DNA of 64,000 nucleotides from Eledone cirrhosa (Eukaryota), in contig OZ024759.1 in NCBI GenBank assembly GCA_964016885.1, positions 9,052,001 through 9,116,000 of the forward strand. The letters run 5' to 3'. The translations under genes and the position numbers were made by a program. The notes under the pieces were generated by a model. The model was not told the origin of the DNA. It worked only from the letters and a program-made list of their open reading frames with translations, and did no database searches. Position 1 is the stretch's first letter; the number at the start of each line of letters is the position of its first letter. This document shows, in pieces, positions 1 through 64,000 of this stretch.

Positions 1-931
1 CAAACGGCCACAGGAAACAAGCACTCTCAAACTCTGGGAGGGCTCTGTAGAAAGAGCAGACAGCTTTTTCTACCTACGTGACCGAATTAACAGCGGAGGT
101 GGGTAAGAACGGGATGGAAGAAGTTCAGGGAGCTACTGCCACTGCTAGCTGCAAAAGGCTTTTCCCTCAAAATGAAAGGCAGACTGTATGATGCATGTAT
201 ACAAACAGCAATGTTACATGGTAGTGAGACCTGGGCACTGTCTGTAGAAGACTTGCGTAGATTAGAAAGAATGAAGTTTGCATGCTCCGATGGATGTGTA
301 ATAGTAATATATGTGAACGGCAAAGCATAAACGAATTGGGAGAGAGACTGAGGATAAGAGGAATCAAATGCTACGTGCAGGAGAGGAGGTTGCGTTGGTA
401 TGGACATGTGGTGTATATGAAGGATGACAGCTGCATAAAAAGGTGCAGAGCACTAGAAGTTGATGGAAGCCGTGGAGTGGGGAGACCCAAGAAGACCTGG
501 GATGAGGTGATAAAAGCTGATCTTGCCCAATTACACCTCTCAAAGGCGATGACACAGGACCGTGACCTCTGGCGTCACGCAGCAATATAGAAGACCCGAC
601 TTCCCACGGGTACAAGCCGAAGCTGAAGCATATAGACAATATGCCCCCACACCCTCCCACTGCAAAGTGGTCGTGGAGGTGGCATGGCAAAAAAAGCACT
701 CAGCCCACACTGTAAAGTGGACATGTAGGTGCCACGGTAAAAAAAGCACCCAGCACTCACTGTAAATGAGGTTGGTGTTAGGAAGGGCATCCAGCTGTAG
801 AAATCAAACCAGAATCAGTTCGCGTATGAGAAAGACAAGGTCAGTCGACCGGACACTGCCCACAACAGGACAACCCGTCTAATCCCTGCTAGCGTGGAAG
901 AACGGACGTAAAACGGTGATGATGATGATGA
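1..931 (+). mobile_element. RTE-clade LINE 3' fragment (RT C-terminus, 3' UTR, (GAT)n tail), degenerate
   Basis: LHGSETW, RRLRWYGHV and GRPKKTW motifs with frameshifts; ends cggacgtaaaacggt(gat)n. Confidence 0.88.
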
Positions 932-998
932 TATATACATATTTATATATATATTATCATCATCATCATTATGATACATACTTCATATATATTGTCAG

Positions 999-1031
<33 letters not shown>

Positions 1032-1248
1032 ACAAAGAGCTTCTACAGAGCTTCTCTCTATAAAATTTCACTGACAAGGAATTGGTTAACCTGCTGAAGG
1101 TGCCACACTGTGGGATTCCATCTAACACAATGTGATTGCAAGCTGAACTCCTTAACATAACCATACAACCATGTCTGTATCAAATATATTCTTTTCTTAC
1201 TTGCTTTAATATTCTCTACAATTATTTTATGTTTTTCTATATTTTCAG

Positions 1249-2505
1249 CTTTCGCCATGTCTCCTGGGTGACCCTTACTTTAATATATCTCGGGCAACAG
1301 TGACACTCTCGGACACCATCGTCATATACAGAAGCAGTTGTAACTGTATTGTCATCAACAACAAACTTGATCAGAGTAAATACAATGTTACCCTCACCCT
1401 CACTAAAAACGCCCACAGAACCTCTACACAGCTCATTATCCACGTACTATCTGTAAATAGTGACCCACCTGAAATCCTGTTCCCAAAAGATGTGGTTGAT
1501 GTACTAGATAATGTATCCCCTGGTTATGTGATCAGCAATGTAATAGCAAAAGACAATGACTTCACCCCAGGGTTCACATTTTACTTGACCGAGACTTACA
1601 ACAAATTCCATATTGACTCCATCAACGGAAATTTGACAGTTGTCAACAGTTTAGATTATCTAGTTACGTCTTTGTACAATTTGACTGTATTTGTTCAGGA
1701 TCGAGGCTCCCCCCCACTCAACTCACACAAATTACTGATAGTTAAGGTTATTAACAGCAACAAGTTTGCTCCAAACTTCCTACCTTCGCTGGTGACAACC
1801 AAAGAAGTTGATGAGAATTCCAATGGTGACATTCTTTCAGTAACTGCCAAAGATGATGACCCCTCTGATAGTATTACATATGAAATAACCAATGGAAACA
1901 TCGACCAGGCATTTGAAATAAACAGAAACACTGGACTTATATCCGTGAAAAATAATAAAGCTCTCAATTTTGAAGTTACGCAGACATTCAAACTTAACAT
2001 AACAGCAACTGACTCTGCAAAGAATCCCAAATCAGCATCAATAGAGATTACAATCAATTTGAAGGATACTAATGACAATTCCCCAATCTTCCATTCTTTA
2101 ACTTACTTTGCAAAAAAACTTCCTATTGAGCCAGGAGAGAATGTGTTTGAAGTGCATGCTAGTGATATGGACACTGCTGAAAACAACAACAATGTCATCA
2201 AATACGCACAGTTGAACTATGAAAACCTATTTAAAATTAATGAAATGACAGGAGTGGTGACAAGTAAGACAAATTTGACACAACCCAAGACATATTTCAT
2301 GGTTTTCCAGGCCTGTGATGGAGGATACTTATGTAACAACCAAACAGTACAACTATTAACTAGTTCTAATGTACCAATCATTGTAAATGTAAAAGAAAAC
2401 ATTTCTGATGCATTCGTCGTGGACATATCAAATATTTCCAGCAGAGTGGATGTTACTTATTATTTGAAAACCTGCAGTAATTTTTTCACCATCAACAGCA
2501 AAACT
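1249..2505 (+). CDS. Large cadherin-repeat protein (CDH23/Cad87A/Fat-like), internal exon A, 419 aa
   Basis: Acceptor ttttcag|CTT, donor ACT|gtaagt. EC motifs: AKDND, LDY, VQDRGSPP, DEN, AKDDD, LNFE, DTNDNSPIF, ASDMD. Phase 0/0. Confidence 0.93.
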
Positions 2506-2587
2506 GTAAGTTGAATGTTGTTTCAGAAAATACATTTTTACTTTTAACATCCTTTATTCATTCAGCAAAAAATGTCACAAGTTAGTT

Positions 2588-3230
2588 TAATTCAAATGTT
2601 TATATCTTTATAATGTGACAGATTGTTCTGAAAATTTACAATATTAGGGTAAACACTTTCAGTTCTAATATAATGCAGTTACAGTTCTGTTTTATACTTT
2701 TAAAGAATTTAGTTTCAGGTGGTTTGTTAATTCAAATGTTTATATCTTTATAAGGTGACAGATTGTTCTGAAAATTTACAATATTAGGGTAAACACTTTC
2801 AGTTCTAATATAATGCAGTTACAATTCGGTTTTATACTTTTAAAGAATTTAGTTTCAGGTGGTTTGTTAATTCAAATGTTTATATCTTTATAAGGTGACA
2901 GATTGTTCTGAAAATTTACAATATTAGGGTAAACACTTTCAGTTCTAATATAATGCAGTTACAATTCGGTTTTATACTTTTAAAGAATTTAGTTTCAGGT
3001 GGTTTGTTAATTCAAATGTTTATATCTTTATAAGGTGACAGATTGTTCTGAAAATTTACAATATTAGGATAAAGACTTTCAGTTCTAATATGATGCAGCC
3101 ACAGTGCTGTTTTATACGTTTAAAGAATTTAGTTTCAGGTGGTTTGTTAATTCAAATGTTTATAGTATCTTTACTAGAGAACAAATTGTTGTGAAAAAAT
3201 GAAATGTTAAAGAGATTTTAATTTCTAATA
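2588..3230. repeat. 140-bp tandem repeat, ~4.5 copies
   Basis: ttcaaatgtt at 2591, 2731, 2871, 3011 and 3151; diverged monomers also near 53730-54085. Confidence 0.9.
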
Positions 3231-3367
3231 TGAAAGAGCCATGATGTTTGATAATTTTGAAAAATATCTTACTAATATTGTTCCATATGATACAGGACAT
3301 TAAAAGTTCACTGTCCATCAAACCTGGCAGCAGGTTCTGGTATTAGAAATAATATAAATTGAGATTA

Positions 3368-3686
3368 TAGCACAGGGCACTATGTCAAAGGCTTTCTCCA
3401 GATCAACAAATGCCAGGTAGAGTGGCTTACCTTTAGCTAGGTACTTTTCCTGTAACTGCCTCACAAGGAAGAGGGCATCTGTGGTGCCTTTTCCTGGCAC
3501 AAACCCAAATTGCATCTCATCTAGTTTCAACCGGTCCCTAATCAACTGTGCTATAACTCTTTCTATTACTTTCATGACCTGGTCCATCAGTTTTATACCT
3601 CTATAGTTTTGTCTATCTTGTACATCTCCTTTACCCGTGTAGCAGTTGACGATGATGCTTTTGCATCAATCCTTTGGTATGACACA
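3368..3686 (-). mobile_element. RTE LINE internal RT fragment
   Basis: QFGFVPGKGTTDALF...AFVDLEKAFD. Confidence 0.85.
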
Positions 3687-3857
3687 TATATATATGACAA
3701 GCCAATGGACAGTTTCTGTCCACCAAACTCCACTCATGTCACATTGGTCAGTACAAGGCTAAAGTAGATGTCATATGTGTTATTAAGTTGTTTAAGCACA
3801 CAGCTATGTTTGCCCCTCTTCTCTCTCATCACATTAGCCCTCTGTAATAACTTCTTT

Positions 3858-4232
3858 TACGGGGGTCAACTGAAAAGTCCATAGTCTGACCAAGATACTC
3901 TCATGGAATAACCAAACGAGGTTTATTTTTCAACATATCCCTGGAAACAAACAACCATCGGACACCATGCTTTGCAGCATAGAGTTATGGCCCTTTGCGT
4001 TCTGAGTTCAACTACCACCAAAGTTAGCTTTGCCTTTCATCCTTACGGGGTCAATAAAATTAAATACCAGTAACATACTGGGGTCGATTTAATCAACTTT
4101 CCCCTCCCCCAAAATTGCTGGCCTTGTGCCTAAATCAGAAACCATTATTAATAATAAGAGTTGAGATTAATGCATGCAAGATTTCACAGCTCTAGCAGGG
4201 TGAGTCTAAGAACTTTTCAGCCGACTCTCGTA
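3858..4232. mobile_element. Tc1/mariner-like MITE (TA-flanked), interrupted by a SINE
   Basis: TIRs tacgggggtcaactgaaaagt / acttttcagccgactctcgta; second copy at 61575-61772. Confidence 0.65.
3955..4155 (+). mobile_element. Meta-type SINE nested in a mariner-like MITE
   Basis: Same body as 5737-5915. Confidence 0.75.
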
Positions 4233-4281
4233 TCTGTATTCTTTTTTTATTTAAATTCATTTTTGTTGTTTTCTCTTCTAG

Positions 4282-4383
4282 GGTATTCTAAGGACCACAT
4301 CCCCTCTAAGATGGAACATCCTTCAAACCAATCTGACAGCAATTATTGTTGAAGATTCACCCCTGAATTCTACTGAAATCACA
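4282..4383 (+). CDS. Cadherin exon B (GILRTTSPLRWN...STEIT)
   Basis: ttctag|GGT ... ACA|gtaagc, 102 nt, phase 0/0. Continues FTINSKT|GIL as expected for an EC strand. Not in the ORF track. Confidence 0.85.
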
Positions 4384-4401
4384 GTAAGCATGTTACACTC
4401 T

Positions 4402-6752
4402 ATATATTAATAGGTTAATACCTACGTACCGTACGTCAGACCGTGTGTGTCACACTTTCAGTAATATATATATTAATAGGTTAATACCTACGTACCGTAC
4501 GTCAGACCGTGTGTGTCACACTTTCAGTAATATATATATTAATAGGTTAATACCTACGTACCGTACGTCAGACCGTGTGTGTCACACTTTCAGTAATATA
4601 TATATTAATAGGTTAATACCTACGTACCGTATGTCAGACCGTGTGTGTCACACTTTCAGTAATATATATATTAATAGGTTAATACCTACGTACCGTAAGT
4701 CAGACCGTGTGTGTCACACTTTCAGTAATATATATATTAATAGGTTAATACCTACGTACCGTAAGTCAGACCGTGTGTGTCACACTTTCAGTAATATATA
4801 TATTAATAGGTTAATACCTACATACCGTACGTCAGACCGTGTGTGTCACACTTTCAGTAATATATATATTAATAGGTTAATACCTACGTACCGTAAGTCA
4901 GACCGTGTGTGTCACACTTTCAGTAATATATATATTAATAGGTTAATACCTACGTACCGTATGTCAGACCGTGTGTGTCACACTTTCAGTAATATATATA
5001 TTAATAGGTTAATACCTACGTACCGTATGTCAGACCGTGTGTGTCACACTTTCAGTAATATATATATTAATAGGTTAATACCTACGTACCGTAAGTCAGA
5101 CCGTGTGTGTCACACTTTCAGTAATATATATATTAATAGGTTAATACCTACATACCGTACGTCAGACCGTGTGTGTCACACTTTCAGTAATATATATATT
5201 AATAGGTTAATACCTACGTACCGTATGTCAGACCGTGTGTGTCACACTTTCAGTAATATATATATTAATAGGTTAATACCTACGTACCGTAAGTCAGACC
5301 GTGTGTGTCACACTTTCAGTAATATATATATTAATAGGTTAATACCTACATACCGTACGTCAGACCGTGTGTGTCACACTTTCAGTAATTTATATATTAA
5401 TAGGTTAATACCTACGTACCGTACGTCAGACCATGTCTGTCACACTTTCAGTAATATATATATTAATAGGTTAATACCTACGTACCGTACGTCAGACCGT
5501 GTGTGTCACACTTTCAGTAATATATATATTAATAGGTTAATACCTACGTACCGTATGTCAGACCGTGTGTGTCACACTTTCAGTAATATATATATTAATA
5601 GGTTAATACCTACGTACCGTACGTCAGACCATGTCTGTCACACTTTCAGTAATATATATATTAATAGGTTAATACCTACGTACCGTATGTCAGACCGTGT
5701 GTGTCACACTTTCAGTAATATATATATTAATAGGTTGATTGGCAGTATCGGTAGAGGGTCGGACGCCATGCTTTCAGCATAGTTACGTCCCTTTACGATC
5801 TGAGTTCAAATCCCGCCGAGGTTGACTTTGCCTTTCATCCTTACGGGGTCGATAAAATAAAGTACCAGTAATGCACTGGGTAATTGCTGGCCTTGTGCCT
5901 AAAGTAGAAACAATTAATAGGTTAATACCTACGTACCGTATGTCAGACTATGTGTCACACTTTCAGTAATATATATATTAATAGGTTAATACCTACGTAC
6001 CGTATGTCAGACCGTGTGTGTCACACTTTCAGTAATATATATATTAATAGGTTAATACCTACGTACCGTATGTCAGACCATGTGTGTCACACTTTCAGTA
6101 ATATATATATTAATAGGTTAATACCTACGTACCGTATGTCAGACCATGTGTGTCACACTTTCAGTAATATATATATTAATAGGTTAATACCTACGTACCG
6201 TACGTCAGACCGTGTGTCACACTTTCAGTAATATATATATTAATAGGTTAATACCTACGTACCGTACGTCAGACCGTGTGTCACACTTTCAGTAATATAT
6301 ATATTAATAGGTTAATACCTACGTACCGTATGTCAGACCATGTCTGTCACACTTTCAGTAATATATATATTAATAGGTTAATACCTACGTACCGTATGTC
6401 AGACCGTGTGTCACACTTTCAGTAATATATATATTAATAGGTTAATACCTACGTACCGTACGTCAGACCGTGTGTGTCACACTTTCAGTAATATATATAT
6501 TAATAGGTTAATACCTACGTACCGTACGTCAGACCATGTGTCACACTTTCAGTAATATATATATTAATAGGTTAATACCTACGTACCGTACGTCAGACCA
6601 TGTGTGTCACACTTTCAGCAATATATATATTAATAGGTTAATACCTACGTACCGTATGTCAGACCGTGTGTGTCACACTTTCAGTAATATATATATTAAT
6701 AGGTTAATACCTACGTACCGTATGTCAGACCATGTGTGTCACACTTTCAGTA
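4402..6752. repeat. 66-bp minisatellite, ~33 copies
   Basis: Unit tattaataggttaatacctacgtaccgtaYgtcagaccgtgtgtgtcacactttcagtaatatata. Confidence 0.97.
5737..5915 (+). mobile_element. tRNA-derived SINE with Meta-domain-like body, inserted in the 66-bp array
   Basis: B box gagttcaaatccc; body gcctttcatccttacggggtcgataaaataaagtaccag; ttaataggtt repeated on both sides (TSD-like). Confidence 0.85.
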
Positions 6753-7156
6753 ATTACATAGTAATTTATCTATAATATGAGAAACAGAACTCAACAGCGA
6801 CGAAATGCCATAATTGAAGAGCAGCCTTTGAGCAACGGCGATGAACAGCGAGAGAGTTAAAGTAATACCTCAAAACCAATTCACCCATGGCCACAGAAGG
6901 GGAATCACCTTTACTAGAAACATTGTATATAGGGAAGTGCTTTAAAGGATGTTTTTTATGTGTACTTTTATGAAATTAATTTTAAATTAATTTACATTAT
7001 TATACGTAAAATAAAGGAAAATATAATTGTTTATTCACTAAAATACTACAAATCAAACAACTTAACTGATAAATATTCATTGGACAATATTTAAATTTCA
7101 AAAATTATCCGTGAATTTTTTCACGGGTCCAGCTAGTTATTATTATTATCGGTATA

Positions 7157-8183
7157 GTGGATTGGCAGTATCGGTAGAGGGTCGGACGCCATGTTAGGGT
7201 GGTGGATTGGCAGTATCGGTAGAGGGTCGGACGCCATGTTAGGGTGGTGGATTGGCAGTATCGGTAGAGGGTCGGACGCCATGTAAGGGCGGTGGATTGG
7301 CAGTATCGGTAGAGGGTCGGACGCCATGTAAGGGCGGTAGATTGGCAGTATCGGTAGAGGGTCGGACGCCATGTAAGGGCGGTGGATTGGCAGTATCGGT
7401 AGAGGGTCGGACGCCATGTTAGGGTGGTGGATTGGCAGTATCGGTAGAGGGTCGGACGCCATGTTAGGGTGGTGGATTGGCAGTATCGGTAGAGGGTCGG
7501 ACGCCATGTTAGGGCGGTGGATTGGCAGTATCGGTAGAGGGTCGGACGCCATGTTAGGGTGGTGGATTGGCAGTATCGGTAGAGGGTCGGACGCCATGTA
7601 AGGGCGGTGGATTGGCAGTATCGGTAGAAGGTCGGACGCCATGTTAGGGTGGTGGATTGGCAGTATCGGTAGAAGGTCGGACGCCATGTAAGGGCGGTGG
7701 ACTGGCAGTATCGGTAGAGGGTCGGACGCCATGTAAGGGCGGTGGATTGGCAGTATCGGTAGAGGGTCGGACGCCATGTAAGGGCGGTGGATTGGCAGTA
7801 TCGGTAGAGGGTCGGACGCCATGTAAGGGCGGTGGACTGGCAGTATCGGTAGAGGGTCGGACGCCATGTAAGGGCGGTGGACTGGCAGTATCGGTAGAGG
7901 GTCGGACGCCATGTAAGGGCGGTGGATTGGCAGTATCGGTAGAGGGTCGGACGCCATGTAAGGGCGGTGGATTGGCAGTATCGGTAGAGGGTCGGACGCC
8001 ATGTTAGGGCGGTGGATTGGCAGTATCGGTAGAGGGTCGGACGCCATGTAACGGCGGTGGATTGGCAGTATCGGTAGAGGGTCGGACGCCATGTAACGGC
8101 GGTAGATTGGCAGTATCGGTAGAGGGTCGGACGCCATGTAACGGCGGTAGATTGGCAGTATCGGTAGAGGGTTGGACGCCATG
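7157..8183. repeat. 45-bp minisatellite made of the SINE 5' head, ~23 copies
   Basis: Unit ggcggtggattggcagtatcggtagagggtcggacgccatgtaag. Confidence 0.95.
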
Positions 8184-8530
8184 CTTTCCAGCATAGTTAC
8201 GTCCCTTTACGGTTTGAGTTCAAATCTCGTCGAGGTTAACTTTGCCTTTCATCCTTACGGGGTCGATAAAATAAAGTACCAGTAATATCCTGGGTAATTG
8301 CTGGCCTTGTGCCTAAAGTAGAAACGATTATTTTGGTAGAGCAGCAGACACCCTGTTTCACAGCATAGAGTTACAGCCCTTTACACTCTGAGTTCAAATC
8401 CCACCGAGGTTAGCTTTGTCTTTCGTCCTTGAGGAGTGGATAAAATAATGTACCAGTAATGCAATGGGGTCGATTTAATCGCCTTTTCTCTCCCTCAAAA
8501 TTGCTGGCCTTGTGTCTAAAGTAGAAACGA
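8140..8530 (+). mobile_element. Two tandem Meta-type SINE copies
   Basis: Same head and body as 5737-5915. Confidence 0.8.
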
Positions 8531-8816
8531 TTTTTTTTGTTGGAGGAGAAAGTTAGTGGACACAATCTAAAGTTGGTTCCATTGCTGGAGTCTTAATGAA
8601 ACACACCCAGTACACTCTGTAGTGGTTGTGCAGGTAATACATGCTAAAAGTACATTCTGTAAGGTGGTTGGTATTAGGAAGGGCATCCAGCCATATAAAC
8701 CATGCCAAAAATGGAAATTATGAGCAAGGTGTGGTCACCTGACCTGTCTCGCCTCAGAATGTGACAACCTCTTTAACTCATTAAACATTAAATGGTGTCA
8801 ATGCTGATGATGATGA

Positions 8817-8845
<29 letters not shown>

Positions 8846-8851
<6 letters not shown>

Positions 8852-8945
8852 TGAGATTCTACAGGACTAGAACTGTTTCATTCTTTAGAAATCGATGATT
8901 TCTAAAGAATGAAACAGTTCTAGTCCTGTAGAATCTCATCTATAT
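8846..8945. repeat. Perfect ~48-bp-arm inverted repeat with 3-nt loop
   Basis: ...agaaatc(gat)gatttct...; same family as 16917-17050. Confidence 0.9.
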
Positions 8946-9021
8946 TAAAACTTTTATACTCTGCAATGTATTGAGTATCTTACTTACTGTGGTTACCTCC
9001 GATTCAACCCGGAATAACGTA

Positions 9022-9055
<34 letters not shown>

Positions 9056-9057
<2 letters not shown>

Positions 9058-10138
9058 CAGAGGATAGAAAGTTCAAGCATGTTCTACAACGTGAGGACCA
9101 AAAACGTGAGGTGTTCAGGATTGCTAGACAATGTGTCAAGGAAAATTGTGATATTGTCGGGGAGAAGTGTGTCCGTAATGATAACGGTGTACTTGCCCTC
9201 ACTGATATTGATAAGATAGCCTGGAAGTGTCACTACGAGAGACTATTAAATGAGGAAAATAAATGGGAAAAAGATAGTCTGCCCCAAATCGATCCAATAG
9301 ATGGACCAGCAGTGCAAGTTAAAGGTAGTATAATAAGTAAGGCAATCAAAGATATGAAGACAGGCAAGGCAGCTGGGCCTTCGGAGATAGTTGTTGAGAT
9401 GTTGAAGGCATCTGATATGGTGGGACATACTATGGTCACCCGTATAGGGTAAAGGGGAAACTATAGAGGCATTAAGTTAGTTGACCAGGTCATGAGGTCA
9501 CAGAAAGAGTTATAGCACACCTAATCATAGCTTTTGTGGACACTTTCCGTTACCTAGGTGACAAAATCAGCAGTGGTGGAGGGTGCTCTGAAAGTACAGC
9601 AGCCAGAGTCAGAACGGGATGGAAAAAGTTCAGAGAGCTTATACCGCTGTTGGCCACAAAAGGTTTCTCTCTAAAAATGAAAGGCAGGCTGTATGATGCC
9701 TGTATACGAACAGCAATGTTACATGGCAGTGAGACCTGGGCATTGTGTGCAGAGGACCTGTGCAGACTGGAAAGGAACGAAGCATGCATGCTCCGTTGGA
9801 TGTGTAATAGTAATATACGTGAACGGCAAAGCATAAATGAACTAAGTGAGAAATTAGGAATAAGAGGGATCAGATGCTGTTTACTCGAGAGAAGACTACG
9901 TTGGTATGGTCACGTGATGCGCATGAAAGACGACAGTTGTATAAAAAAGTGCAGGGCAATCAAAATTGATGGAAGTTACGGAGTAGGCAGACCCAGAAAA
10001 ACCTGGGACGATTTGATAAATTCCAACCTTACACACTTACACCTCTCCAAGACAATGTCACTGGACCGAGATCTTTGGCGCTACACAGTAATACAGAAAA
10101 CCCGCCTTGCCTATGTACAAAGTGAAACCTACTCTTAA
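9056..10138 (+). mobile_element. RTE LINE fragment with internal deletion of the RT core
   Basis: GKAAGPSEIVVEMLK region joined to FRYLGD...RRLRWYGHV...GRPRKTW. Confidence 0.85.
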
Positions 10139-10207
10139 CCAAATATACACCCCAATGTTCCATGTTGTTATATGAGCTCTTTATAAGTATCTGTCTGTGT
10201 TGTCTAG

Positions 10208-10382
10208 GTAACCGTTATTATAGAAGATATCAATGATCACCAACCACAGTTCAATCAGCCGTTGTATCAATTTGATGTTGTTGAAAACAGTGAAGCGACG
10301 TTTATTATCCAAGCCAAAGATGTTGACAGTTTACTTAATGCCAACATTACATATTTTGTTCAGCAATCAACCCCTATCAAAA
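10208..10382 (+). CDS. Cadherin exon C (VTVIIEDINDHQPQF...AKDVD...PIK)
   Basis: tgtctag|GTA ... A|gtaaga. DxNDxxPxF and AxDxD motifs. Phase 0/1. Confidence 0.92.
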
Positions 10383-10542
10383 GTAAGATACATATCTCTC
10401 TATCTCTCTCCCATTTATATGTATATATATACAATAATTTAAGGGTAAGCAATTGTCTAGACAAATGTATCCACATTATGCGTGTTTGTACGAAAGTTGT
10501 TATAAGATCGATTTTTTACCATCCATATATATATATATATAC

Positions 10543-11111
10543 ATAAGAGGAATCAAATGCTGTGTGCAGGAGAGGCGGTTGCGCTGGTATGGACATGTGA
10601 TGCGTATGAAGGATGACAGCTGCATAAAAAGGTGCAGAGCACTAGAAGTTGATGGAAACCGCGGAGTGGGGAGACCCAAGATGACCTGGGATGAGGTGAT
10701 AAAAGCCGACCTTACCCAATTGCACCTCTCAAAGGCAATGACACACGACCGTGACTTCTGGCGTCACGCAGTAATACAGAGTACCCGACCTCCCATGGGT
10801 ACAAGCTGAAAAATATAGACAATATGCCCCCCCCCCCCCCCCACCGCAAGGTGGTCGTGGAGGTGCCACGGCAAAAAAGCACCCAGCCCACACTGTAAAG
10901 TGGACGTGTAGGCGCCACGGAAAAAGCACCCAGCACTCACTGTAAATGAGGTTGGTGTTAGGAAGGGCATCCAGCTGTAGAAATCAAGCCAAATCAGTTC
11001 CTGTATGAGCAAGGCATGGTCAGCCGACCAGACACTGCCCACAACAGGACAACCCATCTAACCCATGCTAGCGTGGAAGAACGGACGTAAAACGGTGATG
11101 ATGATGATGAT
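10543..11111 (+). mobile_element. RTE LINE 3' end (same family as 1-931)
   Basis: High similarity to 354-931; (GAT)n tail. Confidence 0.88.
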
Positions 11112-11214
11112 AGATGCATTGCCTTAGAAAAATCAGATAGCAAGTCAAAGAACTTACATGGATGGTAAAATTGCTAGACAAATGTTGTTTTAGTGCCTTT
11201 TTTATACTTGAAGA

Positions 11215-11384
11215 TAAGCCACTTCGAATATAAGCTAACCCCACTATTTTATGCCTGATAAATGGGCAAAAATCCAAAGCCCATTTATAAGCCAAGGCAT
11301 ATTGTTTAGATATATAAGCCACCCACCCCTCATTTTGATTCTTTGGTCATATATTCCTTGGCTTATATTTGTGAATATACGGCA
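11215..11384. mobile_element. Possible pogo/Tc2-like MITE remnant
   Basis: Repeated tataagcc motifs and a terminal ggcttatatt...aatatacgg. Confidence 0.4.
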
Positions 11385-11396
11385 CATATATATATA

Positions 11397-11918
11397 TTAA
11401 AATATAAGTATTAATAAAATAGATGTTCTTTTGATCAATTACATTTTATTATACCATTTAACATCTCAGGGTATGTTAATAAAAGAGGTATTAATAAAAT
11501 AGGGTATTAATAAAATAGGTATTAATAAAATAGGGTATTAATAAAATAGATGTTCTTTTGATCAATTACATTTTATTATACCATTTAACATCTCAGGGTA
11601 TGTTAATAAAATAGGTATTAATAAAATAGGGTATTAATAAAATAGGTATTAATAAAATAGGGTATTAATAAAATAGATGTTCTTTTGATCAATTACATTT
11701 TATTATACCATTTAACATCTCAGGGTATGTTAATAAAATAGGTATTAATAAAATAGGGTATTAATAAAATAGGTATTAATAAAATAGGTATTAATAAAAT
11801 AGGGTATTAATAAAATAGGGTATTAATAAAATAGGTATTAATAAAATAGGGTATTAATAAAATAGATGTTCTTTTGATCAATTACATTTTATTATACCAT
11901 TTAACATCTCAGGGTATG
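11397..11918. repeat. Compound tandem repeat (16/17-mer plus ~70-mer) of the antisense hammerhead flank
   Basis: gtattaataaaatag(g) units and 4 copies of atagatgttcttttgatcaattacattttattata. Confidence 0.85.
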
Positions 11919-11927
11919 TCATGTATC

Positions 11928-11990
11928 ATTATATTTTGTCTGATGAGGACGTACTGTTGTACATCCGAAATATGTATAATAAAATGTAAT
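11928..11990 (+). ncRNA. Minimal type-I hammerhead ribozyme
   Basis: attatattttgt-CTGATGA-ggacgtac(tgtt)gtacatcc-GAAA-t(atgt)a-TA-ataaaatgtaat; 12-bp helix I with GU pairs. Confidence 0.8.
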
Positions 11991-12160
11991 TGATCAAAAG
12001 AACATCTATTTTATTAATACTTATATTTTATATTAATAACTCCTGAAAATAAGTTAGTACTGTTGAGTGCTTCCAATCTACTGTAAAACTCATTCTTTGA
12101 CATAATCATTGAATATTGTTTAACAACTTAATACTTATATATATCTATATATCTATATGA

Positions 12161-12440
12161 GGTTGGTGTTAGGAAGGACATCCAGCTGTAGAAGCCATGC
12201 TCCCGGTACACTCTGTATAGTGGTTGGTGTTAGGAAGGACATCCAGTGGTAGAAGTCATGCTCCCAGTACACTCTGTATAGTGGTTGGTGTTAGGAAGGA
12301 CATCCAGTGGTAGAAGCCATGCTCCCGGTACACTCTGTATAGTGGTTGGTGTTAGGAAGGACATCCAGTGGTAGAAGCCATGCTCCCGGTACACTCTGTA
12401 TAGTGGTTGGTGTTAGGAAGGACATCCAGTGGTAGAAGTC
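12161..12440. repeat. 61-bp tandem repeat derived from an RTE/SINE UTR segment
   Basis: ggttggtgttaggaaggacatccag x5. Confidence 0.85.
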
Positions 12441-12559
12441 AAGCCAGAGTCAGTTCTGTATGAGCAAGACATGGTCAACTGACCTGGCATTGCCCACAAC
12501 TGGACAACCCGTCTAACCCATGCTAGCATTGATGTAAGACGGTGATGATGGTGATGATG

Positions 12560-13378
12560 ATATATGTATGTGTATATATATGTATGTGTGTGTATATATG
12601 CGTATGTCTGTATGTATGTTTATATGCGTATGTCTGTATGTATGTTTATATGTGTATGTATGTATATATGTATGTGTGTGTATATGTGTGTGTATATATG
12701 TATGTGTATATATGAGCATGTGTATATATGAGCATGTGTATATGTATGTGTATATATATGTATGTGTGTATATATGTATGTGTATATATGTATGTGTATA
12801 TATATATATGTGTGTATATATATGTTTGTGTGTGTATATACGTGTGTGTGTATATGTTTGTGTGTATATATGTATGTATATATATATATATTTTTGTTTT
12901 TATATATGTATGTGTATGTATTTGTTTGTGTGTGTATATATTTATGCGTGTATATATATGTTTGTGTATATATATATATGTATGTGTATATATATGTATG
13001 TGTCTGTATATATGTGTGTCTGTATATATGTATATATGTATGTCTGTATACATGTATGTCTGTATATATGTGTGTGTGTATATATGTATGTGTGTGTATA
13101 TATGTATATATATGTTTGTGTCTGTATATATGTGTGTCTGTATATATGTATGTCTGTATATATATATGTATGTCTGTATACATGTATGTCTGTATATATG
13201 TGTGTGTATATATGTATGTGTGTGTATATATGTATATATATGTTTGTGTCTGTATATATGTGTGTCTGTATATATGTATGTCTGTATACATGTATGTCTG
13301 TATACATGTATGTCTGTATATATGTGTGTGTATATATGTATGTGTGTGTATATATGTATATATATGTTTGTGTGTGTA
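12560..13378. repeat. (TA/TG)n compound microsatellite
   Basis: Direct inspection. Confidence 0.95.
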
Positions 13379-13418
13379 TTTAACACTGTTGCTGACCACC
13401 ATCTTGTTTTATGTCCAG

Positions 13419-13510
13419 ATGGAGATATTGTCATTAATGCCATCACTGGTCAACTGACCATAACCAACCTGGACAGAGAAGAAATGTCTAACTACAAATT
13501 TCATGTTACA
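13419..13510 (+). CDS. Cadherin exon D (GDIVINAITGQLTITNLDREE...)
   Basis: tccag|AT ... ACA|gtaagt. LDRE motif. Phase 1/0. Confidence 0.92.
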
Positions 13511-13523
13511 GTAAGTTCTAGTG

Positions 13524-13531
13524 TCTCCCCT

Positions 13532-13617
<86 letters not shown>

Positions 13618-13979
13618 CCCTCTATCTATCTCTCTCACTCTTTCTCTCTCTCTATCTCTCCCCCTCTATCTACCACTCTATCTCTCTCTCTCACTCTTTC
13701 TCTCTCTCTATCTCTCCCCCTCTCTCTATCTACCACTCTATCTATCTACCACTCTCTCTCTCTCTCTATCTCTATCTCTCCCCCTCTATCTACCACTCTA
13801 TCTCTCTCTCTCACTCTTTCTCTCTCTCTATCTCTCCCCCTCTATCTATCTACCACTCTATCTATCTACCACTCTCTCTCTCTATCTCTCCCCCTCTATC
13901 TACCACTCTATCTCTCTCTCTCACTCTTTCTCTCTCTCTATCTCCCCCCCCTCTATCTATCTACCACTCTATCTATCTA

Positions 13980-14033
<54 letters not shown>

Positions 14034-14087
14034 CCACTCTATCTCTCTCTCTCACTCTTTCTCTCTCTCTCCCCCTCTATCTATCTA

Positions 14088-14136
<49 letters not shown>

Positions 14137-14160
14137 TTATCTACTTCTTCTTTATCTCTA
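13524..14160. repeat. (CT)n-rich tract filling intron D-E
   Basis: Direct inspection. Confidence 0.95.
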
Positions 14161-14170
14161 TATTTTAAAG

Positions 14171-14314
14171 GCTAATGACAATGGAGAACCTCCAATTACA
14201 TCAACAGCTACAGTTTCCATCACAGTTCTTGATCAAAATGACAACAAACCTGTTTTCCAGAAACCAACTTCCCAAACATTTGATGTCCTAGAAAATTACA
14301 GTCCTCATCATTTA
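14171..14314 (+). CDS. Cadherin exon E (ANDNGEPP...DQNDNKPVF...LEN)
   Basis: ttaaag|GCT ... TTA|gtaagt. AxDxGxP and DxNDNxPxF motifs. Phase 0/0. Confidence 0.93.
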
Positions 14315-14387
14315 GTAAGTTGTTTGTTATCTAGGGTATATGGCTTATTACTAGTTTTCAATGAGTGTATCTTCATTTTTTTTTCTT

Positions 14388-14716
14388 CATCATTTTACGT
14401 CCGCTTTTCCCTGCTTGCAAGGGTGGGACGGGAACTGATTCTGGCTTGATTTCTACAGTTGGATGCCCTTCCTAACACCAACCTCATTTACAGTGAGTGC
14501 TGGGTGCTTTTTTGCCGTGGCACCTCCACGACCACTTTGCAGTGGAATGATAGGGACCCCAGTCCCTATCATCTCATTTCTACAGCTGAGTAAACTGGAG
14601 CAATGTGAAATAAAGTGTCTTGCTCAAGGAAACAACACATCACCCGGCCTGAGAATTGAACTCACCACCTTTCGATTGCAAGCCCAATGCTCTAACCACT
14701 AAACCATGTGCCTCCA
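14388..14716 (-). mobile_element. tRNA-derived CORE-type SINE with RTE-derived tail
   Basis: Minus strand: A box tggtttagtgg, B box gagttcaattc, CORE-like ccttgagcaagacactt...cagtttactcagctgtagaaatg, RTE 3' end. Confidence 0.8.
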
Positions 14717-15024
14717 GATAATGAAGTAGCATTACCTAGTTTAGGGTTTCTAAATGTGTGAAGATGCGTGTTATACCTCGTCTTAAAGCTATTTGAGGTG
14801 GAACCAATATAAGTTTTAGAAAGTTCATGTGTGGTGACAGTACAGGAATAAATAATATCTTTAATTTGGCAATTTATTCTCAGGGGGCAAATTTTATTTG
14901 GTCTACAGTTACAGTTGGTCTGGTTATTAGTATATTGGTCTTGAGAGTATGTGAGTGTATAATTATTACAGTTAGTAATGTGAGTGTTGAGATTATGGTA
15001 ATTATTATTATTACTAGTACTTTA

Positions 15025-15215
15025 GGGCAGTGGATTGGCAATATCAGTAGAGGGTCGGACGCCATGCTTTGACGCATAGAGTTACGGCCCTTACCATTCT
15101 GAGTTCAAATCCCGCCGAGGTTAACTTTGCCTTTCATCCTTACGGGGGTCGATAAAATAAAGTACCAGTAATACACTGGGTAATTGCTGGCCTTGTGCCA
15201 AAAAAGTAGAAACAA
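15025..15215 (+). mobile_element. Meta-type SINE
   Basis: Same consensus; (TTA)n tail. Confidence 0.85.
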
Positions 15216-15685
15216 TTATTATTATTATTATTACGGTCACCTAGCAACTGATTGCTTGAGAAACCTTACAAAACGGGGAAGAAATTATTATTATTATTAT
15301 TATTATTGTTCTTTGAGTCTCAGTCATGGATGTTATTTAACTGGAAAGTTTGTTGAAATGAATATCAAGCTGCTACCTGCAGCCTCAGATATTCAGGACA
15401 TATCGGAGGGTTCTTGCTGTTCCCAGCAAGCATGCCTTTTGAAGTGTTTCAAAAAGCGGGGCGGGGTCAATTTTCTTTAACCATCCTTGGAAACTCCTTG
15501 AGATAGTCCCTAGTGTTCCTATGACAATCGGGATCACTTTGACCTCATGGCAGTTCCAAATCCTTTTTACCTCCCACTTTAAGTCCTGGTATCAGTTAAT
15601 TTTCTCCCTCTCCTTCTCTTGCACTCTCGTATCGAATGGGCAGGCTACATCCACAATTATTATTATTATTATTATTATTATTATT

Positions 15686-16019
15686 GCGGTGGAGTGGCAG
15701 TATTGGTAGAGGGTCGGACGCCAGGCTTTGACGCATAGAGTTACGGCCCTTGCCATTCTGAGTTCAAATGCCACCGAGGTTAACTTTGCCTGTCATCCTT
15801 ACGGGGTCGATAAAATAAAGTACCAGTAATACACTGGGTAATTGCTGGCCTTCTGCCAAAAGAAGAAACAATTATATATATATATATATATATATAGTAC
15901 CAGTAATACACTGGGTAATTGCTGGCCTTGTGCCAAAAGAAGAAACAATTATATATATATATATATAAAGTACCAGTAATACACTGGGTAATTGCTGGCC
16001 TTCTGCCAAAAGAAGAAAC

Positions 16020-16056
<37 letters not shown>

Positions 16057-16110
16057 ACCAGTAATACACTGGGTATTTGCTGGCCTTGTGCCAAAAGTAG
16101 AAACAATTAT
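15686..16110 (+). mobile_element. Meta-type SINE with tandemly repeated 3' ends separated by (TA)n
   Basis: agtaccagtaatacactgggtaattgctggcc...gaaacaatt occurs 4 times. Confidence 0.8.
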
Positions 16111-16402
16111 TATTACTACTACTATTATTATTACTGTTTCTAACACTCTCATGTATTGAGTTATTATGATGGGTATTTCTATGTTGAGAGTTATTAACTT
16201 TGTGTAATTGGAAATATTTATTAATCTTCCTCTTGTTACTGCTAGCTATGTGGTTCGCAATGTGGTAGAGTACTATCTTTTCCCTGTAATATGATTTTGT
16301 TTTTCTTGCTCTTCAATATAATGTCACTGACACTATTAATTATAATGTATCTTAATGAATGTTCTAAAGACTAGGAATGTAATTACTTGTTTTAACATTG
16401 TA

Positions 16403-16455
16403 TAAGTTCTGATGATTCCAGACATTTGTCTGGAAGAAACGATCGTCAGAAATTA
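16403..16455 (+). ncRNA. Minimal hammerhead ribozyme (helix I degenerate)
   Basis: CTGATGA-ttccagac(attt)gtctggaa-GAAA-c(gatc)g-TC; palindromic helix III. Confidence 0.75.
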
Positions 16456-16724
16456 AATGCATTAAACAAAAATTTGATTGTTAATTTGATTCAATTAATT
16501 AGACGTGAAGCAAATTATTCTTTAAAATATGTTACCAAACACTTATTCACATCTTAATTTGATTTACAATTGTTTCATTCTCATCGGACTCATCACATTC
16601 ATCTTTTCAAATGCACAAAATAATTCTAGAGATAGTTTTGTTTACATTTTATAGAACAAAAATTTCTCCAGAATTTTTTTGTACATTTGAAAAGATGAAT
16701 GTGTTGAGGTAATTATTTATAAAT

Positions 16725-16775
16725 TAATTGACCCTGATGATTCCTATGAGGATGAAACAATTGTAAATCAAATTA
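16725..16775 (+). ncRNA. Minimal hammerhead ribozyme; antisense partial copy at about 16555-16594
   Basis: CTGATGA-ttcct(atg)aggat-GAAA-c(aatt)g-TA. Confidence 0.7.
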
Positions 16776-16991
16776 TGATGTGAATAAGTCTTTGGCAACA
16801 TATTTTAATGAATATATATATACATATACACATATACACACATATATATATAAAGTTATTCCGGGTTGAATCGGAGGTAGCCACAGTAAGTAAGGTACTC
16901 AATACATAGCAGAGTATAAAAGTTTTAATATAGAAGAGCTTCTACAGGACTAGAAGTGTTTCATTCATAAGAAATCATCAGGAAGCGCTTC

Positions 16992-17030
16992 CTGATGATT
17001 TCTCACGAATGAAACAGTTCTAGTCCTGTA
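16992..17030 (+). ncRNA. Hammerhead core truncated at a palindrome centre
   Basis: CTGATGA-tttctcacgaat-GAAAC-agttcta-GTC; the 5' strand of helix I is missing; mirrored on the minus strand. Confidence 0.55.
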
Positions 17031-17075
17031 GAAGCTCTTCTATATTAAAATATATATATTATATATATATATTCT

Positions 17076-17319
17076 AATTCTAAGGCGGGTAAAATTCCCG
17101 AGATCCATGGACGAGTTCTCTCCAGCGGTCTCTGTCCTTCATTATCGCTGCCATATCCTGCATCTCCAACAGACCAGTGTCTGTCCTTAGGGCATCAACA
17201 TACGTTAACCTTGGTCTCCCTCTTCTAGTGTGTCCATGTAGGGGCTCCCAAAGGAGCACTGAGTGCAATGTCAACTCTGGATGTCGGTGAGCATGTCCAG
17301 CTAACCTCAGTCTCCTCTG
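17076..17319 (-). mobile_element. Second RTE-like family, 3' end
   Basis: RRLRLAGH...LLWEP.HG..RRGRPRLTY. Confidence 0.75.
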
Positions 17320-17701
17320 GGTATGACATTAAACTACATCCAGTGGCAAGGCTCCAGTTCGTGAGTTCAGGAGTTGTGGGGAATGTGGAGTTACCCCTTA
17401 GTTGTCATGACTCCCAGGTCTGCCCTGGCCCGGGGTGGTAGTACCTGTTAGGGCTCCATTTATGGGTTAAATAACTACCTTATTTGAGTGGTGCCGGTAA
17501 GGTATTGTCAGCCATTGAAAAGAAAAGAAAGATATATATATATATATATATATATATAGTTTAGGGATTGTAACATCAAGTTACTGTTGATTCACGAAAG
17601 TTAGGACTCGATGCGTAGTCTCCAGTTTGTACTTTAGGTTAGTACTAAGCAGACTGTAATAAATATGGACGAGATGTCAAATTATTATGAAGTTTATTCA
17701 G

Positions 17702-17790
17702 GTGTGACATGTGTTTCACAATTGATTAGCTCAAGGTTCAATCTCTATCAATCAGGCCTGACTCTGGAATCAAAAGCTCATCAAACTTCT
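17702..17790 (-). ncRNA. Degenerate hammerhead with long helix II insertion
   Basis: Minus strand TTGATGA-gc...gt-GAAA-c(acat)g-TC; related to 60116-60200. Confidence 0.5.
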
Positions 17791-18016
17791 GTTTGCTTAA
17801 TTAAGCAAAATTAGGCCTGATTGATAGAGATCAAACTTTGAGCTGATCAATCGTAAACGAGCATCACACTTGAATAAACTCATCCATACTTATTATTACT
17901 ATATATATATATATATATAGGGTGGTGGATTGGCAGTATCTGTAGAGCATCAGACAACATGCTTTGCGACATAGAGTTATGGCCCTTTACGTTCTGTATA
18001 TATATATATATATATA

Positions 18017-18405
18017 TTCTGGGGCGGGTAAAATTCCCGAGATCCATGGACGAGTTCTCTCCAGCGGTCTCTGTCCCTCATTATCGCTGCCATGTCCTGC
18101 GTCTCCAACAGACCAGTGTCTGTCCTTAGGGCATCAACATACGTTAACCTTGGTCTCCCTCTTCCAGTGTGTCCACGTAGGGGCTCCCACAGGAGCACTG
18201 AGTGCAGTGTCAACTCTGGATGTCGGTGAGCATGTCCAGCCAACCTCAGTCTCCTCTGTGTAGGGGCTCCCACAGGAGCACTGAGTGCAATGTCAACTCT
18301 GGATGTCGGTGAGAATGTCCAGCTAACCTCAGTCTCCTCTGTGTCACTTTTGAGCTGACTTTTGGGAGGCTCCCGTACAGCTCTGAGTTTTTCATCCTCA
18401 GTGTA
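18017..18405 (-). mobile_element. Second RTE-like family, 3' end with a short internal duplication
   Basis: Same peptide as 17076-17319; the LRLAGH...LLWEP segment occurs twice. Confidence 0.75.
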
Positions 18406-18414
18406 TACTGACTA

Positions 18415-20304
18415 ATGTTCAGAGTCATCCTCAGAGATATACTCACATATATTAGCCCACACTCTAACCACCTACCGGCAGTCATCAGAGCAGTAATCAA
18501 ATCTATCTCCTATAGGATCTCAATGCTATCAGCAAATGAGGAGATATTTATAAACCACGCACAATATTACAATAAGGCTCTCTTTGAATCTGGTTATAAA
18601 CAATCAATTTATTACATACCTAAATGCCATAACACAGCAACTCACCATAATAAACTTAACACTAGAACTAGAAATACCTTAGCTTATAGCCAGATTCGCC
18701 GGAATTTTAGCAGTAACAGCACCTATACAGGGAACTTTAATGGTGGCAGCGGCCTGCTCCCCACTCCTAGTAGCAAACTAAGAATCAACCCTAGAATAGG
18801 AATGAGAAATGGGATGACAAATAACAAACCCCCAGGTAAAAATAACCCTAGGAAGGCCCCTACCAACTCCACTAGAACCCCTAGAAGGAATAGGCCTAGA
18901 AATATCACCTGGCTTAACCCACCATTCTCATCTAATCTAACCACTAATATCCCCAATCGCTTCTTCTCTATCCTATCCCCCCCCCCCCCCAACCATAGAT
19001 ATTACAAACTCTTTAATAAAAATAACATTAAAATCTCATTCTCCACAACACCTAACCTAGCTAGCCACATCGCATTCAGTAACCATCATAAACTAAGACA
19101 GTATAACTCCCACACCGCGGTACCACCACCCCTATCAAATACACCACGCCACTACACCAATACTTACTCTAGTAGCACACCTCCCCCATCTAATCCTTCT
19201 AGCACTGACCAACCGCTTAGGTTAAACTACCCTACTCTCACTAACCGCAGAAGCAACTGCAACTGCCGGTACCCCAATGCATGCCCACTAAATGGACACT
19301 GCCTGACACCCAACATAGTCTATAGGTGCACGGTTAAAACTGCTTCGAATACCAGCTCTTATATCGGGTCTACCTCTAACCCTTTTAAGGTACGCTATAA
19401 CGCGCACTCTTTTTCCTTCCGAGACCCTAGCAACAGATGTTCGACATCGCTAGCTAGGCTCATTAAAAACCTTAAATTAAACAAAGTTCAACACTCACTA
19501 AAATGGGATATCTTAGCTAGGGCCCAACCGTTCAATGGACAAAGGAAATCTTGTGATCTCTGTGTTACGGAAGCATATTACATAACTCTATCAAGACCTC
19601 TACCAATTAACGATAGAACGGAGGTCACCATTAGCTGTCAACATCGAAGGGCTAATTCCTTCGCCAATAGAGTTTTTGACCCTACTTAGTCATGTAGCCC
19701 CATCTCTAATTGTAGCTAATAAGTTAAATTGCTATGAACAACTCGATAATTATAAGTTACCTCCCCTACATTGTCTCTCAATGAAATAATTTAAATTCTA
19801 GCACATAACTATAAAATACACACAATCTCTAATCTCTCGAGAAGTTACTTCCCCTGAAACCACCCTCTAATTAGTAAGGTAAATATGCCTTTGGCAGCCA
19901 TCTTATTACCCATAAGCAGATCTCACACAATGCAGCCTCGACAGATGAGTACTGCTTGATTATGGCTGACAGCTGATGATACAAAGGCACCATAGTAAAA
20001 ACTAATATATGGAACATTATATTATGTAACATTATTTTAATTTATATTCCTTTGAGTTCCGATGAGCCACTCTGTTTTTTTTAAATATGTTTATTATTTT
20101 CAACTGAACCAGATCAATTATGATATATAGTCATCTGATCCAGAAATATTATACGGAGTAGCGAAACAATTGTAAACGGGCATTATTATTATTAATATTA
20201 TTATTATTATTCTCTACATTCCTTACATCAAACTAAATATGTTGACAATCTTTTAATAATGTCTTCCTTGTGAAATTTCTGGTCTTGTTTTGCTTAACTA
20301 ATGA
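18415..20304 (+). mobile_element. 5'-truncated Penelope-like retroelement (probably Naiad-type): RT thumb, linker, Cys-rich motif, C-terminal GIY-YIG endonuclease, 3' pLTR region with hammerhead
   Basis: ORF 18415-19689: YISPHSNH, WLNPPFS, CNCxxxxxCPxxGxC, IVY...YIGST...FKxRYxxH, CDLC...E...NxRxE...CxH. Hammerhead at 20056-20177; ends in (TA)n. Confidence 0.88.
20056..20177 (+). ncRNA. Penelope pLTR hammerhead, CCGAUGA core variant with extended helix II
   Basis: gtt-CCGATGA-gccactctgt...acggagtagc-GAAA-c(aatt)g-TA-aac. Confidence 0.7.
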
Positions 20305-20337
<33 letters not shown>

Positions 20338-20436
20338 GACATATATATGTTTGTGAATAAGCTCGTAGTATTAAAATCATGATAACATTATACTTTCCTG
20401 CCCACTTCATTTTTCTCTCTTGTGTTCAATTCCCAG

Positions 20437-20536
20437 GTGACCAGTTTCAAGGCCATTGATACTGACTCCGGAGCTAATGCCCAAGTCTTCTACAAAGTAC
20501 TCAATACTTCTTTACCATTTACTATAGATCCCACAA
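20437..20536 (+). CDS. Cadherin exon F (VTSFKAIDTDSGANAQVFY...FTIDPT)
   Basis: ttcccag|GTG ... A|gtaagc. AxDxDxGxN motif. Phase 0/1. Not in the ORF track. Confidence 0.92.
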
Positions 20537-20940
20537 GTAAGCAGTTCTTTTCTTTGATAACTTGGAAAACCTTAACTTTTTATATATAGCTACAGAGAAT
20601 CTCACAAACTAAAAACAGCAGCCAAATCTGCCTCATATCCCAGTCTGCCATCTTAAATTGATAAGGACGTAATGGATAATGTACTCAGATTGCATTGTGT
20701 CTGAAATAAAGACAGAGTGGTTATGGCTGGAATGGTCTCCATGAGGTCAGTAGACATGCTAGAAATAGCAGCCAAATCTCCTTCATATCCCATCTTGTCA
20801 TAAATATAAATAGAGTAGAGGAGAAGTCATTATTCAGTCATATCTGACCACAGGTTTCCATCTAGAAAGTTCCACCCTGGGACCCATGACAGATGTCTTT
20901 GAATCAACCGAAAGTAAGCAAATTATGTCATAGAATAATA

Positions 20941-21123
20941 ATAATCGTTTCAACTTTTGGCACAAGACCAGCAATTACACCAATGCATTACTGGTACTTT
21001 ATTTTATCAACCCCGTAAGGATGAAAGGCAAATTTAACCTCGGCAGGATTTGAACTCATAACGTAAAGGGCCGTAGCTCTATGCTGCAAAACATTGCGCC
21101 TGACCCTCTACCAATACTGCCAA
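20941..21123 (-). mobile_element. Meta-type SINE
   Basis: Reverse complement of the consensus. Confidence 0.8.
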
Positions 21124-21200
21124 ATATGAGTTAGGTTTAGTAAATTAAACAAATTAGATTCTTTCCACCTCAATCTGATTCTTCTGTCATCCAGTTACTC

Positions 21201-24200
21201 TCAGGTAGAATGTATCAGTTGTTAGACTGTCAGGTAGAATATATCAGTTGTTAGACTGTCAGGTAGAATATATCAGTTGTTAGACTGTCAGGTAGAATAT
21301 ATCAGTTGTTAGACTGTCAGGTAGGATATATCAGTTGTTAGACTGTCAGGTAGGATATATCAGTTATTAGACTGTCAGGTAGAATATATCAGTTGTTAGA
21401 CTGTCAGGTAGGATGTATCAGTTGTTAGACTGTCAGGTAGAATGTATCAGTTGTTAGACTGTCAGGTAGGATATATCAGTTGTTAGACTGTCAGGTAGGA
21501 TGTATCAGTTGTTAGACTGTCAGGTAGAATATATCAGTTGTTAGACTGTCAGGTAGGATGTATCAGTTGTTAGACTGTCAGGTAGGATATATCAGTTGTT
21601 AGACTGTCAGGTAGGATGTATCAGTTGTTAGACTGTCAGGTAGGATATATCAGTTGTTAGACTGTCAGGTAGGATGTATCAGTTGTTAGACTGTCAGGTA
21701 GAATGTATCAGTTGTTAGACTGTCAGGTAGGATATATCAGTTGTTAGACTGTCAGGTAGGATATATCAGTTGTTAGACAGTCAGGTAGAATATATCAGTT
21801 GTTAGACTGTCAGGTAGGATATATCAGTTGTTAGACTGTCAGGTAGGATGTATCAGTTGTTAGACTGTCAGGTAGGATATATCAGTTGTTAGACTGTCAG
21901 GTAGGATGTATCAGTTGTTAGACTGTCAGGTAGAATATATCAGTTGTTAGACTGTCAGGTAGAATATATCAGTTGTTAGACTGTCAGGTAGAATGTATCA
22001 GTTGTTAGACTGTCAGGTAGGATATATCAGTTGTTAGACTGTCAGGTAGGATATATCAGTTGTTAGACTGTCAGGTAGAATGTATCAGTTGTTAGACTGT
22101 CAGGTAGGATGTATCAGTTGTTAGACTGTCAGGTAGAATATATCAGTTGTTAGACTGTCAGGTAGGATATATCAGTTGTTAGACAGTCAGGTAGGATATA
22201 TCAGTTGTTAGACTGTCAGGTAGGATATATCAGTTGTTAGACTGTCAGGTAGAATATATCAGTTGTTAGACTGTCAGGTAGGATATATCAGTTGTTAGAC
22301 TGTCAGGTAGGATATATCAGTTGTTAGACTGTCAGGTAGGATATATCAGTTGTTAGACTGTCAGGTAGGATATATCAGACTGTCAGGTAGAATGTATCAG
22401 TTGTTAGACTGTCAGGTAGGATATATCAGTTGTTAGACTGTCAGGTAGAATATATCAGTTGTTAGACTGTCAGGTAGAATGTATCAGTTGTTAGACTGTC
22501 AGGTAGAATATATCAGTTGTTAGACTGTCAGGTAGGATATATCAGTTGTTAGACTGTCAGGTAGGATATATCAGTTGTTAGACTGTCAGGTAGAATATAT
22601 CAGTTGTTAGACTGTCAGGTAGAATATATCAGTTGTTAGACTGTCAGGTAGGATATATCAGTTGTTAGACTGTCAGGTAGAATATATCAGTTGTTAGACT
22701 GTCAGGTAGGATATATCAGTTGTTAGACTGTCAGGTAGGATATATCAGTTGTTAGACTGTCAGGTAGAATATATCAGTTGTTAGACTGTCAGGTAGAATA
22801 TATCAGTTGTTAGACTGTCAGGTAGGATATATCAGTTGTTAGACTGTCAGGTAGAATATATCAGTTGTTAGACTGTCAGGTAGAATATATCAGTTGTTAG
22901 ACTGTCAGGTAGAATGTATCAGTTGTTAGACTGTCAGGTAGAATGTATCAGTTGTTAGACTGTCAGGTAGAATATATCAGTTGTTAGACTGTCAGGTAGA
23001 ATGTATCAGTTGTTAGACTGTCAGGTAGAATGTATCAGTTGTTAGACTGTCAGGTAGAATATATCAGTTGTTAGACTGTCAGGTAGAATATATCAGTTGT
23101 TAGACTGTCAGGTAGGATATATCAGTTGTTAGACTGTCAGGTAGAATATATCAGTTGTTAGACTGTCAGGTAGAATGTATCAGTTGTTAGACTGTCAGGT
23201 AGAATGTATCAGTTGTTAGACTGTCAGGTAGAATATATCAGTTGTTAGACTGTCAGGTAGAATGTATCAGTTGTTAGACTGTCAGGTAGAATATATCAGT
23301 TGTTAGACTGTCAGGTAGGATATATCAGTTTTTAGACTGTCAGGTAGAATGTATCAGTTGTTAGACTGTCAGGTAGAATGTATCAGTTGTTAGACTGTCA
23401 GGTAGAATATATCAGTTGTTAAACTGTCAGGTAGAATATATCAGTTGTTAGACTGTCAGGTAGAATATATCAGTTGTTAGACTGTCAGGTAGAATGTATC
23501 AGTTGTTAGACTGTCAGGTAGAATGTATCAGTTGTTAGACTGTCAGGTAGAATATATCAGTTGTTAGACTGTCAGGTAGGATATATCAGTTGTTAGACTG
23601 TCAGGTAGAATATATCAGTTGTTAGACTGTCAGGTAGAATATATCAGTTGTTAGACTGTCAGGTAGAATGTATCAGTTGTTAGACTGTCAGGTAGAATGT
23701 ATCAGTTGTTAGACTGTCAGGTAGAATATATCAGTTGTTAGACTGTCAGGTAGAATGTATCAGTTGTTAGACTGTCAGGTAGAATATATCAGTTGTTAGA
23801 CCGTCAGGTAGAATATATCAGTTGTTAGACTGTCAGGTAGAATGTATCAGTTGTTAGACTGTCAGGTAGAATGTATCAGTTGTTAGACTGTCAGGTAGAA
23901 TATATCAGTTGTTAGACTGTCAGGTAGGATATATCAGTTGTTAGACTGTCAGGTAGAATATATCAGTTGTTAGACTGTCAGGTAGAATATATCAGTTGTT
24001 AGACTGTCAGGTAGGATATATCAGTTGTTAGACTGTCAGGTAGGATGTATCAGTTGTTAGACTGTCAGGTAGAATATATCAGTTGTTAGACTGTCAGGTA
24101 GGATATATCAGTTGTTAGACTGTCAGGTAGAATATATCAGTTGTTAGACTGTCAGGTAGAATATATCAGTTGTTAGACTGTCAGGTAGGATATATCAGTT

Positions 24201-27200
24201 GTTAGACTGTCAGGTAGAATGTATCAGTTGTTAGACTGTCAGGTAGAATATATCAATTGTTAGACTGTCAGGTAGAATATATCAGTTGTTAGACTGTCAG
24301 GTAGGATGTATCAGTTGTTAGACTGTCAGGTAGAATATATCAGTTGTTAGACTGTCAGGTAGGATATATCAGTTGTTAGACTGTCAGGTAGAATGTATCA
24401 ATTGTTAGACTGTCAGGTAGGATATATCAGTTGTTAGACTGTCAGGTAGAATATATCAGTTGTTAGACTGTCAGGTAGAATATATCAGTTGTTAGACTGT
24501 CAGGTAGAATATATCAGTTGTTAGACTGTCAGGTAGGATATATCAGTTGTTAGACTGTCAGGTAGAATATATCAGTTGTTAGACTGTCAGGTAGGATATA
24601 TCAGTTGTTAGACTGTCAGGTAGGATATATCAGTTGTTAGACTGTCAGGTAGGATGTATCAGTTGTTAGACTGTCAGGTAGGATATATCAGTTGTTAGAC
24701 TGTCAGGTAGAATGTATCAGTTGTTAGACTGTCAGGTAGGATATATCAGTTGTTAGACTGTCAGGTAGGATGTATCAGTTGTTAGACTGTCAGGTAGGAT
24801 ATATCAGTTGTTAGACTGTCAGGTAGGATATATCAGTTGTTAGACTGTCAGGTAGGATATATCAGTTGTTAGACTGTCAGGTAGGATATATCAGTTGTTA
24901 GACTGTCAGGTAGGATATATCAGTTGTTAGACTGTCAGGTAGAATATATCAGTTGTTAGACTGTCAGGTAGGATATATCAGTTGTTAGACTGTCAGGTAG
25001 GATATATCAGTTGTTAGACTGTCAGGTAGGATATATCAGTTGTTAGACTGTCAGGTAGGATATATCAGTTGTTAGACTGTCAGGTAGAATGTATCAGTTG
25101 TTAGACTGTCAGGTAGGATGTATCAGTTGTTAGACTGTCAGGTAGAATGTATCAGTTGTTAGACTGTCAGGTAGGATATATCAGTTGTTAGACTGTCAGG
25201 TAGGATATATCAGTTGTTAGACTGTCAGGTAGGATATATCAGTTGTTAGACTGTCAGGTAGAATATATCAGTTGTTAGACTGTCAGGTAGAATATATCAG
25301 TTGTTAGACTGTCAGGTAGGATGTAGCAGTTGTTAGACTGTCAGGTAGTATGTATCAGTTGTTAGACTGTCAGGTAGAATATATCAGTTGTTAGACTGTC
25401 AGGTAGAATGTATCAGTTGTTAGACTGTCAGGTAGTATGTATCAGTTGTTAGACTGTCAGGTAGAATATATCAGTTGTTAGACTGTCAGGTAGAATGTAT
25501 CAGTTGTTAGACTGTCAGGTAGTATGTATCAGTTGTTAGACTGTCAGGTAGAATATATCAGTTGTTAGACTGTCAGGTAGAATATATCAGTTGTTAGACT
25601 GTCAGGTAGGATATATCAGTTGTTAGACTGTCAGGTAGAATATATCAGTTGTTAGACTGTCAGGTAGAATATATCAGTTGTTAGACTGTCAGGTAGGATA
25701 TATCAGTTGTTAGACTGTCAGGTAGGATATATCAGTTGTTAGACTGTCAGGTAGAATATATCAGTTGTTAGACTGTCAGGTAGAATATATCAGTTGTTAG
25801 ACTGTCAGGTAGAATGTATCAGTTGTTAGACTGTCAGGTAGGATATATCAGTTGTTAGACTGTCAGGTAGAATATATCAGTTGTTAGACTGTCAGGTAGG
25901 ATATATCAGTTGTTAGACTGTCAGGTAGGATATATCAGTTGTTAGACTGTCAGGTAGAATATATCAGTTGTTAGACTGTCAGGTAGAATATATCAGTTGT
26001 TAGACTGTCAGGTAGAATATATCAGTTGTTAGACTGTCAGGTAGGATATATCAGTTGTTAGACTGTCAGGTAGGATATATCAGTTGTTAGACTGTCAGGT
26101 AGAATATATCAGTTGTTAGACTGTCAGGTAGAATATATCAGTTGTTAGACTGTCAGGTAGGATATATCAGTTGTTAGACTGTCAGGTAGAATATATCAGT
26201 TGTTAGACTGTCAGGTAGGATATATCAGTTGTTAGACTGTCAGGTAGGATATATCAGTTATTAGACTGTCAGGTAGAATATATCAGTTGTTAGACTGTCA
26301 GGTAGGATGTATCAGTTGTTAGACTGTCAGGTAGAATGTATCAGTTGTTAGACTGTCAGGTAGGATATATCAGTTGTTAGACTGTCAGGTAGGATGTATC
26401 AGTTGTTAGACTGTCAGGTAGAATATATCAGTTGTTAGACTGTCAGGTAGGATGTATCAGTTGTTAGACTGTCAGGTAGGATATATCAGTTGTTAGACTG
26501 TCAGGTAGGATGTATCAGTTGTTAGACTGTCAGGTAGGATATATCAGTTGTTAGACTGTCAGGTAGGATGTATCAGTTGTTAGACTGTCAGGTAGAATGT
26601 ATCAGTTGTTAGACTGTCAGGTAGGATATATCAGTTGTTAGACTGTCAGGTAGGATATATCAGTTGTTAGACAGTCAGGTAGAATATATCAGTTGTTAGA
26701 CTGTCAGGTAGGATATATCAGTTGTTAGACTGTCAGGTAGGATGTATCAGTTGTTAGACTGTCAGGTAGGATATATCAGTTGTTAGACTGTCAGGTAGGA
26801 TGTATCAGTTGTTAGACTGTCAGGTAGAATATATCAGTTGTTAGACTGTCAGGTAGAATATATCAGTTGTTAGACTGTCAGGTAGAATGTATCAGTTGTT
26901 AGACTGTCAGGTAGGATATATCAGTTGTTAGACTGTCAGGTAGGATATATCAGTTGTTAGACTGTCAGGTAGAATGTATCAGTTGTTAGACTGTCAGGTA
27001 GGATGTATCAGTTGTTAGACTGTCAGGTAGAATATATCAGTTGTTAGACTGTCAGGTAGGATATATCAGTTGTTAGACAGTCAGGTAGGATATATCAGTT
27101 GTTAGACTGTCAGGTAGGATATATCAGTTGTTAGACTGTCAGGTAGAATATATCAGTTGTTAGACTGTCAGGTAGGATATATCAGTTGTTAGACTGTCAG

Positions 27201-30200
27201 GTAGGATATATCAGTTGTTAGACTGTCAGGTAGGATATATCAGTTGTTAGACTGTCAGGTAGGATATATCAGACTGTCAGGTAGAATGTATCAGTTGTTA
27301 GACTGTCAGGTAGGATATATCAGTTGTTAGACTGTCAGGTAGAATATATCAGTTGTTAGACTGTCAGGTAGAATGTATCAGTTGTTAGACTGTCAGGTAG
27401 AATGTATCAGTTGTTAGACTGTCAGGTAGAATATATCAGTTGTTAGACTGTCAGGTAGAATATATCAGTTGTTAGACTGTCAGGTAGGATATATCAGTTG
27501 TTAGACTGTCAGGTAGAATATATCAGTTGTTAGACTGTCAGGTAGGATATATCAGTTGTTAGACTGTCAGGTAGAATATATCAGTTGTTAGACTGTCAGG
27601 TAGAATATATCAGTTGTTAGACTGTCAGGTAGGATATATCAGTTGTTAGACTGTCAGGTAGAATATATCAGTTGTTAGACTGTCAGGTAGAATATATCAG
27701 TTGTTAGACTGTCAGGTAGAATGTATCAGTTGTTAGACTGTCAGGTAGAATGTATCAGTTGTTAGACTGTCAGGTAGAATATATCAGTTGTTAGACTGTC
27801 AGGTAGAATGTATCAGTTGTTAGACTGTCAGGTAGAATGTATCAGTTGTTAGACTGTCAGGTAGAATATATCAGTTGTTAGACTGTCAGGTAGAATATAT
27901 CAGTTGTTAGACTGTCAGGTAGGATATATCAGTTGTTAGACTGTCAGGTAGAATATATCAGTTGTTAGACTGTCAGGTAGAATGTATCAGTTGTTAGACT
28001 GTCAGGTAGAATGTATCAGTTGTTAGACTGTCAGGTAGAATATATCAGTTGTTAGACTGTCAGGTAGAATATATCAGTTGTTAGACTGTCAGGTAGAATA
28101 TATCAGTTGTTAGACTGTCAGGTAGAATGTATCAGTTGTTAGACTGTCAGGTAGAATGTATCAGTTGTTAGACTGTCAGGTAGAATATATCAGTTGTTAG
28201 ACTGTCAGGTAGGATATATCAGTTGTTAGACTGTCAGGTAGAATATATCAGTTGTTAGACTGTCAGGTAGAATATATCAGTTGTTAGACTGTCAGGTAGA
28301 ATGTATCAGTTGTTAGACTGTCAGGTAGAATGTATCAGTTGTTAGACTGTCAGGTAGAATATATCAGTTGTTAGACTGTCAGGTAGAATGTATCAGTTGT
28401 TAGACTGTCAGGTAGAATATATCAGTTGTTAGACTGTCAGGTAGGATATATCAGTTGTTAGACTGTCAGGTAGAATATATCAGTTGTTAGACCGTCAGGT
28501 AGAATATATCAGTTGTTAGACTGTCAGGTAGAATGTATCAGTTGTTAGACTGTCAGGTAGAATGTATCAGTTGTTAGACTGTCAGGTAGAATATATCAGT
28601 TGTTAGACTGTCAGGTAGGATATATCAGTTGTTAGACTGTCAGGTAGAATATATCAGTTGTTAGACTGTCAGGTAGAATATATCAGTTGTTAGACTGTCA
28701 GGTAGGATATATCAGTTGTTAGACTGTCAGGTAGGATGTATCAGTTGTTAGACTGTCAGGTAGAATATATCAGTTGTTAGACTGTCAGGTAGGATATATC
28801 AGTTGTTAGACTGTCAGGTAGGATATATCAGTTGTTAGACTGTCAGGTAGGATATATCAGTTGTTAGACTGTCAGGTAGGATATATCAGTTGTTAGACTG
28901 TCAGGTAGGATATATCAGTTGTTAGACTGTCAGGTAGAATATATCAGTTGTTAGACTGTCAGGTAGGATATATCAGTTGTTAGACTGTCAGGTAGGATAT
29001 ATCAGTTGTTAGACTGTCAGGTAGGATATATCAGTTGTTAGACTGTCAGGTAGAATATATCAGTTGTTAGACTGTCAGGTAGAATATATCAGTTGTTAGA
29101 CTGTCAGGTAGAATATATCAGTTGTTAGACTGTCAGGTAGGATATATCAGTTGTTAGACTGTCAGGTAGAATGTATCAGTTGTTAGACTGTCAGGTAGAA
29201 TATATCAATTGTTAGACTGTCAGGTAGAATATATCAGTTGTTAGACTGTCAGGTAGGATGTATCAGTTGTTAGACTGTCAGGTAGAATATATCAGTTGTT
29301 AGACTGTCAGGTAGGATATATCAGTTGTTAGACTGTCAGGTAGAATGTATCAATTGTTAGACTGTCAGGTAGGATATATCAGTTGTTAGACTGTCAGGTA
29401 GAATATATCAGTTGTTAGACTGTCAGGTAGAATATATCAGTTGTTAGACTGTCAGGTAGAATATATCAGTTGTTAGACTGTCAGGTAGGATATATCAGTT
29501 GTTAGACTGTCAGGTAGAATATATCAGTTGTTAGACTGTCAGGTAGGATATATCAGTTGTTAGACTGTCAGGTAGGATATATCAGTTGTTAGACTGTCAG
29601 GTAGGATGTATCAGTTGTTAGACTGTCAGGTAGGATATATCAGTTGTTAGACTGTCAGGTAGAATGTATCAGTTGTTAGACTGTCAGGTAGGATATATCA
29701 GTTGTTAGACTGTCAGGTAGGATGTATCAGTTGTTAGACTGTCAGGTAGGATATATCAGTTGTTAGACTGTCAGGTAGGATATATCAGTTGTTAGACTGT
29801 CAGGTAGGATATATCAGTTGTTAGACTGTCAGGTAGGATATATCAGTTGTTAGACTGTCAGGTAGGATATATCAGTTGTTAGACTGTCAGGTAGAATATA
29901 TCAGTTGTTAGACTGTCAGGTAGGATATATCAGTTGTTAGACTGTCAGGTAGGATATATCAGTTGTTAGACTGTCAGGTAGGATATATCAGTTGTTAGAC
30001 TGTCAGGTAGGATATATCAGTTGTTAGACTGTCAGGTAGAATGTATCAGTTGTTAGACTGTCAGGTAGGATGTATCAGTTGTTAGACTGTCAGGTAGAAT
30101 GTATCAGTTGTTAGACTGTCAGGTAGGATATATCAGTTGTTAGACTGTCAGGTAGGATATATCAGTTGTTAGACTGTCAGGTAGGATATATCAGTTGTTA

Positions 30201-33200
30201 GACTGTCAGGTAGAATATATCAGTTGTTAGACTGTCAGGTAGAATATATCAGTTGTTAGACTGTCAGGTAGGATGTAGCAGTTGTTAGACTGTCAGGTAG
30301 TATGTATCAGTTGTTAGACTGTCAGGTAGAATATATCAGTTGTTAGACTGTCAGGTAGAATGTATCAGTTGTTAGACTGTCAGGTAGTATGTATCAGTTG
30401 TTAGACTGTCAGGTAGAATATATCAGTTGTTAGACTGTCAGGTAGAATATATCAGTTGTTAGACTGTCAGGTAGGATATATCAGTTGTTAGACTGTCAGG
30501 TAGAATATATCAGTTGTTAGACTGTCAGGTAGAATATATCAGTTGTTAGACTGTCAGGTAGGATATATCAGTTGTTAGACTGTCAGGTAGGATATATCAG
30601 TTGTTAGACTGTCAGGTAGAATATATCAGTTGTTAGACTGTCAGGTAGAATGTATCAGTTGTTAGACTGTCAGGTAGAATGTATCAGTTGTTAGACTGTC
30701 AGGTAGAATATATCAGTTGTTAGACTGTCAGGTAGAATGTATCAGTTGTTAGACTGTCAGGTAGGATATATCAGTTGTTAGACTGTCAGGTAGAATATAT
30801 CAGTTGTTAGACTGTCAGGTAGGATATATCAGTTGTTAGACTGTCAGGTAGGATATATCAGTTGTTAGACTGTCAGGTAGAATATATCAGTTGTTAGACT
30901 GTCAGGTAGAATATATCAGTTGTTAGACTGTTAGGTAGAATATATCAGTTGTTAGACTGTCAGGTAGGATATATCAGTTGTTAGACTGTCAGGTAGGATA
31001 TATCAGTTGTTAGACTGTCAGGTAGAATATATCAGTTGTTAGACTGTCAGGTAGAATATATCAGTTGTTAGACTGTCAGGTAGGATATATCAGTTGTTAG
31101 ACTGTCAGGTAGGATATATCAGTTGTTAGACTGTCAGGTAGAATGTATCAGTTGTTAGACTGTCAGGTAGGATATATCAGTTGTTAGACTGTCAGGTAGA
31201 ATGTATCAGTTGTTAGACTGTCAGGTAGGATATATCAGTTGTTAGACTGTCAGGTAGAATATATCAGTTGTTAGACTGTCAGGTAGGATATATCAGTTGT
31301 TAGACTGTCAGGTAGAATATATCAGTTGTTAGACTGTCAGGTAGGATATATCAGTTGTTAGACTGTCAGGTAGGATATATCAGTTGTTAGACTGTCAGGT
31401 AGAATATATCAGTTGTTAGACTGTCAGGTAGAATATATCAGTTGTTAGACTGTCAGGTAGGATATATCAGTTGTTAGACTGTCAGGTAGGATATATCAGT
31501 TGTTAGACTGTCAGGTAGAATGTATCAGTTGTTAGACTGTCAGGTAGGATATATCAGTTGTTAGACTGTCAGGTAGAATGTATCAGTTGTTAGACTGTCA
31601 GGTAGGATATATCAGTTGTTAGACTGTCAGGTAGAATATATCAGTTGTTAGACTGTCAGGTAGGATATATCAGTTGTTAGACTGTCAGGTAGAATATATC
31701 AGTTGTTAGACTGTCAGGTAGGATATATCAGTTGTTAGACTGTCAGGTAGTATGTATCAGTTGTTAGACTGTCAGGTAGAATGTATCAGTTGTTAGACTG
31801 TCAGGTAGGATATATCAGTTGTTAGACTGTCAGGTAGAATGTATCAGTTGTTAGACTGTCAGGTAGGATATATCAGTTGTTAGACTGTCAGGTAGAATGT
31901 ATCAGTTGTTAGACTGTCAGGTAGGATATATCAGTTGTTAGACTGTCAGGTAGAATATATCAGTTGTTAGACTGTCAGGTAGGATATATCAGTTGTTAGA
32001 CTGTCAGGTAGAATGTATCAGTTGTTAGACTGTCAGGTAGGATATATCAGTTGTTAGACTGTCAGGTAGGATATATCAGTTGTTAGACTGTCAGGTAGGA
32101 TATATCAGTTGTTAGACTGTCAGGTAGGATATATCAGTTGTTAGACTGTCAGGTAGAATATATCAGTTGTTAGACTGTCAGGTAGGATATATCAGTTGTT
32201 AGACTGTCAGGTAGGATATATCAGTTGTTAGACTGTCAGGTAGAATATATCAGTTGTTAGATTGTCAGGTAGGATATATCAGTTGTTAGACTGTCAGGTA
32301 GGATATATCAGTTGTTAGACTGTCAGGTAGAATGTATCAGTTGTTAGACTGTCAGGTAGGATATATCAGTTGTTAGACTGTCAGGTAGAATATATCAGTT
32401 GTTAGATTGTCAGGTAGGATATATCAGTTGTTAGACTGTCAGGTAGGATATATCAGTTGTTAGACTGTCAGGTAGAATGTATCAGTTGTTAGACTGTCAG
32501 GTAGGATATATCAGTTGTTAGACTGTCAGGTAGAATATATCAGTTGTTAGACTGTCAGGTAGGATATATCAGTTGTTAGACTGTCAGGTAGAATATATCA
32601 GTTGTTAGACTGTCAGGTAGGATGTATCAGTTGTTAGACTGTCAGGTAGAATGTATCAGTTGTTAGACTGTCAGGTAGGATATATCAGTTGTTAGACTGT
32701 CAGGTAGAATATATCAGTTGTTAGACTGTCAGGTAGGATATATCAGTTGTTAGACTGTCAGGTAGGATGTATCAGTTGTTAGACTGTCAGGTAGGATATA
32801 TCAGTTGTTAGACTGTCAGGTAGAATATATCAGTTGTTAGACTGTCAGGTAGAATATATCAGTTGTTAGACTGTCAGGTAGGATGTATCAGTTGTTAGAC
32901 TGTCAGGTAGGATATATCAGTTGTTAGACTGTCAGGTAGAATATATCAGTTGTTAGACTGTCAGGTAGAATATATCAGTTGTTAGACTGTCAGGTAGGAT
33001 ATATCAGTTGTTAGACTGTCAGGTAGAATATATCAGTTGTTAGACTGTCAGGTAGAATATATCAGTTGTTAGACTGTCAGGTAGGATATATCAGTTGTTA
33101 GACTGTCAGGTAGAATATATCAGTTGTTAGACTGTCAGGTAGAATATATCAGTTGTTAGACTGTCAGGTAGGATGTATCAGTTGTTAGACTGTCAGGTAG

Positions 33201-34131
33201 AATATATCAGTTGTTAGACTGTCAGGTAGAATATATCAGTTGTTAGACTGTCAGGTAGAATATATCAGTTGTTAGACTGTCAGGTAGAATATATCAGTTG
33301 TTAGACTGTCAGGTAGAATATATCAGTTGTTAGACTGTCAGGTAGGATGTATCAGTTGTTAGACTGTCAGGTAGAATATATCAGTTGTTAGACTGTCAGG
33401 TAGAATATATCAGTTGTTAGACTGTCAGGTAGAATATATCAGTTGTTAGACTGTCAGGTAGAATATATCAGTTGTTAGACTGTCAGGTAGGATGTATCAG
33501 TTGTTAGACTGTCAGGTAGAATATATCAGTTGTTAGACTGTCAGGTAGAATATATCAGTTGTTAGACTGTCAGGTAGAATATATCAGTTGTTAGACTGTC
33601 AGGTAGGATATATCAGTTGTTAGACTGTCAGGTAGAATATATCAGTTGTTAGACTGTCAGGTAGAATATATCAGTTGTTAGACTGTCAGGTAGGATATAT
33701 CAGTTGTTAGACTGTCAGGTAGAATATATCAGTTGTTAGACTGTCAGGTAGAATATATCAGTTGTTAGACTGTCAGGTAGAATATATCAGTTGTTAGACT
33801 GTCAGGTAGGATATATCAGTTGTTAGACTGTCAGGTAGGATATATCAGTTGTTAGACCGTCAGGTAGAATATATCAGTTGTTAGACTGTCAGGTAGAATA
33901 TATCAGTTGTTAGACTGTCAGGTAGGATATATCAGTTGTTAGACTGTCAGGTAGAATATATCAGTTGTTAGACTGTCAGGTAGAATATATCAGTTGTTAG
34001 ACTGTCAGGTAGAATATATCAGTTGTTAGACTGTCAGGTAGGATATATCAGTTGTTAGACTGTCAGGTAGGATATATCAGTTGTTAGACCGTCAGGTAGG
34101 ATATATCAGTTGTTAGACTGTCAGGTAGAAT
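21201..34131. repeat. 29-bp minisatellite array, ~12.9 kb, ~445 units
   Basis: Unit ctgtcaggtagRatRtatcagttgttaga. Confidence 0.98.
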
Positions 34132-34366
34132 GCCTTGCAGTATTTAGTCCAACACTCTGATATCTGATTTTCAAATCCCCACAATATCTACTTTGCCTTT
34201 TATAATTTTGAATAAAAAGAAGTACCAGTCAAATACTGGGGCTTATTCTTCTATATCTCTTCTATATCTCAATTTCTTCACTATCATCTTTTTCTCCTTC
34301 ACAGGAAAAAAAAATGGCTTTCTTAAGACCTGGACAGGGGATGGGCTCCATAAGCTTTAAAATGGG

Positions 34367-34407
<41 letters not shown>

Positions 34408-34409
34408 TT

Positions 34410-34628
34410 TTCGATCGACTTTCGTCAAATCGGACCGAGGGAACAATGTTTCCGTTGGTCTTTCCAATTGCTAATACTATCTATCGGTCGCAACTCCAGG
34501 TAGAAGGAGCAACGTGAAATAAAGTGTCTTGCTCAAGGACATAACGCATCACCTGGTCCAGGAATCGAACTCACAACCTTACGATTCCGAATCCAATTCC
34601 CTAACCACTCAGCCACATGCCTTCACTT
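34410..34628 (-). mobile_element. Related tRNA/CORE-head SINE with a different 3' body
   Basis: Reverse complement of 54089-54306; A and B boxes present. Confidence 0.75.
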
Positions 34629-34649
34629 ATATATATACATACATATATA

Positions 34650-36160
34650 GAAACAGTCAGCAAGGTTAGAATTAACAACGAATATAGTGAAGAGTTTAGC
34701 GTAAAAGTTGGCGTCCATCAGGGCTCTGTTCTCAGCCCACTACTATTTATTATTGCCCTTCAGGCTATAACAGAGGAGTTCAAGACAGGCTGCCCATGGG
34801 AACTCCTATACGCAGACGACCTGACACTCATAGCGGAATCAATGGCCGAGCTAGAGAAGAAATTCCAAACATGGAAGCACGGCCTAGAGTCAAAAGGACT
34901 TAAAATTAACCTGGCTAAGACCAAAGTACTAGTTTGTAGGAAAGAAAACAAGGCGGCGGTCCCTTCTGGGAAATGGTCGTGCTCGGTGTGTAGGAAAGGC
35001 GTAGGTAGAAACTCCATTTTATGTCCTAAATGCAAAGTATGGGTGCATAAAAGATGTAGTGGGATCACAGGTAAGCTAACTAAGAACATAGATTTTACAT
35101 GTGGCCGGTGCTCTGGTGCAATAAGTAGCAGCAAGTGCCCACAAACTACTAGCTCTTTCAATTGCGCAGAGGGTTCTATAGAAATAGTGGACAGCTTCCG
35201 TTACCTGGGCGATAAAATCAGCAGTGGGGGAGGGTGCTCTGAAAGTACTGTAGCTAGAGTCAGAACTGGTTGGAAAAAGTTCAGAGAGCTTATACCACTA
35301 TTAGCTGCTAAAGGGTTCTCACTAAAAATGAAAGGCAGGTTGTACGATGCCTGCATACGAACAGCAATGCTGCATGGCAGTGAGACCTGGGCATTGTGTG
35401 CAGAGGATATACGCAGACTAGAGAGGAACGAAGCTTGCATGCTCCGCTGGATGTGTAACAGTAATATACGTGAACGGCAAAGCATAAACGAACTAAGGAA
35501 AAAATTAGAGATAAGAGGGATCAGATGTTGTTTACTCGAGAGAAGGCTACGTTGGTATGGACACGTGATGCGCATGAAAGTCGATAGCTGTATAACAAAG
35601 TGCAGGGCAATAAAGATAGACGGTAGTCACGGAATAGGCAGACCTAGAAAAACCTGGGACGAGCTGATAAACTCCGACATCACACACTTACACCTCTCCA
35701 AGACAATGTCACTGGACCGAGACCTTTGGCGGTACTCAGTAACAGAGAAGACCCGCCTTACCTAAATATATAGTAAAACCTACTCCAGCCAGTAGGCATC
35801 TCTAACAAAATACACCCCGTCCCACCACCACCACCCCCACCCGATCCACACCACCCCGTTCTATGTAAAGTTATGTTGGTGCCGCGCCATCGAGGCCGAA
35901 ACAAATGAGATCGTGTAGGTGTCACGACAAAAAAACACACAGTCCACGCTGTAATGTGGCCGTGTAGGCAACACGGTAAAAACCTCCCAGACCCACACTG
36001 TAAATGTGGTTGGTGTTAGGAAGGGCATCCAACTGTAGAAAACCTGCCAGACAGTCCTATGCGAGCAAGACAATCACTCTTGCCTCAAGTGGGACTACCC
36101 CCGTCCAAACCCATGCAAGCGTGGAACACGGACGTTAAACGTTGATGATGATGATGATGA
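34650..36160 (+). mobile_element. RTE LINE 3' half, ORF intact over 370 aa, with PHD-like Cys/His insert
   Basis: GVHQGSVLSP, YADD, FRYLG, RRLRWYGH; 3' UTR and (GAT)n tail. Confidence 0.93.
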
Positions 36161-36379
36161 TATATATATATATATATATGTAGGAGGTGAGTTTTATTGT
36201 AGCACAATAAAGCAATGCAAATATCGGATAAGTAGCACTCAACAGTTTATAGGACTGGAGTATAAATAATATAAAATCAACAGATGGTTAAAAGAGTTCC
36301 ATGTATTTTATTATGCGCCTTTCAAAATTTAACACTTCACTGCTCGCAAGTGTTTTTTAAGCTTCATATCATGTCTCCC

Positions 36380-36450
36380 TATTTTATCTGATGAGAACGC
36401 AAATATCATGCCATGATGATATTTGTTTTTGAAATGCGCATAATAAAATA
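36380..36450 (+). ncRNA. Minimal hammerhead ribozyme
   Basis: tattttat-CTGATGA-gaacgcaaatatcat...atgatatttgttttt-GAAA-t(gcgc)a-TA-ataaaata; perfect 8-bp helix I. Confidence 0.85.
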
Positions 36451-36480
36451 CATGGAACTCTTTTAACCATCTTTTGATTT

Positions 36481-36515
<35 letters not shown>

Positions 36516-36518
<3 letters not shown>

Positions 36519-36893
36519 TCATCATCATCATCAACGTTTAACGTCCGTGTTCCACGTTTGCATGGGTTTGGACGGGTGTTTTCCCACTTGAGGCAAGAGT
36601 GATTATCTTGCTCGCATAGGACTGTCTGGCGGGTTTTCTACAGCTGGATGCCCTTCCTAACACCAACCACATTTACAGTGTGGGTCTGGGAGGTTTTTAC
36701 CGTGTTGCCTACACGGCCACATTACAGCGTGGACTGTGTGTTTTTTTTGACGTGACACCTACACGACCTCATTTGTTTCGGCCTCGATGTTGTGGGACCA
36801 ACATAACTTTACATTGAAAGGGGTGTGGATGGGGTGGGGTGGGTGGGACGGGGGTGTATTTTGTTAGAGATGCCTACTGACTGTAGTAGGTTT
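36516..36893 (-). mobile_element. RTE 3' UTR copy, inverted relative to 35772-36160
   Basis: Reverse complement of the neighbouring LINE 3' UTR; (CAT)n tail. Confidence 0.88.
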
Positions 36894-36911
36894 TTTATAT
36901 ACATTATATAC

Positions 36912-36946
<35 letters not shown>

Positions 36947-36959
36947 ACTTCCTTTTCAG

Positions 36960-37211
36960 CTGGTGATTTGTACACTACCAACAGTCTTGACTATGAAACT
37001 AATCCTACGTACAATGTGGAAGTGATGGCATTTGATGTGGGCGAACCTCAGCAGAATTCCACCAACTCAATAACTATTAATGTCGTAGACGTTTGTGATG
37101 ACCACTTCCAACTAATGCCTGCATTCTATGTTGCTAATAACTTCCCTGTTGACCGTACAATGTTCTCTTTGACCAGTTCCACAGACCCAACTAACTTCAG
37201 CCTAAAAGATG
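36960..37211 (+). CDS. Cadherin exon G (GDLYTTNSLDYE...AFDVGEP...SLKD)
   Basis: ttttcag|CT ... G|gtaagt. LDYE and AxDxGxP motifs. Phase 1/1. Confidence 0.92.
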
Positions 37212-37243
37212 GTAAGTCAAGCTTTATAGATTATCATCCTCTT

Positions 37244-37521
37244 CACCACCACCACCACCACCACTATCATCATCACCACCACTACCACCACCACACCACC
37301 ACCACACCACCACCACACCACCACCACAACACCACCACCACAACACCACCACACCAACACCACCACACCACCACCACCACACCACCACCACCACCACCAC
37401 CACACCACCACCACACCACCACCACCACCACACCACCACCACCACCACACCACACCACCACCACAACACCACCACCACCACCACCACACCACCACACCAC
37501 CATCACACCACTACCACCACC
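37244..37521. repeat. (CAC)n microsatellite
   Basis: Direct inspection. Confidence 0.9.
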
Positions 37522-37853
37522 GCTGGTCAATCAATGATAAACATTTCTTGCCAGATAAATTAACTATGGAGATATAAAAGATACAGAAGCAAAAACCAAC
37601 CCAAACCAAACAATGAGGTTGTTTTATTATTATTTCTGGAAATATTATAACAATATGACCCTCCCCAAATATAACAACATACATATATATTTATATATAT
37701 ATATAGATTTTGAGTTTATGTTGGTTGTATACCAACACCTCAGTATGCAGGCTGGAGCACTCGACGAAGTGCGCAGGTTGGTTTGGTTACTCCGGAGTAG
37801 TGTAAAATAAAGTTAAATAAAAGTCAAATGATTAAAATTTAGCTTCGTTTATT

Positions 37854-37908
37854 ACTGCTATATATATTTCAGTGACAGCCATCTTTGGCTGTGGCCTCTT
37901 CAGGCAGT
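37854..37908 (-). ncRNA. Minimal hammerhead ribozyme (left arm of fold-back)
   Basis: Reverse complement of 38241-38295. Confidence 0.8.
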
Positions 37909-38240
37909 TTGAATTAGTATGGTATAGACAAGTACATATGTTGTTTAGGTGTATGATATTGTCAATACTCTGATATGCCCAGTTCCTTGTCGGGTTGTTA
38001 TTTCACTGAGGAACTGGAGTCATATGAATTCAAACAAACGAATTTTCGTGTCACAGGTCCCCTTCTCCTCTCATTGGTCAGTTGAAGAGGACCTGTGACA
38101 CGAAAATTCGTTTGTTTGAATTCATATGACTCCAGTTCCCCAGTGAAATAACAACCCGACAAGGAACTGGGCATATCAGAGTATTGACAATATCATACAC
38201 CTAAACAACATATGTACTTGTCTATACCATACTAATTCAA

Positions 38241-38295
38241 ACTGCCTGAAGAGGTCACAGCCAAAGATGGCTGTCACTGAAATATATATAGCAGT
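38241..38295 (+). ncRNA. Minimal hammerhead ribozyme
   Basis: actgc-CTGAAGA-ggtcacagcca(aaga)tggctgtcact-GAAA-t(atat)a-TA-gcagt. Confidence 0.85.
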
Positions 38296-38339
38296 AATAA
38301 ACGAAGCTAAATTTTAATCATTTGACTTTTATTTAACTT

Positions 38340-38383
<44 letters not shown>

Positions 38384-38430
38384 TCAAAGATATTAAATAA
38401 ATGGAAACTATATTTATAAAACCATATTTA

Positions 38431-38487
38431 TTCTATTATATATATTTCAAGGGTACCAAAACTTTGGTACGCTCTCATCAGATAAAA
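38431..38487 (-). ncRNA. Minimal hammerhead ribozyme (left arm)
   Basis: Reverse complement of 38621-38677. Confidence 0.8.
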
Positions 38488-38620
38488 TACAAAGTTCGTT
38501 TTATAAATATTGATATAACCAAGAAAAAATACCTTAACGGTTCAAGTTTTTCCAGGAAAAACTTGAACCGTTGGGGTATTTTTTCTTGGTTATGTCAACA
38601 TTTATAAAACAAACTTTGTA

Positions 38621-38677
38621 ATTTATCTGATGAGAGCGTACCAAAGTTTTGGTACCCTTGAAATATATATAATAGAA
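38621..38677 (+). ncRNA. Minimal hammerhead ribozyme
   Basis: tttat-CTGATGA-gagcgtaccaaa(gt)tttggtaccctt-GAAA-t(atat)a-TA-ataga. Confidence 0.82.
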
Positions 38678-38831
38678 TAAATATGGTTTTATAAATATAG
38701 TTTCCATTTATTTAATATCATTGAATATATACTCCAGAAAACTTGTCGAGTGCTTTGAATAAGTCATAAACATTTATATTTGTTGAATTACCAACAAATT
38801 GAATTACAGCGTGGACTGTGTGTTTTTTTGT

Positions 38832-38893
<62 letters not shown>

Positions 38894-39035
38894 AGGAGTT
38901 GAAGGCCCCAGCATATTTATCAATGCCAGTACCGGTTATATCTCAGGGTACTCAATAGGCAATGTAAGATACATTCCCAGAGTATACACATAGCTATTCG
39001 CTTCAATACACGTAAAACAGGTGCCTATAATAGTT

Positions 39036-39072
39036 CCCGGACTCGAGTTTCTGCTGCACTTAATGCACCATC
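39036..39072 (-). ncRNA. Hammerhead 3' half, cut by an adjacent SINE tail
   Basis: Minus strand GAAA-c(tcga)g-TC, followed by the conserved bulged hairpin at 38949-38984. Confidence 0.5.
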
Positions 39073-39074
39073 AA

Positions 39075-39415
39075 CATCATCATCATCATCATCATTTTAC
39101 GTCCGCTTTTCCCTGCTTGCAAGGGTGGGACGGGAACTGATTCTGGCTTGATTTCTACAGCTGGATGCCCTTCCTAACACCAACCTCATTTACAGTGAGT
39201 GCTGGGTACTTTTTTGCCGTGGCACCTGCACGACCACTTTGCAGTGGAATGATAAGGACCCCAGTCCCTATCATCTCATTTCTACAGCTGAGTAAACTGG
39301 GGCAATGTGAAATAAAGTGTCTTGCTCAAGGAAACAACACATCACCCGGTCTGAGAATTGAACTCACAACCTTTCGATTGCAAGACCAATGCTCTAATCA
39401 CTAACCATGTGCACC
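39075..39415 (-). mobile_element. CORE-type SINE, second copy
   Basis: Near-identical to 14388-14716. Confidence 0.8.
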
Positions 39416-39549
39416 ATATATATATATATATATATATATATATCATCATCATCGCTCTTTAACATCCATTTTTCCACACCAGCATGGGTTAGACAAGTTG
39501 TCCCATTGTGAGACAAGTCAGATCAGATGACCATGTCTTGTTTCTGGCT

Positions 39550-41072
39550 TGTATTTCAGTCTATATATGTATAAAATATATACACATATGAGGTGTGTAT
39601 ATTTCAGTCTATATATGTATAAAATATATACATGTGAGGTGTGTATATTTCAGTATATATATATATATATATATATATGTGTAAAATATACACATGTGAG
39701 GTGTGTATATTTCAGTATATATATGTGTAATATATACACATGTTAGTGTATATATTTCAGTATATATATGTGGAATATATACACATGTGATGTGTGTATA
39801 TTTCAGTCTATATATGTATAAAAAATATATACACATATGAGGTGTGTATATTTCAGTATATATATGTGTAAATATACACATGTGAGGTGTGTATATTTCA
39901 GTCTATATATGTGTAAAATATACACATGTGAGGTGTGTATATTTCAGTATATATATGTGTAAAATATACACATTTGAGGTGTATATATTTCAGTCTATAT
40001 ATGTGTAAAAATATACATACATGAGGTGTATATATTTCAGTATATATATGTGTAAAAATATACATGTGAGGTGTATATATTTCAGTATATATATGTGTAA
40101 AAATATACATACATGAGGTGTATATATTTCAGTATATATATGTGTAAAAATATACATACATGAGGTGTATATATTTCAGTATATATATGTGTAAAAATAT
40201 ACATACATGAGGTGTATATATTTCAGTATATATATGTGTAAAAATATACATACATGAGGTGTATATATTTCAGTCTATATATGTGTAAAATATACATACA
40301 CGAGGTGTATATATTTCAGTCTATATATGTGTAAAAATATACATACATGAGGTGTATATATTTCAGTATATATATGTGTAAAATATACATACATGAGGTG
40401 TATATATTTCAGTCTATATATGTGTAAAATATACACATTTGAGGTGTATATATTTCAGTATATATATGTGTAAAAATATACATACATGAGGTGTATATAT
40501 TTCAGTGTATATATGTGTAAAATATACATACATGAGGTGTATATATTTCAGTATATATATGTGTAAAAATATACATACATGAGGTGTATATATTTCAGTG
40601 TATATATGTGTAAAATATACACATTTGAGGTGTATATATTTCAGTATATATATGTGTAAAAATATACATACATGAGGTGTATATATTTCAGTATATATAT
40701 GTGTAAAAATATACATACATGAGGTGTATATATTTCAGTATATATATGTGTAAAATATACACATTTGAGGTGTATATATTTCAGTCTATATATGTGTAAA
40801 ATATACATACATGAGGTGTATATATTTCAGTGTATATATGTGTAAAATATACATACATGAGGTGTATATATTTCAGTATATATATGTGTAAAATATACAC
40901 ATTTGAGGTGTATATATTTCAGTCTATATATGTGTAAAATATACATACATGAGGTGTATATATTTCAGTCTATATATGTGTAAAATATACATACATGAGG
41001 TGTATATATTTCAGTCTATATATGTGTAAAATATACATACATGAGGTGTATATATATTTCAGTGTATATATG
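39550..41072. repeat. 46-47-bp AT-rich minisatellite, ~33 copies
   Basis: Unit gaggtgtatatatttcagtatatatatgtgtaaaa(a)tatacatacat. Confidence 0.93.
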
Positions 41073-41117
41073 TGTGTTGTTCCAAACAAACTTGTATTTT
41101 ATTCTTGGCTCCTTCAG

Positions 41118-41248
41118 ATCAAAATATATTCAGTTTGAACAGTTCCAGTGGAGAGTTGAGTATTTTATCCAGGTTCCCTGGCCAACCCAGTACTTACACA
41201 GTCACAGTAGAAGCCCAAAATCTGTGCAATGTCACAGTAGAGGAAAAG
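41118..41248 (+). CDS. Cadherin exon H (QNIFSLNSSSGELSI...VEEK)
   Basis: ccttcag|AT ... AAG|gtataa. FxLxxxSGEL pattern. Phase 1/0. Confidence 0.85.
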
Positions 41249-41250
41249 GT

Positions 41251-41610
41251 ATAATATAATATAATGAAATTATTGTGTACAGTGCTCAGGTGCACTACAA
41301 CTCATCAAAGATGCATGTATAGTACATAGAATAATATACAAATGTCAGGGAAGGTGTACAAAATGCTAAGCGTTTCCCAAACAATATATGATTCCCTCCC
41401 TCTACATATAATAATAATAATGAAATTATTGTGTACAGTGCTCAGGTGCACTACAACTCATCAAAGGTGCATGTATAGTACATAGAATAATGTACAAATG
41501 TCAGGAAAATAAACAGTGTATGAGTCATGATATAATAACAATAACAATAATGAAATATTGTGCACAGTGCCCAGGTGCACCACAACCCATCAAAAAAGTG
41601 CATGTACAGT
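41251..41610 (-). mobile_element. Two 3'-end fragments of the CR1-type LINE
   Basis: 41410-41610 is essentially identical to 61872-62072; 41259-41350 is a second, partial copy. Confidence 0.85.
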
Positions 41611-41833
41611 GTATGTGTGTGTCTGAAATGGTGAAAAATCATTATGTAATGGAGTTGTGAAACGAAAACTATACTCTAAACATTTGAAACATTTCAAAAT
41701 ATTTAGACATCATAAAAATATTCTCCAATTGCGAGAATTTATAAAACGACACCATCTAAACATAATATATTAACTGCCTCAATATAAATGGTTGCAATTT
41801 TTGCCCATTTCTTAGATATAACATTATTTGAAG

Positions 41834-42690
41834 GGCGGTGAACTGGCAGGCGGTGGATTGGCAGTATCGGTAGAGAGTCGGACGCCATGCTTTGAAGCAT
41901 AGTTACGTCCCTTTACGATCTGAGTTCAAATCCCGCCGAGGTTGACTTTGCCCTTCATCCTTACGGGGTCGATAAAATAAAGTACCAGTAATGCACTGGG
42001 TAATTGCTGGCCTTGTGCCTAAAGTAGAAACAAGTATTGGTAGAGGGTCGGACGCCATGCTTTGCAGCAAAGAGTTACGGCCCTTTACGATCTGAGTTCA
42101 AATCCCGCCGAGGTTGACTTTGCCCTTCATCCTTACGGGGTCGATAAAATAAAGTAGCAGTAATGCACTGGGTAATTGCTGGCCTTGTGCCTAAAGTAGA
42201 AACAAGTATTGGTAGAGGGTCGGACGCCATGCTTTGCAGCAAAGAGTTACGGCCCTTTATGGTCTGAGTTCAAATCCCGCTGAGGTTGACTTTGCCTTTC
42301 ATCCTTACGGGGTCGATAAAATAAAGTACCAGTAATGTACTGGGGTAATTGCTGGCCTTGTGCCAAAAGTAGAAACAATTATTTGAATGACCAATAAAAT
42401 TGACCAATCAGAGCACATTCTACTTGTTTCTCCTTATTAGGGCCCCTTGTTTTACTATACAAAGCCCAGATTATTGGAGCCATATTATATACTAAGACAC
42501 CGCGGTGGATTGGCAGTATCGGTAGAGGGTCGGACACCATGCTTTGACGTATAGAGTTACGGCCCTTGCCATTCTGAGTTCAAATCCCGCCAAGGTTAAC
42601 TTTGCCTTTCATCCTTACGGGGTCGATAGAATAAAGTACCAGTAATGTACTGGGTGATGGCTGGCCTTGTGCCTAAAGTAGAAACAATTA
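41834..42690 (+). mobile_element. Cluster of four Meta-type SINEs (three head-to-tail)
   Basis: Consensus repeated at about 41848, 42034, 42205 and 42502. Confidence 0.85.
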
Positions 42691-42749
42691 TATACTAAGA
42701 CAACTAGTAATGTCAGCCATACACATCAAATTATTTGAAAGAAATAAAA

Positions 42750-45700
42750 TAGGGAGGAGGGGGTGAATTAGACTTATACAAGAATATATACAGTAGTAGG
42801 GAGGAGGGGTGAATTAGACTTATACAAGAATATATACAGTAGTAGGGAGGAGGGGTGAATTAGACTTATACAAGAATATATACAGTAGTAGGGAGGAGGG
42901 GTGAATTAGACTTATACAAGAATATATACAGTAGTAGAGAGGAGGGGGTGAATTAGACTTATACAAGAATATATACAGTAGTAGGGAGGAGGGGTGAATT
43001 AGACTTATACAAGAATATATACAGTAGTAGGGAGGAGGGGGTGAATTAGACTTATACAAGAATATATACAGTAGTAGAGTGGAGGGGTTGAATTAGACTT
43101 ATACAAGAATATATACATTAGTAGAGAGGAGGGGGTGAATTAGACTTATACAAGAATATATACAGTAGTAGGGAGGAGGGGTGAATTAGACTTATACAAG
43201 AATATATACAGTAGTAGAGAGGAGGGGGTGAATTAGACTTATACAAGAATATATACAGTAGTAGGGAGGAGGGGTGAATTAGACTTATACAAGAATATAT
43301 ACAGTAGTAGAGAGGAGGGGGTGAATTAGACTTATACAAGAATATATACAGTAGTAGAGAGGAGGGGGTGAATTAGACTTATACAAGAATATATACAGTA
43401 GTAGAGAGGAGGTGGTGAATTAGACTTATACAAGAATATATACAGTAGTAGAGAGGAGGGGGGAATTAGACTTATACAAGAATATATACAGTAGTAGAGA
43501 GGGGGGGAATTAGACTTATACAAGAATATATACAGTAGTAGAGAGGAGGGGGTGAATTAGACTTATACAAGAATATATTCAGTAGTAGAGAGGAGGGGGT
43601 GAATTAGACTTATACAAGAATATATACAGTAGTAGAGAGGAGGGGGTGAATTAGACTTATACAAGAATGTATACAGTAGTAGAGAGGAGGGGGTGAATTA
43701 GACTTATACAAGAATATATACAGTAGTAGAGAGGAGGGGGTGAATTAGACTTATACAAGAATATATACAGTAGTAGAGAGGAGGGGGTGAATTAGACTTA
43801 TACAAGAATATATACAGTAGTAGAGAGGAGGGGGTGAATTAGACTTATACAAGAATATATACAGTAGTAGAGAGGAGGGGGTGAATTAGACTTATACAAG
43901 AATATATACAGTAGTAGAGAGGAGGGGGTGAATTAGACTTATACAAGAATATATACAGTAGTAGAGAGGAGGGGGTGAATTAGACTTATACAAGAATATA
44001 TATAGTAGTAGAGAGGAGGGGGTGAATTAGACTTATACAAGAATATATACAGTAGTAGGGAGGAGGGGGTGAATTAGACTTATACAAGAATATATACAGT
44101 AGTAGGGAGGAGGGGGTGAATTAGACTTATACAAGAATATATACAGTAGTAGAGAAGAGGGGGTGAATTAGACTTATACAAGAATATATACAGTAGTAGA
44201 GAGGAGGGGGGAATTAGACTTATACAAGAATATATACAGTAGTAGAGAGGAGGGGGTGAATTAGACTTATACAAGAATATATACAGTAGTAGAGAGGAGG
44301 GGGTGAATTAGACTTATACAAGAATATATACAGTAGTAGAGAGGAGGGGGTGAATTAGACTTATACAAGAATATATACAGTAGTAGAGAGGAGGGGGTGA
44401 ATTAGACTTATACAAGAATATATACAGTAGTAGAGAAGAGGGGGTGAATTAGACTTATACAAGAATATATACAGTAGTAGAGAGGAGGGGGTGAATTAGA
44501 CTTATACAAGAATATATACAGTAGTAGAGAGGAGGGGGTGAATTAGACTTATACAAGAATATATACAGTAGTAGAGAAGAGGGGGTGAATTAGACTTATA
44601 CAAGAATATATACAGTAGTAGGGAGGAGGGGGTGAATTAGACTTATACAAGAATATATACAGTAGTAGGGAGGAGGGGGTGAATTAGACTTATACAAGAA
44701 TATATACAGTAGTAGAGAGGAGGGGGTGAATTAGACTTATACAAGAATATATACAGTAGTAGGGAGGAGGGGGTGAATTAGACTTATACAAGAATATATA
44801 CAGTAGTAGAGAAGAGGGGGTGAATTAGACTTATACAAGAATATATACAGTAGTAGGGAGGAGGGGGTGAATTAGACTTATACAAGAATATATACAGTAG
44901 TAGAGAGGAGGGGGTGAATTAGACTTATACAAGAATATATACAGTAGTAGGGAGGAGGGGGTGAATTAGACTTATACAAGAATATATACAGTAGTAGAGA
45001 AGAGGGGGTGAATTAGACTTATACAAGAATATATACAGTAGTAGAGAGGAGGGGGTGAATTAGACTTATACAAGAATATATACAGTAGTAGGGAGGAGGG
45101 GGTGAATTAGACTTATACAAGAATATATACAGTAGTAGGGAGGAGGGGGTGAATTAGACTTATACAAGAATATATACAGTAGTAGAGAGGAGGGGGTGAA
45201 TTAGACTTATACAAGAATATATACAGTAGTAGAGAGGAGGGGGGATTAGACTTATACAAGAATATATACAGTAGTAGAGAAGAGGGGGTGAATTAGACTT
45301 ATACAAGAATATATACAGTAGTAGAGAGGAGGGGGTGAATTAGACTTATACAAGAATATATACAGTAGTAGAGAGGAGGGGGTGAATTAGACTTATACAA
45401 GAATATATACAGTTGTAGAGAGGAGGGGGTGAATTAGACTTATACGAGAATATATACAGTAGTAGAGAGGAGGGGGTGAATTAGACTTATACAAGAATAT
45501 ATACAGTAGTAGGGAGAAGGGGTGAATTAGACTTATACAAGAATATATACAGTAGTAGAGAGGAGGGGGTAAATTAGACTTATACAAGAATATATACAGT
45601 AGTAGAGAGGAGGGGGTGAATTAAACTTATACAAGAATATATACAGTAGTAGGGAGGAGGGGTGAATTAGACTTATACAAGAATATATACAGTAGTAGAG

Positions 45701-48431
45701 AGGAGGGGGGTGAATTAGACTTATACAAGAATATATACAGTAGTAGAGAGGAGGGGGTGAATTAGACTTATACAAGAATATATACAGTAGTAGAGAGGAG
45801 GGGGTGAATTAGACTTATACAAGAATATATACAGTAGTAGAGAGGAGGGTGTGAATTAGACTTATACAAGAATATATACAGTAGTAGAGAGGAGGGGGTG
45901 AATTAGACTTACACAAGAATATATACAGTAGTAGAGAGGGGGGGATTAGACTTATACAAGAATATATACAGTAGTAGAGAAGAGGGGGTGAATTAGACTT
46001 ATACAAGAATATATACAGTAGTAGAGAGGAGGGGGTGAATTAGACTTATACAAGAATATATACAGTAGTAGAGAGGAGGGGGTGAATTAGACTTATACAA
46101 GAATATATACAGTAGTAGAGAGGGGGGGATTAGACTTATACAAGAATATATACAGTAGTAGAGAGGAGGGGGTGAATTAGACTTATACAAGAATATATAC
46201 AGTAGTAGAGAGGAGGGGGTGAATTAGACTTATACAAGAATATATACAGTAGTAGAGAGGAGGGGGTGAATTAGACTTATACAAGAATATATACAGTAGT
46301 AGAGAGGAGGGGGTGAATTAGACTTATACAAGAATATATACAGTAGTAGAGAAGAGGGGGTGAATTAGACTTATACAAGAATATATACAGTAGTAGAGAG
46401 GAGGGGGTGAATTAGACTTATACAAGAATATATACAGTAGTAGAGAGGAGGGGGTGAATTAGACTTATACAAGAATATATACAGTAGTAGAGAGGGGGGG
46501 ATTAGACTTATACAAGAATATATACAGTAGTAGAGAGGAGGGGGTGAATTAGACTTATACAAGAATATATACAGTAGTAGAGAGGAGGGGGTGAATTAGA
46601 CTTATACAAGAATATATACAGTAGTAGGGAGGAGGGGGTGAATTAGACTTATACAAGAATATATACAGTAGTAGAGAGGGGGGATTAGACTTATACAAGA
46701 ATATATACAGTAGTAGAGAGGAGGGGGTGAATTAGACTTATACAAGAATATATACAGTAGTAGAGAGGAGGGGGTGAATTAGACTTATACAAGAATATAT
46801 ACAGTAGTAGGGAGGAGGGGGTGAATTAGACTTATACAAGAATATATACAGTAGTAGAGAGGGGGGGATTAGACTTATACAAGAATATATACAGTAGTAG
46901 AGAGGGGGGGATTAGACTTATACAAGAATATATACAGTAGTAGAGAGGAGGGGGTGAATTAGACTTATACAAGAATATATACAGTAGTAGAGAGGAGGGG
47001 GTGAATTAGACTTATACAAGAATATATACAGTAGTAGAGAGGAGGGGGTGAATTAGACTTATACAAGAATATATACAGTAGTAGAGAGGAGGGGGTGAAT
47101 TAGACTTATACAAGAATATATACAGTAGTAGAGAAGAGGGGGTGAATTAGACTTATACAAGAATATATACAGTAGTAGAGAGGAGGGGGTGAATTAGACT
47201 TATACAAGAATATATACAGTAGTAGAGAGGAGGGGGTGAATTAGACTTATACAAGAATATATACAGTAGTAGAGAAGAGGGGGTGAATTAGACTTATACA
47301 AGAATATATACAGTAGTAGAGAGGAGGGGGTGAATTAGACTTATACAAGAATATATACAGTAGTAGAGAGGAGGGGGTGAATTAGACTTATACAAGAATA
47401 TATACAGTAGTAGAGAGGAGGGGGTGAATTAGACTTATACAAGAATATATACAGTAGTAGAGAGGAGGGGGTGAATTAGACTTATACAAGAATATATACA
47501 GTAGTAGAGAAGAGGGGGTGAATTAGACTTATACAAGAATATATACAGTAGTAGAGAGGAGGGGGTGAATTAGACTTATACAAGAATATATACAGTAGTA
47601 GAGAGGAGGGGGTGAATTAGACTTATACAAGAATATATACAGTAGTAGAGAGGAGGGGGTGAATTAGACTTATACAAGAATATATACAGTAGTAGAGAGG
47701 AGGGGGTGAATTAGACTTATACAAGAATATATACAGTAGTAGAGAGGAGGGGGTGAATTAGACTTATACAAGAATATATACAGTAGTAGGGAGGAGGGGG
47801 TGAATTAGACTTATACAAGGATATATACAGTAGTAGAGAGGGGGGGATTAGACTTATACAAGAATATATACAGTAGTAGAGAGGAGGGGGTGAATTAGAC
47901 TTATACAAGAATATATACAGTAGTAGAGAGGAGGGGGTGAATTAGACTTATACAAGAATATATACAGTAGTAGGGAGGAGGGGGTGAATTAGACTTATAC
48001 AAGAATATATACAGTAGTAGAGAGGGGGGGATTAGACTTATACAAGAATATATACAGTAGTAGAGAGGGGGGGATTAGACTTATACAAGAATATATACAG
48101 TAGTAGAGAGGAGGGGGTGAATTAGACTTATACAAGAATATATACAGTAGTAGAGAGGAGGGGGTGAATTAGACTTATACAAGAATATATACAGTAGTAG
48201 AGAGGAGGGGGTGAATTAGACTTATACAAGAATATATACAGTAGTAGAGAGGAGGGGGTGAATTAGACTTATACAAGAATATATACAGTAGTAGAGAGGA
48301 GGGGGTGAATTAGACTTATACAAGAATATATACAGTAGTACAGAGGAGGGGGTGAATTAGACTTATACAAGAATATATACAGTAGTAGAGAGGAGGGGGT
48401 GAATTAGACTTATACAAGAATATATACAGTA
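42750..48431. repeat. 47-bp minisatellite, ~5.7 kb, ~120 copies
   Basis: Unit gaggagggggtgaattagacttatacaagaatatatacagtagtaga. Confidence 0.97.
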
Positions 48432-48476
48432 AGTATTTACTAATGTGTGTTTGTGTTGTATTTCTGTTTTCTCCAG

Positions 48477-48636
48477 TTTAAAATCAAGTTATATGATGCC
48501 CCAAAGCAGAGTTCTAACAGCATTTTAAAGGTCACACTTCCAGAAGAAATTATCAACAACCAAAGTCTCTTCAATTTTTCTTCTCTTGAAGAATTTCAAG
48601 GAGATAATGTTTTGTTTGAATTACAAAACTTCAAAG
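48477..48636 (+). CDS. Cadherin exon I (FKIKLYD...VTLPEE...QNFK)
   Basis: ctccag|TTT ... G|gtaaac. PE motif. Phase 0/1 matches both neighbours. Confidence 0.85.
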
Positions 48637-48843
48637 GTAAACCATCATCATCACCATTTAACATCCATTTCCAATCTAGCATGGGTTAGATGGGTTGTCC
48701 TGTTGTGATACAAGTCAGATCAGATGACTGTGTCTTGCTCATACAGAACCGTTTCTGGCTTGGTTTCTACGACTGGATGTCCTTACTTATGCCAATCACA
48801 TTTACAATGTGGACCGGGTACCTTTTATCAGGGAACCAAATCA

Positions 48844-50170
48844 ACCACTTCATGGGGTGGGCTGGGTGTTTTTTGTTGTAGCACCAAAACGACCACTTTA
48901 TGGGGTGGGCTGGGTGTTTTTTGTTGTAGCACCAAAACGACCACTTTATGGGGTGGGCTGGGTGTTTTTTGTTGTAGCACCAAAACGACCACTTTATGGG
49001 GTGGGCTGGGTGTTTTTTGTTGTAGCACCTAAATGACCACTTTATGGGGTGGGCTGGGTGTTTTTTGTTGTAGCACCAAAACGACCACTTTATGGGGTGG
49101 GCTGGGTGTTTTTTGTTGTAGCACCAAAACGACCACTTTATGGGGTGGGCTGGGTGTTTTTTGTTGTAGCACCAAAGCGACCACTTTATGGGGTGGGCTG
49201 GGTGTTTTTTGTTGTAGCACCAAAACGACCACTTTATGGGGTGGGCTGGGTGTTTTTTGTTGTTGCACCAAAACGACCACTTTATGGGGTAGGCTGGGTG
49301 TTTTTTGTTGTAGCACCAAAACGACCACTTTATGGGGTGGTCTGGGTGTTTTTTGTTGTAGCACCAAAACGACCACTTTATGGGGTGGGCTGGGTGTTTT
49401 TTGTTGTAGCACCAAAGCGACCACTTTATGGGGTGGGCTGGGTGTTTTTTGTTGTAGCACCAAAACGACCACTTTATGGGGTGGGCTGGGTGTTTTTTGT
49501 TGTAGCACCAAAACGACCACTTTATGGGGTGGGTTGGGTGTTTTTTGTTGTAGCACCAAAGCGACCACTTTATGGGGTGGGCTGGGTGTTTTTTGTTGTA
49601 GCACCAAAACGACCACTTTATGGGGTGGGCTGGGTGTTTTTTGTTGTAGCACCAAAACGACCACTTTATGGGGTGGGCTGGGTGTTTTTTGTTGTAGCAC
49701 CAAAACGACCACTTTATGGGGTGGGTTGGGTGTTTTTTGTTGTAGCACCAAAGCGACCACTTTATGGGGTGGGCTGGGTGTTTTTTGTTGTAGCACCAAA
49801 ACGACCACTTTATGGGGTGGGCTGGGTGTTTTTTGTTGTAGCACCAAAACGACCACTTTATGGGGTGGGCTGGGTGTTTTTTGTTGTAGCACCAAAACGA
49901 CCACTTTATGGGGTGGGTTGGGTGTTTTTTGTTGTAGCACCAAAGCGACCACTTTATGGGGTGGGCTGGGTGTTTTTTGTTGTAGCACCAAAACGACCAC
50001 TTTATGGGGTGGGCTGGGTGTTTTTTGTTGTAGCACCAAAACGACCACTTTATGGGGTGGGCTGGGTGTTTTTTGTTGTAGCACCAAAACGACCACTTTA
50101 TGGGATGGGCTGGGTGTTTTTTGTTGTAGCACCAAAACGACCACTTTATGGGGTGGGTTGGGTGTTTTTT
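48844..50170. repeat. 48-bp minisatellite, ~27 copies, derived from an RTE 3' UTR subrepeat
   Basis: Unit accactttatggggtgggctgggtgttttttgttgtagcaccaaaacg; follows a degenerate minus-strand RTE tail at 48646-48842. Confidence 0.95.
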
Positions 50171-50434
50171 GGTGCATTTATTGATTTTTATGACTTAGAC
50201 AGAGAATTTTAGTTCCTACTAGACCATGTTCAGTTAAAAATAATTTTTAAATAATTAAAATATACACAGACATGTATATAATGTGAAATGAAACTGGAAG
50301 GCCCATATATATACGTGTGTGTGTGTGTATACATATATATATATGTATATGTGGGTGCCTGTGATCTATATACACTGGTCATAGACACACACACATATAC
50401 ACACATATATATATATATATACATAACTCGAATA

Positions 50435-52100
50435 TAGGGTCCAAGAGGTGATTAAGGAAATGAAAAATGGCAAGGCTGCTGGACCGTCGGGGATAGTTGC
50501 TGAGATGCTGAAGGCATCAGGGGACATAGGCACTAAACTGGTTGCACGCATCATCAATCAGGCTATATATGGTGGTGTCATACCCAAAGACTGGTGTAGC
50601 AGTATTCTCATAAATTGCTACAAAGGTAAAGGGGATGCTCTGGAGAGGAGCAATTATAGGGGTATAAAACTGATGGATCAGGTTATGAAAGTGGTAGAAA
50701 GGATATTAGCACAACTAATTAGAGAAAGGGTCAAACTAGATGAGATGCAGTTTGGTTTTGTGCCTGGGAAAAGTACAACAGATGCCCTCTTCTTGGTGAG
50801 ACAGTTACAAGAGATGTTCTTAGAGAAGAATAAGTCACTATACTTAGCCTTTGTTGACCTAGAGAAGGCCTTTGTTAGGGTACCCCGATCTGTCATCTGG
50901 TAGTCCCTAAGGAAGCTAGGTGTTGAGGAATGGCTTGTGAGGACAGTGCAAACTTTGTACAGAGGTGCTGTCAGTAAAGTCAGGGTAGGAATGGAGTTTA
51001 GTGAGGAATTCCAGATACAAGTGGGAGTACATCAAGGTTTGGTCCTCAGCTCACTCTTGTTCATTATAGTCCTCCAAGCCATAACAGAGGAGTTTAAGAC
51101 TGGCTGTCCATGGGAACTTCTCTATGCTGACGATCTGGTTCTTATAGCAGAATCAGTAGAGGAGCTAGAGATTAAATTCTGGCTATGGAAACAGCAGTTG
51201 GAATTAAGAGGACTGAGAGTGAACCTAGCTAAGACAAAAGTGTTGATGAGTAGAAAAGAGGACAAAACTCTTATTCCACCAGGAAAATGGCCATGTTTGA
51301 TATGTAGAAAAGGAACTGGCATAAATTCTATAAAATTTACACAATGCAGATCTTGGGTACACAGGAGATGTAGTGGGAGAGCAGGCAAACTAACAGGTAG
51401 GGAAAACTATGTATGCAGTAGATGTACAGGGAAATTTGACAGTAGAAGTCGCAGTGATAAATACATTTTTCAAATGCAGGTGGGTGCTATAGAAGAGGTT
51501 GGTAGCTTCCGGTACCTTGGAGATCAGATTAGCATGGGAGGGGTGTGTTCCGAAGCCATAGTATCTAGAATAAGGACGGGTTAGAAGCTTCCTCTGCTGA
51601 TGAAGAAGAGTTTCTCCTTACGTACGAAAGGAAGGTTATATGATGCCTGTGTGAGGTGCGCGATGCTGCATGGTAGTAAAACATGGGCAGCAACTGCAGA
51701 GGATATGCGACAGCTGGAGGGAAATGAGGCAAGCATGCTCCGTTGGATGTGTAATGTCAATGTGTGAACGACCCAGCATAAATGTGTTGAGAGAGAAACT
51801 GTCTGAGAGGGATAGAATGTAGTGTGCAAGAGAGGAGACTGCGATGGTATGGACATGTGATGCGCGTGGAGGATGACCGATGGGTGAAGAAGTGCCAGGA
51901 AATGCCAGTTGAAGGAAGACGTGGTAGAGGTAGACCACGTAAAACATGGGCGGAGGTGGTGAGAGCAGACCTCAGATCGCTGAAACTCACGGTGGAGATG
52001 ACGAAGGACCGTGTCAAGTGGAGAGATGTTGTGTTGAATAGGACCCGTCCCACCCTTGCGAGCAGGGAAAAGTGGACGTAAAATGATGTTGAGGATGATG
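50435..52100 (+). mobile_element. RTE LINE RT region, pseudogenised
   Basis: NYRGIKL, QFGF, DLEKAF, HQG, YADD and RRLRWYGH with stops and frameshifts; ggacgtaaaa(tga)n tail. Confidence 0.92.
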
Positions 52101-52559
52101 AACACAGCTCTCTCTCTCTCACACACTCTTCCATTCACCTTCTCTGTTCCCTCTCCCTCTCTTTCTCTCTCTGTTTAAGAAGGTACCCAGAAAACCCCAT
52201 ATCTCGAGAACCCATGCTCCGATTTATGCGAAACTTGTTTTATTCCATTTGTATCCCCATTTCAGGGTTAACTTCCTTTCAAAGTATTTTCCCATTATGC
52301 GCCCTTTTGGCTGTATTACATTACAGACAAGCAAGCAAGCAATCACAGAGTTTTAGTGGTATATAGACAGATGGCCTCCGAGACTGCAGGGAAGAAATTA
52401 ACACAAACTGGGGACATCTACTGAGCAATATCTGCTGAAGACACCCAGGGACACTAGAGGCCTAGGGTGACCCTTTCATGACCATATTTCCAATGAAATA
52501 CACTCTCTATGTCTTTGTTTATTGATCTGTTGGATCAGAGTCCATGTGAGACAAACACC

Positions 52560-52785
52560 CCTACCACCACCACCACCACCAATACCACCACCACCACTGC
52601 CACCAATACCACCACCACCACCACCACCACCACCAATACCACCACCACCACTGCCACCACCACCACCACCACTGCCACCACCACCAATACCACTACCACC
52701 ATCACCACCACCACCAATACCACCACCACCATCACCACTACCACCACTACCACCACTACCACCACCAATACCACCACCACCATCA
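52560..52785. repeat. (ACC)n microsatellite
   Basis: Direct inspection. Confidence 0.9.
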
Positions 52786-52815
52786 TTACAAAAAATGTTG
52801 TTTTTTTTTCTTCAG

Positions 52816-52950
52816 GATTTTTCTCAATAAAAGATAACCAATTGTTGAGTGAGAAGTCAATAGACAGAGAATCTCACCCCAGCTTCAGCCTCAACATCAA
52901 TGTTGTGAAGTCAACTCGAGTAAAAAGATCTCTTTCTAACAACAATATAG
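52816..52950 (+). CDS. Cadherin exon J (FFSIKDN...IDRE...RVKRS...)
   Basis: ttcttcag|GA ... G|gtgaaa. DRE motif. Phase 1/1. Confidence 0.85.
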
Positions 52951-53002
52951 GTGAAAGAAGCTTTCCTATTAATTCTTGAAATCTACAATTTATTCAGTTT
53001 CT

Positions 53003-53713
53003 TTGACCCTTTAGCATTAAAACCGGCCAGAATTCTCTACCTTTTTCTGTTGAAACTGGCTGTAACTGGCCACTCAAGGTATTGTTCTCAAAATAAATAC
53101 TTTCAAAATCTCATAGATTCGATATTATGTGAGATAATTATGTGAAATAAAGCATTTACCATGAAAATATAATAGTAAATATAGAGTAATGTGAATGCTA
53201 AAGGGTTAACCCCTTAACATTCAAACCAGTCATATCCGGCCAGAATTCTCTCACCTCTTTCTGTTCAAACCAGCCGTAACTGGTTGCTCGTACCTATATT
53301 AAGGTATTGTTCTCAAAATAAGTGACATCAAAATCTCGTAGATTTGATATTACATAGATAATTATGTAAAATAAAGCCTTTACTGTGAAAATACAATAAT
53401 AACTATACAATTATGTAAATGCTGAAGGGTTAATTATTAAATTCTGTAATTCTGTGATTCTGTGATTCTTTAACCATTTCCTGACCATGTTTTGTTATAT
53501 TAACACGTTAGCATTTAAACCTGCCAGATCCGGCCAGAATTCTCCCACCTCTTTCTGTTGAAACCAGCTGTAACTGGCCGCTCATACCGATGTTAAGGTA
53601 TTGTCCCCAAAAATAAACATCAAAATCTCATAGACTCGATATTATGTGAGGTAAACCCTTAACCCTGCCATTGAAATAGTAAATATAAAGTAATGTAAAT
53701 GTTAAAGGGGTAA
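53003..53713. mobile_element. Three piggyBac-like MITE copies (~205-225 bp)
   Basis: TTAA-CCCTTTAGCATT ... AATGCTAAAGGG-TTAA termini; the first two share the TTAA at 53206-53209. Confidence 0.65.
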
Positions 53714-54088
53714 AGTAAACACTATAATTTTTAATGTGAAGCAGTCATATTACTGTTTTATAGTTTTCTAATGTGGTTTGTTAATTCAAATGCTTTTAGT
53801 AGCTTTATTAGTGGACAGGTTGTTGTGGAAATTTGCAGTAGTGGAGTTTTTCTTCTTTTTATCCATAACTCTTGATGGGTTGATAGGGAGTTGATGGGAT
53901 TTGAACCCAAAGCTGAGAGTGCCTGAACAAATACCACAAGGCATCCTATCTAACATTCTGCCCTTGTAGTAGAGTAAAAAGCTCAATTTTTAATGTGATG
54001 CAGTCATAAGACTGTTTTATAGTTTTCCATAATTGTTGTTTCATGTGGTTTGTTATTTCAAATGTTTATAGTATCTTTACTAAAGATT

Positions 54089-54306
54089 AGTGAAGACCTG
54101 TGGCTGAGTGGTTAGAGAGTTGGATTCACAATCTTGAGGTTGTGAGTTTGATTCCTGGACCGGGCAATGCGTTATGTCCTTGAGCAAGGTGCTTTATTCC
54201 ACGTTGCTCCTTCTACCTGAAGTTGCGACCGATAGATAGTATTAGCAACTGGAAAGACCAACGGAAACATTGTTTCCTCGGTCCGATTTGACGAAAGTCG
54301 ATCGAT
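54089..54306 (+). mobile_element. tRNA/CORE-head SINE
   Basis: tggctgagtgg A box, gagtttgattcc B box, ccttgagcaag CORE start. Confidence 0.75.
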
Positions 54307-54361
54307 CCATTCTTACTAAAGATTGTTGTGAAAATTGGAAATAAACGAAAGAATTCAATAA

Positions 54362-54555
54362 ATAATTGTTTCTACTTTTAGCACAAGGCCAGCAATTATC
54401 CCAGTGCATTACTGGTACTTTATTTTATTGACCCCATAAGGATGAAAGGCTAAGTTAACCTTGGTGGTATTTGAACTCAGAACATAAAGGGCCATAACTC
54501 TTATGCTGCAAAGCATGGCGTCTGACTCTCTACTGATACTGCCAAACCACCGCCC
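54362..54555 (-). mobile_element. Meta-type SINE
   Basis: Reverse complement of the consensus. Confidence 0.8.
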
Positions 54556-54603
54556 ATTCTATATAATGTGATTCAGTCTTAAATCTTATATTTCCAAATG
54601 TCT

Positions 54604-56594
54604 TGTCAATGCACTGTCATGTGGTACACTGTCAATATACTCCCATGTGGTACACTGTCAATATACTCCCATGTGGCACACTGCCAATGTACTCCCATGT
54701 GGTACACTGTCAATATACTCCCATGTGGCAAACTGCCAATGTACTCACATGTGGCACACTATCAATATGCTCCCATGTGGCACACTGCCAATGTACTCAG
54801 ATGTGGCACACTGCCAATGTACTCAGATGTGGCACACTGTCAATGTACTCACATGTGGTACACTGTCAATATACTTCCATGTGACATACTCCCAATGTAC
54901 TCTCATGTGGCACACTGTCAATGTACTCTCATGGAGCACACTGTCAATGTACTCTCATGTGGTACACTGTCAATATACTCCCTTGTGGCACACTGTCAAT
55001 ATACTCCCATGTGGCACACTGTCAATGTACTCCCATGTGGAACACTGTCAATGCACTCTCATGTGGTACACTGTCAATATAATAACATGTGGTACACTGT
55101 CAATGTACTCTCATGTGGCACACTGCCAATATAACACCATGTGGCTCACTGTCAATATAATACCATGTGGTACACTGTCAGTGTACTCTCATGTGGCACA
55201 CTGCAAATATAATACCATGTGGTACACTGTCAATATAATACCATGTGGTACACTGTCAGTGCACTCTCATGTGACACAATGTCAATATGATACCATGTGG
55301 CACACTGACAATATGATACCATGTGGCACACTGTCAATATAATACCATGTGCCACACTGTCAATATAATACCATGTGGCACACTGACAATATAATACCAT
55401 GTGGCACACTGTCAATATAATACCATGTGGTACACTGTCAATATAATACCATGTGGTACACTGACAATATAATACCATGTGGTACACTGTCAATATAATA
55501 CCATGTGGCACACTGTCAATATAATACCATGTGGTAGACTGTCAGTGTACTCTCATGTGGCACACTGTCAATATAATACCATGTGGTACACTCAATATAA
55601 TACCATGCAGCAAACTGTCAATATAACACCATGTGGTACACTGTCAATATAATACCATGTGGTACACTGTCAATATAATACCATGTGGCACACTGTCAAT
55701 ATAACACCATGTGGTACACTGTCAATATAATACCATGTGGCACACTGTCAATATAACACCATGTGGTACACTGTCAATATAATACCATGTGGCACACTGT
55801 CAATATAACACCATGTGACACACTGACAATATAATACCATGTGGTACACTGTCAATATAACACCATGTGGCACACTGTCAATATAACACCATGTGACACA
55901 CTGTCAATATAACACCATGTGGCACACTGTCAATATAACACCATGTGGCACACTGTCAATATAACACCATGTGGCACACTGTCAATATAACACCATGTGA
56001 CACACTGTCAATATAACACCATGTGGCACACTGTCAATATAACACCATGTGACACACTGTCAATATAACACCATGTGGCACACTGTCAATATAACACCAT
56101 GTGACACACTGTCAATATAACACCATGTGGCACACTGTCAATATAACACCATGTGACACACTGTCAATATAACACCATGTGACACACTGTCAATATAACA
56201 CCATGTGGCACACTGTCAATATAACACCATGTGGCACACTGTCAATATAACGCCATGTGGCACACTGTCAATATAACACCATGTGGCACACTGTCAATAT
56301 AACGCCATGTGGCACACTGTCAATATAACACCATGTGGCACACTGTCAATATAACACCATGTGGCACACTGTCAATATAACACCATGTGGCACACTGTCA
56401 ATATAACACCATGTGGCACACTGTCAATATAACACCATGTGGCACACTGTCAATATAACACCATGTGGCACACTGTCAATATAACGCCATGTGGCACACT
56501 GTCAATATAACGCCATGTGGCACACTGTCAATATAACACCATGTGGCACACTGTCAATATAACACCATGTGGCACACTGTCAATATAACACCAT
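54604..56594. repeat. 26-bp minisatellite, ~76 copies
   Basis: Unit ccatgtggcacactgtcaatataaca. Confidence 0.96.
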
Positions 56595-56605
56595 TTCTGT
56601 TGTAG

Positions 56606-56733
56606 TTACAACCCTTACAATAGAAGTAACAATCCAAGACACCAACGACAATTCTCCTCAGTTCCCATCAAACTCTCTTTACTTTGGAATTCCTGTAACA
56701 TCTTTGCAGTTCTTTGAAGTCGCCAAAATAGAG
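56606..56733 (+). CDS. Cadherin exon K (TTLTIEVTIQDTNDNSPQF...KIE)
   Basis: ttgtag|TT ... GAG|gtttgt. DxNDNxPxF motif. Phase 1/0. Confidence 0.9.
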
Positions 56734-56758
56734 GTTTGTTTGCTTCGTTATTTATTTC

Positions 56759-56789
<31 letters not shown>

Positions 56790-56843
56790 TAATAGTACCA
56801 GTAATACACTGGGTAATTGCTGGCCTTGTGCCAAAAGAAGAAA

Positions 56844-56883
<40 letters not shown>

Positions 56884-57234
56884 AAAGTACCAGTAATACA
56901 CTGGGGTAATTGCTGGCCTTGTGCCAAAAGTAGAAACAATTATTATTATTATTATTGTTGTTGTTGTTGTTGTTGATGTTATTCTCTTTCTTCTTCTCCT
57001 ATTCCTCCTTCTCCATCTTCGTCTTCTCCTCCTCCTCCTCCTTCTCCTCCTCCTCCTTCTCCGGCTCCTCCTCCCCCTCCTTCTTCTTCTTGTGTGGGGA
57101 CCTATGTAAGATGGGGAGCCGTTGGCAGAGTGCTTGGGTTGCATGGCAACAAATATCTGAATCCCCTCAGTTAGCTCCCCTGACTTTCTGGCCACCCGTC
57201 CGACCCTTCGCTAGCAGGGGAAGCAGATGTTGAA

Positions 57235-57708
57235 ATGATGGTGATGATGATGGTGGTGGTGGTGGAGGTGATGGTGGTGATGGTGGTGATGATATTGATG
57301 ATAATGGTGATAGTGATGATGGTGGTGGTGGTGGTGATGGTGGTGATGGTGGTGGTGATGGTGGTGATGGTGTTGATGATGATGATGGTGATAGTGATGA
57401 CATTGGTGATGGTGGTGGTGGTGGTAGTGATGATGGTGGTGATGGTGGTGGTGATGGTGGTGATGGTGGTGCTGATGATGACGATGGTGATGGTGGTGAT
57501 GGTGATGGTGCTGATGTTGATGATGGTGATAGTGATGGTGGTGATGGTGATGGTCATGGTGATGATGTTGATGGTTATGACATTGATGGTGATGGTGGTG
57601 ATGGTGATAGTGATGATGATGATGATGGTGATGATGTTGATGGTTATGACATTGATAGTGATGGTGATGATGGTGATAGTGATGATGATGATGGTGATGG
57701 TGATGATA
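57235..57708. repeat. (GGT/GAT)n microsatellite
   Basis: Direct inspection. Confidence 0.9.
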
Positions 57709-57763
57709 ATAGAGAGGCTGGGTTGACCTTCACAGTAAAAGTTGTTCTTTTCTATTCCTTTAG

Positions 57764-57967
57764 GCCGTCGACAAAGATGAAGGAGAGAATTCTATTTCCT
57801 TGTATAGTTTGATTGGTAAAGATAGAGAGAAGTTCTTCATCCAGCCCACCACTGGCGCACTTCACAGCCTCTTCATCCCGGCCGCAGTCACACAGAAGGA
57901 ATATAAGGTTACCGTGGTAGCAGTGGACAAAGCAGACCAGACCAAAAGTGACACCGTCGATGTATTT
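57764..57967 (+). CDS. Cadherin exon L (AVDKDEGEN...FFIQPTTG...VDVF)
   Basis: cctttag|GCC ... TTT|gtaagt. AxDxDxGxN motif. Phase 0/0. The gene continues beyond the window. Confidence 0.92.
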
Positions 57968-58027
57968 GTAAGTTACTTTCTCATTTTTATAGTGTGTTAT
58001 GTACTGCAGCAGTCACCAACCATTATA

Positions 58028-59218
58028 CACCACTGACCAGTGTCACACAAGACTGTCACCACTGACCAGTGTCACACAAGACTGTCACAACTGACCAGTG
58101 TCACACAAGACAGTGTCACAACTGACCAGTGTCACCACTGACCAGTGTCACACAAGACAGTGTCACCACTGACCAGTGTCACCACTGACCAGTGTCACAC
58201 AAGACAGTGTCACCACTGACCAGTGTCACACAAGACAGTGTCACCACTGACCAGTGTCACACAAGACAGTGTCACCACTGACCAGTGTCACACAAGACAG
58301 TGTCACCACTGACCAGTGTCACCACTGACCAGTGTCACACAAGACAGTGTCACCACTGACCAGTATCACACAAGACAGTGTCACCACTGACCAGTATCAC
58401 ACAAGACAGTGTCACCACTGACCAGTGTCACACAAGACTGTGTCACACAAGACTGTGTCACCACTGACCAGTGTCACACAAGACTGTCACCACTGACCAG
58501 TGTCACACAAGAAAGTGTCACACAAGACTGTGTCACCACTGACCAGTGTCACACAAGACTGTCACCACTGACCAGTGTCACACAAGACTGTGTCACCACT
58601 GACCAGTGTCACACAAGACAGTGTCACCACTGACCAGTGTCACCACTGACCAGTGTCACACAAGACAGTGTCACCACTGACCAGTGTCACACAAGACAGT
58701 GTCACCACTGACCAGTGTCACACAAGACAGTGTCACACAAGACTGTGTCGCCACTGACCAGTGTCACACAAGACAGTGTCACCACTGACCAGTGTCACAC
58801 AAGACTGTCACCACTGACCAGTGTCACACAAGACAGTGTCACAACTGACCAGTGTCACACAAGACAGTGTCACCACTGACCAGTGTCACACAAGACAGTG
58901 TCACCACTGACCAGTGTCACACAAGACAGTGTCACAAGACTGTGTCACCCTGACCAGTGTCACACAAGACAGTGTCACAACTGACCAGTGTCACACAAGA
59001 CAGTGTCACCACTGACCAGTGTCACACAAGACAGTGTCACCACTGACCAGTGTCACACAAGACTGTCACCACTGACCAGTGTCACACAAGACTGTGTCAC
59101 CACTGACCAGTGTCACACAAGACAGTGTCACCACTGACCAGTGTCACACAAGACAGTGTCACCACTGACCAGTGTCACCTCTGACCAGTGTCACCACTGA
59201 TCAGTGTCACACAAGACA
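58028..59218. repeat. 31-bp minisatellite built from 16+15-bp subunits
   Basis: gtgtcaccactgacca + gtgtcacacaagaca in variable order. Confidence 0.93.
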
Positions 59219-59549
59219 ATATCTCCACACACAAGTACAGAAACAAACGTACACACACACATATATACACAGAAATACACACACTATGTTTAGTTCAAGA
59301 GATGGGGATGTGGTGTGAGTGAGGACTGAAGCAGTGTTTCAGTGAACGGACAGATGGTACCAGCGTGCTAGAAAGAGCAGTAAATTCCTCCTCAACTCTC
59401 CACCACCCCCCATTCCATTTTCGAAAATAAATCAACAATTAGCTTGATGGAGGTCAGATTAATTGGAAATATGAGAAACCTTAATTATTATCAATTTTGT
59501 TTAGTGTTATTAGAGGTCAACATAGAAACTTCCTTTTTATAAAGATATA

Positions 59550-59957
59550 TATGTAAAGTTATGTTGGTGCCACAACATCCAGGCCGAAACAAATGAGATC
59601 GTGTAGGTGTCACGACAAAAAAACACAGTCCATGCTGTAATGTGGCCGTGTAGGCAACACGGTAAAAACCTCCCAGACCCACACTGTAAATGTGGTTGGT
59701 GTTAGGAAGGGCATCCAGCTGTAGAAAACCCGCCAGACAGTCTACGCTGTAATGTGGCCGTGTAGGCAACACGGTAAAAACCTCCCAGTCCACACTGTAA
59801 ACATGGTTGGTGTTAGGAAGGGCATCCAACTGTAGAAAACCTGCCAGACAGTCCTATGCGAGCAAGACAATCACTCTTGCCTCAAGTGGGACTACCCCCG
59901 TCCAAACCCATGCAAGCGTGGAACACGGACGTTAAACGTTGATGATGATGATGATGA
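59550..59957 (+). mobile_element. RTE 3' UTR fragment with internal duplication
   Basis: Near-identical to 35862-36160. Confidence 0.85.
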
Positions 59958-60115
59958 TATATATATCCAGGGTGTGTAGCGTGAAGTTACCTGTAGGTTC
60001 ACCCAGGTGAGCACTCCATGTTTAGGTTTACGTCAGTAGCGAGGTGTAGAGCTAAACAGGGTGTAATATAATAATACAAGGACGATTTGTTAAGCCTTCA
60101 TTATGTTTATTGATT

Positions 60116-60200
60116 GGTGACGCGCGTTTCGCTATTGATCAGCTCAAGGTTCGATCTGTATCGACCTGCCCCGACTCTGGAATCAAAAGCTCGTCGGACC
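60116..60200 (-). ncRNA. Hammerhead with CCGACGA core and long helix II
   Basis: Minus strand ggt-CCGACGA-gc...gc-GAAA-c(gcgc)g-TC-acc. Confidence 0.7.
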
Positions 60201-60329
60201 TCTGTCATTACAACAGTAGAGGTCCAATGAGCTTTTGATTGCAGAGTCGGGTCAGGTCAATACAGATCAAACCTTGTTGCGTCACCAATCAATAAACATA
60301 ATGAAGGCTTAACAAATCGTCCTTGTATT

Positions 60330-60448
60330 TCTGAGTTCAAATCCCACCGAGGTTAACTTTGCCTTTCATCCTTACGGGGTCGATAAAATAAAGTACCAGT
60401 AATGCACTGGGTAATTGCTGGCCTTGTGCCAAAAGTAGAAACAATTAT
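60330..60448 (+). mobile_element. 5'-truncated Meta-type SINE
   Basis: B box and body. Confidence 0.8.
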
Positions 60449-60450
60449 TT

Positions 60451-60509
<59 letters not shown>

Positions 60510-60894
60510 GGGAAGTTATAGTTCACTTGAAGCATTGTGTAATGAGGTATAAACGTTTGTATTTGTAAAGCCAAAACAATGCAGGTATGGACATAGAATA
60601 TAAATGCAAATGCAAAAGATATTGTTGACAATTAGTCTTTTATCTTAAATTTATTTAAATGTCCTTAATTTTTGAGATAATATCTCTTCTTCGGAGGGAA
60701 GTAAAGCAATTAAACCAGCATTCTAAATAGCTTGCCAAGTCATGCATGACTTGGCAAACTATTTAGAACACTGGTTTTTCGAATATTAATAATAACATTC
60801 GATTTGTTTGCAATTATGCAAACAAGCCTCAATTTTATAGCCATGTCAGTAGAATGAACCTTTCATTGTTGCTCTTGTGTTGGCAGTTGAACAG

Positions 60895-60942
60895 AACTGC
60901 AGACACTAATGTTTCTGGGCATCACTCTTCATCAGTACAGTT
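60895..60942 (-). ncRNA. Hammerhead ribozyme (left arm)
   Basis: Reverse complement of 61320-61367; helix II mutated. Confidence 0.6.
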
Positions 60943-61319
60943 CATTGTTCACCTGCGAAACTATCAGAGCTAGTGAAAATATATGCTATTTTCAAAAATA
61001 CACAGTGACTGATTGGCCTGATTTGCATATTGGGAGACTGGCTGATCAGTCAGATCAAATGTTATTATTAATATTCAAAAAACTCAGATTACATTTATTG
61101 TATTCAGCCATGTAGAGTGAAATTTTCTTTTTTATTTGAATTTGGCAAAGCCAGCCATTTATCGCTCGTATACAGGAAACTGATCAGCCAGTCTGCTAAT
61201 ATGCAAATCTGACTGATCAGCCAGTCTGCTAATATGCAAATCAGGCTGATCAGTCACTGTGTATTTTTGAAAATAGCATATATTTTCACTAGCTCTGACA
61301 GTTTGGCAGGTGAACAGTG

Positions 61320-61367
61320 AGCTGTACTGATGAAGGGTGATACCCAGAAACATTAGTGTCTGCAGTT
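61320..61367 (+). ncRNA. Type-I hammerhead ribozyme
   Basis: agctgta-CTGATGA-agggt(gat)accca-GAAA-cat(ta)gtg-TC-tgcagtt. Confidence 0.78.
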
Positions 61368-61501
61368 CTGTTCACATGCCAACACAAGAGCAACAATGAA
61401 AGGTTCATTCTACTGACATGGCTATAAAATTGAGGTTTGTTTGCATAATTGCAAACAAATCAAATGTTATTATTAATATTTGAAAAACTCAGATTACATT
61501 T

Positions 61502-61574
<73 letters not shown>

Positions 61575-61772
61575 CACAAGATCAGCTGAAAAGTTCATAG
61601 GCTGACTAAGATACTCTCATGGAATGACCAAATGAGTTTTATTTTTCAACATGATTCCTGGAAAGAAGCAATGCAATTAAGAAGAAGAGTTGAAATTAAT
61701 GCATACAATATTTCATAGCTCTGGTATCACTTCTTCATAGTAAGTCTATGATCTTTTCAGCCTATCTTTGTA
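61575..61772. mobile_element. Mariner-like MITE, uninterrupted diverged copy
   Basis: ctgaaaagttcatag...aagatactctcatggaat...ctatgatcttttcagcc, homologous to 3858-4232. Confidence 0.6.
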
Positions 61773-61865
61773 CTGTACAATTTGTGGGGTATTTGGCAGC
61801 TATTTCTAGCAGATCATGTGATGCTATAAAGACTGTATTTGAGGTTGTGTCACTACTATCATCAT

Positions 61866-64000
61866 AATAATGATAATAATAATGAAATTATTGTGTACAG
61901 TGCTCAGGTGCACTACAACTCATCAAAGGTGCATGTATAGTACATAGAATAATGTACAAATGTCAGGAAAATAAACAGTGTATGAGTCATGATATAATAA
62001 CAATAACAATAATGAAATATTGTGCACAGTGCCCAGGTGCACCACAACCCATCAAAAAAGTGCATGTACAGTACATAGGGCAATGCACAAACATCAGTAA
62101 AATGAACAGTGCACGAGTCATGATACACACGTGTGCATGTGTATGGAAGGGGCACATCAGGTGTAGTTTTGGCGTATTTCGGGAAGCATGAGTGTCTTAA
62201 AGGATGCAGTGTCTCGGCAGCTAACAATTGACGCAGGCAGTTTGTTCCATGCTTCAGCAACTCTGAGCGTGAAAAAATGTCTGCGAAAGTCATGGGAGCT
62301 GTGCTGTTTTCTTATCTTGTAGGCATGTCCACGTGTGTTAGACACATGGAGATCAAAGAGGCGCTCAGGGTTGCAGTTGGCGAGATGGTTAAAAACTTTG
62401 TGGGTATTCACCAAGTCCATTGCCAGACGTCGGAGCTTCAATGAATCCATGCCCAGGGAAGCAAGGCGTTCAGAGTATGGTAGGTGTCTGATGGAGGGTA
62501 TGCGCTTGGTTGCACGTCTCTGAACAGTTTCCAGGAGGTCAATGTTCCGAGCAAGATAGGGGTTCCAGACTGATGATGCGAATTCCAAGTGTGGTCGCAC
62601 CATAGCTGTATACAGTTTTAAATAGATGGCTGGAGAGCGGCTAACAAAGGTCTTGCTGAGTGATTCCAAGACACCCTCGGCCTTCTTGACAATCTTAGAG
62701 ACATGCTTTGTCCAACGCAAATCGTTGCTGACAGTAATGCCCAGGTCACGTTCACAAGAGGACTTTTTGATGTCAGTGTTGTGGAGGGAGTATGTGGACG
62801 CTGGATTTTTCCTTCCAAAATGCATGGTGGTACACTTGTCCACAGCCAGCTTCAGTTGCCAGTCTGTGATCCATTGCTGCATTGTGTCCAGGTCTGATTG
62901 TAGGAAAGAGTTGTAAATTTCAGGATCAGTCCTTTTGATTTCAAGGTACAGCTTGATGTGATCTGCATATTTTAGTACCGTGGCATTCTGTAAGTTGGCA
63001 TCTATGTCATTAATATATGCCACAAACAAAAGAGGACCAAGAACAGATCCCTGTGGTACACCAGATGACATCTCATATGGTGAAGAATGCTGTCCTAGAA
63101 CCGTGACTACTTCCTTTCGGCTGAGAATGAAGGATTTCAGCCAGTCGAAAAGATCATCCCTCACACCCATTGCAGAGAGTTTTGCCATAAGTCTTTTGTG
63201 TGGCACAGAATTAAAAGCCTTAGCAAAGTCAAGGTAAACAACATCCACCCATGAGCCGCTGTCAGTGATCCGGGTGATGTCCTCAAGGAACTTGATAAGC
63301 TGATCACAGCAGCTGGAGTTAGGGATAAATCCAAACTGTGAGGGCCGGATGAGGCTGTGAGAGCTCCAAAAGTTCCAAAGTGTTTCTCTGACACAGGATT
63401 CCATCAGTTTGGCCATACAGCTAGTAAGACTGACTGGACGATAGTTGACAGGTGACATGCGGTTGCCCTTTTTGAACAGGGGAATGACACTGGCAGTTTT
63501 CCACTGCTCCGGAGTAGCACCATTGCTGAGACAGTATTGAAAGAAAAAAAAAAGCTGGCACAAAAGGAAATCCCCGCCACGTTTGAGAAGCAGATATGTC
63601 ACACCATCAAGACCAGGGGAGGCATAGTTGCGCTTATTCTTAAGGTGACGTCGCAACATTGCAGGTGTAAATTCCATAGTTGTTATGGAATTTGATGTTA
63701 GAGATGGTGGAGATGGTACATTCTGGTTTTCAACAGTAAAAATACTTGCATAGCACTCAGCAATGAGTTCTGCGCATTCCTTGGGATCGTCAGTGATCTG
63801 GCTTGTGTGGGGATTGCGAAGAGGACCAACTGGAGAGTGAGGTCTCTGCTTTGAATGAACATATTTCCAGAACACCTTACTGTCAGGATTGGTTGCGATG
63901 CACTGTTCAAATTCAAGCACTGCCTTCTTTGTCACTTGCTTGAGATGGTTAGAAGATTTATTCCGCTTTTTTCTGTTGGCATCTGATCTATGCAGTTTAT
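61866..64000 (-). mobile_element. CR1-type LINE ORF2 (RT) and 3' UTR; frame stays open to the window edge; YADD changed to YADH
   Basis: NYRPVSLTS, QFGF, YLDFAKAF, GVPQGSVLGP, ERDLG, VRPHLEFA, TRGH, FFTLRVAEAWNKLP; (TTA)n tail. Confidence 0.93.

What the first reader, a model, noticed from the sequence alone, without database searches (positions are those of the whole stretch)
36236..38800. Inverted copy stops just before the bulged hairpin: a fixed boundary suggesting twin priming
Seen: one arm carries the full tail (bulged hairpin, distal hairpin, end), while the mirror arm ends a few nt short of the hairpin and usually runs into (TA)n. IR limit versus hairpin edge: 37803 vs 37799; 38727 vs 38730; about 36265 vs 36262; about 16920 vs 16915; 12030 vs 12039; 60073 vs 60063. 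The inner (5') junctions are variable. Inference: both target strands at a (TA)n site primed reverse transcription, one at the RNA 3' end and one in the AU-rich stretch just 5' of the hairpin. The hairpin would then define the pLTR/tail boundary.
Basis: partly seen in the sequence, partly recalled or inferred. Interest (0 to 1): 0.75.

Follow-up and report, generated by a model that had tools for sequence, protein, structure and literature searches.

The report
Twin hairpins set Penelope insertion ends
These fold-back repeats are truncated copies of Penelope-type jumping genes whose two ends each stop a few letters before a small conserved hairpin, which likely tells the copying enzyme where to start on each side of the cut DNA.

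Summary
Confirmed. The three fold-backs are head-to-head, 5'-truncated insertions of three Hydra-type Penelope-like retroelement (PLE) families in (TA)n. Short arms stop just 5' of a conserved ACUC/GAGU hairpin with a 2-nt bulge. In family E2, 52 of 53 stopped arms end within 11 nt of it, and 17 of 20 resolved inserts pair one tailed with one short arm. One correction: the long-arm end is not simply the RNA 3' end. In full-length elements of all three families the sequence reads on, and a second copy of the hairpin (GCUC/GAGC) lies 3-7 nt behind it. Family-specific stutter repeats at the ends point to reverse-transcription starts. The short arm reaches further 5' than the long arm in 17 of 64 inserts, which simple fold-back cannot give. 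Best model (inferred): both cut target strands prime, one at each hairpin. The one-sided tail, the inverted copy and two internal start sites are published; I found no paper with the twin hairpin or the one-site-per-strand rule. The scan noted this before on other DNA of this genome.

The parts
36178..36326 (-). E1 long arm: 3' part of pLTR plus ~88-nt tail, ending in (TA)n
36237..36261 (-). E1 hairpin 1 (ACTC stem, 2-nt bulge, upper stem)
36327..36488 (+). E1 short arm with hammerhead core (36388-36434); reaches about 100 nt further 5' than the long arm; stops 4 nt before the hairpin position
37706..38083 (-). E2 long arm with hammerhead core (37903-37867) and ~96-nt tail
37759..37798 (-). 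E2 hairpin 1
37719..37737 (-). E2 distal tail hairpin
38084..38346 (+). E2 short arm with hammerhead core (38246-38282); stops 4 nt before the hairpin position and runs into (TA)n
38377..38553 (-). E3 short arm with hammerhead core (38481-38445)
38555..38804 (+). E3 long arm with hammerhead core (38627-38663), hairpin 1 (38731-38751) and distal hairpin; last ~12 nt of the tail replaced by another repeat fragment
11398..12135 (.). E4: short arm 11398-11454 (-), internal tandem amplification, long arm with hammerhead (11940) and hairpin 1 (12039) (+)
16853..17050 (.). E5: long arm (-) with hairpin 1 at 16915, short arm (+) ending 17050; fold centre inside the hammerhead
8845..9023 (.). E9, same family as E5: short arm (-), long arm (+) with hairpin 1 at 8958
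59967..60329 (.). E6: older diverged insert, long arm (-), short arm (+) ending 60329; degenerate hairpin
18412..19689 (+). 5'-truncated ORF of a further family of the same kind (CxCx5C linker, GIY-YIG-like VY..YIG, CxxC, CxH); 33% identical to the E2 protein

Best explanation
These are head-to-head, 5'-truncated insertions of Penelope-like retroelements in (TA)n whose two outer ends each stop a few bases before one of two copies of a bulged hairpin, likely because the element's protein binds both hairpins and lets each cut target strand prime reverse transcription at one of them. Shown: element identity, two fixed end points, twin hairpins 3' of both, and the one-long-one-short pairing. Inferred steps: the GIY-YIG domain cuts both strands of (TA)n; the two 3' ends pair through UA/AU bases about 3-9 nt 5' of hairpin 2 (long arm) and hairpin 1 (short arm), often stuttering on the first template bases; both cDNAs run toward the RNA 5' end, probably on the same RNA molecule by strand displacement or on two units of one tandem or circular transcript; their 3' ends join through microhomology; host repair completes the insert. 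The tail is simply the RNA between the two start sites.
For: (1) Fixed ends in several families: 43 of 53 stopped E2 arms at one base (by eye); 1,489 exact short junctions genome-wide. Gap to the hairpin in stopped arms that run into (TA)n: E2 4 nt in 10 of 12; E1 4 nt in 11 of 14; E3 2-9 nt in 17 of 17; E4 3-5 nt in 8 of 11. (2) All 100 listed E2 long-arm ends stop at one site (its last pattern letter excluded read-through copies, 60 of which were counted). (3) Second hairpin behind the long end in E2, E1 and E3 (116 matches), with the basal pair changed on both sides (A-U to G-C). (4) Upper-stem pairs vary (C-G/U-A; A-U/G-C/G-U/C-G) and 85% pair, against 70% in shuffles, 0 of 2000 reaching it (32 related sequences, so not a probability). 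(5) Coupling: 17 long+short, 3 long+long, 0 short+short among 20 resolved head-to-head pairs (by eye; P=0.0013 against a coin). (6) Stutter that matches each family's own template: (CT)n at 424 E2 long ends, on several haplotypes and at none of the short junctions held; (CA)n at 2 of 17 E1 long ends; extra TTTTA at 4 of 96 E2 short ends. (7) The short arm reaches >25 nt further 5' in 17 of 64 inserts, the long arm in 14, and 5 share no sequence. (8) Arms of one insert share minor alleles at 160 of 187 informative sites (86%) against 11% in shuffled pairs. (9) In vitro, a Poseidon PLE cuts and extends both strands and starts at two internal sites that bound the tail (PMC11167929).
Against: No RNA, protein-binding or empty-site data. 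The hairpins are weak alone (about -2 to -8 kcal/mol) and are not the minimum-energy fold in 5 of 6 longer fragments. Most genomic 3' ends lack hairpin 2 (60 read-through against 1,882 ended E2 copies), so it can guide long-arm priming only on tandem or circular RNA; read-through transcripts ending in (UA)n could prime without it. 33 of 64 inserts are near-symmetric, which fold-back also explains. E5-type ends are looser (5-22 nt, 7 arms). In vitro PAc used the same start sites on both strands, so the one-site-per-strand rule is not shown there. One insert (L053) looks like a re-copied edited fold-back RNA, so not every insert is primary.
Confidence: 0.62

Rival explanations
1. Self-priming or fold-back: one cDNA or an antisense RNA folds back at a palindrome and copies itself, and the copy stops at the protein-bound hairpin (self-priming proposed in PMC3846280).
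For: 33 of 64 junctions are symmetric within 25 nt, several on palindromes such as the one 225 nt upstream; arms share alleles; E3 in the window has a 1-nt centre.
Against: The short arm extends beyond the long arm in 17 of 64 (up to 2.6 kb, L222), 5 inserts share no sequence, and window E1 is itself such a case. Stutter at short ends fits a start, not a stop. It may still make part of the symmetric class.
Confidence: 0.15
2. Endonuclease resolution: the ends are nicks made in a DNA intermediate a fixed distance from the hairpins, not RT starts (the tail is ascribed to EN-mediated resolution in PMC8557442).
For: A fixed register also fits a cut; the D. virilis endonuclease needed the tail for recognition (as cited in PMC11167929); 5' ends pile up just 5' of a third ACTC..GAGT hairpin.
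Against: Template-matched stutter at the junctions; no 3' ends at the third site among the loci held; in vitro starts fall on the tail edges.
Confidence: 0.14
3. Both arms were inserted with tails, and one tail was later deleted through microhomology between the AT-rich stretch and the flanking (TA)n.
For: The short end always lies in an AT-rich stretch with TA microhomology; long+long inserts exist (3 of 20).
Against: 17 long+short and 0 short+short among 20 pairs; the asymmetry is present in inserts with 99-100% identical arms; in E1 most ends skip the TAT directly beside the hairpin (11 of 14 stop 4 nt earlier).
Confidence: 0.05

Closest known systems
EN+ PLE insertion anatomy: inverted 5'-truncated pLTR and one-sided 30-40-bp tail (PMC3846280, passages; PMC8557442, passages and Fig. 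2 legend)
   Same: Head-to-head inverted copy, tail on one end only, partial tandems, AT-rich targets.
   Different: Tails here are about 65-105 nt; the passages read name no RNA structure at either edge and explain the pattern by self-priming or endonuclease resolution.
Poseidon_Ac internal initiation (PMC11167929; main text read; supplements searched)
   Same: Two internal RT start sites bounding the tail; both target strands cut and extended; AT-rich target; predicted dimer.
   Different: Another clade. Its tail lies inside the ORF (here in the 5' UTR, about 50 nt before the ATG). Starts lie in one AC-rich stem-loop; no repeated hairpin and no one-site-per-strand rule is given in the text read. 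Its figures were not visible.
Hydra clade of C-terminal EN+ PLEs (PMC8557442 section 11; supplement rows)
   Same: RWK, DKT, CxCx5C linker, CxxC/CxH, hammerhead, (TA)n target. By eye the RT motifs resemble Hydra-1_Obim, and the Hydra-2_Amil consensus ends in the same GCTC-stem-TT-GAGC hairpin.
   Different: Units of 3.7-4.1 kb rather than <3 kb; RWT and RWR variants in E1 and E3; the hairpin is not mentioned in the passages read.
L1 twin priming (Ostertag and Kazazian 2001; recalled, not read)
   Same: Both target strands prime; inverted 5' part; microhomology at the inner joint.
   Different: L1 starts at poly(A) plus a variable internal site and does not duplicate sequence; here both sites are fixed and 59 of 64 inserts duplicate the same segment.

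Membership tests
EN+ Penelope-like element | Single ORF with RT and C-terminal GIY-YIG | tested here: met
   L072: 892-aa ORF with YRDD and VY..YIG, contiguous with the E2 pLTR. Identified by motif; Pfam gave no RT or GIY-YIG hit and PDB no real match.
EN+ Penelope-like element | pLTRs, partial tandems, inverted 5'-truncated copy, one-sided tail | tested here: met
EN+ Penelope-like element | Type I hammerhead in the pLTR | tested here: met
   CTGAnGA-stem II-GAAA cores in E1-E5 by pattern; Rfam gave no hammerhead hit; cleavage not testable.
Hydra clade | RWK motif | tested here: met
   RWK in E2; RWT in E1; RWR in E3 (read).
Hydra clade | DKT in place of DKG | tested here: met
   E2 and E1; E3 read.
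Hydra clade | CxCx5C linker; CCHH absent; CxxC and CxH near the C-terminus | tested here: met
   E1, E2 and E3 ORFs.
Hydra clade | Insertion into (TA)n | tested here: met
   87 of 96 short and 82 of 98 long E2 ends are followed by (TA)n (part of the sample was selected for it).
Hydra clade | Generally shorter than 3 kb | tested here: not met
   E2 unit 4,123 bp, E1 about 3.7 kb; the paper says 'generally', so this is a soft trait.
Hydra clade | Phylogenetic placement of the RT | not tested
   No tree built; only by-eye likeness to the supplement's alignment.
L1-type twin priming | Both target strands prime cDNA | tested here: inconclusive
   Inferred from arm reach, coupling and stutter; not observed directly.
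L1-type twin priming | First primer at the RNA 3' end, second at a variable internal site | tested here: not met
   Both end points are fixed and internal to the element unit; true RNA ends were not measurable.
L1-type twin priming | The two cDNAs copy non-overlapping segments | tested here: not met
   True for only 5 of 64 inserts.
MITE / DNA transposon | Symmetric terminal inverted repeats of fixed length | tested here: not met
   Ends are asymmetric, length runs from <0.3 to >5 kb, and arms are 3' ends of RT-coding elements.

The most novel reading that the evidence does not exclude
Hydra-clade PLE proteins use a duplicated bulged RNA hairpin as a template-positioning element, like a telomerase template boundary: a dimer loads on both hairpins of one RNA, each subunit takes one cut DNA end, stutters on a 2-5-nt template window and copies the same RNA twice. 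This would be a programmed, structure-directed form of twin priming that explains PLE tails and inverted ends.
Probability: 0.4. Interest if true: 0.8.

Novelty: new variant of a known kind. Interest (0 to 1): 0.58.

Why it matters
PLE reverse transcriptases are the closest relatives of telomerase, and how PLEs build their inverted, one-tailed insertions is described as undefined (PMC8557442). A short conserved RNA element at a fixed distance from both ends, in families with thousands of young copies, gives exact mutations to test and separates three published or plausible models. It also shows that many MITE-like palindromes in this genome are retro-insertions.

Tried and rejected
Rfam scan: no hammerhead, only sub-threshold miRNA-like hits to fold-backs. 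Pfam and PDB did not recognise the ORF. RNA runs: no RNA holder listed. Laying four contig sets on E2-E3 showed only other family copies and no empty allele, so the empty-site test is open. Target-site duplications cannot be read in (TA)n. A transcription start 223 nt upstream as the only RNA 5' end is not supported: the 5' parts of 29 read-through copies that could be mapped (of 30 loci; 60 in the genome) start anywhere from +60 to beyond -1,400, none at 220-229. The haplotype part returned nothing through a pattern error and was redone. Literature searches for twin priming, hairpin or stem-loop in PLEs found no paper with the twin hairpin; subscription papers, all figures and bioRxiv supplements were not visible. 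The 2026 retrozyme preprint (parts 1-3 of 5) does not address insertion ends.

Full report
What is there. The window is intronic DNA of a cadherin gene in a 3.0-Gb animal genome. The finding covers three fold-backs, here E1 (36178-36488), E2 (37706-38346) and E3 (38377-38804), which do not match each other by blastn. Each carries hammerhead cores that point outward, so each arm is a sense-strand 3' end and the arms are head-to-head. E3's limit is ambiguous because of TA microhomology, E6's hairpin is degenerate, and E3's tail is cut by another repeat.

What the elements are. Genomic copies of E2 lead to a full-length parent (L072): an inverted short arm, a partial tail that reads on into a 5' UTR, an 892-aa ORF, a 3' UTR, the pLTR and a tail. 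The protein has RWK, DKT, YRDD, a CxCx5C linker, VY..YIG, CxxC and CxH, the listed marks of the Hydra clade of Penelope-like elements (PMC8557442 section 11). E1 and E3 have parents of the same type; the E1 and E2 RT regions are 50% identical. Exact anchors occur 5,462 (E2), 15,924 (E1), 40,644 (E3), 35,028 (E5 group, mixed families) and 2,295 (E4) times; these are lower bounds.

The short end is fixed. In the first 100 places listed for the E2 anchor (100 of 5,462, counted by eye), 46 read into the tail, 53 stop and 1 is unresolved; 43 stop at one base and 52 within 11 nt of the hairpin. The scripted count on the first 30 gave 15 and 15. The exact junction occurs 1,489 times. Among stopped arms that run into (TA)n, the gap to the hairpin is 4 nt in 10 of 12 (E2), 4 nt in 11 of 14 (E1), 2-9 nt in 17 of 17 (E3), 3-5 nt in 8 of 11 (E4), and a looser 5-22 nt in 7 E5-group arms; 18 further arms were not resolved. 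Head-to-head pairs are 17 long+short, 3 long+long, 0 short+short and 1 unresolved (P=0.0013 against a coin).

The hairpin is shared and comes twice. All five families have an ACUC/GAGU stem, a 2-nt 3' bulge (UU, UC or UA) and a variable upper stem that keeps pairing (85% against 70% shuffled; 32 related sequences). Following a lead from e1-8673755, I looked behind the long end. In copies that read through, a second hairpin with GCUC/GAGC lies 3-7 nt behind it in E2 (60 copies), E1 and E3 (116 matches; 2 of the 100 listed are not this hairpin and a few are mutated). So the tail is the sequence between two equivalent sites, and the long end is internal to the element. The support is comparative: the hairpins are weak alone and usually not the minimum-energy fold of longer fragments.

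The ends look like starts. E2 long ends carry (CT)n at 424 places (about 1,882 ends), where the template reads UCU. These occur on several haplotypes and at none of the short junctions held. E1 long ends show (CA)n where the template reads ACA (2 of 17), and E2 short ends show extra TTTTA (4 of 96). Template-matched stutter is what slippage at initiation would leave (inference).

Two cDNAs, one source. Of 71 two-armed E2 inserts with adjacent inner ends (loci chosen in several ways, so proportions are not genome estimates), 68 were long+short and 4 of these had a full unit as the long arm. Of the other 64, the short arm reaches more than 25 nt further 5' in 17, the long arm in 14, and 33 are within 25 nt; 5 share no sequence. 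Window E1 is a short-further case. A tailed strand that folds back cannot yield a longer tail-less partner, so at least that class needs two primings. Arms share minor alleles at 160 of 187 informative sites against 11% for shuffled pairs, so both come from the same RNA or source locus. Near-equal lengths fit two cDNAs reaching one RNA end, but also fit fold-back.

Mechanism. Most likely both cut strands of (TA)n prime, one before each hairpin, and the two cDNAs join head-to-head (0.62). Protein binding, dimer action and use of one RNA molecule are inferred. Against it: most genomic 3' ends lack hairpin 2, so tandem or circular RNA is needed for it to act; 5' parts of read-through copies reach beyond 1.4 kb, which fits such templates, and circles were proposed in PMC4209133 (passages). 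No RNA or empty-site evidence was obtained.

Relation to what is known. The inverted copy with a one-sided tail is published (PMC3846280; PMC8557442), and two internal starts bounding the tail with both strands extended were shown in vitro for Poseidon_Ac (PMC11167929). Seven searches found no paper with the duplicated hairpin, its fixed register, the long+short coupling or the stutter; figures and subscription papers were not visible. Earlier notes of this scan report the twin hairpin on other DNA of this genome; I tested it here in three families. Verdict: real, a new variant of a known kind, interest 0.58.

Noticed in passing
E2 family, 220-229 nt upstream of the short end (window ~38022-38031): 50 of 194 arms begin here, at two overlapping palindromes just 5' of a third ACTC..GAGT hairpin with a larger bulge; a similar palindrome at -139 is rarely used. 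Unexplained: an RNA 5' end or a joining hot spot.
   Followed up: partly
L053:1350-1744: Both arms carry about 30 differences that nearly all read as A>G on one strand, as expected if an edited fold-back RNA was copied back into DNA.
   Followed up: partly
window 35767-36182 and 36494-36901: E1 sits between two tail-to-tail copies of a LINE 3' end (92% identical); the left one continues an RT ORF ending at 35765.
   Followed up: no
3' strand of both hairpins: The conserved AGYGCU extends 3 nt beyond the stem and is nearly palindromic; folding pairs hairpin 1 with hairpin 2 through it, a possible alternative or dimer structure.
   Followed up: no
window 11455-11900: The E4 short arm has been amplified into a local tandem array of about 127-bp units.
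   Followed up: no
window 16400-16814 and 17596-17900: Two more old hammerhead-bearing fold-backs; tail structure degenerate or unclear.
   Followed up: partly
window 60774-61488: A 282-bp inverted repeat (95%) with a 151-nt spacer and no hammerhead core seen; identity not examined.
   Followed up: no
window 21195-34000: About 13 kb of a 29-bp tandem repeat, roughly 96% identical.
   Followed up: no
L274, L275, L290, L294, L295: Read-through copies that jump from the 5' UTR or ORF back to the 3' UTR or pLTR: internally deleted or mini-tandem derivatives that keep both hairpins.
   Followed up: no
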